A stretch of DNA of 46,896 nucleotides from a virus. The position numbers and the translations under genes are program-made. Numbering within the stretch: the stretch's first letter is position 1; each line of letters starts with the position of its first letter. The stretch is from the IMG/VR virus record IMGVR_UViG_3300050505_000211; one strand, given 5' to 3'. The notes beneath the pieces were generated by a model. That model had not been told where the DNA came from and ran no database searches. It saw nothing but the letters and a program-made list of their open reading frames with translations. Shown one piece after another: positions 1-46,896 of the stretch.

Positions 1-127
1 AGAAAGGAGCCCTGTGAGAAGAAAAACTTTTCTATCCGCAGTCGCGTTGATGTTCTTTGTCACCGGCTGTGCAGCCACGTCTCAGAACGTGAAGACTGTT
101 GTGTTGCCCACCTCGAACAAGAGCATT
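1..127. repeat. terminal overlap identical to 46770..46896 (circular-contig closure or short terminal redundancy)
   Basis: Read directly: bases 1-127 recur verbatim at 46770-46896, including the RBS and first 38 codons of the lipoprotein ORF. Confidence 0.95.
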
Positions 128-529
128 GATGTTGTGCAACATCGCAGTGACGTGAAGTTCCTCGATTGCGGCACCCTCGTTGTGCTTCAGACGTACGACA
201 GTGCTGGCAAACTTATCGATTCTAAAGATGCCCATGGTGCTGCTTTGCATTGCGGAGCCCTCAATGCAGCCATCGCTGCTGGCGGTCGCGTAGGAGCTGC
301 AGCTGCGGCACAAGCAGCCCGTAGCACTACCAGTAATGTTTTGAGCCAAGGACAGGTGCAGGGGCAGGCCGCTGTGTCAGTGTCCGAAGCCAACGCGCAA
401 GGCGGGGCCGGGGGCAATGGTGGGGCTGGCGGTGCTGGAGGCCATGGCAACAACGGTGGCGGTAATGGCTCTGGCGACGGCACGAATCCCGGCACTGATC
501 ATCACCACGACAACGGCGACAACAACTAA
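14..529 (+). CDS. secreted lipoprotein with Gly/Asn/His-rich C-terminal tail
   Basis: GTG start just after AAAGGAG. N-terminal signal peptide with lipobox FVTG/C. Tail GGAGGNGGAGGAGGHGNNGGGNGSG...HHHDNGDNN. Confidence 0.8.
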   Translation: MRRKTFLSAVALMFFVTGCAATSQNVKTVVLPTSNKSIDVVQHRSDVKFLDCGTLVVLQTYDSAGKLIDSKDAHGAALHCGALNAAIAAGGRVGAAAAAQAARSTTSNVLSQGQVQGQAAVSVSEANAQGGAGGNGGAGGAGGHGNNGGGNGSGDGTNPGTDHHHDNGDNN

Positions 530-559
530 GTAATCCCAAACACAGTAGGAGGTTTTCAT

Positions 560-988
560 ATGGCGTTCAAACGCGGGGGCCATTCTCGCCCTCAATTCAG
601 TATCAGCACGAGCGTGTTCATTCGAAAGGGCAAGTATGCCAAGGGTCCAAGCTTCGGCTTGTGGACTGCTGATAGCGGGCCGGTGGCTCGTGGCTCGGTG
701 AAAGAAGAGTATCTCGACGACCTGATCGAGTTTCTGCGGAAAGCGCAGAAGAACGAGATGGGCGTGTCGTTCGCTCTGTTCAAAAACAAGAGCAAGGGCG
801 AGGACGATGACGGTGAATATCGGAGCAAGCGCAGAGACAGAGACGAGGACGAGGATGGGGATAAGGAAGAGAAGCGCAGCTCTAGGCGTGGTCGCAAAGA
901 AGAGGATGAAGACGAAGACAAAGAAGAGCGCAGCAGCAAGCGCGGCAAGAAAGGCAAGAAGGACGATTGGGACTTCGATAATGACTAA
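560..988 (+). CDS. hypothetical protein with hyper-charged K/R-D/E repeat region and acidic-aromatic C-terminus (possible SSB-like replication accessory protein)
   Basis: ATG after GGAGG. About 77-aa globular N-terminus, then a KEE(K)RSS(R/K)RG(R/K)K-type charged repeat ending DDWDFDND. Stop overlaps the ligase start. Confidence 0.7.
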   Translation: MAFKRGGHSRPQFSISTSVFIRKGKYAKGPSFGLWTADSGPVARGSVKEEYLDDLIEFLRKAQKNEMGVSFALFKNKSKGEDDDGEYRSKRRDRDEDEDGDKEEKRSSRRGRKEEDEDEDKEERSSKRGKKGKKDDWDFDND

Positions 989-1871
989 ACAGTTTCGTCC
1001 CATGTTGGCAGTGGAGGCGGATGTTAACAGCATCCGCTTCCCTGTCTTCGTGAGCCCAAAGCTGGACGGTATCCGGCTTGTGTGGAAAGACCACAACCTT
1101 CGCACGCGGAGCCTTAAAAAGCTGCCCAACATCTACTTGAGAGAAAAGCTTGCAGAGATTCTTCACTACACCCCTGACCTCGATGGCGAGGTAATTGTTG
1201 GGGAGCCCACGGGGGAAGGAGTGTTTCGGCGCACGGAAAGCGCTGTGATGCGCAAGGAAGGTGCGCCTGATTACACCTACCACGTTTTCGACACCATCAA
1301 TAAGCACGGGTTTGTGCATCGAATGTACGAGTATAAAGCCTTGGTGAAATTGATTGACCGTCAACGCGTGAAGATTGTGCCCCAAAGCCACTGCCTCGAT
1401 AGACACGAGCTTGACACTGTAGAACGAGACTACCTCGCTCTTGGCTATGAAGGTGTGATGATTCGATCGGTGGATGGCCCCTACAAGTGTGGACGGAGCA
1501 CGTTGAAGGAAGGCTACTTGCTAAAGCTCAAGCGCTTTAAAGACGCGGAAGCAATGATCATCGGCTACTACCCCAAGATGCATAACGGCAATGAAGCCAC
1601 CGAAGATGAACGTGGCTACACTAAGCGTTCGTCGCACAAGGCGAACAAGGTGGAGATGGGTACGCTCGGGAAGCTGCTTGTGGTGTCCGATGATTTCAAA
1701 GAGCCCTTCTGCATTGGCACAGGATTCGATGATGGGATGCGCTATCACATCTGGCATTCCCAAGAGGAATGTCTCGGGCAGCTGGTGAAATTCAAATACC
1801 AAGACTACGGCATCAAAGACAAGCCTCGGTCGCCTGTGTTTCTTGGCTTCCGAGACGAAAGGGATCTGTGA
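981..1871 (+). CDS. ATP-dependent DNA ligase (small phage/Chlorella-virus type)
   Basis: Adenylation motif SPKLDGIR (KxDG). Size ~296 aa from the ATG at 981, which overlaps the upstream stop (ATGACTAA). Sits in the replication module. Confidence 0.9.
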   Translation: MTKQFRPMLAVEADVNSIRFPVFVSPKLDGIRLVWKDHNLRTRSLKKLPNIYLREKLAEILHYTPDLDGEVIVGEPTGEGVFRRTESAVMRKEGAPDYTYHVFDTINKHGFVHRMYEYKALVKLIDRQRVKIVPQSHCLDRHELDTVERDYLALGYEGVMIRSVDGPYKCGRSTLKEGYLLKLKRFKDAEAMIIGYYPKMHNGNEATEDERGYTKRSSHKANKVEMGTLGKLLVVSDDFKEPFCIGTGFDDGMRYHIWHSQEECLGQLVKFKYQDYGIKDKPRSPVFLGFRDERDL

Positions 1872-1891
1872 AAATCGAACGCAGTGAAAAG

Positions 1892-2578
1892 ATGGAGCGC
1901 AAGATACTCGACAAGATGAAGGCCTACCTGTCTCGTGCTCCTCGAAGCCAGGACAAGTGGCATGTGTCTGATCTCTTGTATCCACGGAAAGCCGTGCTGC
2001 AAAGGGTGGACCCACAGCCAATGACGGACCTGCAAGCAATGTACTTCATCGCGGGAAGAGCGCACCACGGCATCCTCGAAGCATGTCTTGGGCCAAGGAA
2101 GAAGCCTGGGGAAAAGAGAGCTGATGCCGGGGAATACACGAAGCACAACATCTACTACTCCCCTGACCTGCGCATGCCTTACCCGTGGGAAATCAAAACG
2201 AGCCGCAGCGAGTATACGCCTCGGGCGGACAACCTAGCGAAGGGCTTCGAGGGCTACCTTAAGCAGCTAAGCCAATACCAAGCGTGCATGGAAGACGACC
2301 GTGGTGGGCTGCTGGTGTTCTATCTCGGGCTCAAGAATGGCCGATGGAAGAAGCCTGCGATTCGTTTCTACAAGGTGCTGATGAATGCCAAGGAGCGGGC
2401 AGCCAAGATTCTGTGGATGAAGAAGGTAGCCGCTTTGATGACGAAAGCACAGAAAACAAAGAACGTGTCGAAGCTGGAGCTGTGTCCAAAGTTCATGTGT
2501 TACGAGTGCCCTTGGTATAAAGAGAAATGCCAGCCGTGGAAGACGGATGCTGACCGGAGAGGGATGCAAGAGGAATGA
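1892..2578 (+). CDS. PD-(D/E)XK nuclease, Cas4/RecB-like, with C-terminal Cys4 cluster
   Basis: SPDL...WEIKTS (D...ExK) and QLSQY motifs. C-terminal C-x4-C-x2-C-x6-C. Alternative GTG start at 1868 overlapping the ligase stop. Confidence 0.75.
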   Translation: MERKILDKMKAYLSRAPRSQDKWHVSDLLYPRKAVLQRVDPQPMTDLQAMYFIAGRAHHGILEACLGPRKKPGEKRADAGEYTKHNIYYSPDLRMPYPWEIKTSRSEYTPRADNLAKGFEGYLKQLSQYQACMEDDRGGLLVFYLGLKNGRWKKPAIRFYKVLMNAKERAAKILWMKKVAALMTKAQKTKNVSKLELCPKFMCYECPWYKEKCQPWKTDADRRGMQEE

Positions 2579-3720
2579 AGATCAAACTAGCAGCTGATCT
2601 TGAGAAAGCGCTGCTACTGTCGATCGCCAAAGGGGTGTCCAAACCGGACGTTGTTGAAGCAGAGGAGCTATCGAAGATTGCGAGACAAACATATGAAAGC
2701 ATCTGTCACCTACTTAAGCGAAGGGTGCAGCCTCCCCTCAAGCCCGACAGTATCCTGCTTACGGCGCAGTCGTTGTTCGGTGTAGATAAGGAAGAGTTTA
2801 AGACTTATCTCCGCACCTTCAAGGATCTGGATGTTGGATCTGAAATATCGGAGATCGCCCGCGCAGCTCGTGAGAAGCAGCTACTTGTACGCCTAATAAA
2901 CGAAGCAGGTCAGCAGCTGTCTAAGGGGCACTTGGACCCTCGGGAGCTAGCGAGGCTAATGGAGGCAAACGGTGCGTCACCATCGTCCATCAAAGCATTG
3001 GCCTTGTCGGTGCAAGATAAGTTTCCGACAACTCCAACTGGAATCCCCGTGGAGTCTCTCCCCATTATTAGTGAGGTTGCCAACGGACTCATCGGTGTGT
3101 GGATTGTCGGGGGTGAGCCAGGTCTTGGGAAGAGCACACTTGCTTTCCAGCTTGCCCTTGATGCTGCGCGATACATCCCGGTTATCTACTACGATCTCGA
3201 TGGTACTGGACACGTCTGGTTGCTCGATCGTGTTAGGAGCATCTGCCTCGGAGATATTAAAACATTTCGAAAACTTACTCGCCAATTTTACCTACGAGAG
3301 ACTATCCACTCCCTGGACGATGACATCGCGACGATTCGTAAAGAACATGACGGAGAAATCCTCGTCGTCATCGATTCGCTCCAAACTCTTCCGACGAGCA
3401 TCAAGTACAAAAAGGAAAGTCTTGACTCGTGGATCAACAGGTTCAAGCAGCTCACGAAGCAGAACATTGTCATCATAGCCGTGTCAGAACAAAACAGAGC
3501 GAACTATGGGGAAGCTCGCATGGCCGGGTTCAAAGGGAGTGGCGACATAGAGTATGCGGGGAGCCTCTGCATACAGCTGCTGCAGGACGATGATGCGGAT
3601 GAACAAGATCCTGTTCATTTGTGGGTGGTGAAGAATAGACACGGGAAACGCAAGGGTCACATTTGTGACCTTGTGCGAAACAAGAGGAAAGTTTTTTGGT
3701 TCGACGAAGAGGAAGCATGA
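2575..3720 (+). CDS. DnaB-like replicative helicase / RecA-fold ATPase
   Basis: Walker A GEPGLGKST and Walker B-like VVIDSLQ. DnaB C-terminal-like SEQNRANYG...FKGSGDIEYAGS. ATGA overlap with the upstream gene. Confidence 0.8.
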   Translation: MKIKLAADLEKALLLSIAKGVSKPDVVEAEELSKIARQTYESICHLLKRRVQPPLKPDSILLTAQSLFGVDKEEFKTYLRTFKDLDVGSEISEIARAAREKQLLVRLINEAGQQLSKGHLDPRELARLMEANGASPSSIKALALSVQDKFPTTPTGIPVESLPIISEVANGLIGVWIVGGEPGLGKSTLAFQLALDAARYIPVIYYDLDGTGHVWLLDRVRSICLGDIKTFRKLTRQFYLRETIHSLDDDIATIRKEHDGEILVVIDSLQTLPTSIKYKKESLDSWINRFKQLTKQNIVIIAVSEQNRANYGEARMAGFKGSGDIEYAGSLCIQLLQDDDADEQDPVHLWVVKNRHGKRKGHICDLVRNKRKVFWFDEEEA

Positions 3721-4118
3721 AACGCGGTTGGAACATTGGACAAGTGGTGAACACTGCAACGTGGGCAGGAAATCGAGAAGAAAGGAAACAATCTATGGGT
3801 TACGACATACCGAAAGATCATCACACGGGAGGCGCAAGCCTCCATCATTCTCAACAGTCGATAGACAGATTCACTGGCCCAAAGGATACCCGCTTTGAGA
3901 GAGCATTTGCTGAAGTGCGGGATGAGCTACAGCTAGCCACAATGAAGTTTGGAAGTTTCGCCTCGGCTCATGAGGGCTACGCCGTGCTGCTCGAAGAAGT
4001 GGACGAGCTGTGGGACGAAGTGAAGAAGAACCAAAACATCCGTTCCATTGAACATCTTCGGCAGGAAGCTAAGCAAGTGGCCGCTATGGCTCTGCGCTTT
4101 ATGATCGATCTTACGTGA
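3717..4118 (+). CDS. MazG-like all-alpha nucleoside-triphosphate pyrophosphohydrolase (putative)
   Basis: HEGYAVLLEEVDELWDEV motif typical of MazG-like NTP-PPases. ATGA overlap with the helicase stop. Confidence 0.6.
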   Translation: MKRGWNIGQVVNTATWAGNREERKQSMGYDIPKDHHTGGASLHHSQQSIDRFTGPKDTRFERAFAEVRDELQLATMKFGSFASAHEGYAVLLEEVDELWDEVKKNQNIRSIEHLRQEAKQVAAMALRFMIDLT

Positions 4119-4498
4119 AGGTAGGCCTCAAGACGTGGGTGATTTGGGCTCTCCGCAAAGCATCCTACCGCTGGCCCCCACGACAGCAAGCCCTGAGAGA
4201 TGCCGCAGCCACGAAGGAAGATTTCAAGAAGTATGGCTGTGAGAAAGTATCCAAGCTCGTTCGCAATTTCTATTGGTGCAAAAAGTGCCAAGGAGTGTTC
4301 AGCAGGAAAGGAGTGTCCATAGATCATGTGCAGCCTGTCGTAGACCCACGAGAGGGCTGGCAAGGGTTCGATGAATTTATCCGGCGAATGTTCTGTGACG
4401 CAAGTGGGTTCCAAATTCTTTGTGGCAGTTGTCACGACACGAAGACACAGCAAGAGAACAAGGTGCGAAGAGAATACCGGAAAAGGAGAACTGCGTGA
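4115..4498 (+). CDS. HNH endonuclease
   Basis: C..C...IDHV...CGSCHDTK pattern (HNH/zinc). GTGA overlap with the upstream gene. Confidence 0.8.
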   Translation: MKVGLKTWVIWALRKASYRWPPRQQALRDAAATKEDFKKYGCEKVSKLVRNFYWCKKCQGVFSRKGVSIDHVQPVVDPREGWQGFDEFIRRMFCDASGFQILCGSCHDTKTQQENKVRREYRKRRTA

Positions 4499-4614
4499 GA
4501 CAAGCAAATCAGGAGAAGCCTCGCCAGTGTGAACATTGCGGGGAAAAAATACACACCACAGCGAAAGGAATTAAAGAGCACGCGGAGAAGTGCAAGGTGA
4601 AAAAGAATGGCTAA
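4495..4614 (+). CDS. small C2HC zinc-finger protein (39 aa)
   Basis: GTG overlapping the upstream TGA. CEHC-x13-H-x3-C motif. Its 3' end overlaps the next ATG. Confidence 0.4.
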   Translation: MRQANQEKPRQCEHCGEKIHTTAKGIKEHAEKCKVKKNG

Positions 4615-5308
4615 ACCGCGAATCCTCTTCTTCGACTTAGAGACAGCAGGCGTGAATGCGCTGAAGGCAGACTTAGGCTTCATTCTCATGGTGGGCTACA
4701 AGTGGGCTGGCCAGAAAGATGCCCATGTACTCACCATCAAGAAGAAGCACCTAAAGCACTTCGATGACGGTCCTCTGTGTACACAGTTCTCTAAGATGTA
4801 TGCAAAGGCCGACTTGGTGGTGGCTCACTTCGGCTCCGTCTTCGACCGGCGCATGTTTCAGGGAAGGCTCCTCATTCACCAGCTGCCTCCCATACCGCCT
4901 ACGATCATGCGAGACACATGCATGATCACCCGCAGCGTAGCCAACTTTAGCAGCAACAGGTTGAAGAACCTGGGCGATACTCTGCAGCTGAAGAACAGGA
5001 AGATTGACAAGGGGGATGGCTGGCCTCGGTGGTGGTTCAAAGCGATGCAGGGAGACATGAAAGAGCTGCGAGCTATGGCCGACTACTGCAAGGGTGACGT
5101 GCTTGCCTTGGAAGAACTGTACTACCGGCTCCGTCCCTTCGATCAGTCGCATCCCCGCCTCCATAGCGACCGCACGCTATGTGGCAGCTGTGGTGCGGCC
5201 ACCATCCGGCAAGGTTATCGCCACACGAAGGAACGTCGTTACGTTCGCTATCAGTGTGCTAATGCCCTTTGCGGAAAGTGGGGGCAGAAAGGATTGAACG
5301 CAGCATGA
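4607..5308 (+). CDS. DnaQ/PolB-exo-like 3'-5' exonuclease with C-terminal zinc ribbon
   Basis: Exo motifs FFDLET, HFGSVFD and YCKGD. C-terminal CGSC...CANALC. Confidence 0.8.
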   Translation: MAKPRILFFDLETAGVNALKADLGFILMVGYKWAGQKDAHVLTIKKKHLKHFDDGPLCTQFSKMYAKADLVVAHFGSVFDRRMFQGRLLIHQLPPIPPTIMRDTCMITRSVANFSSNRLKNLGDTLQLKNRKIDKGDGWPRWWFKAMQGDMKELRAMADYCKGDVLALEELYYRLRPFDQSHPRLHSDRTLCGSCGAATIRQGYRHTKERRYVRYQCANALCGKWGQKGLNAA

Positions 5309-5351
5309 AGGTTTATTCTGGAGCCAATTTAACAACAATAGGTTGTTTATT

Positions 5352-5585
5352 ATGAACCCCGTGTCTTGGCATACCTGCTCCCATTGTGCATTCCAAAGCT
5401 TCTGCAGCAACGAGAAGTGGCGTGAGCATGAGGAAGATTGTCCTAAGCGGCCCTCTCTTAAGAGAGCGACGACAAAACCTTGCCCTAAGTGTGGAGAGCC
5501 GTTGGTGGTGCTGAAGGATAGAAGCGGGGTGATTTGTTCGAACACCACTTGCCCTTACGGGCTTGGGCTGTTGAGGGATGCATGA
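5352..5585 (+). CDS. small zinc-finger protein (C2HC plus zinc ribbon)
   Basis: CSHC-x13-H-x3-C followed by CPKC...C-x4-C. An alternative TTG start lies at 5343. Confidence 0.65.
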   Translation: MNPVSWHTCSHCAFQSFCSNEKWREHEEDCPKRPSLKRATTKPCPKCGEPLVVLKDRSGVICSNTTCPYGLGLLRDA

Positions 5586-5722
5586 ACGACTTCGTGCCTC
5601 TTCTCCTCGCGGTGGAATCCATGGTGGGAATGGTGATTGATCTCTACAACAACAACTATAGTCGCGCTGTTTATTGGTTTGGCGCGGCTATCATCAACGC
5701 ATCGTTGACGAGGTTACATTGA
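5582..5722 (+). CDS. small hydrophobic protein (46 aa)
   Basis: ATG overlaps the upstream TGA (ATGA). Hydrophobic segments FVPLLLAVESMVGMVI and YWFGAAII. Confidence 0.45.
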   Translation: MNDFVPLLLAVESMVGMVIDLYNNNYSRAVYWFGAAIINASLTRLH

Positions 5723-5789
5723 AGACCAAATCTGAAACAAGAAAGGGCGACAGCATAAAGACCTTAAAGAAGAAAGGAACAAAGAAGAA

Positions 5790-6365
5790 GTGAAGACGAT
5801 TTTATTTGATGTGGACGGTGTGCTGGCTGACTTTGTGCTTGGATTCACAAAGCTACTTACGCCGAATCCCTTTGGCACTAGAGAGAACACGTGCGCTTGG
5901 AATTTCAAAGACACATTCTCCATTATCGATATAGAAAGTGCTTGGCGTATTGTCGAGAAGAGCATTGATTGGTGGACGACTCTCAATCGACTTACTTCAC
6001 TTGACACGTTTGAACGTATCAACCGTCTGCATGATTATCACACGGTTGTATTTGGAACTCACCGCAAAGGCACTCCTTCGGCGCAAGGACAGACACATGT
6101 GTGGCTCCAAGCTCAGGGTATCGAGAATCCCAATGTAATCTGCACTAAGTATAAAGGGGAAGCCGCGAAGGTGATTCAGGCACACTACGCCATTGATGAC
6201 AAGCCTGAGAATTGCATGGCGATAAAATGGATGACTGACGACACGAAGGTGCCGACGAAGACCTACATCCTTGACTCTCTCACCAATCGTGTGACTCTTC
6301 CCAAGGCGATACGCCGAGTGCAGACAGTGGACGAGTTTTTAGATGACGTGGAGGCAGGCCGGTGA
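5790..6365 (+). CDS. HAD-family 5'(3')-deoxyribonucleotidase (NT5C-like)
   Basis: N-terminal ILFDVDGVLADF (DxDG HAD motif I, as in NT5C enzymes). Later IDDKPEN. GTG start after AAAGGA. Confidence 0.8.
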   Translation: MKTILFDVDGVLADFVLGFTKLLTPNPFGTRENTCAWNFKDTFSIIDIESAWRIVEKSIDWWTTLNRLTSLDTFERINRLHDYHTVVFGTHRKGTPSAQGQTHVWLQAQGIENPNVICTKYKGEAAKVIQAHYAIDDKPENCMAIKWMTDDTKVPTKTYILDSLTNRVTLPKAIRRVQTVDEFLDDVEAGR

Positions 6366-6448
6366 TGCAAAAGATCATTATCGGCCCCCTACCTATCGCC
6401 ATTGTGTTATCTGCAATTGCTATCATCGCGATACTTTTCTGGTTGTGA
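6365..6448 (+). CDS. tiny membrane peptide (27 aa)
   Basis: ATG overlaps the upstream TGA. MQKIIIGPLPIAIVLSAIAIIAILFWL is a single TM helix. Confidence 0.35.
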   Translation: MQKIIIGPLPIAIVLSAIAIIAILFWL

Positions 6449-6509
6449 CTTGAAGTGGAGAATATGCGGGAGTTTGTGAATAGACTACTTCCAAGAAAGG
6501 GGAAACAAA

Positions 6510-6923
6510 TTGAAGTATCGAGAGCTGTTAGAAAAGCTTGATGCTGCCCGAGTGTACCTTACTGAGGTAGCGGGCACAGTGAAAGAAGATCCGGCCCTCT
6601 TGGATCAGCTCAACGAAGCACGCACGGAGCTGAGAGCGTCATATGGCAAGACGTTGGACGCCGTGGTGGGCGAGGATAATGAGTTTGCAAAGGAGCTGCT
6701 AGAGTGGATTGCTTTGGTGCCCGTGCCTGCAACGATCGAAGACCTTGCGGCCTGTGTGCCCCAAGAGGCCGAGGACGTACGGCCTCCTCTTCCCTCGGGT
6801 TCACGCACGATAGAAAGAGCTGACGGCGAGGGACGCATGGTGGTGTTTCCACGCGAAGAGCCGTTTGTGGTAAAGGCTCCTGTGCTGGAGGAGGCAGATG
6901 AAGACACAGTGGGGAAGGATTAA
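6510..6923 (+). CDS. hypothetical acidic protein
   Basis: TTG start after AAAGGGG. The ORF fills the interval and its stop overlaps the next ATG (TAATG). Confidence 0.65.
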   Translation: MKYRELLEKLDAARVYLTEVAGTVKEDPALLDQLNEARTELRASYGKTLDAVVGEDNEFAKELLEWIALVPVPATIEDLAACVPQEAEDVRPPLPSGSRTIERADGEGRMVVFPREEPFVVKAPVLEEADEDTVGKD

Positions 6924-7465
6924 TGAGCACAATAAGAACACATCCCTTTTTGTCCCAAATAGATCATCCCCACGATTGCCAAGTGTGTGGATATGAGGAA
7001 CACGAACATGCGTTGTCGGTTAGCTCTAGCGTGGTGAAGGAGTCGAATCCGAAAGACGCCGTGGGTATTGAGAAGACGCCCTTCAGCACACTCCCCTTCC
7101 CGGTGATAGCGGAGCTAGGTGTGGCCTTGCTTGAAGGTGCGTTGAAATATGGCCGACACAACTACAGAGCTATCGGGGTGCGGGCTAGCGTGTATGTCGA
7201 TGCCACGCTCCGGCATGTGGGCAGCTTTTGGGAAGGCGAGAATGTAGACCCTGACAGCGGCCTCTCTCATGTTACAAAAGCCATCGCCTCTCTTGTTGTG
7301 CTCCGCGACGCAATGATTCGAAACAAGATGGTGGACGATAGGCCAGTTGGCACCATGGGGTTCTTTGCCAAGCTGAACGTGAAGGTGAAGGAGCTGCTGG
7401 CACGGTATCCAGAGCCCAAGGCCCCGTTCTTAGCCGACAGGGAGCCCGATCAGTACACAGAATAG
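6923..7465 (+). CDS. DUF5664-type dATP/dGTP diphosphohydrolase-like protein (MazZ-like family)
   Basis: LLEGALKYGRHNYR...ATLRHVGSFWEGENVDPDSGLSHVTKA resembles the phage DUF5664/MazZ N-terminal domain. Confidence 0.6.
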   Translation: MSTIRTHPFLSQIDHPHDCQVCGYEEHEHALSVSSSVVKESNPKDAVGIEKTPFSTLPFPVIAELGVALLEGALKYGRHNYRAIGVRASVYVDATLRHVGSFWEGENVDPDSGLSHVTKAIASLVVLRDAMIRNKMVDDRPVGTMGFFAKLNVKVKELLARYPEPKAPFLADREPDQYTE

Positions 7466-7466
7466 G

Positions 7467-7489
7467 CCGGGCGCAGGCTACGCGCCTGG
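7467..7489 (+). terminator. GC-rich hairpin immediately after the stop codon (no U-tract)
   Basis: ccgggcgc-aggctac-gcgcctgg forms an 8-bp stem including one G-U pair. Confidence 0.25.
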
Positions 7490-7571
7490 GGGTAGGCAGC
7501 ACGATCTACAAGGGGCCATGGCCTTGGGTAGGGTGGTATTTGTAAGTGGTTGAAAAGAAAGGAAATTGGGA

Positions 7572-8003
7572 ATGACGATCGCACACGAGAAAACGAAGGA
7601 AAAACACAGGGTTGGCTTACTGGAGCAGTTAGGAGAGGATCAGCGGGGAGTGCAAGTTCACCCTCGGGTCACCACGCGGGAGTGGTTAAAGCGCTACCGG
7701 GCTCAAGGGCTACCTGGAGCCAAGCTGTTTCGAAGGAAGCAGCGCATTGCACAGCTCGAAGGAGAACGAGATTTCTTTTTCCGTATGGTGCAGAACTCAG
7801 CGAAGAACTTAGTGCAGGCGAACAACATCATCAAGGATCTGATCAACGAATCGAACTTTGCTGGTCACTACACCGGAGAGGCCGAAGAAGCCAAACTTGA
7901 GATGGTTGAGTGGGTAGCGGACGATGACGTGCTTGAGAAAGGCCGGAAATGGCTGAAACAGTTTGCCGGACAGCAGCCTCAGTCTTCATCATCCTCCAGC
8001 TGA
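7572..8003 (+). CDS. hypothetical protein (last gene of plus-strand arm)
   Basis: ATG at 7572 (TTG at 7566). Helical/coiled-coil-like composition, more protein-like than the overlapping 7550 frame. Confidence 0.6.
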   Translation: MTIAHEKTKEKHRVGLLEQLGEDQRGVQVHPRVTTREWLKRYRAQGLPGAKLFRRKQRIAQLEGERDFFFRMVQNSAKNLVQANNIIKDLINESNFAGHYTGEAEEAKLEMVEWVADDDVLEKGRKWLKQFAGQQPQSSSSSS

Positions 8004-8227
8004 TCTGCAATATTTAACACTACTCCCGCCTCCTGCTCCAGTCGTCTGAGTCGCTTCTTTAGGTGACTCAGGTGATTGGAGCGCATCGTTTTCATCTCCT
8101 CTTTAAACTCTGCTCGAAGCGTGCGGTAGACCCAGGCTGTGAAGCCTATTGCAGTCGCCCACATTGTTCCTACAACGCCTATCAGAAATTGCATCGAGAC
8201 GTTGATGATTGTTATTTCCTGCATCAC
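7979..8227 (-). CDS. membrane protein (N-terminal TM plus coiled coil), last gene of late arm
   Basis: TM segment FLIGVVGTMWATAIGFTAWVY. ATGA overlap with the upstream 719-aa gene. Confidence 0.65.
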   Translation of the reverse strand: MMQEITIINVSMQFLIGVVGTMWATAIGFTAWVYRTLRAEFKEEMKTMRSNHLSHLKKRLRRLEQEAGVVLNIADQLEDDED

Positions 8228-10383
8228 TCCCCCGGCTGTACGTTCCTCATAAAATTTTGCACTTGCCTCGCTGTGGCTGCGGCCTGAGATGTTCCCGGCG
8301 TGCCTCGTAGAATGGCTTTAAAGAGGCTACGCCCGCGAGCTGTCTCAAGCAAAGCCCCTACTCCCTTGGCGCTGAGTGCAATGACAGCACCTGTGAGAGT
8401 AGTGGCTGGATTCATTCGCAACGAGCCCGAAACAAACACGCCCGAGCCAATGCTCTCAAGCCTACTTGCTATCCGTCCTGACGAGCCCGCTACTTCTTTA
8501 ATCTGCTTCTCCAGCTGCTGCGCCAATAACTTCTGTGCAGCTGTGGCGCTGGTGATCTTCTCTCCGATAGCCTTCTCTTCAGCTTTCACCCCACTCTTCA
8601 CTCCAGCAATAGCCGTGTCCGCATTACCCTTGAACCCTTTTGTAAGCTGTGCAGCAACATCTTCCAAGCTCTGCCTCTTGGCTCCTTGCATCTGCCTCAC
8701 CACACTCTTCATCTCGTCGTAGCCATCGCCAAACACTGTACGCAGCACCTTGTCGTTTGTGCCAGCTCTGTCGCTGTAGCGTTCCCACCATTTCGTAAAC
8801 TTGCTCGGGTCGAAAGCTCCGTCTGTGAAAGCTTCTTCAATGCCCTTATTCGTGAAGGCCTTGGTGATTGCCTCTCGCTGCGCAGGCTCTTTCACCAGCT
8901 CGAAAGCACGTTGCACCTTCTCCACACTGTTCTTATCTGTAGCCGGACGCACGATGCTGTCCACAACACTCTGTGGAGCACCTTCTGCGATAGCCCGCGT
9001 CACGCTCTTCCTGCCGAAGAAAGGCACAAACTCTGTGCGATACAAATCATTCACGCCTTGCAGATTGTCCAATACGCTCTGCGGAATAGTGCTTTGCACA
9101 CCATCAATAAGGGTGTTGAACTGGCGAGTGAGGTTGTCGTTCTTTGCAAGCTGAGCAGCTCGCTGTCCTTGCTTCAAACGCTGCAGCTCTTTCACCATAT
9201 CGTTCACAGTGGGCTCCGCAGGTATTTCTCCAGCTGCCATGAACTCATGCATGGCGTCTTCAAGCATCTTCTTTGAATTAGGATCTGCAGCACGCTGAAT
9301 GTCTCGCTTAAAGGTGGCCATTTGGTCGGCAGCTTCCTCACCCACGTCTAAGATGCCTTTTGCTTTGTTGGCCACAGCCTCGGCTTGCGTGGGAAGAGGA
9401 CGTGTCACGCCTTTCTCTCCCAACACAGCGTTGATGCTTTCTTGATATGCCGTGGGGTCCACCTTCACATCCTTCGTGCCCTGCAAAGCATCTTCATACA
9501 AAGTGTTGAAGCGTTGTTTCTCGGAAGCCAGCTCGCCCTTATACGTGCCTTTGAAGCTGGTGCCTACGTCTTCCCCGAGGGGAGCGTTCTTAGCGAAGCG
9601 TTCGCGGAGCTGAGCTGCAGAAGGAATAGCATCTCTCTCGGCCTGCGCGATGCTCTCCACGCTCTCCTTAGCCGACTTGAGGTTGCCCCTTATGTTGCCA
9701 ATTTGCTCTGCCGCTGTCGGAGCCACAGCGGCCTTCTCAGCATTGAGAGCAGCAACCTCGGCTTCGCTCTTTGCTGCGCTAGAAGCCAGATCGCCTTTCA
9801 GAGCTGTCTCTTTCATCCGATTCGACATGAGAGATTTGGAAGTGAGATTTATCTTGCCAAAAGTTTGGGCTGCGCGGATAGGAGCAAGTACATCTAACGC
9901 CGATTGCACGCCCGCTGCTCCAACGTCAGCTCCTGTCTCCAGGCCGAGATTAGTGAGGAGCTTGTGTGTGATTTGTCCTGCTTCGCTGGCTATATCAGTG
10001 AGGGGAGCAAGGGGAGAGGCGGCAGCTCGTGTAATACCTAGGGCAACATCTCGCACAGGAGTAAGCACCTTCTCAGGCGTGCTCATCTCTGGCGTAATGT
10101 TTGCTCCAGTAACGCCAGAGAAAATATCCTTCACACCTCCAGCTGCCTCACTTAGTATGCCCTTAAGTGAGTTTAGAACTGCTTCACCAGGATTATTGGC
10201 CGTGAGGATGTTACCGCCAAGACGTTCCCTTGCCACATTCTCAGAAGGGGCATTGAGGTCTTGGGCAGCGAACACCTTCTCGAGCCCGGCCACGTCGCCA
10301 GGACGCACGGCTGTCTTCGTCTCTTCCAGAGGCTGGAAGTCGATGCCGCTTTTGCTTTCTAGTGGCTGAAAATCGATAGCCAT
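8224..10383 (-). CDS. large Ala-rich virion protein, putative internal/ejection protein
   Basis: 719 aa, helical and Ala/Lys-rich. N-terminal duplicated IDFQPLE motif. Sits at the distal end of the structural operon, like T7 gp14-16. Confidence 0.6.
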   Translation of the reverse strand: MAIDFQPLESKSGIDFQPLEETKTAVRPGDVAGLEKVFAAQDLNAPSENVARERLGGNILTANNPGEAVLNSLKGILSEAAGGVKDIFSGVTGANITPEMSTPEKVLTPVRDVALGITRAAASPLAPLTDIASEAGQITHKLLTNLGLETGADVGAAGVQSALDVLAPIRAAQTFGKINLTSKSLMSNRMKETALKGDLASSAAKSEAEVAALNAEKAAVAPTAAEQIGNIRGNLKSAKESVESIAQAERDAIPSAAQLRERFAKNAPLGEDVGTSFKGTYKGELASEKQRFNTLYEDALQGTKDVKVDPTAYQESINAVLGEKGVTRPLPTQAEAVANKAKGILDVGEEAADQMATFKRDIQRAADPNSKKMLEDAMHEFMAAGEIPAEPTVNDMVKELQRLKQGQRAAQLAKNDNLTRQFNTLIDGVQSTIPQSVLDNLQGVNDLYRTEFVPFFGRKSVTRAIAEGAPQSVVDSIVRPATDKNSVEKVQRAFELVKEPAQREAITKAFTNKGIEEAFTDGAFDPSKFTKWWERYSDRAGTNDKVLRTVFGDGYDEMKSVVRQMQGAKRQSLEDVAAQLTKGFKGNADTAIAGVKSGVKAEEKAIGEKITSATAAQKLLAQQLEKQIKEVAGSSGRIASRLESIGSGVFVSGSLRMNPATTLTGAVIALSAKGVGALLETARGRSLFKAILRGTPGTSQAAATARQVQNFMRNVQPGE

Positions 10384-11826
10384 TTACTTCCTCTTGTAGC
10401 CTTGCTTCTCTGCCTCTGCCAGCTGCGATGCCGGTATGTGCCCTACCCTGCCGTCAGGCCCTATCACTTCCACGCGACCTGTGGGGATGCTAGAGGCGGC
10501 AGCTGCTTTCTGCTTATAGCGCGTGAAGCCGCTGGTGTCTTTCTTCGCTTGATTTAGAGCATCGATGAAAGTGTCATGCCTAGTTTGTAGATTCTCTTTG
10601 GCAGCTCCAAGCTGAGACAGATACTGATCCTTGCCGACAAGAGGATTGCCGACAGCATCTATCACTTTCTGTGCATCAAAGTTGCTGAAGCGGCTATCTT
10701 CCGACACACGCCGCAAGTTCATGCCGAACACGTTGAATTGGGAAATGAAGTCGCGTTCGTCTTGGGTGAGCTTGCTCCATAAAGGTAAAGCTTCCACTGC
10801 CACGTTGCCCTTTGAGGACGCAGCCAAAGCAAGCTTCACGTTATCTGATATTTTTCCTGTCTTGTACGCTTCGGTTTTCTTGTAAGCGTCCTCTATCTTC
10901 TGCAGCTGGTCTGCCGAGGTGCGGATGCTGGCTGCTGTGGTGGTGCTTTTTACATCAGGCGTGGCTTGCTTGATGCGGCTGTCATGCAGACGCTCAAGAG
11001 CCAGCTGCTGCTGCGCATTTATGCTTCCGTCAGCCGAGGCTTTTGCCATCTTCTCTTCAAAGCTGCTCGTGCCCGCAGACTTTAACAGATCATTAGGAAG
11101 CTCACTGTTCTTTCCTCCAGCCTTCTCCCCTGCCGCCTTACCCGCAGCTGCATTGAAATTCTTTGCGAATGTGGTTTCACCTATGCCGAGGCCTTCGAGG
11201 ATGTTCTTGACAATGTCCTTCGAGCTGCCGAGCTTGGCTTCATAGTCTTTGCTCTTCTGCTGGTAGACAGCCATGTCCTTTGCGGCCTGTGCGGGGTCTG
11301 TACTGACATAAGGATTCATGGTAGGAGCTTCGCCTTGAAGCAGCTTGATGAAGCGTGAGGCACTTTCTGCCTTTGCTGCTTCTTGTCCGGCCTTCTGCAC
11401 AGCGGCCACAGCAGCCGGGTCGTTAGGATTGTAGCTGCCGGGGCCGTGTGGATTCGGGAGTAGCGTGCTAGTGATAGGAGCACCGGAAGCATGAGGAGAT
11501 CCAAGGCTACCGGCGATCTGATCAGCGGTGTCAAGCACACTCTTCAAGTTGCTATTCACCGGCACTGGAGCCGGATTCGATTTCGTTTGGTTTACAGGGA
11601 GTGGCATTGGCTTACCGTTCACGTCGAATAACGTGCCGGGGCCAAGCTGCAGCTCTGCAGCAAGATCATTGTTCACCGGCTGGCCGAACAGCTGTGTGCC
11701 GCCGATCGCCGCGCTGCCGCCTCCCATAATCAGCTGAGAGAGAGCCCTAGCGTCGTCATAGCCAGGACCGCCGCCAAGATCCGTATTCCCTTTGTTGAGC
11801 ATATTGAGAATGTCTTGTTCGAGCAT
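10384..11826 (-). CDS. putative internal virion protein
   Basis: ATG at 11826 lies 1 nt after the upstream stop. 480 aa, Gly/Pro-rich N-terminus then Ala/Lys-rich helical region. The long-ORF start at 11994 is rejected because of overlap. Confidence 0.6.
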   Translation of the reverse strand: MLEQDILNMLNKGNTDLGGGPGYDDARALSQLIMGGGSAAIGGTQLFGQPVNNDLAAELQLGPGTLFDVNGKPMPLPVNQTKSNPAPVPVNSNLKSVLDTADQIAGSLGSPHASGAPITSTLLPNPHGPGSYNPNDPAAVAAVQKAGQEAAKAESASRFIKLLQGEAPTMNPYVSTDPAQAAKDMAVYQQKSKDYEAKLGSSKDIVKNILEGLGIGETTFAKNFNAAAGKAAGEKAGGKNSELPNDLLKSAGTSSFEEKMAKASADGSINAQQQLALERLHDSRIKQATPDVKSTTTAASIRTSADQLQKIEDAYKKTEAYKTGKISDNVKLALAASSKGNVAVEALPLWSKLTQDERDFISQFNVFGMNLRRVSEDSRFSNFDAQKVIDAVGNPLVGKDQYLSQLGAAKENLQTRHDTFIDALNQAKKDTSGFTRYKQKAAAASSIPTGRVEVIGPDGRVGHIPASQLAEAEKQGYKRK

Positions 11827-11827
11827 C

Positions 11828-12496
11828 TTAGTAGCCACTCCATTGTCCTGGCGTCCATCCGGCAGGTGCAGGAGGTGGGGTAGGAGGGGTGAGCCAAGGT
11901 GAATAGTATTGACTTCCGCTTCCGCCGCCATTGGCGAGGTTCGTGTCTGCGCCAACACGATTCGTTGTGGTGCTGGTGGGATTGCCGAAGGCATTGAGGA
12001 TGCCGGACAGGGAGCCCATGTTCGCTTGGGGCACCTTCACGCCAGCATCTATACCTTGCTGCACGTTCTGATTGATTTGATTCAAGAGGGGCACATAGTT
12101 CGAAGCAAGCACTTGGTTGCGTCTGTTGCCCTGATTCTCCAGCAGCCTGCTTGTCTCGTAAGCCGAGGCTCCGCTTTGCAGGGCTCCGTTCTTGCGAAAG
12201 ATATCCCGCAAGCTGTTCTGCTCCTGCTTGAACCCCGGCTCCAACGACTGAATGAGAGGATTGGCCACTTGCTGAAAAGCCTGCCCCGCTACATTCGCTG
12301 TCTCACCAGGATTTTGAATCAGACCTTTGATGCCCTCTAGCACGTAGTCGGGGATAGCCCCTTGGTTACTGCCGTATAAGCGCGTGATCTGATTCGCAAG
12401 AAACTGGCGAAGAGGATCATACGTGTTGTTGGTGGTTTGTTCTACGGCGCTGGTGCCGACAGTGCCACTGCCGTTTAGGTTAGCGGTAATCGCCAT
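11828..12496 (-). CDS. virion protein (Gln/Asn-rich; Pro-rich C-terminus)
   Basis: 222-aa ORF tightly packed between neighbours in the structural operon. Confidence 0.65.
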   Translation of the reverse strand: MAITANLNGSGTVGTSAVEQTTNNTYDPLRQFLANQITRLYGSNQGAIPDYVLEGIKGLIQNPGETANVAGQAFQQVANPLIQSLEPGFKQEQNSLRDIFRKNGALQSGASAYETSRLLENQGNRRNQVLASNYVPLLNQINQNVQQGIDAGVKVPQANMGSLSGILNAFGNPTSTTTNRVGADTNLANGGGSGSQYYSPWLTPPTPPPAPAGWTPGQWSGY

Positions 12497-12498
12497 CG

Positions 12499-12702
12499 TT
12501 AACTCCTTAAGTCTTTTATATCTGAAACCCTGCCCGCAGGCTTTGCTCTTTCATTGTCTTTCGGGTCTTTCGGAATCTGTGCCTTCAGTTTTGCATTCTC
12601 TTCCCTTAGCGTTTCAATCACTGAATCCTTTAAAGCACACTGCACTGTAAGGGCACCGATTTGACTTGAAAGTTTTGAAAGCACACTCTCTGTAATGTCC
12701 AT
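12499..12702 (-). CDS. small coiled-coil protein
   Basis: ATG at 12702, 2 nt after the fibre-gene stop. Heptad-like VIETLREENAKLKAQI. Confidence 0.55.
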   Translation of the reverse strand: MDITESVLSKLSSQIGALTVQCALKDSVIETLREENAKLKAQIPKDPKDNERAKPAGRVSDIKDLRS

Positions 12703-12704
12703 TT

Positions 12705-14183
12705 TTATTCTCCAACGTAAACCATCCAAAATCGAGTGATATGCGCACCACCAGCAGTGCTTGTGGCCCATGTTCCACTAGCTCCAGAGGTGTAACCAAA
12801 GAGTTCAACATAATCACCGGCTGTTAGACTAATCAACGAACTGGTTGAGGTTCCAGGGTCTGTTGGATCAGTCGACACAATGGGGAAATCCATATAGCCA
12901 TAGATGTTGCCGCCAAACGTACCAGCTTGGTTAACATTTATAGCCATTGCAACCTTGGTGATCGTAACTACACCAGAAACATCTCGATATATACTTCCGC
13001 CTACGAGGTATTTTCCGGTCAAGCCAGCAACAAGACGTGATGTGTTTGAAACAGTGCTATGGATTGAGTCTGTGTCAAACTCCTCAGCATTAAAGGTAAT
13101 TGCGGTCCAAGTATTTACTGCGATCCCTGTTTGTGCCGAGGACTGGTAAACTGCTGCTTCACTGTTTAGATAACGAAAGCGATTCTGCCCCGACATGCGG
13201 GCACGAATACTGGAGCCAAGAAGAAAGTCTGTGCCGTCGAAGGCTAGGTCCGCGCTTTCTCCCCACGCATTGCTTCCGGTAGCATATAGAATGCGATTTG
13301 CTGTGGCCGCGTTCGGGAGGGTGGGCGTGCTTAACACTATGTTTGTGCCATCGCCCCTCAGAAACTTGCCAGCGCCTGCCAGGCTGTTCACGCGAAAACC
13401 AGTAAGGGCATCCAAGATGGTGTTCACTGTCACCAGCCCCGCTGTGCTGATGGAGATGTCATTTGTTGCCGCGCCACGGCGAATGACAAACTCTTCCACG
13501 CCGGAGTTGGTCATCCCTAAAAACCATTTCTCCGCAGAGGCTCGATCGATGCGGTAGCCGCTGAACGTGCTTGCTGCCGAATCAACGATATAGGAAAGCT
13601 GTCCAGCTCCCGCGCCTAGCGTGGCGCTTCCGCCTTCCACCACTTTCCACAGCAGCGTGCCCCCGTTAGAGGCGCTGTCTTTATAGATGCCAAATTCACG
13701 ATTGGTTTGATCATTGTTTGAATCGATGTTAAAGCGCATCGACTCAGGCGTGTTAACTACGCCGTTTGTTTGTCCAGCTGCGCCAAGAGTGATTAGGATT
13801 TGGCTGTTGACCGTATTCTCCGATATGGTCACCATGCTGTTGCTGCTTCCTGTCACCTGCAGCACAGTGCCGGTGCCAGCTCCTTGCACCGTCAGCTTTT
13901 TGTTTGTGGCGTCCCAAAGAAAATTAACGTCACTAGTTATGGTGTTGGCAGAATCCCAATAGGTGACGCGACCTGCCGCACCTGTGCCCGTAACAAACGA
14001 CCCTGACACGGGAAGACCAATCTCTGTGCCAGCGTCGTTCTTGTAAAAGAGCTGCGACACGCCAGAGCCGTTATCCTTAGCGTACAGCTTAAGCTTGTCC
14101 GCTTTAGGAGTGGCCGGGGTGCTGATTTCTTTGAATTGAATGGCGTCATCAATGACAACCCACTCAAGGCCGATCTCTTTCAT
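12705..14183 (-). CDS. tail fibre / receptor-binding protein
   Basis: N-terminal KLKLYAKDNGSGVSQLFYKNDAGTEIGL motif common in fibre proteins. Gly/Thr/Ser-rich beta-type sequence. Position in the tail module. Confidence 0.7.
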   Translation of the reverse strand: MKEIGLEWVVIDDAIQFKEISTPATPKADKLKLYAKDNGSGVSQLFYKNDAGTEIGLPVSGSFVTGTGAAGRVTYWDSANTITSDVNFLWDATNKKLTVQGAGTGTVLQVTGSSNSMVTISENTVNSQILITLGAAGQTNGVVNTPESMRFNIDSNNDQTNREFGIYKDSASNGGTLLWKVVEGGSATLGAGAGQLSYIVDSAASTFSGYRIDRASAEKWFLGMTNSGVEEFVIRRGAATNDISISTAGLVTVNTILDALTGFRVNSLAGAGKFLRGDGTNIVLSTPTLPNAATANRILYATGSNAWGESADLAFDGTDFLLGSSIRARMSGQNRFRYLNSEAAVYQSSAQTGIAVNTWTAITFNAEEFDTDSIHSTVSNTSRLVAGLTGKYLVGGSIYRDVSGVVTITKVAMAINVNQAGTFGGNIYGYMDFPIVSTDPTDPGTSTSSLISLTAGDYVELFGYTSGASGTWATSTAGGAHITRFWMVYVGE

Positions 14184-14491
14184 TCCTTCACCGCTAGCAC
14201 TTGCTTTATCGTCTCCAGCACACCAAGCTCACGCACCCTATTCATCACTTGCTTACGCTTCTCACATGCGCTGCAGTGCTTAGGGCGTATAGCTTCTGGA
14301 ATCAACTTGATTGCTGCTTCGACAAACTCTCCAAGGGGCACTTGCCGCACGGACAGCTCTTGAGCTAGCTCTCGTTCTGTTTCGTCCTGCGCGGACCCAA
14401 TCACTTGTTCGCCAGGCTGCATACGATAGGGCACGCCTTCTTGCACTTTCCTTACATCGCCATTTTCGTTTCGAAGTAAAATCCACATCAT
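14180..14491 (-). CDS. hypothetical protein (possible fibre accessory)
   Basis: 103-aa ORF with ATGA-type overlaps on both sides. Confidence 0.6.
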   Translation of the reverse strand: MMWILLRNENGDVRKVQEGVPYRMQPGEQVIGSAQDETERELAQELSVRQVPLGEFVEAAIKLIPEAIRPKHCSACEKRKQVMNRVRELGVLETIKQVLAVKE

Positions 14492-15954
14492 GCCCTCAAT
14501 GTTATTGACACGGAGACACCAGAAGCATCCGTGACAGTGATTACGATACCTGCCGTGCTAAGGCCGCAGGGGCTGCAGCTAGCAGCAATCATAGGAGCTG
14601 TGCGCTTATCGCAGGCCGTGCCTCCAGACACTGGAGCAAGAGCAGCTAAAGCTGCGGCTGCGGAGCCGTAGCAAATCGTGCTGCCAGAACATGCTCCTCC
14701 AGAGGCTATGCAAGAAGAGCAGCCTCCACACGTGCCGTTTATACAGGGGCCGTCTGTGGCTCCGGCATTACAACCTGGGGGGTTGCCTATTAGATCAGCT
14801 TCGTTATTGTCGATAAGCTGGTCGTTACAGCCATAGTTGGACCACACTTGAGCGTTAAAAGGCCCGCAGACAGGTCCACAGTTTGGGCTGCTGTTGAAGC
14901 AGTAGCAAAAGTTCTTGATGGCCGCGTAAGCTGTGCCCAACACGCCGCTTCCGCTGTTTGTTGGAGGCACCACATTCACTACTGGATTGCGATTCAGCCG
15001 ATTAGTGGTGATCGTGTCGTGAGTGGCCCCTCCGGCAGCATCCTCAAACTTCACGGAGCCTGTGTGTGAAAACACATAAGGCCCCACCCCACCACACACT
15101 TTAATCTGCAGACGCTTGCTTGTCTTACAGGACATTGAGCAATCAGTGCTGCAACATTTAAGGGTGAGCTGGTTGTTCTCTCCCGGCACGCACTCGCAAG
15201 CTGTGCCTCCGGCTCCTGCTCCAGAGCCACGTCCGGCCTGCAGCTTATTCTTCGGCAAACCACGCTCGCTGCTCCCGCTGCCGAGGGCTCCTCCCCCATT
15301 TCCCAAATGCATTGTCTTGCCCTTTGTGCCTCCAGAGATGGGAGCCTCGTTGCACTCATCACCAGTGAATCCCCATCCGGCAGGAAAGCCACATATCTGT
15401 CGTGTCTGAGAAGGAGGCACGAAGATAGCAATAATGGGATCTGCATCGCCGCAGTGGTTTATGCTAAAAGTGTTGATGTCTTGATCTGCCACGACAAGGA
15501 AGCTATTGCAGCTGTCTCGGCAATCTATCGTCACCCGGCCAGCATCAGGACACACCACACACACTTCCGGCAATTGCACATCTCCAAGGGCAGCTTCTAC
15601 CCTGTCAGCCATCTCATTTAGCTTAGAGGTCGGATCTTCCATGCCGCTGTCAAAGCGAGGCAAGGCGAAGGTCTTCTGATTGCTGCCGTCCGCGCAAGCC
15701 ATTGTGTATGCCTGCACCACGGAAGAAAACGTGCTGCCGTTGTCATCTGACAGCTTGTAGTAGTAGAGGGTATTGGCAGCAAGCCCTGTGTCCGTGTATG
15801 ACGTGGTGGTGCCGATGAATGACGCAATCTTTGTGTAACTAGAGTTGTCCGTGCTTCTGTAGATGCCAAGAGTGCTGGAGCCAGCATAGGTCCAATAGAT
15901 GATTATGCTGGTCATGCTCTGCGCTTCGCAGCGCACGCTTGTAGGGGCTGCCAT
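14488..15954 (-). CDS. FN3-domain, cysteine-rich tail protein
   Basis: N-terminal fibronectin-III-like segment (IIIYWTY...LYYYKL). About 31 Cys by manual count in 488 aa. Located in the tail module. Confidence 0.7.
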   Translation of the reverse strand: MAAPTSVRCEAQSMTSIIIYWTYAGSSTLGIYRSTDNSSYTKIASFIGTTTSYTDTGLAANTLYYYKLSDDNGSTFSSVVQAYTMACADGSNQKTFALPRFDSGMEDPTSKLNEMADRVEAALGDVQLPEVCVVCPDAGRVTIDCRDSCNSFLVVADQDINTFSINHCGDADPIIAIFVPPSQTRQICGFPAGWGFTGDECNEAPISGGTKGKTMHLGNGGGALGSGSSERGLPKNKLQAGRGSGAGAGGTACECVPGENNQLTLKCCSTDCSMSCKTSKRLQIKVCGGVGPYVFSHTGSVKFEDAAGGATHDTITTNRLNRNPVVNVVPPTNSGSGVLGTAYAAIKNFCYCFNSSPNCGPVCGPFNAQVWSNYGCNDQLIDNNEADLIGNPPGCNAGATDGPCINGTCGGCSSCIASGGACSGSTICYGSAAAALAALAPVSGGTACDKRTAPMIAASCSPCGLSTAGIVITVTDASGVSVSITLRA

Positions 15955-17492
15955 TATGCCTCCGTGGTAGCCGGTGACCTGTTCACGTCTCTCTTGGTTT
16001 CTTCAGGAAGGAAGTGCATCCAGCCCGCGTGCAACGTAGGATTCTCAGTGGTGCTAGGAAAGAACTCGATGCGAAGATTGAACCACTCTCCTTCCATCAT
16101 GGGCACATCGTAACGGATAGCTACAAATTCATCATTCGGCTTTTGAGACTGCAGCTTGTATATCTTACGGAAGCGAAACTCATTCCTGTTGTCCACAGCA
16201 ATGCTTATGCCTACGTGGGCATAGCTGCTCTTCTTAAATAGCAGCGTGGCTCCTGTAAACTTGCTGGCCACCTGCACTTGCCTGCCCTCGTTGCTGTTCG
16301 TATACTGCTGCCAGTCGGTGTCGTAGTAGCGGCTCACAGATGTACTTGCTGAGGCTGATGTTTCGTCGTTCTTTACGCTGTTGCTGTCCAACGTGAAAGG
16401 CTTTGTGGTGGTGTGACCAATGATGCTTTCTGTTGCCGTCTTCGTGTGCTTGATTGTCTCCACAGCAGAGAAGGCGTGAGAAGCATACGTGCTATATGAA
16501 AACTCTCCCGTGCGAAAATTGTATTGGACGCGGCCTGTATTCCCTGAACTGTCCAATGGAAAGAATAAGTTGTATTGTTCCTGGCTCGGCACCACACAGC
16601 TGCGGCAGTTTGCCACGGAAGCTTTGTACAGATTGTTCTGAAGAATGTCGCTTACGTTTGGCGGAAGCGGCAGCACATCATTAGGTGTGGCAATCCAGAG
16701 CTGAAAGTCTGTGGCCAGATAAATGAAGCCCTTCTCGCCAAGTCCCTGACCTGAGAGAGGAGCTATTGTGCCAGGAGCCCCTTTTGCTAGCTCCTGAGAA
16801 AAACGTGTGGGTCCACCTACCCAACGTAAGTACACGATGCCATCTTCTTTCACTATCACAGCTGTGCGGCCAAACTGCCCGCCCACCATGATGGCCCCTG
16901 TTGTCTCGTTGAAATTCAGTTCGTTGCCTTCGCAGAGTGTCCAGTCGTTTTGAGGATCTTCGCTGTACCGGCCTTGTCGAGCACTGAAAGTGATGCCATC
17001 GTCGGAAACATTCAGGAGAATGAGAAAGCCGTAAAAGCTAAGGATGCCCTTGGCCCACGGAGCTGTGCTAATCACGGTGGTGTTGCCACTTCCTGCCCAC
17101 CAACGCGGACGGTCGTGCCCTTCGTTCGTGAAGTACAATACATCTCGATAGCTCGCCCATTGAGGCTTATCGCTGCTGGTGCCCGTAAGCACTGTGCCGG
17201 TGATATCGCTCCAGGCACCGAGGTTTGTGCTCTTCTCCACCTTCGTGCTGCCGATACGGAGGAGCGTGGCCGCTAACGTGCTCGGGTCTACATACACGGC
17301 CATGCCGGTGACATTCTCCGAGAGAGCTGTGCTGAAGGTGCTGTCGAAGTCCACCCCTCCTCTGCTCGTCACCTTCCCTTGCCGCACATATACGTTCTTA
17401 AGTGAACGAGTGTAGCCGGGAATAGAGAGAGGCGAGGATTTGTCTAGCCCCTTGAAGCCTTTGATGGGAAGAGCCTGCTCGTTCGAGAGCAT
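15954..17492 (-). CDS. tail protein (possible nozzle / tubular-B-like beta-propeller)
   Basis: 512-aa beta-rich protein between the adaptor-like gene and fibre genes. TAATG overlap downstream. Confidence 0.5.
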   Translation of the reverse strand: MLSNEQALPIKGFKGLDKSSPLSIPGYTRSLKNVYVRQGKVTSRGGVDFDSTFSTALSENVTGMAVYVDPSTLAATLLRIGSTKVEKSTNLGAWSDITGTVLTGTSSDKPQWASYRDVLYFTNEGHDRPRWWAGSGNTTVISTAPWAKGILSFYGFLILLNVSDDGITFSARQGRYSEDPQNDWTLCEGNELNFNETTGAIMVGGQFGRTAVIVKEDGIVYLRWVGGPTRFSQELAKGAPGTIAPLSGQGLGEKGFIYLATDFQLWIATPNDVLPLPPNVSDILQNNLYKASVANCRSCVVPSQEQYNLFFPLDSSGNTGRVQYNFRTGEFSYSTYASHAFSAVETIKHTKTATESIIGHTTTKPFTLDSNSVKNDETSASASTSVSRYYDTDWQQYTNSNEGRQVQVASKFTGATLLFKKSSYAHVGISIAVDNRNEFRFRKIYKLQSQKPNDEFVAIRYDVPMMEGEWFNLRIEFFPSTTENPTLHAGWMHFLPEETKRDVNRSPATTEA

Positions 17493-17493
17493 G

Positions 17494-17814
17494 TTATCTG
17501 TACACTCCAGCCGCTGTGACGTTCAAAAGTTTCACCATCCTTTGAGGCGTGGTATCCGAAGCGGCCACTGTCACCTGCACAATGTAAGATGCTTCCGTTG
17601 TTCCGGTGTAGAGCGTAACTGTGACGGTCGTGCTGGAGATGCTCTTCGCCTTGAACACTGTGGCTGTAGCATCCGTGCCATCCGCCTTTGTAACAAGCAC
17701 AGATGCAGTCGTAACAGTCGTGTTCTCGGGGATGACACCATCAAAGTTAAAAGCTTCATTGAATTGTTCCCCCGTAAACTTCTCAAGGACGCTTTGATAA
17801 AGTAGATCAGCCAT
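17494..17814 (-). CDS. small Thr-rich beta protein (Ig-like?)
   Basis: 106-aa ORF in the structural operon, with VTVTLYTGTTEASYIVQVTV beta-strand pattern. Confidence 0.6.
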   Translation of the reverse strand: MADLLYQSVLEKFTGEQFNEAFNFDGVIPENTTVTTASVLVTKADGTDATATVFKAKSISSTTVTVTLYTGTTEASYIVQVTVAASDTTPQRMVKLLNVTAAGVYR

Positions 17815-17823
17815 GTTAATGCC

Positions 17824-18708
17824 TTAAAAAAACTTGCCCTTGTTGTGGAATGTGTTCGTGTTAGGCCGCGTGCTTGGAAAGATGTCCGCAGTGATTGTAG
17901 CCAAATCGTTCTTCAGCTCTTGTCGCCTGTCCATGCCGAGGTCGTATTCGGGGGCGAGACGAATCGCCAGCTTGTAGATGAAATAGTCTTCCCACCCGAG
18001 AGGAAAGTCTGGATTGTCATACTGGCTGTCGAAGTCGTACAGAGGTCTGCGAAAGTGCACAACGAGAAGATCGCCGTTTGTGTATGCCGTGGCCGTTACC
18101 CAAGTGTCCGCTTGCTCTGGAGCCGAGGTGCCTGCCCGCCAAAAGATTTTCCAGCTGGCTCCGCTTCCCGGCTTGTTCTCGGAGCTACTTGTGTGCTTCA
18201 GCACACACGTGTACAGCACGCCGCCTTGGTAGACAGTGCTGCCGGATGTGACAGAAGCTGGAGCAGGCCAAATGTATAGAGTTTGATCGCTGAGCAGACG
18301 AGAACGCTTGAGATACACACGCTCGGGAGAGCCAGTGTCAGCTTTAATGACCAGCTGGTTATACTCCTCAGACTTAATGATGCGGAGAGGGTCGCTGTCG
18401 TCGCCATTCAGATTGCGAACGACAACAGTGACAAGTTCGCGGATTGCAGGAAGGTTTTGACTCTCGCCAAAGATGTACCGCTTCGCCACAAGAGGAAGGT
18501 ACACAACGTCCAGAGCCCACAAACTCTTTGCCAAGTCTGTTTGCTTTAGATCCTCTGTGCGGACGATGTTGTTCAGAGCCCTTATGGCGTCACGAAGCCG
18601 GTGTATTGGGGGATTGCCGTCTTCCGGCCACGCTCGGCATTTACGGAGAGCCGAAGCGATTATTTCGTTCCGCGTTAAGGCATGATCAGCAGTGCTGCCA
18701 ACGCTCAT
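17824..18708 (-). CDS. head-tail adaptor / tail tubular-A-like protein with CBM5/12-like insertion
   Basis: The pattern ...SEEYN...GSPERVYL...LYIWPAP... resembles podovirus adaptor proteins. Insert VYQGGVLYTCVLKHTSSSENKPGSGASWKIFW resembles chitin-binding CBM5/12. Confidence 0.45.
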   Translation of the reverse strand: MSVGSTADHALTRNEIIASALRKCRAWPEDGNPPIHRLRDAIRALNNIVRTEDLKQTDLAKSLWALDVVYLPLVAKRYIFGESQNLPAIRELVTVVVRNLNGDDSDPLRIIKSEEYNQLVIKADTGSPERVYLKRSRLLSDQTLYIWPAPASVTSGSTVYQGGVLYTCVLKHTSSSENKPGSGASWKIFWRAGTSAPEQADTWVTATAYTNGDLLVVHFRRPLYDFDSQYDNPDFPLGWEDYFIYKLAIRLAPEYDLGMDRRQELKNDLATITADIFPSTRPNTNTFHNKGKFF

Positions 18709-18717
18709 TGTGGTTCC

Positions 18718-19086
18718 TTATGTGTAGAGAAGGGTGAGAACAACGCTCGAGGACGGATTGCTCGTTCCAGCCGTACCGCCTGCCGTCACTGTGGCCTCAG
18801 TGAGTCCTGTGTCGAACGCGATTGTCTCAGGCAGGATGATCGTCAGCTTGGTGCTCGCAGGCACCTTGAAGATCCAATCGGGAGCTGTAGTACCCACTGT
18901 GACGGAGCCAGAAGCCGCGTCGTAGAGCTTCACAAAGGAAGCTGCCACGTTCGCGCTGTTATCTATAATGAGGGCGTACAGATTACCCGAGCTGCCCTTC
19001 ACGCCACTCTTTGTGGCATTGCTGGCGGTGTTCTTATAACGAAGCAGCCCACTAGGGGCATCAAAATCTACTTGTGATATTGCCAT
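18718..19086 (-). CDS. small beta-rich virion protein
   Basis: ATG at 19086 shares 1 nt with the upstream stop (TAATG). An alternative ATG lies at 19095. Confidence 0.6.
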   Translation of the reverse strand: MAISQVDFDAPSGLLRYKNTASNATKSGVKGSSGNLYALIIDNSANVAASFVKLYDAASGSVTVGTTAPDWIFKVPASTKLTIILPETIAFDTGLTEATVTAGGTAGTSNPSSSVVLTLLYT

Positions 19087-19526
19087 TACTGCCATTCTCC
19101 TGTTTCGATTTGCTTTGATATTCTTCGGGCTCGAGCACCAACTTGAGAATGCCAAAGACCAATAAGCACTTCTTGTGATGCCTCAACAAATTTCCCTTCG
19201 GCCATAAGCGCAAGAGTTTTGGGATTCTTTATAAGCAGCCGGGGCACTCCCATGTTATAAGCCATGTTCATCAGGGCTCCCAAACGCGCTTCGTCTAATC
19301 GGCTCGCCCACGGACAACGCTGCAACAGCTCCTTCAGGTAATTGTTCCACCGAAGATTAAAGATAAGTTCTATCTCTTCTAAGGAGAACCCTTCCTTCAG
19401 ATTGAAACCAATTCCGATCGTGGGGATGTTAAGCGTGTCATAATAGATCGTCAGCTTCACATCCTCATCGCGCTTAAGCTGCTTCTCGGATTCGGCGTAG
19501 AGGTTTTTAATTTCCATGTTACGCAC
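19086..19526 (-). CDS. GH24 (T4-type) lysozyme / endolysin
   Basis: RDEDVKLTIYYDTLNIPTIGIGFN matches the T4 lysozyme E...D...T catalytic region ([21 protein letters not shown]). Confidence 0.85.
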   Translation of the reverse strand: MRNMEIKNLYAESEKQLKRDEDVKLTIYYDTLNIPTIGIGFNLKEGFSLEEIELIFNLRWNNYLKELLQRCPWASRLDEARLGALMNMAYNMGVPRLLIKNPKTLALMAEGKFVEASQEVLIGLWHSQVGARARRISKQIETGEWQ

Positions 19527-19854
19527 TCGCAGGAATCACGGTGGCCTTCTGGTCGCAGTAGACGTATATCTTGCCGTGCGTGAGAGTGCTGATGATCAAA
19601 CCCTTCACTTGGAACGAGGGCACGAAATCAGTGTAGTCTTGTGGATACGTAGGCACTCCCGTGCCGGTGGCCGTGATGCGTGCTTCCCAAATCACCTTTC
19701 CCGCCGAGTCTTTCACTACAGCTTGGTCGCCGTCTGCAATGTCGTTGTTATAGTCCACCCATCGAATGTTGGTGATGGTGAGGTAGGAACTGACGGCCAC
19801 TGTAGCAGCTGCGGTGTCGAAGATGAGAGGATTCTGGTCAATTAAGTTGGACAT
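19519..19854 (-). CDS. small beta-rich protein (virion or glycosylation-associated?)
   Basis: 111-aa ORF overlapping both neighbours, immediately downstream of the sugar cassette. Confidence 0.6.
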   Translation of the reverse strand: MSNLIDQNPLIFDTAAATVAVSSYLTITNIRWVDYNNDIADGDQAVVKDSAGKVIWEARITATGTGVPTYPQDYTDFVPSFQVKGLIISTLTHGKIYVYCDQKATVIPASA

Positions 19855-20548
19855 TTCGTTCTCCTAAATATTTGATAACGTCTCTTGCGTTGAAGTTGGG
19901 ATGCAGAGTTTCGTAAATTTCTTTCGTGAGAGCAAAGTCTTCAGCAGTGTCTACCGATAAGCTTAGCCCAGGGGCTCGAATATCTTCAGGACACTGCAGG
20001 GTCCGCACTCTCGCATTCTCAAAGGCCCACTTGTGGGGATGCTCTCGTAGATCCTTGCGGGTGAGGCTTCTATCAAGCCACTGCAGAAACCTCACATCAT
20101 AAACCTCAGCACCAAAGCCTGCCGGATAACCATTTCCCAAAACGTCACGATCAAGGTTAGTGGTGAGAAAGTTCCAAACCCCAGGATCATAACTGTGATA
20201 AGAAACGATTCGCTCAACTTCATCACGATCGGTGAACGTGTTATCCCCAGGAATCCGCACCACAACATCAGCGTCCATAATGTCAGCCCCAATGCTAAAT
20301 CTGTGTACGACATCTTCAGGATCGCCTCGGTAGTCTAAAGTTTCGATGCCCAAGTCTCGGGCTGCGCCAAGCTGAATGCCGCCGTTGCTTTCGTGCGGGA
20401 TGGCCAGGAGAATGTCGTGGAAGCAACGCATTTTCTTGATGCGGGAGAGCACGTGCCAAATCTGCGGCTTTCCGAGGATGAGCATCCCGTTCTTGCCAGG
20501 GAGCCGACAGTTGCCCATTCGGGCTTGGACAATGCACACCGTCCTCAT
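19838..20548 (-). CDS. SpsF/COG1861-type cytidylyltransferase (CMP-nonulosonate synthetase-like)
   Basis: N-terminal IVQARMGNCRLPGKN...LGKP motif of the CTP_transf_3/SpsF family. ATGA overlap with the NeuB-like gene. Confidence 0.75.
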   Translation of the reverse strand: MRTVCIVQARMGNCRLPGKNGMLILGKPQIWHVLSRIKKMRCFHDILLAIPHESNGGIQLGAARDLGIETLDYRGDPEDVVHRFSIGADIMDADVVVRIPGDNTFTDRDEVERIVSYHSYDPGVWNFLTTNLDRDVLGNGYPAGFGAEVYDVRFLQWLDRSLTRKDLREHPHKWAFENARVRTLQCPEDIRAPGLSLSVDTAEDFALTKEIYETLHPNFNARDVIKYLGERNVQLN

Positions 20549-21438
20549 TTTAGGGGCTCCTGCTGTGCGCCGGTTAGGTTATTCTGTTTGCCCCGTAGCC
20601 TCTCTATGTCTTTCTTCTCGCACTCCTGCACTCGTATCTCGTCAGATCCTCTGGCCTGCTCGAAGGCGCGGATCTCGCGCACAAGGAGCTGGAGGCCGTG
20701 AGGTTCCACACTGGCCGCTTGATCAGAACCTTTCATGCTCCGGTCCAAGGTGATGTGCCTCTCGACAACCCTAGCCCCCATAGCCACAGCACAGAGAGTA
20801 GTCCACAATCCTGATTCATGTCCGCTGTAGCCGATCGCGGCTTCAGGGAAATTGTAGTGGAGCGTGTGAAGTCTCCGTAGATGCAAATCTTCGATCTTCG
20901 CGGGATATGTGCTCGTGCAGACGAGCATGGCTATCTCGTCTGTGCCTCGGCTGAGAATGCTGTACGCCTGGTGAATCTCTTTCAACGTGCTCATGCCGGT
21001 GCTCATCACCACTGGCTTCTTAAAGCTGGCAATGCATCTAAGCAGCTCGGGGTTCGTCACAGAGGCCGAAGCCACTTTGATGAACGGAGCACCGAGAGCG
21101 TCTAGCTTGTGAGAAGCGTTGATGTCCCAAGGAGAGGCCGAAAAGAGGATGTTCCGCTTCTCGCAATGCGCAACTATCTCCTGGTAATCTTGCGGAGACA
21201 GCTCGATGCGCTGTCTATATGCAAGATAGGTCATTCTCTCTCCCCAGGGCGTGTCGCGCTCCACGTCCCATAGCTCGGGCGGAAGGCTCATGTGTGGTGT
21301 GCGGATCTGAAACTTAGCTGCGTCACAGCCTGCACCAGCGGCCACATCAATCAGCTGCTTGGCAATGTCTACGCTGCCGTTGTGGTTTATGCCGATCTCC
21401 GCGATGATGAAGGTGTGGTTTTTAGGAAACTGAAACAT
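20545..21438 (-). CDS. NeuB/PseI/LegI-family nonulosonic acid synthase, lacking C-terminal SAF domain
   Basis: IIAEIGINHNGS, AAKFQ, GYSGHE and ERHITLDRSMKGSDQAASVEP match the NeuB TIM-barrel. The protein ends at 297 aa, before the usual SAF/antifreeze-like domain. Confidence 0.85.
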   Translation of the reverse strand: MFQFPKNHTFIIAEIGINHNGSVDIAKQLIDVAAGAGCDAAKFQIRTPHMSLPPELWDVERDTPWGERMTYLAYRQRIELSPQDYQEIVAHCEKRNILFSASPWDINASHKLDALGAPFIKVASASVTNPELLRCIASFKKPVVMSTGMSTLKEIHQAYSILSRGTDEIAMLVCTSTYPAKIEDLHLRRLHTLHYNFPEAAIGYSGHESGLWTTLCAVAMGARVVERHITLDRSMKGSDQAASVEPHGLQLLVREIRAFEQARGSDEIRVQECEKKDIERLRGKQNNLTGAQQEPLK

Positions 21439-23146
21439 CTTCAGCCTCCTCGTGGAACTGACAATCCCACATGTGTTTGATCAAGCTGTCTCCGTAAAAT
21501 TCAATGCTCTTCAAGCAGCCCATGCTGTGCCCAACAGAAATCATATCGAGCGTTTGATTTGCGAAGTCGATGAAGGAAGGCGTGGTGAGCACTGTTTCGC
21601 CTTTGATCTCCACTTCACAAAAGTTCTGCGGCAATGATGGGCCGGCGATGCCATCTGCATGTGTCTGCTTCTCGCTAGAGAACATCAGGTCGAGCCCGAA
21701 GACATGAAAGTTGTTGAAGCCAAGAGACATACCCACAGGAATGGTGCTGATCGCCACACTACCCCCACTATTGATAACCCCGTCAGTGGTGTAGCCATGC
21801 TTTTGGCGCAGCTCTTTCGTCTTAATGTTGTCCTGGCTGCTAAAAACGTAGCACTTATGGTCTTTAAGCTTCTCGAAGATGCTTGGCCGCGAGACAAGAG
21901 CCAAAATGTGTGTGGTGAGAGGGTGCGGCTTTTCAAAACACACTTCTTGCTCCACAGAGCAGTCCAAGCTGATCACGTATTCCGGCACGATGCCGTGCGA
22001 CAGGAGGAATGGGTACATGCGGGCAATGCAGATGATTGGCACCTTCGTGTTGTGCAGCTCTCGAATTGCCTCAAGCTGTCCATCCACGCTTGGTCCACCC
22101 CCCACGCAAATCACATCGCCGCTACTCTTGCCCCACAGCTCTGAAAGATCGGGATACTTCATCGACAAATTCTTATCGATGTTCTCGAATAGGAGCCGGC
22201 GAGGGAATTTGCACACGCCTCGGAAACGAGGCATCTTGCGTGCTTCATCCCCACGCTTGAACAAATGGTCCGTGATGTACTCCACCCACTCTTTCGGCTT
22301 GTCCACCTGAAAGTATTCAAACTTGTTGAGCGTCCAGAACGAATCGCATTCCTCATCTGAATAGTTTTCAGTGAAGCCTAGCTCTGTCATCACATACTCC
22401 AGCGTGCGCTGGCAAAACTGGTAGGTGTGGGCGATCTGAAAATACCAATCTATGTTGTTCCGAAAGAAACCTGGTGTATAGACGTACAGATGTGCATCAG
22501 GAGCCATAATCTCCTTAATGCGCTTCACTTCATTGAGGTCAGTGAAGTGTTCGATCACGTCCTTCAGGATGATGAAATCGGCCTTCACGCCTTTCGCAAT
22601 CAGCTCGTCAATGCTGTTGACAATCGTATGACCCTGCGCACTGCCATAGAGGGCCGCATCCACATCCCACTCCACGCCATACGTCTCAGCCCCTGCTTCC
22701 TTGAAGGGCTCAAGCATGCCGCCGACAAAGCAGCCGTAGTCCACCACCACCTTTGGTGTGGGAATGTCGAAATCGGCAAGCTGCTGCTGCAGCCTTCGTC
22801 CGTTGTGGCTCTGAATCCGGTAATGCGTGAAGAAATCGCCAGTCTCATCAGCCGTGGCCCAACTAGGGGCATAGTTGATGTAGCGGTATTCGTTATTATA
22901 AAACTTTTCGTACGATTCTTTGGTCATGCGCGGATTCGCACGCATGAGAGCGCACTCATTGCAAATGACATAGCGATGCGGAATGCCATTACGCTCCAAG
23001 AGCATTAGCTCTCGGTCATCATCTGCTCCACAGAAGCACTGCGTCTCTTCCATCGGGTACTCACCCGATTGAAGCTTGTTCGTTACCGATTGAATATACG
23101 AAAGGGCAAGATGGGCTCGCCCTTTCGCATCTTTTTTGTACTTCAT
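21422..23146 (-). CDS. fusion: zinc-ribbon + class I SAM methyltransferase + Maf/DUF115 (motility-accessory-factor-like glycosyltransferase)
   Basis: CFCG...CNEC. MTase motifs VVDYGCFVGGML and DFIILKDVIEHF. C-terminal ICVGGGPSVDG...VPEYVISLDC...NSGGSVA...FGLDLMF matches the MAF_flag10/DUF115 pattern. Confidence 0.7.
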   Translation of the reverse strand: MKYKKDAKGRAHLALSYIQSVTNKLQSGEYPMEETQCFCGADDDRELMLLERNGIPHRYVICNECALMRANPRMTKESYEKFYNNEYRYINYAPSWATADETGDFFTHYRIQSHNGRRLQQQLADFDIPTPKVVVDYGCFVGGMLEPFKEAGAETYGVEWDVDAALYGSAQGHTIVNSIDELIAKGVKADFIILKDVIEHFTDLNEVKRIKEIMAPDAHLYVYTPGFFRNNIDWYFQIAHTYQFCQRTLEYVMTELGFTENYSDEECDSFWTLNKFEYFQVDKPKEWVEYITDHLFKRGDEARKMPRFRGVCKFPRRLLFENIDKNLSMKYPDLSELWGKSSGDVICVGGGPSVDGQLEAIRELHNTKVPIICIARMYPFLLSHGIVPEYVISLDCSVEQEVCFEKPHPLTTHILALVSRPSIFEKLKDHKCYVFSSQDNIKTKELRQKHGYTTDGVINSGGSVAISTIPVGMSLGFNNFHVFGLDLMFSSEKQTHADGIAGPSLPQNFCEVEIKGETVLTTPSFIDFANQTLDMISVGHSMGCLKSIEFYGDSLIKHMWDCQFHEEAEDVSVS

Positions 23147-23164
23147 AACTCTCCGGTGTTATGT

Positions 23165-23983
23165 TTACAGGGCCGTGGTGACGGTGGGGTCCAAGAGGTA
23201 GGCTACGAACAGATATCCTTTGCCTCTCGCGTTGGTGCCGGTCATCGAAGCAGTGAGAGCAACAGCTCTTGCTACGGTGAGCACGGTGGCTGTCGGAGTG
23301 AAATACTTTTTCCTGGTAAACCATCCCATGACGGTTTGCGCAGAACTGGTATCCCAATCCGCCAACTGCACACCAGCAAACTGCGTGGCAAAGATTTTGC
23401 CCGTGGTGCTGTGCACTTTGATCTGCTTGTACCCAACAGACGACACGTTCAACAGCCGCGCAAAAGCGTCGCTGTCACCCGCGATGCCGATGTTGAGCAC
23501 GTTGTTATTTGTCGCAGCGCCGACGAAGGCCGTGGTGGTTTTCACCCACACGTCTTCAACGATCATCCCCTTACGGAGAGTGAAGCCTGTGCTTCTTTGC
23601 GCAGTGCTGGAGGCGCTATCGTTGATGCCAACGATAAGCGTGTAGCGATGCTCTTCGGGGTCAACGTCCACTCGCTTTTGAGACTGAGGAACGCCTTTCA
23701 AGAAGAATGCGCGTCCGCCGTTCGTGAGAACAGAGATGTCAACGCTCGTGACGGTTTGCTGCGTGAAGAAATTGATGACTCCATCGGTCATAGTGCGAGA
23801 GACGTAATCACCAAACTGCACCGCTTGGGTGAGAGCTGTAGCCGCCGCATTGTAGATGGTCTGTCGAGTGGGCGACCCGGGCTGATACACCTGATACGAA
23901 CCGGCATCGTCGTCGATGGCTTTCTTCGTACGGGTGTTGACGAGCTGAAGATAAAATTCCTTCAGCGAAACATTAGCTGCCAT
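23165..23983 (-). CDS. Ser/Thr-rich structural protein (capsid decoration or tail component?)
   Basis: 272-aa beta-rich ORF between the capsid genes and the sugar cassette. Good RBS (GGAAAAGGAA) upstream. Confidence 0.6.
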   Translation of the reverse strand: MAANVSLKEFYLQLVNTRTKKAIDDDAGSYQVYQPGSPTRQTIYNAAATALTQAVQFGDYVSRTMTDGVINFFTQQTVTSVDISVLTNGGRAFFLKGVPQSQKRVDVDPEEHRYTLIVGINDSASSTAQRSTGFTLRKGMIVEDVWVKTTTAFVGAATNNNVLNIGIAGDSDAFARLLNVSSVGYKQIKVHSTTGKIFATQFAGVQLADWDTSSAQTVMGWFTRKKYFTPTATVLTVARAVALTASMTGTNARGKGYLFVAYLLDPTVTTAL

Positions 23984-24058
23984 TATGAAATTCCTTTTCC
24001 CTGAGCTTGCTTACACAGCAGCCGGAAATAAATTCTCGGCCCTCTCAGCAAGGATATG

Positions 24059-24105
24059 GTGGGACGTTTAGCTTTTAACTTGCTGCCGGAGAACAGCCGT
24101 CCCAC
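24059..24105 (-). terminator. inverted repeat downstream of the capsid/88-aa genes (possible attenuator)
   Basis: gtgggacg (24059-24066) and cgtcccac (24098-24105) are perfect 8-bp arms within a 138-bp intergenic gap. Confidence 0.25.
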
Positions 24106-24121
24106 AAGACACTATCTCCGT

Positions 24122-24388
24122 TTACTTTTGCACCAAAGCGAGCCACATAATCACTTTATTGCTGCCGCCAGTGATCGTGAAGGTTGAACCTGATGTGGCA
24201 GAAATGTAGGTAGCTGTGGCGTCGTTCTGTGCAGTGACGAAAGCAGCAACGATCTTCTTAGCACCAGGGATGCTCACATCCTTGGTGGTGCCGGAGAGTG
24301 TCACAATACCCGTGTAGATGTCATAGGCATGTTGAGTGCCCACGTTCTCTACATGAGTGGCTGCAAGAGAAGAAATATCGAAAGCCAT
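24122..24388 (-). CDS. small beta-rich protein downstream of major capsid protein
   Basis: 88-aa ORF, RBS AAAGGAGA upstream, located in the structural operon. Confidence 0.65.
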   Translation of the reverse strand: MAFDISSLAATHVENVGTQHAYDIYTGIVTLSGTTKDVSIPGAKKIVAAFVTAQNDATATYISATSGSTFTITGGSNKVIMWLALVQK

Positions 24389-24412
24389 CTTAGTCTCCTT
24401 TCAAGCTACGGC

Positions 24413-25456
24413 TTAGTCCGCCACAGCTGATGCGAAGACGTGGACGACGCCGTTATCCTCTTGGGTGCTACGGTTGAACACGAGCTTCTGGATGCCTCTG
24501 ATTTCGTGCAGTTCGTAAGACACGTCATGCCCGAAGTCCGAAGGCTCTTCGTTGAACTTGGTGCGCTGGCCCCAACACACTGCAAGAGCCTGCGCTCCAA
24601 ACAGCAAGTTGTGGGAAACTTGAATCGTGCTGGAGATAAGCGGGAGCCGCTCATTCTCATAAATCAGCACGCCATCCCACGCTCCCTTGAAGGCAGAGCC
24701 CGAGAAGTACACAGAGCTGGTGCCAAGAGGAGTGAGGTTCAGCTCGCGGTTTTTGAAGGCCGCGTCTTTCTCAACGAGGTCGCGAGTGCTGTAGGTTTGA
24801 GCCCAAAGCACATACCATTGCTCATACTCTTTGCCGTTGACGATGCGGGTAGGACGGATCTTCGCAGTGGCGTTCACGGGGATGATCGCTTTGCGCTTGG
24901 CAATGCTGATCATGGCACCGGAAAGCATGTCGTTGGTCGCGTCTACGTTCGTGAGAGCAGTGGCGTGCGTGGCATTGTAGTTCGAATCTGCGATGCCGTA
25001 CAAATACCGGCCTTGCACACGTCCGCTGGACACGTCGCAAGCCGCAGTGATGACATCGTTGTCGAAGTCCACTGCAAACTCATCTTCCAACGCGCTCTTG
25101 CCTTCAGTGAGGACATTGAACATAACGCGTTTCTGCGTCATGGGAACGTCTTCGAACTTGATGGCTCGGCGCACGTTGTCGATGACGATGCGCTGGTTGT
25201 AGAAGGACAGTGCACCTTCGTTGCCGATCGCCTTTGCGTTTCCTGTCACCAATCCGCCCACCACACGACCACGCATACCGATCGTGACGGCGTCACCGGC
25301 TTTCTTCACGAGATCCTCTTTCACCTGGATTATCGCGTTGGTGTCAGTGCCCATGAATTTCTTGCACTGCAACATGCCGATGTATTCTTTGTAGATACTG
25401 TCTTCCCACTGCTCGGCGGTGAGACCGTTATCAGTGAGAACTTCGATGTAAGACAT
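24413..25456 (-). CDS. major capsid protein (HK97 fold, T7/N4-gp56-like)
   Basis: 347 aa directly after the scaffold gene. N-terminal W..SIYKEY...F.G and overall pattern resemble podovirus capsid families. Strong RBS GAGGA. Confidence 0.8.
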   Translation of the reverse strand: MSYIEVLTDNGLTAEQWEDSIYKEYIGMLQCKKFMGTDTNAIIQVKEDLVKKAGDAVTIGMRGRVVGGLVTGNAKAIGNEGALSFYNQRIVIDNVRRAIKFEDVPMTQKRVMFNVLTEGKSALEDEFAVDFDNDVITAACDVSSGRVQGRYLYGIADSNYNATHATALTNVDATNDMLSGAMISIAKRKAIIPVNATAKIRPTRIVNGKEYEQWYVLWAQTYSTRDLVEKDAAFKNRELNLTPLGTSSVYFSGSAFKGAWDGVLIYENERLPLISSTIQVSHNLLFGAQALAVCWGQRTKFNEEPSDFGHDVSYELHEIRGIQKLVFNRSTQEDNGVVHVFASAVAD

Positions 25457-25468
25457 TGAAAATTCCTC

Positions 25469-34005: not shown

Positions 34006-34466
34006 TATCTCGTGTCTATACCCCTCAAGGTAATGGTCCCAAAATACGAGTCTGTGGCCAATGCTCTAGGGCGCGAGCCAAGGTAAGTGTGCGGACAAGC
34101 AGAAGTTCTTTTTGTTTCCACACGTGAGAAAAGTGGAACTAATATAGACCTCTCCATCCCCTTCCCCCTGGGGCCGGGGGTAGGCGTCGCCTTTGGTTCG
34201 ACATGATCGTCAACCCAAGCGCGGTCATTGTCAACCTTACCTCCATATTCACTAACAATAACAATAACTTAACTACTAATCCGGTATGTCCTAACAGCTG
34301 CGCAGGCAATCGGCCACGTTCCGGATAGGTCTATCAGGAACACAAAAGATCAATGTTTTTGCAGTGGCAGTAGCACGTTCGCACCTAATCGTGTTACTCC
34401 GCGTGTGTTTGCCTTTTAGTGTAGCGCGAGCAGTCAAGCATTCAGCTCCTCTAGCTTGCCTGATTT

Positions 34467-34588
34467 TGTCACTATGACACAATGTCACGTCACTCTGCCC
34501 GTTGCTGCAAAGCAAATCAAAACACTTTCACATAATCGCTAAGACTTAATGTCACACTGACATAGTGGCACGCTGAATGCATTGTCAC
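34467..34588 (+). promoter_or_regulatory. operator-like cluster of four (A/T)TGTCAC repeats, two as GTCA-N3-TGAC palindromes
   Basis: TGTCAC at 34467, 34483, 34550 and 34583. Palindromes gtcactatgac (34468-34478) and gtcacactgac (34551-34561). The last repeat ends 6 nt before the ATG at 34595. Confidence 0.5.
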
Positions 34589-34594
34589 TAGGTC

Positions 34595-35287
34595 ATGAAG
34601 CACAAAGAGTTAATCGGGTTCAAGCCTATCAACGCACGTGACCGCAACGAGAAGCTCGGGAATATCCCATACACAACGTCAAGCGCCGAGACTTGCCCGT
34701 CAGCATGTCCACTCAAAGCAAAAGGATGCTACGCAAAGCAAGGACCCTTGTATTGGCATTGGCGCAAAGTGACTGAAGGCAAGCGTGGAATCACGTGGCA
34801 AGCGTTCTTAGATAACATCAAAGCGTTACCGGACGGCCAAGTGTGGAGGCACAATCAAGCAGGGGATTTGCCCGGTGTCGACAATGACATTGACACACAC
34901 AAGCTTGACGAAATTGTGAAAGCCAACACTGGCAAGCGTGGCTTCACATACACACACAAGCCAGTATCCAGCGCAAAGAATCGTAAAGCAATTGCTAGAG
35001 CTAATCACCTAGGCTTCACTATCAATCTCTCTGCCGACAATCTCCGCGAAGCAGACACACTGAAAGCTTTAAACATTACGCCTGTTGCTGTGGTGCTGCC
35101 TCTTGGCACGGAGAAGAAAATCAGCACACCCGCAGGCAACACAGTGATTCTATGTCCTGCGCAGTACAAAGAGAATCTCACATGCGGCAACTGCAAACTG
35201 TGTGCAATCCGCGATCGTAAAGTGATTATTGGATTTGAAGCACACGGAGCAAGCAAAAAACACGTCAGCAACCTTGTAGGAGAATAA
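34595..35287 (+). CDS. Cys-cluster protein of unknown function (possibly GP88-like), first early gene
   Basis: N-terminal TCPSACPLKAKGCYA and C-terminal CGNCKLC. 230-aa ORF at the head of the plus arm. Confidence 0.6.
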   Translation: MKHKELIGFKPINARDRNEKLGNIPYTTSSAETCPSACPLKAKGCYAKQGPLYWHWRKVTEGKRGITWQAFLDNIKALPDGQVWRHNQAGDLPGVDNDIDTHKLDEIVKANTGKRGFTYTHKPVSSAKNRKAIARANHLGFTINLSADNLREADTLKALNITPVAVVLPLGTEKKISTPAGNTVILCPAQYKENLTCGNCKLCAIRDRKVIIGFEAHGASKKHVSNLVGE

Positions 35288-35291
35288 TGCC

Positions 35292-35522
35292 ATGACACGA
35301 AAGTACACACTCACGTTGAAAGAATATTCCGAAGCGTTAAAGCACGCGGTGCCTAGTAGCTACACGGAACTTGTCAACTCTGCACACGGAGATGATCATC
35401 ACGTCCGTATCACTTTGCACACGGCAGAACTGCCGCAATGCGTCATTCTTGACGCGGACACGGGCAAGAATGGCACGCTCCAAGGCCTATGTGGAACAAT
35501 CAGGTTTAATGATCTTCGCTAG
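35292..35522 (+). CDS. hypothetical protein (76 aa)
   Basis: ATG 5 nt after the upstream stop. The ORF fills the interval. Confidence 0.6.
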   Translation: MTRKYTLTLKEYSEALKHAVPSSYTELVNSAHGDDHHVRITLHTAELPQCVILDADTGKNGTLQGLCGTIRFNDLR

Positions 35523-35595
35523 TTGCCTCTTGGCATAATCATTGCGACACAAGGTCACCATGTCAACACGTCACCTATCAGAAACAGAGGAAAAT

Positions 35596-35820
35596 ATGAA
35601 CATAAAAACAATTACAGCAATGCGCGACAAACTCGCCAGCGCACGCAATGATTTGAACATTGCCATTGAATTTCTGGATTGCCTTGTAACGAATCCCACG
35701 GACAAAAATACAACTATGTTGCTCGGCCAGGCCTGTGCAGCTCTTGAGCCTATACGCGTTGACGTTAGCAAGGCAGAAGCAACCTTATGCGACATTCACC
35801 GAGGCAACCTTAAGAAATAA
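35596..35820 (+). CDS. hypothetical protein (74 aa)
   Basis: ATG preceded by GAGGAAAA. The longer ORF from 35542 lacks an RBS. Confidence 0.55.
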   Translation: MNIKTITAMRDKLASARNDLNIAIEFLDCLVTNPTDKNTTMLLGQACAALEPIRVDVSKAEATLCDIHRGNLKK

Positions 35821-35837
35821 ACAAAGGAAAGAAGAAA

Positions 35838-35978
35838 ATGGACAAAACAATCCGAGTTATCCGCCTTATGCAATTAATTGCGCAAGTGAGAAAAACTTAC
35901 TCATGGAACCCAGCCGCAAGCGATTGTCTCGACATGCTGGTTGCCTACATTGAAAAGGACATGGAGAGCAAATCATGA
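35838..35978 (+). CDS. hypothetical protein (46 aa)
   Basis: ATG after AAAGGAAAGAAG. Stop overlaps the next ATG (ATGA). Confidence 0.5.
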   Translation: MDKTIRVIRLMQLIAQVRKTYSWNPAASDCLDMLVAYIEKDMESKS

Positions 35979-36244
35979 ACTGGCAAAAGCACGCAAGCGT
36001 AAGAAAAGGCGGAAAGCCCTACTTCTACCGAGCACAAGGCAAAACCGGATTCTATTCAATCGTCTGGAATCGCTGGAGCCATACTTATCACGCAACATGG
36101 CCGACATGTGTAAATGCCATTGAATTTGATTCGGTGCCAAAAGCAAAGCGATACCTAGACAAGCTTGAAAAAATAACCGGGAATCAAGCCCGACCTAAAC
36201 ACGAAGGAGAAAAATATGTCGAACAGCACACTGTCAGCACATAG
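35975..36244 (+). CDS. hypothetical protein (89 aa)
   Basis: ORF translationally coupled to its neighbours. Confidence 0.6.
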   Translation: MNWQKHASVRKGGKPYFYRAQGKTGFYSIVWNRWSHTYHATWPTCVNAIEFDSVPKAKRYLDKLEKITGNQARPKHEGEKYVEQHTVST

Positions 36245-36950
36245 AGATAGCCATAAGGTGAGCTATGAACAGCTCGCCGCAATCGTACCGCCTGAGTCTA
36301 CTCGATACTGGCGTCCTGTGTCCCACGTGGAGCTAGTGGACACGTTAAAAAACGAATTGGTTGCACGCAATGCAGTCATCACGCGTGAAGAGTTTGCCGT
36401 GAATCCTTCCGGTACAAAACTCTTCGGCACGCTTGACATAGACTTCGATGTTATCCCCGGAAGCGTGGGAGCAGCTCTTGGCTTTCGTCATTCCAATGAC
36501 AAACACATGGCCTTGCACACTGTGGCGGGTGGTCGCGTGTTTGTGTGTGACAACATGATGCTATCAGGCGACATCACAATCCTGAAGCAAAAGCACAATT
36601 GGAGATACAATCTCCGGAACCTCATCCAGCAGGGCCTTGACGCATGGCAGCGTAAACGCGTGAACCTGGCGAATAGCATCGAACGAATGATGGACACTCC
36701 CATCACCGACACTACTGCGCAAGCCCTGCTAGGCAAAGCTCTGTACGATGGCATCACCACACTGCAAACTTTCAAGCTTGCCTATGAGCTTTATTTCACG
36801 CGTGCCGTAGCACAGCCCGAAGCCTATCCCGATTGTGCACCTCGTAGCGCGTGGGGCCTCCACAACGCGTATACGCGAGCGCTGAAAGAGTCTCAGCCTA
36901 ACGTGGCTTTTCAGACAAACATTGACCTTGGGCAGCTCTTCAGACTGTAA
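36216..36950 (+). CDS. DUF932-family protein
   Basis: The pattern ...LFGTLDI...GFRHSNDKHMAL...GGRVFVCDNM... is typical of DUF932 (phage/plasmid-like TIGR03299) proteins. RBS GAAGGAG. Confidence 0.7.
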   Translation: MSNSTLSAHRDSHKVSYEQLAAIVPPESTRYWRPVSHVELVDTLKNELVARNAVITREEFAVNPSGTKLFGTLDIDFDVIPGSVGAALGFRHSNDKHMALHTVAGGRVFVCDNMMLSGDITILKQKHNWRYNLRNLIQQGLDAWQRKRVNLANSIERMMDTPITDTTAQALLGKALYDGITTLQTFKLAYELYFTRAVAQPEAYPDCAPRSAWGLHNAYTRALKESQPNVAFQTNIDLGQLFRL

Positions 36951-37006
36951 AGCACCGTAAGTCTTGCTTAGGGGCTGGAGATTATCCAGCCCTTTGTGGA
37001 GGATTT

Positions 37007-37195
37007 ATGCGAATGAAAAGACTTTGTGAGTGTACTGACAGCGGTTGCCCTGTACATGAAGGCAAAGAGGACTGTGGAAGGCGAGGAAATGGCACTGTCT
37101 ACCGCGTAGACATGGAAGACAACACTGGCACAGTAATGTGCGCAGCGTGTGCCGACGATGCAATGCAATCAGGAGTGTTTCGCTATGGCAAGTAG
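37007..37195 (+). CDS. small Cys-rich protein (62 aa)
   Basis: CEC..GCP...C...CAAC cysteine pattern. Confidence 0.55.
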   Translation: MRMKRLCECTDSGCPVHEGKEDCGRRGNGTVYRVDMEDNTGTVMCAACADDAMQSGVFRYGK

Positions 37196-37343
37196 TGTGA
37201 ACAGCGACAGGAAAGAATACAAGCGTAAGCTTGCCTTGCGAGGCAAGATAAAATGCGGGCTCTGCCGTTATCATCGCGGAGAGAATGCCACATGGCATAA
37301 GCCACGAAGCAACAAACACAAGAACCACAGGAGAGCAAAATGA
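37185..37343 (+). CDS. small basic protein (52 aa)
   Basis: Internal ATG at 37185 of the 37149 ORF. Lys/Arg/His-rich with CGLC. ATGA junction downstream. Confidence 0.45.
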   Translation: MASSVNSDRKEYKRKLALRGKIKCGLCRYHRGENATWHKPRSNKHKNHRRAK

Positions 37344-37531
37344 ACATACCACGCAAAGGCGAACAGATCACAGTGTTACCCTTTGGCCTTGGCATCATAG
37401 ACAAGGTGCTGCCTGATGGCAAGCTACAAGTGACAGTAGACAGAATGCTTAAGCTACCGAATGGCACAATCACAAACCAAGTGGTAGTGGCACAGCACAG
37501 CATCTGGATAGCAGAGGCAACACATGGCTAA
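37340..37531 (+). CDS. hypothetical protein (63 aa)
   Basis: ATGA-coupled ORF with beta-rich, SH3/KOW-like composition. Confidence 0.55.
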   Translation: MNIPRKGEQITVLPFGLGIIDKVLPDGKLQVTVDRMLKLPNGTITNQVVVAQHSIWIAEATHG

Positions 37532-37727
37532 GTGGACGGGCAGACATCGTGAAGTGAAAGAACACGACTATCTGTACACTCTCCGTCTTCGAGTAAAGGG
37601 AGAATGGCAAGCAGAGTATGTACAGATCGAAGCTTGCAACCTTGAGCAAGCACAATACAAAGCAGAACTACTACACAAAGTGAAAAGTGATGACTGCGGA
37701 TATATCACAAAGCAGATCATCAAATAA
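37524..37727 (+). CDS. hypothetical protein (67 aa)
   Basis: ORF overlapping the upstream 3' end by 8 nt. Confidence 0.55.
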   Translation: MAKWTGRHREVKEHDYLYTLRLRVKGEWQAEYVQIEACNLEQAQYKAELLHKVKSDDCGYITKQIIK

Positions 37728-37735
37728 GGTGAACG

Positions 37736-37969
37736 ATGCTAACGATACCGGACGTAAATCTTGACGCAATGGAAGAGTCAGAGCTTCGAGAGTATGCAGC
37801 ACAGATGCAAATCATTTTAATTGAAGCTCGAAAGCTCATGAGCTACGCAGTCACGAAGAGTCATGCAATACAATCTCGGAAAACGGGAAACATAGTCAAT
37901 GCACAGCTCTTTGAAGCAGCGTGTAATGCCCTCTACAGTCAATTGAGACCAGAGTCACGGACATGGTGA
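37736..37969 (+). CDS. hypothetical protein (77 aa)
   Basis: ATG after AAGGTGA. Helical composition. Confidence 0.6.
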   Translation: MLTIPDVNLDAMEESELREYAAQMQIILIEARKLMSYAVTKSHAIQSRKTGNIVNAQLFEAACNALYSQLRPESRTW

Positions 37970-38043
37970 CTACATACCTCCCGCCTCCCTCATATCAGAA
38001 GATGACCGGCGGAATAAAGTATGATGGCAGGCGTTAAGGATGG

Positions 38044-38102
38044 GCCGACCTTGGTCGGCAAGTAAATTGCTTCTTAAGTATGAAGAGAACCTAAAGGTTC
38101 TC
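38044..38102 (+). terminator. two adjacent stem-loops in a 170-bp gap (no U-tract)
   Basis: gccgac-cttg-gtcggc (38044-38059) and gagaacc-taaa-ggttctc (38085-38102). Confidence 0.35.
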
Positions 38103-38140
38103 ATGTATGTACGAAGCAAGTAAGACAGAGATAAAGATGT

Positions 38141-38434
38141 ATGTTAACTAAGAAGAGAAATGTATATACAGGGCAGGTTTTGATGCTCCAAGAGTGGAGC
38201 AAGCGCGCGGGCAAGAAGTGGCACGCGTGGAAGGTGGTTGGAGTGGGGCTTAATGGCTGGTATGCAATGGCTGATCTTTTCTGCGTGAAGCACAAAGTGC
38301 GCAGACGTTACGCCATAGGGATGCTGAAGCAAGAGGATAGGCCAAAACAATGCAGGGAGTGCTATTATGAAGCTTGTAAGAATCACAAAGAAAAAGTATC
38401 AGAAGAAAGTGTTAGCTCTAAGCAGTGGCCGTGA
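38141..38434 (+). CDS. hypothetical protein (97 aa)
   Basis: ORF after the hairpin region. Start uncertain. Confidence 0.45.
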   Translation: MLTKKRNVYTGQVLMLQEWSKRAGKKWHAWKVVGVGLNGWYAMADLFCVKHKVRRRYAIGMLKQEDRPKQCRECYYEACKNHKEKVSEESVSSKQWP

Positions 38435-38711
38435 TGTTGGCTACAGCTGGAGCAGCTATGAGGGCAACGAGCAGGGCGACTACAGCGTCATGCTCTGCCT
38501 CGGGGAGCACGGGCCGGAGATGTTCCGCCTGGACATGACGCACGAAGAGCTAGGGCATCTTGTGCGCTATTGGAATGAGACAGAAAGCGGGAGCAGGGAG
38601 AAGTGGTGCACAGGGCATGCTGTGCTCGGGTCGGAAGTGAAGACTCTGCGGCAGGCTGATAATGAGTGGAGACAAAAAGTAGAGCTGATAGCAGCGGACC
38701 ATAAAGCTTGA
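38367..38711 (+). CDS. hypothetical protein (114 aa)
   Basis: ORF overlapping the previous one by 68 nt. Globular-looking composition. Confidence 0.55.
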   Translation: MKLVRITKKKYQKKVLALSSGRDVGYSWSSYEGNEQGDYSVMLCLGEHGPEMFRLDMTHEELGHLVRYWNETESGSREKWCTGHAVLGSEVKTLRQADNEWRQKVELIAADHKA

Positions 38712-38748
38712 CAAAGAGTCACGGTGACATTATCCTTGGGAGGCAGCT

Positions 38749-39003
38749 ATGGACGGTCAGCAAATTTATAGGCGTATCTTAACACCTTTAGCGCGGAGAG
38801 TGCCGACGATGAAAGCAAAAGACATGCAGAAATGGCGCGAGGAGCACGGCCATAGTCAGGCGTCGTTAGCTGCCGCCCTGGAGATTAGCTCACGTCAGAT
38901 CATGCGCTATGAGATGGGGGAGCAAGTGATACCGAAAGCTATCGAGCTGGCAATGCGTTCCGTGCCGGATAGAAAGGGAGGCGGAAGATGGCCGGGAAAA
39001 TGA
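38749..39003 (+). CDS. XRE-family helix-turn-helix transcriptional regulator
   Basis: HGHSQASLAAALEISSRQIMRYEMGEQVIP is a classic XRE HTH. GGGAGG RBS before 38749. Confidence 0.75.
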   Translation: MDGQQIYRRILTPLARRVPTMKAKDMQKWREEHGHSQASLAAALEISSRQIMRYEMGEQVIPKAIELAMRSVPDRKGGGRWPGK

Positions 39004-39104
39004 AGACAAGACGACTCGCAGCGAAAGATTTGAAGTGGATTGAGCTAGTGCTTGGTAGGCCATCAAAAAAGAAGTCACGCAAACGGCGAGAGCGTGTGAA
39101 ATGA
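39000..39104 (+). CDS. tiny basic peptide (34 aa)
   Basis: ATGA overlap on both sides. KKKSRKRRERVK tail. Confidence 0.3.
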   Translation: MKTRRLAAKDLKWIELVLGRPSKKKSRKRRERVK

Positions 39105-39256
39105 TGCATTTATTTTTAGAAGTGGTTGGGGTGGTGGGTCTCGTTGTTTTGTTTCTTATGGCCGTGGGTATTGTGTCTCTACTACGCGGTGGCAAGAGTG
39201 ACAGCGACAGTGACACGGCAGGCGCAAGTGACACAGAAAGGAAAGACAAAGGTTAG
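39101..39256 (+). CDS. small membrane protein (51 aa)
   Basis: TM VVGVVGLVVLFLMAVGIVSLL then SDSDSD tail. Competes with the alternative-frame ORF 39126-39425. Confidence 0.35.
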   Translation: MMHLFLEVVGVVGLVVLFLMAVGIVSLLRGGKSDSDSDTAGASDTERKDKG

Positions 39257-39390
39257 TCACCGAAGGTCAGAGGCAGCAGCCCTGCCTTGGCACAAGTGCT
39301 GCAATAGTGCATCGTCAAGTCGCTACCTGAATCCCTACACGAGAATCATCTTCTGCGTGAACCAGTGGCGGCCCATTTACGGAGGAACAC

Positions 39391-39900
39391 ATGGGTCACT
39401 TGCATTCTGGATTAACGTACGATAAAAGCCCCTTTCAGCGTAAGGTGCTGTATTTCCAGGGAATGAAAGTTGACATAAGTCAACTCAGTATATTTTATCA
39501 GACGTTCCTGGCAGGCATGGCCCTTGCGCTGGAAGGCAGGTGCAATATGCCCAAGCGCAAAGAGCTGGAGGTGCTTCCTGTCAGTAACGCCCCCGAGTTA
39601 TCCTCCGAAGATATTTTCAGCAGCGAGAATTGGGAGATTGCCAATCTTCGCCGTCGCCTAGCAGCTGCCCACGCGGACAAGAAAACGCTCAATGACAAGC
39701 TCACGCTGTCTCTCGACTTGCTAGTATCCGAGTTGCGTATGTGGCGCTTAGGTCTGCGCGAGGGCCAATGGGAAACGATGGGACAGATACAAGCGCGGGT
39801 GGCGAAGCTTGAGGGTATGGTGAAAATGTTGCTGGAGAGTGCTCCTGGTCGGCACACGATGGTGGAAGAGCATGCGCGTCTCTTTGGAGGTGGTCGATGA
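39391..39900 (+). CDS. hypothetical coiled-coil protein upstream of recombinase
   Basis: GGAGGA RBS. ATGA overlap with the recombinase start. Confidence 0.65.
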   Translation: MGHLHSGLTYDKSPFQRKVLYFQGMKVDISQLSIFYQTFLAGMALALEGRCNMPKRKELEVLPVSNAPELSSEDIFSSENWEIANLRRRLAAAHADKKTLNDKLTLSLDLLVSELRMWRLGLREGQWETMGQIQARVAKLEGMVKMLLESAPGRHTMVEEHARLFGGGR

Positions 39901-40589
39901 TTGCAATCGCCTATCTCCGACGCTCGGCAAAGTCAGACGATCGCACTGTGTCTCTGCAGGAGCAACAGCGGCAAGTGGAAAACTATTGTGAGCGCGAAAG
40001 CCTCATGCTTGTCTACTCTCTCGTGCACGATGGCATCAGCGGAGGAAAACGACAGCGCTTCGCGGAAATCTTTCACGCGGTGAAATGCACTGGAGCGAAG
40101 GCCTTAGTCATCTACAACCAAGATCGCTTTGCCCGTGACGCAGAGGGCTTTATGGGAGCCATGCGGACCCTAATCAGTGCAGGAGTGGCCGTGCATGAAA
40201 CGGCGTCCGGCGTCATCGACTTCTCGGACCCTACGAAGAAGTTTGGCCATGGCATGCGTGCCGTGATGGATGAATACCTACGTGAGGTGGTGGGCAAGAA
40301 AACAAAAGATGCTCTCGAATACAAGAGACTGAATCTTCAGCAGTACAGTCACATTCCGCCATTTGGCTTCGAGTATGTGAACGGCGAAATGAGAGAACAC
40401 GCAGCAGAGCAAGCTGCCTTAAGCAACATCATCATCAAGTGTGCGGCTAGGGGTCTTGGAGCACGACGCACATGCAATGAGCTGTACGCATCCGGCTATC
40501 GTGGACGCATGGGAATCGCAACGATTCACCGACTACTTCACAGCATCAAAGAGAAGCTCCCCGCTTCCTACTTCGCTCCGAACGAGTGA
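39897..40589 (+). CDS. serine recombinase (resolvase catalytic domain plus start of 'recombinase' domain; lacks zinc-ribbon/coiled-coil of large serine integrases)
   Basis: IAYLRRSAKSDD (catalytic Ser region), NQDRFARD and PPFGFEY...EQAALSNIII motifs. Only 230 aa. Confidence 0.8.
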   Translation: MIAIAYLRRSAKSDDRTVSLQEQQRQVENYCERESLMLVYSLVHDGISGGKRQRFAEIFHAVKCTGAKALVIYNQDRFARDAEGFMGAMRTLISAGVAVHETASGVIDFSDPTKKFGHGMRAVMDEYLREVVGKKTKDALEYKRLNLQQYSHIPPFGFEYVNGEMREHAAEQAALSNIIIKCAARGLGARRTCNELYASGYRGRMGIATIHRLLHSIKEKLPASYFAPNE

Positions 40590-40634
40590 CCAAATAGCTT
40601 AGGATCGCCCGCGACTGCCAAGCGGCCCTTGTGA

Positions 40635-40683
40635 GGGGTATGAAGGGATACCCCAAGGGGAAGTGTGTCACCACTCCCCCTTG
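40635..40683 (+). other. hairpin plus 30-bp imperfect palindrome downstream of recombinase (terminator or recombination-site candidate)
   Basis: ggggtat-gaaggg-atacccc (40635-40654). caaggggaagtg-tgtcac-cactcccccttg (40654-40683) has 11/12 complementary arms and a TGTCAC centre. Confidence 0.4.
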
Positions 40684-40754
40684 AGCAAAGATCGTGCCAC
40701 CAGTTTTCCGCCTGCGGCGCGACCCGTAACCACGCGGAACTAAAGGAGAATCGC

Positions 40755-41432
40755 ATGGCTACCGTACATTATTTGTCCCTTAATTCGTCGGTTGGGACCA
40801 TTACAGTAGGAGGAAGTAAACGCAAGATGAACGCCGACGAATACAACAATCTTCGCCCCCGCTTACGCAACCGCGTCACTAGCAAGCGCGAGGATCTCGT
40901 TCTATTCGACCCGCAGTCAGAAGCAAATGAATACCTCCTTGCTTCCGATTTCAACATCGAGCTGAAGACTGATCTCACTCGGGCTCTCAGCAGCTTCTCT
41001 CCCATTCAACAGCGTACCATCATCCGCGTGCTGCTACAAGGGCAGTCGGTGCGTGAAGCCACCAAGAAGATGAGGCAGTCAACTAGGACGTGGGCACGCT
41101 GGCTCCACGCTGAGGCTCTTCCGCGTCTTCGCAGCTTCCTTGACAACTACAAAGAAGAGCTGACTTGCAAGGGCAACTACAACCCCAAGTACATTGATGC
41201 CGTGGGGAGTATGTGCGCTGAAAAGCACACGGTGAAGTGCAAATTCTGTCCACACTTTGTCACCACCAGAGATCCCGAACAGTCTTTCAACACGCTTAAG
41301 AAACACATCAAGAAAGAGCATCCTGCTGAGTTCAAGCCCGTGGCACAATATGTTCACGAGAAAGACTACGAGATTCATATGCTTGAATCGCGCATCGTTG
41401 AAGTGCCCGTGGCCGAGGAAGAGGAGCTATGA
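40755..41432 (+). CDS. sigma-70 region-4-like / LuxR-type HTH protein with C-terminal C2H2-like zinc finger
   Basis: AAAGGAG RBS. FSPIQQRTIIRVLLQGQSVREATKKMRQSTRTWARWLHAEALPRLRSFL resembles sigma region 4. CKFC...HIKKEH. Confidence 0.55.
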   Translation: MATVHYLSLNSSVGTITVGGSKRKMNADEYNNLRPRLRNRVTSKREDLVLFDPQSEANEYLLASDFNIELKTDLTRALSSFSPIQQRTIIRVLLQGQSVREATKKMRQSTRTWARWLHAEALPRLRSFLDNYKEELTCKGNYNPKYIDAVGSMCAEKHTVKCKFCPHFVTTRDPEQSFNTLKKHIKKEHPAEFKPVAQYVHEKDYEIHMLESRIVEVPVAEEEEL

Positions 41433-41626
41433 CCTTGTTCGATCTTGTGCAGGGCATGGTGGATCAGCGTCTCCCACAGTTTGAAGGAGCTGGCATCAAG
41501 CGAGAGGGAGCGCAGGTGTCCTTTGGACGAGGGAGAGGCAAGTTCTTTCTCTGCCAAGCCCTGTACGTGGAGAAGAGAAAAAACAAAGTGGTAATCAAAA
41601 ACACACCAACCGCAGGAGGATTATGA
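41429..41626 (+). CDS. hypothetical protein (65 aa)
   Basis: ATGA overlaps on both sides. Confidence 0.55.
   Translation: MTLFDLVQGMVDQRLPQFEGAGIKREGAQVSFGRGRGKFFLCQALYVEKRKNKVVIKNTPTAGGL

Positions 41627-46896: not shown

What the first reader, a model, noticed from the sequence alone, without database searches (positions are those of the whole stretch)
19838..23146. Nonulosonic-acid (sialic-acid-like) synthase, cytidylyltransferase and methyltransferase-Maf fusion embedded in the virion structural operon
Seen in sequence:
- Three consecutive, overlapping minus-strand genes sit between the capsid genes (24413-25456, 23165-23983) and the lysozyme/adaptor/tail genes. They are in the same orientation and are translationally coupled (17-nt overlap at 21422-21438, ATGA at 20545-20548, 17-nt overlap at 19838-19854).
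- Gene 1 (574 aa) has a zinc ribbon and class-I SAM methyltransferase motifs (VVDYGCFVGGML, DFIILKDVIEHF). These are fused to a DUF115/MAF_flag10-like domain (ICVGGGPSVDG, VPEYVISLDC, NSGGSVA...FGLDLMF).
- Gene 2 is NeuB/PseI/LegI-like (IIAEIGINHNGS, GYSGHE, ERHITLDRSMKGSDQAASVEP).
- Gene 3 is an SpsF/CTP_transf_3-type cytidylyltransferase (IVQARMGNCRLPGKN).

Established knowledge:
- NeuB-family enzymes condense PEP with an acetamido-hexose to make nonulosonic acids.
- CTP_transf_3 enzymes make the CMP-activated sugar.
- Maf proteins are the nonulosonic-acid O-glycosyltransferases of flagellins in Campylobacter, Helicobacter, Aeromonas, Geobacillus and Magnetospirillum.

Inference: the phage carries the last three steps (synthesis, activation, transfer, plus a possible methylation) and expresses them with late genes. 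This suggests it decorates its own virion proteins with a sialic-acid-like sugar, for example for host mimicry, adhesion or protection. Alternatively it remodels a host surface protein late in infection. I am not aware of an experimentally characterised phage Maf-type system.
Basis: partly seen in the sequence, partly recalled or inferred. Interest (0 to 1): 0.92.

Follow-up and report, generated by a model that had tools for sequence, protein, structure and literature searches.

The report
Phage sialic-acid-like capsid glycosylation cassette
An uncultured phage carries, right next to its capsid-decoration gene, three enzymes that make, activate and transfer (and probably methylate) a sialic-acid-like sugar; the transfer enzyme belongs to a family so far known only from bacterial flagella, so the phage probably sugar-coats its own particle.

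Summary
Three overlapping minus-strand genes encode:
- a 574-aa fusion of a zinc ribbon, a class-I methyltransferase and a Maf/PF01973 domain;
- a 297-aa NeuB synthase that keeps its catalytic residues but has no SAF domain;
- a 236-aa SpsF-type cytidylyltransferase.

The window is a complete phage genome of about 46.8 kb. No other sugar-pathway gene turned up among the ORFs scanned.

New context:
- The fusion defines a family of at least 120 sequence clusters in one clade of uncultured 44-50 kb podovirus-like phages.
- In 34 of 35 distinct loci it directly follows a homologue of the 272-aa protein at 23165-23983. That protein's model resembles capsid cement proteins.
- NeuB and the cytidylyltransferase move around or are not seen.
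- Relatives without the cassette go straight from this protein to lysozyme or adaptor.
- An unrelated Mx8-like lineage also places Maf genes just after its capsid gene.
- The methyltransferase half resembles NDP-sugar methyltransferases, and its stand-alone bacterial homologues sit in NeuB cassettes.
- The nearest cellular NeuB homologues are SAF-less Streptomyces enzymes, which hints at a Kdn-type sugar.

No Maf-like gene was found in 50,697 GenBank phages, PHROGs or the papers searched. Virion self-glycosylation is the best explanation but is unproven.

The parts
21422..23146 (-). 574-aa fusion protein: zinc ribbon + class-I SAM methyltransferase + minimal Maf (PF01973) glycosyltransferase domain
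   Evidence: Pfam and NCBIfam hits. AlphaFold2 model with pLDDT 91 and pTM 0.85. Foldseek matches to sugar methyltransferases and to Maf 5MU5. Family of at least 120 clusters.
22952..23038 (-). Zinc ribbon, residues 37-65 (C37, C39, C62, C65)
   Evidence: The four cysteines are invariant in 47 homologues. The model shows beta strands at residues 44-70. The same N-terminal zinc-domain-plus-methyltransferase layout is found in MtmC, TcaB9 and KijD1, the best Foldseek matches.
22328..22840 (-). Class-I SAM methyltransferase domain, residues about 103-273
   Evidence: Methyltransf_23, E 2.8e-11. Foldseek match to MtmC 4rv9, E 8e-14. Stand-alone homologues lie in NeuB/CTP cassettes L011, L013 and L016.
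21467..22201 (-). Maf/PF01973 domain, residues about 316-560
   Evidence: PF01973, E 1.5e-25. The A1 profile matches Maf 5MU5 at E 2.5e-10. Foldseek gives 5mu5 E 3.9e-10 against MptE kinase 8sd5 E 2.5e-6.
20545..21438 (-). NeuB-family nonulosonic-acid synthase, 297 aa, without SAF domain
   Evidence: PF03102, E 2.7e-73. Residues E14, K42, H207, E226 and H228 align with N. meningitidis NeuB E25, K53, H215, E234 and H236. The nearest cellular homologues are Streptomyces proteins at 52-55% identity.
19838..20548 (-). SpsF-type (CTP_transf_3) cytidylyltransferase, 236 aa
   Evidence: PF02348, E 1.1e-11. PDB 6OEW matches over the full length, E 4.5e-14.
23165..23983 (-). 272-aa two-domain capsid cement/decoration-like protein; the leading candidate acceptor
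   Evidence: AlphaFold2 model with pLDDT 86. Foldseek probability 0.99 to the cement proteins of cyanophage Pam1 (7eel_H) and KHP30 (7dn2_1), though with weak E-values. Many 130-170 aa phage proteins match in BFVD. A homologue lies directly upstream of the transferase gene in 34 of 35 loci.
24122..24388 (-). 88-aa Ser/Thr-rich (24%) protein between the capsid and cement-like genes; possible second decoration protein or acceptor
   Evidence: ORF and composition. An ORF of 85-111 aa is called in the same position in relatives. No family hit.
24413..25456 (-). Major capsid protein
   Evidence: Phage_capsid_3, E 1e-22, and phrog_334, E 5.7e-43. 26-34% identity to the capsid proteins of Pam1, Pan3 and CBW1004C-Prop1.
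19519..19854 (-). 111-aa ORF translationally coupled to the cytidylyltransferase gene; not specific to the cassette
   Evidence: Homologues lie elsewhere in L091/L092 and occur in the Maf-less loci L128 and L132.
19086..19526 (-). Phage lysozyme; marks the downstream border of the insertion slot
   Evidence: PF00959 and phrog_7. In the Maf-less relative L128 the lysozyme directly follows the p272 homologue.

Best explanation
The cassette is a self-contained pathway, located in the structural (presumably late) gene block, that the phage probably uses to O-glycosylate its own particle with a methylated nonulosonic (sialic-acid-like) sugar.

Proposed steps:
1. The SAF-less NeuB condenses phosphoenolpyruvate with a host-supplied hexose to give a nine-carbon 2-keto-3-deoxy acid. 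A Kdn-type sugar made from mannose or mannose-6-phosphate is the leading guess. Other donors are not excluded.
2. The SpsF-type cytidylyltransferase makes the CMP-sugar.
3. The methyltransferase half of the 574-aa protein methylates the sugar.
4. The minimal Maf domain of the same protein transfers the sugar in the host cytoplasm to Ser/Thr of a phage structural protein. The most likely acceptor is the cement/decoration-like 272-aa protein encoded immediately upstream. The 88-aa protein, the major capsid protein and tail proteins are alternatives.

Shown: the gene identities, the conserved catalytic motifs, the folds, the gene order across relatives, and that the genome is complete.
Inferred: the identity of the sugar, what is methylated, the acceptor, late expression, and any benefit to the phage. 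Possible benefits are surface charge or colloidal stability, shielding of capsid proteins from proteases or from host sensors, or adhesion.
For: - Enzyme identities rest on Pfam, NCBIfam and PDB matches.
- The fusion model is confident (pLDDT 91). Its N-terminal half best matches the zinc-ribbon NDP-sugar methyltransferases MtmC, KijD1 and TcaB9. Its C-terminal half matches Maf 5MU5.
- Both domains keep invariant motif residues across 47 homologues of 33-72% identity.
- The window has an exact 127-bp terminal repeat, so it is a complete genome. Pfam scans of 30 ORFs found no other sugar gene.
- In 34 of 35 distinct loci the transferase gene starts within 300 nt of the end of a p272 homologue, which follows the capsid gene. 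In L142 the two genes overlap by 4 nt.
- NeuB and the cytidylyltransferase gene are relocated in some relatives and not seen in others.
- Clade members without the cassette go from the p272 homologue straight to lysozyme or adaptor.
- The p272 model contains a cement-protein-like jelly roll. Pam1 has its cement gene in the same slot.
- Mx8-like phages (L194, L196) place stand-alone Maf genes directly after the capsid gene and a 169/176-aa virion protein. Their capsid protein shows no detectable similarity to the window's (hhalign probability 0.2).
- The closest stand-alone homologues of the methyltransferase lie beside NeuB, CTP_transf_3 and a phosphatase in bacterial MAG contigs.
- The nearest cellular NeuB homologues are SAF-less Streptomyces enzymes. 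One sits in a cluster with a CTP_transf_3-HAD fusion and a polysialyltransferase-like gene.
- Streptomyces walls carry Kdn polymers that are often methylated (PMC11481543).
- The consensus scan found no more promoter- or terminator-like sites in the minus-strand structural block than in shuffled sequence, and none convincing inside the cassette.
Against: - There is no biochemical or proteomic evidence, and the phage is uncultured.
- Every characterised Maf acts on flagellin.
- Conserved adjacency within one clade could be inherited gene order rather than functional linkage. The second lineage is represented by only two contigs.
- Several Maf-carrying relatives show no NeuB or cytidylyltransferase gene in the 20 kb retrieved (L006/L007, L105, L108/L109). 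They would depend on host CMP-sugar.
- The test for Ser/Thr sites specific to Maf-carrying phages gave only a weak signal in p272, namely the loop at about residues 244-250 and position 183. It gave none in the capsid protein.
- The p272-to-cement link is structural only. hhalign probability is 0.4 and the Foldseek E-values are about 0.03.
- NeuB lacks the SAF domain, and so Arg314, and has Ser at the position of N. meningitidis Glu134. Its activity and substrate are therefore unverified.
- Calling the Streptomyces cluster a Kdn cluster rests on my recollection of Ostash et al. 2014. It was not tested here.
Confidence: 0.55

Rival explanations
1. The cassette remodels a host surface protein late in infection. 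Candidates are flagellin, pilin, an S-layer protein or another phage receptor. The purpose would be to block superinfection or to stop progeny re-adsorbing to lysing cells. The Maf domain would then act on its classical type of substrate.
For: All characterised Maf enzymes glycosylate flagellins. Phage glycosyltransferases that alter host serotype are well known (PMC12619734). Nothing shown here rules out a host acceptor.
Against: - The gene lies in the head-gene block, directly after the cement-like gene, in 34 of 35 loci. It takes the same place in a second phage lineage. Superinfection-exclusion genes are usually early or lysogeny-associated.
- The phage protein lacks the N- and C-terminal domains that flank the catalytic domain in flagellar Mafs.
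- A scan of GTDB representative genomes found no full-length relative. That scan was seeded from the methyltransferase half only.
- A flagellated host is not established.
Confidence: 0.2
2. The Maf-like domain is not a protein glycosyltransferase. It would transfer the sugar to a glycan, a lipid or a small molecule, or the cassette would mainly supply a CMP-sugar to host enzymes as an auxiliary metabolic function.
For: PF01973 is a broad family, and most members are uncharacterised. The exhaustive search found 1905 relatives at E <= 0.001, many of them stand-alone proteins of about 270 aa. NeuB genes occur sporadically in other viral genomes with no evident acceptor.
Against: The transferase gene, not the synthase genes, is the positionally conserved element beside the capsid genes. 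The motifs shared with the solved Maf are conserved.
Confidence: 0.12
3. The sugar is attached to phage DNA as a hypermodification that protects against restriction.
For: [quoted passage not shown] The genome also encodes a MazZ-like dNTP diphosphohydrolase and an NT5C nucleotidase.
Against: The cassette lies in the structural operon, far from the replication and nucleotide genes. No hydroxymethylase or kinase partner was found in the ORFs scanned. I know of no nonulosonic-acid DNA modification (own knowledge).
Confidence: 0.04
4. The C-terminal domain is an MptE-type 6-hydroxymethylpterin diphosphokinase, and the fusion acts in pterin or folate metabolism.
For: Pfam now names PF01973 after MptE. 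Foldseek also matches the M. jannaschii HPPK 8sd5 at E 2.5e-6.
Against: Maf 5MU5 is the better match by both structure (3.9e-10) and family profile (2.5e-10), and 8sd5 does not appear among the 60 PDB chains listed. The only NCBIfam hit is the flagellin-modification protein PseD. The neighbouring genes are NeuB and a cytidylyltransferase, not folate genes.
Confidence: 0.02

Closest known systems
Maf (motility accessory factor) flagellin nonulosonic-acid O-glycosyltransferases: Campylobacter PseD/PseE/Maf, Aeromonas Maf1, Magnetospirillum Maf (PDB 5MU5), Clostridium botulinum and Geobacillus Maf
   Same: Both have the PF01973 catalytic domain with shared GxGPS and FG(V/L)D motifs. Both are cytoplasmic enzymes. 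In both, the genes are linked to NeuB-family synthase and CMP-sugar synthetase genes.
   Different: - The phage enzyme has no flagellar context.
- It lacks the degenerate Rossmann N-domain and the helical C-domain of Maf. A zinc-ribbon methyltransferase is fused N-terminally instead.
- It scores far below the PseD equivalog cut-off (48 against 670 bits).
- The proposed acceptor is a capsid protein.
Mycobacteriophage virion glycosylation (Freeman et al. 2023, Cell Host Microbe; as cited in PMC12619734)
   Same: Phage-encoded enzymes glycosylate the phage's own capsid and tail proteins in the host cytoplasm.
   Different: As far as I recall, those systems use conventional glycosyltransferases and hexose-type glycans at the C-termini of capsid and tail-tube subunits in actinobacteriophages. 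Here the system would be a Maf-type transferase with a phage-made CMP-nonulosonic acid and a fused methyltransferase. It is so far only predicted.
Zinc-ribbon NDP-sugar C-3 methyltransferases TcaB9, MtmC and KijD1
   Same: These are the best structural matches to residues 1-300. They share the four-cysteine zinc domain followed by a class-I SAM domain.
   Different: Those enzymes act on dTDP-4-keto-6-deoxyhexoses in antibiotic pathways and have their own C-terminal sugar-binding domain. Here that place is taken by the Maf domain. The substrate would be a nonulosonic acid or its CMP derivative. Whether methylation is on carbon, oxygen or nitrogen is unknown.
SAF-less 'environmental' NeuB subgroup, including Streptomyces enzymes in Kdn-teichulosonic-acid-like clusters, and Leptospira 6NCS
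   Same: - The length is 280-320 aa with no SAF domain.
- W replaces N. meningitidis F112 in the window protein, and this W is invariant in the 13 SAF-less sequences aligned.
- Ser is at the N. meningitidis E134 position in 11 of the 13 aligned sequences, including all the Streptomyces ones.
- The LPPELWDVERDTPWG insert is shared with the Streptomyces enzymes.
- Identity to Streptomyces proteins is 52-55%.
   Different: The Streptomyces cluster uses a NeuA-type cytidylyltransferase fused to a HAD phosphatase, plus polysialyltransferase-like and GT2 enzymes. Only NeuB is shared with the phage. The sugar made by the phage enzyme is untested.
Virus-encoded capsid glycosylation in giant viruses (chloroviruses, mimiviruses)
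   Same: The virus carries its own sugar-nucleotide synthesis and transferases to decorate its particle (own knowledge).
   Different: Those are eukaryotic viruses with different enzymes and sugars. They show no homology to this cassette beyond general sugar-nucleotide logic.

Membership tests
NeuB / nonulosonic-acid synthase (PF03102) | TIM-barrel NeuB domain scoring above the family threshold | tested here: met
   PF03102 scores 246.8 bits against a cut-off of 22.1. PDB NeuB and PseI match at E 1e-35 to 1e-38.
NeuB / nonulosonic-acid synthase (PF03102) | Metal ligands and catalytic residues (N. meningitidis E25, K53, H215, E234, H236) | tested here: met
   These align to E14, K42, H207, E226 and H228. 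All five are invariant in the phage and Streptomyces homologues.
NeuB / nonulosonic-acid synthase (PF03102) | C-terminal SAF/antifreeze-like domain that contributes Arg314, and Glu134 in the sugar pocket (canonical Neu5Ac synthase) | tested here: not met
   There is no PF08666 hit, and the protein ends at TIGR03569 position 273 of 329. Ser126 replaces E134. The scores are below the NeuB_NnaB and PseI equivalog cut-offs (256 against 400, and 206 against 340). This fits the known SAF-less environmental subgroup.
CMP-sugar synthetase (CTP_transf_3, PF02348) | Cytidylyltransferase fold with the N-terminal nucleotide-binding motif | tested here: met
   PF02348 scores 45.4 bits against a cut-off of 22.6. 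The match to 6OEW covers the full length at E 4.5e-14.
CMP-sugar synthetase (CTP_transf_3, PF02348) | Specificity for a nonulosonic acid (NeuA/PseF/LegF equivalog) | tested here: inconclusive
   All NCBIfam equivalogs score far below their cut-offs. PseF scores 19.5 against 205.7, and the KdsB models 22-47 against 155-281.
Maf flagellin glycosyltransferases (PF01973 Maf_flag10) | PF01973 domain with conserved motifs, closer to Maf than to the MptE kinase | tested here: met
   PF01973 scores 90.4 bits against a cut-off of 34.6. The family profile matches 5MU5 at E 2.5e-10. Foldseek gives 5mu5 3.9e-10 against 8sd5 2.5e-6.
Maf flagellin glycosyltransferases (PF01973 Maf_flag10) | Three-domain architecture: degenerate Rossmann N-domain, central catalytic domain, helical C-domain | tested here: not met
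   The N-terminal part is a zinc ribbon plus an intact SAM methyltransferase, and the protein ends soon after the catalytic domain. The Maf architecture is as described in PMC11339370.
Maf flagellin glycosyltransferases (PF01973 Maf_flag10) | Flagellin as acceptor, or a flagellar gene neighbourhood | tested here: not met
   The neighbourhood is phage capsid, cement-like and lysozyme genes. No flagellar gene was found in the complete genome.
Maf flagellin glycosyltransferases (PF01973 Maf_flag10) | Transfer of a CMP-nonulosonic acid to Ser/Thr | not testable with these tools
   This needs enzyme assays or mass spectrometry.
TcaB9/MtmC-type sugar methyltransferases | N-terminal four-cysteine zinc domain followed by a class-I SAM domain | tested here: met
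   C37, C39, C62 and C65 are invariant. These enzymes are the top Foldseek matches, E 8e-14 to 1e-9. The family profile matches 4rv9 and TcaB9.
TcaB9/MtmC-type sugar methyltransferases | Own C-terminal NDP-sugar-binding domain and a dTDP-4-keto-sugar substrate | tested here: inconclusive
   The region after the SAM domain is the Maf domain instead. The substrate cannot be tested. Stand-alone homologues lie beside NeuB and CTP genes, which supports a link to the nonulosonic-acid pathway.
Phage capsid cement/decoration proteins (candidate acceptor, 23165-23983) | Jelly-roll fold like the Pam1 and KHP30 cement proteins, and a gene position directly after the capsid gene | tested here: inconclusive
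   Foldseek probability is 0.99 but E is about 0.03 and TM (target) 0.55. BFVD matches have E 3e-5 and higher. The sequence profile is not significant. The position matches that of Pam1 gp6.

The most novel reading that the evidence does not exclude
A widespread clade of uncultured phages, found partly in samples whose names point to groundwater, and at least one unrelated Mx8-like lineage coat their capsids with a methylated sialic-acid-like sugar (possibly Kdn). The sugar is made from central metabolites by two phage enzymes. A Maf-type transferase fused to a sugar methyltransferase attaches it to a cement/decoration protein. This would be the first non-flagellin Maf substrate and the first phage particle decorated with a nonulosonic acid.
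Probability: 0.45. Interest if true: 0.88.

Novelty: new variant of a known kind. Interest (0 to 1): 0.78.

Why it matters
- **A new acceptor class for Maf.** It would take Maf-type O-glycosylation, known only from flagellins, to viral capsids.
- **A new virion chemistry.** It would show that phages can carry acidic, sialic-acid-like sugars on their particles. This chemistry differs from the one experimentally shown case I found cited, mycobacteriophage virion glycosylation.
- **A compact, portable system.** Three genes cover synthase, activator and a methyltransferase-transferase fusion, and the acceptor is encoded next door. Co-expression in E. coli could test Maf acceptor rules, the specificity of SAF-less NeuB enzymes, and nonulosonic-acid methylation. 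It could also serve for glyco-engineering of protein nanoparticles.
- **Ecology.** A negatively charged glycan coat could change phage adsorption to particles, phage persistence, and recognition by host defence sensors that detect capsid proteins.

Tried and rejected
- **Nucleotide search.** A megablast of the region against 50,697 GenBank phages found nothing.
- **Protein searches of GenBank phages.** tblastn with the fusion, with its Maf half, and with an Mx8-lineage Maf found nothing. No isolate is available for comparison.
- **PHROGs.** The three enzymes, p272 and p88 have no PHROG family.
- **Bacterial genome scan.** The GTDB scan used only a methyltransferase motif as its seed. It returned methyltransferase-only relatives and no host clue. 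Absence of the full fusion in bacteria is therefore only weakly supported.
- **Sequence link from p272 to the Pam1 cement protein.** Not significant (hhalign probability 0.4). The link is structural only.
- **Ser/Thr-site correlation, first pass.** Several conserved Ser/Thr residues in p272 loops appeared to be missing from Maf-less relatives.
- **Ser/Thr-site correlation, repeated.** With verified and equally divergent Maf-carrying loci, most of these disappeared. Only the loop at about 244-250 and position 183 remained. The capsid protein showed no such site. I therefore treat this as weak evidence.
- **Ser/Thr richness.** p88 (24%) and p272 (20%) are Ser/Thr-rich, but several tail proteins are too, so this is not distinctive.
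- **Regulatory and RNA elements.** The promoter/terminator scan, Rfam, tRNA and repeat searches found nothing that marks the cassette as a separate transcription unit or a mobile element. GC content matches the rest of the genome.
- **PADLOC.** Only a generic methyltransferase hit.
- **Literature.** Searches for phage Maf, phage nonulosonic-acid synthesis and virion glycosylation found no description of such a system.
- **p111.** The 111-aa ORF is rejected as part of the cassette, because it also occurs in Maf-less relatives and at other positions.

Full report

Yes. The ORF list shows three consecutive minus-strand ORFs at 21422-23146 (574 aa), 20545-21438 (297 aa) and 19838-20548 (236 aa). 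The overlaps are exactly as stated: 17 nt, the 4-nt ATGA, and 17 nt with the next ORF. Each start codon has a Shine-Dalgarno-like GGAG/AGGAGG inside the end of the preceding gene.

- The first protein hits Methyltransf_23 (residues 117-259, E 2.8e-11) and PF01973 (residues 319-491, E 1.5e-25). PF01973 is the former MAF_flag10/DUF115 family, now named MptE-like.
- The second protein hits NeuB (E 2.7e-73).
- The third hits CTP_transf_3 (E 1.1e-11).
- NCBIfam adds a PseD flagellin-modification domain hit for the first protein. It also shows that NeuB stops at position 273 of the 329-position NeuB model, so it has no SAF domain.
- The flanking genes are the major capsid protein (24413-25456) and a lysozyme (19086-19526). 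Portal and large terminase lie further upstream, and tail or virion proteins downstream.

**2. What is the genome?**

The window carries an exact 127-bp direct repeat at its two ends. It is therefore a complete, circularly assembled genome of about 46.77 kb.

- It encodes a family-A DNA polymerase, a DnaB-like helicase, a ligase, a P22-type portal and a large terminase.
- It has no tRNA and no Rfam match.
- Its capsid protein is 26-34% identical to those of the short-tailed cyanophages Pam1 and Pan3 and of a prophage named CBW1004C-Prop1.
- Pfam scans of 30 ORFs found no further sugar-pathway enzyme. The phage therefore supplies only the synthase, the activating enzyme and the transferase/methyltransferase.
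- GC content across the cassette is the same as elsewhere.
- No repeats or mobile-element signatures flank it.
- The consensus scan found no more promoter- or terminator-like sites than in shuffled sequence, and none convincing inside the cassette. The only strong hairpin, with a 20-pair stem, lies at 8035-8082, where the two gene arms converge.

**3. The 574-aa protein**

An AlphaFold2 model built on 47 homologues is confident (mean pLDDT 91, pTM 0.85).

- Foldseek against the PDB gives, for the N-terminal half, the zinc-ribbon NDP-sugar C-3 methyltransferases as the best matches: MtmC (E 8e-14), KijD1 and TcaB9.
- For the C-terminal half it gives the Magnetospirillum Maf glycosyltransferase 5MU5 (E 3.9e-10). 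The archaeal MptE pterin kinase 8sd5 is weaker (E 2.5e-6).
- A sequence profile of the family also finds 5MU5 (E 2.5e-10) and MtmC/TcaB9.
- The four zinc-ribbon cysteines, the SAM-binding glycines with the EH motif, and the Maf motifs (GGPS, D395, FG-D) are invariant across homologues of 33-72% identity. Both halves therefore appear to be under selection as active enzymes.
- The protein lacks the degenerate Rossmann N-domain and the helical C-domain that flank the catalytic domain in flagellar Mafs (PMC11339370).

**4. What does the methyltransferase act on?**

The closest stand-alone homologues of residues about 18-274 occur on bacterial MAG contigs. The three best with usable neighbours lie inside nonulosonic-acid-type cassettes:

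- L013: SAF-less NeuB, methyltransferase, CTP_transf_3, HAD phosphatase, ABC exporter.
- L016: epimerase, CTP_transf_3, class-IV aminotransferase, SAF-less NeuB, radical-SAM/SPASM, methyltransferase, UDP-glucose dehydrogenase, GT4.
- L011: aminotransferase, methyltransferase, CTP_transf_3-GT28C fusion, NeuB.

A distant phage relative (L004) carries NeuB, the same aminotransferase type, a SPASM protein and CTP_transf_3 next to its terminase. Together with the structural match to sugar methyltransferases, this points to methylation of the sugar rather than of a protein.

**5. NeuB and the cytidylyltransferase**

- NeuB residues E14, K42, H207, E226 and H228 align with the N. meningitidis catalytic and metal-binding residues E25, K53, H215, E234 and H236.
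- It differs from the canonical enzyme in three ways: the SAF domain (and so Arg314) is missing, Trp replaces F112, and Ser replaces E134.
- SAF-less NeuB proteins are a recognised environmental subgroup (PMC8208679).
- Outside the phage clade, the nearest named relatives are 300-320 aa Streptomyces proteins at 52-55% identity. They share the Ser and a 13-residue insert with the phage enzyme.
- One of them lies in a cluster with a CTP_transf_3-HAD phosphatase fusion, a polysialyltransferase-like protein and a GT2.
- Streptomyces cell walls carry teichulosonic acid, a polymer of galactose and the sialic acid Kdn that is often methylated (PMC11481543).
- From memory, such a cluster (SCO4879-4882) was implicated in Kdn polymer synthesis. 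I could not verify the equivalence here.
- If the phage enzyme makes Kdn from mannose or mannose-6-phosphate and PEP, no further precursor genes are needed. That would explain the minimal gene set. This is an inference, and I give it about 30% probability.
- The cytidylyltransferase is of the SpsF type. Its best solved relative is a Leptospira enzyme (6OEW). It is unrelated to the Streptomyces NeuA-type enzyme.

**6. Comparative context, the main new evidence**

The fusion protein has at least 120 relatives (90%-identity clusters) with the same two-domain architecture. Many are on contigs of 44-50 kb. I retrieved loci by exact look-up and by scans of viral contigs and mapped the window's proteins onto them.

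- In 34 of 35 distinct loci with enough upstream sequence, the transferase gene starts within 300 nt of the end of a homologue of the 272-aa protein at 23165-23983. That homologue in turn follows the capsid gene, and an ORF of 85-111 aa is called between the two in the look-up loci. In the 35th locus the gap is 584 nt.
- NeuB and the cytidylyltransferase gene lie directly downstream in the closer relatives. They sit several kb upstream of the capsid gene, near the terminase/portal genes where the neighbourhood was read (L004, L008), in L004, L008, L101, L104, L107 and L111. They were not seen in the retrieved 20 kb of L006/L007, L105 and L108/L109.
- Some relatives carry a second Maf domain gene (L095, L195). 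Others carry a Maf domain without the methyltransferase (L133, L142). In L142 it overlaps the stop codon of the p272 homologue by 4 nt.
- Clade members without any Maf gene (L128, L140/L141, L159-L162) keep the p272 homologue. In the two examined it is followed directly by lysozyme (L128) or adaptor (L161).

The cassette is therefore an accessory module occupying one precise slot between the head-decoration gene and the lysis/neck genes.

**7. The 272-aa neighbour**

- Its AlphaFold2 model (pLDDT 86) is all-beta.
- Foldseek gives weak E-values overall. It singles out, at probability 0.99, the cement proteins of cyanophage Pam1 (7eel_H) and Helicobacter phage KHP30 (7dn2_1).
- It also matches many 130-170 aa phage proteins in BFVD.
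- Pam1 has its cement gene in the same position after the capsid gene.
- Sequence-profile comparison with the Pam1 cement protein is not significant.
- I read the protein as a cement-like jelly roll with an extra N-terminal beta domain, exposed on the capsid surface. That makes it a plausible acceptor, but I could not test this directly.

**8. A second, independent lineage**

An exhaustive HMMER search with the Maf half found 1905 relatives at E <= 0.001. The closest are fusion proteins and stand-alone proteins of about 270 aa.

- Two stand-alone examples lie on phage contigs (L194, L196) whose capsid protein belongs to the Mx8/Brucella-phage type (phrog_9953, E 1e-108). It is 46-56% identical to the capsid proteins of Bradyrhizobium, Stenotrophomonas and Myxococcus phages.
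- That capsid protein has no detectable similarity to the window's capsid family (hhalign probability 0.2).
- There too the order is capsid gene, a 169/176-aa virion protein, one or two Maf genes, then (in L196) the adaptor.
- This repeats the arrangement in a different capsid lineage. It argues for a functional link between phage Maf genes and head proteins, although only two contigs support it.

**9. Tests that weakened or failed to add support**

- A comparison of conserved Ser/Thr positions in p272 between Maf-carrying and Maf-less phages first looked striking.
- Once verified, equally divergent Maf-carrying loci were used, only a loop at about residues 244-250 (absent from the four Maf-less proteins) and position 183 remained.
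- The capsid protein has no Ser/Thr position specific to Maf-carrying phages.
- Ser/Thr richness of p88 and p272 is shared with tail proteins.

**10. Novelty**

- tblastn of the fusion, of its Maf half and of an Mx8-lineage Maf against 50,697 GenBank phage records found nothing.
- None of the three enzymes has a PHROG family.
- NeuB homologues occur in only three records of that collection.
- Full-text searches for phage Maf, phage nonulosonic-acid synthesis and virion glycosylation found no description of such a system.
- The experimentally shown precedent for phage self-glycosylation that these searches turned up is the mycobacteriophage work of Freeman et al. 2023 (cited in PMC12619734).
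- The paper on C. botulinum Maf lists non-flagellin substrates as future work.

**11. Verdict**

The gene identifications are secure (about 95%). The best explanation is phage-directed O-glycosylation of its own virion with a probably methylated nonulosonic acid, most likely on the cement-like protein next door. I give the virion model about 55%, this particular acceptor about 35-40%, and Kdn about 30%.

The rivals are:
- remodelling of a host surface protein (20%);
- a non-protein acceptor or plain CMP-sugar supply (12%);
- DNA hypermodification (4%);
- a pterin kinase role (2%).

I class it as a new variant of known kinds (Maf glycosyltransferases and phage virion glycosylation) and rate the interest at 0.78.

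Noticed in passing
window 1-127 and 46770-46896: An exact 127-bp direct repeat at the two ends of the window. This indicates a circularly closed assembly, so the window is a complete phage genome of about 46.77 kb.
   Followed up: yes
window 6923-7465 (+) and 5790-6365 (+): A MazZ-like dATP/dGTP diphosphohydrolase domain (PF18909, E 3.6e-24) lies next to an NT5C/HAD nucleotidase. This could point to a modified-base (for example 2-aminoadenine) or dNTP-pool manipulation pathway. No PurZ-like gene was seen among the ORFs scanned.
   Followed up: partly
window 41623-42066 (+): A 147-aa phage ORF ends in a PEP-CTERM sorting motif (PF07589, E 4.5e-4, at the gathering score). This is unusual in a phage. 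It may hint at a Gram-negative host with an exosortase system.
   Followed up: no
window 34595-35287 (+): A very strong match to DUF7227 (E 1.5e-90), with a weak match to the GP88 family. Function unknown.
   Followed up: no
window 8035-8082: A 20-pair hairpin followed by a T-rich tail lies where the plus-strand (replication) and minus-strand (structural) gene arms converge. It is probably a bidirectional terminator.
   Followed up: no
window 26515-26820 (-), 4115-4498 (+), 39897-40589 (+): An HNH-like ORF sits between the putative scaffold gene and the portal gene (sequence motifs). A second ORF gives a weak HNH hit. A small serine recombinase of the resolvase family is also present (E 1e-18).
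   Followed up: no
L095 7778-8578; L195 10001-10822: Some clade members carry a second, stand-alone Maf-domain gene right after the fusion gene. This recalls the multiple maf paralogues of Campylobacter. It may mean more than one acceptor or donor.
   Followed up: partly
L142 8139-8957; L133 7240-8007: Clade members whose Maf domain lacks the methyltransferase half. In L142 the gene overlaps the stop codon of the p272 homologue by 4 nt. The two halves of the fusion are therefore separable modules.
   Followed up: partly
L194 6451-9791; L196 5166-7592: Mx8-like phage contigs with the order capsid gene, 169/176-aa virion protein, one or two stand-alone Maf genes. No NeuB or cytidylyltransferase gene lies in the 16.8 kb read from L194.
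   Followed up: partly
L004 1-2493; L016 1417-5897; L011 94-4512: A recurring gene set occurs in a phage relative and in Saccharibacteria and other MAG contigs: NeuB, class-IV aminotransferase, radical-SAM/SPASM protein, CTP_transf_3 and the zinc-ribbon methyltransferase. It may be an undescribed pathway for a modified nonulosonic acid.
   Followed up: partly
L010 7065-7595 (Phage CBW1004C-Prop1 gp47); L009 9000-9419 (Pam1 gp11); L196 10640-11065: Related phages carry other annotated modification enzymes within their structural modules. A 'sulfotransferase family 2' gene lies directly after the capsid gene of CBW1004C-Prop1, and acetyltransferases occur in Pam1 and L196. The annotations were not checked.
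   Followed up: no
window 17824-18708 (-) and L128 9598-10461: A 294-aa structural protein and its counterpart in a relative give faint, sub-threshold CBM_5_12 carbohydrate-binding hits.
   Followed up: no
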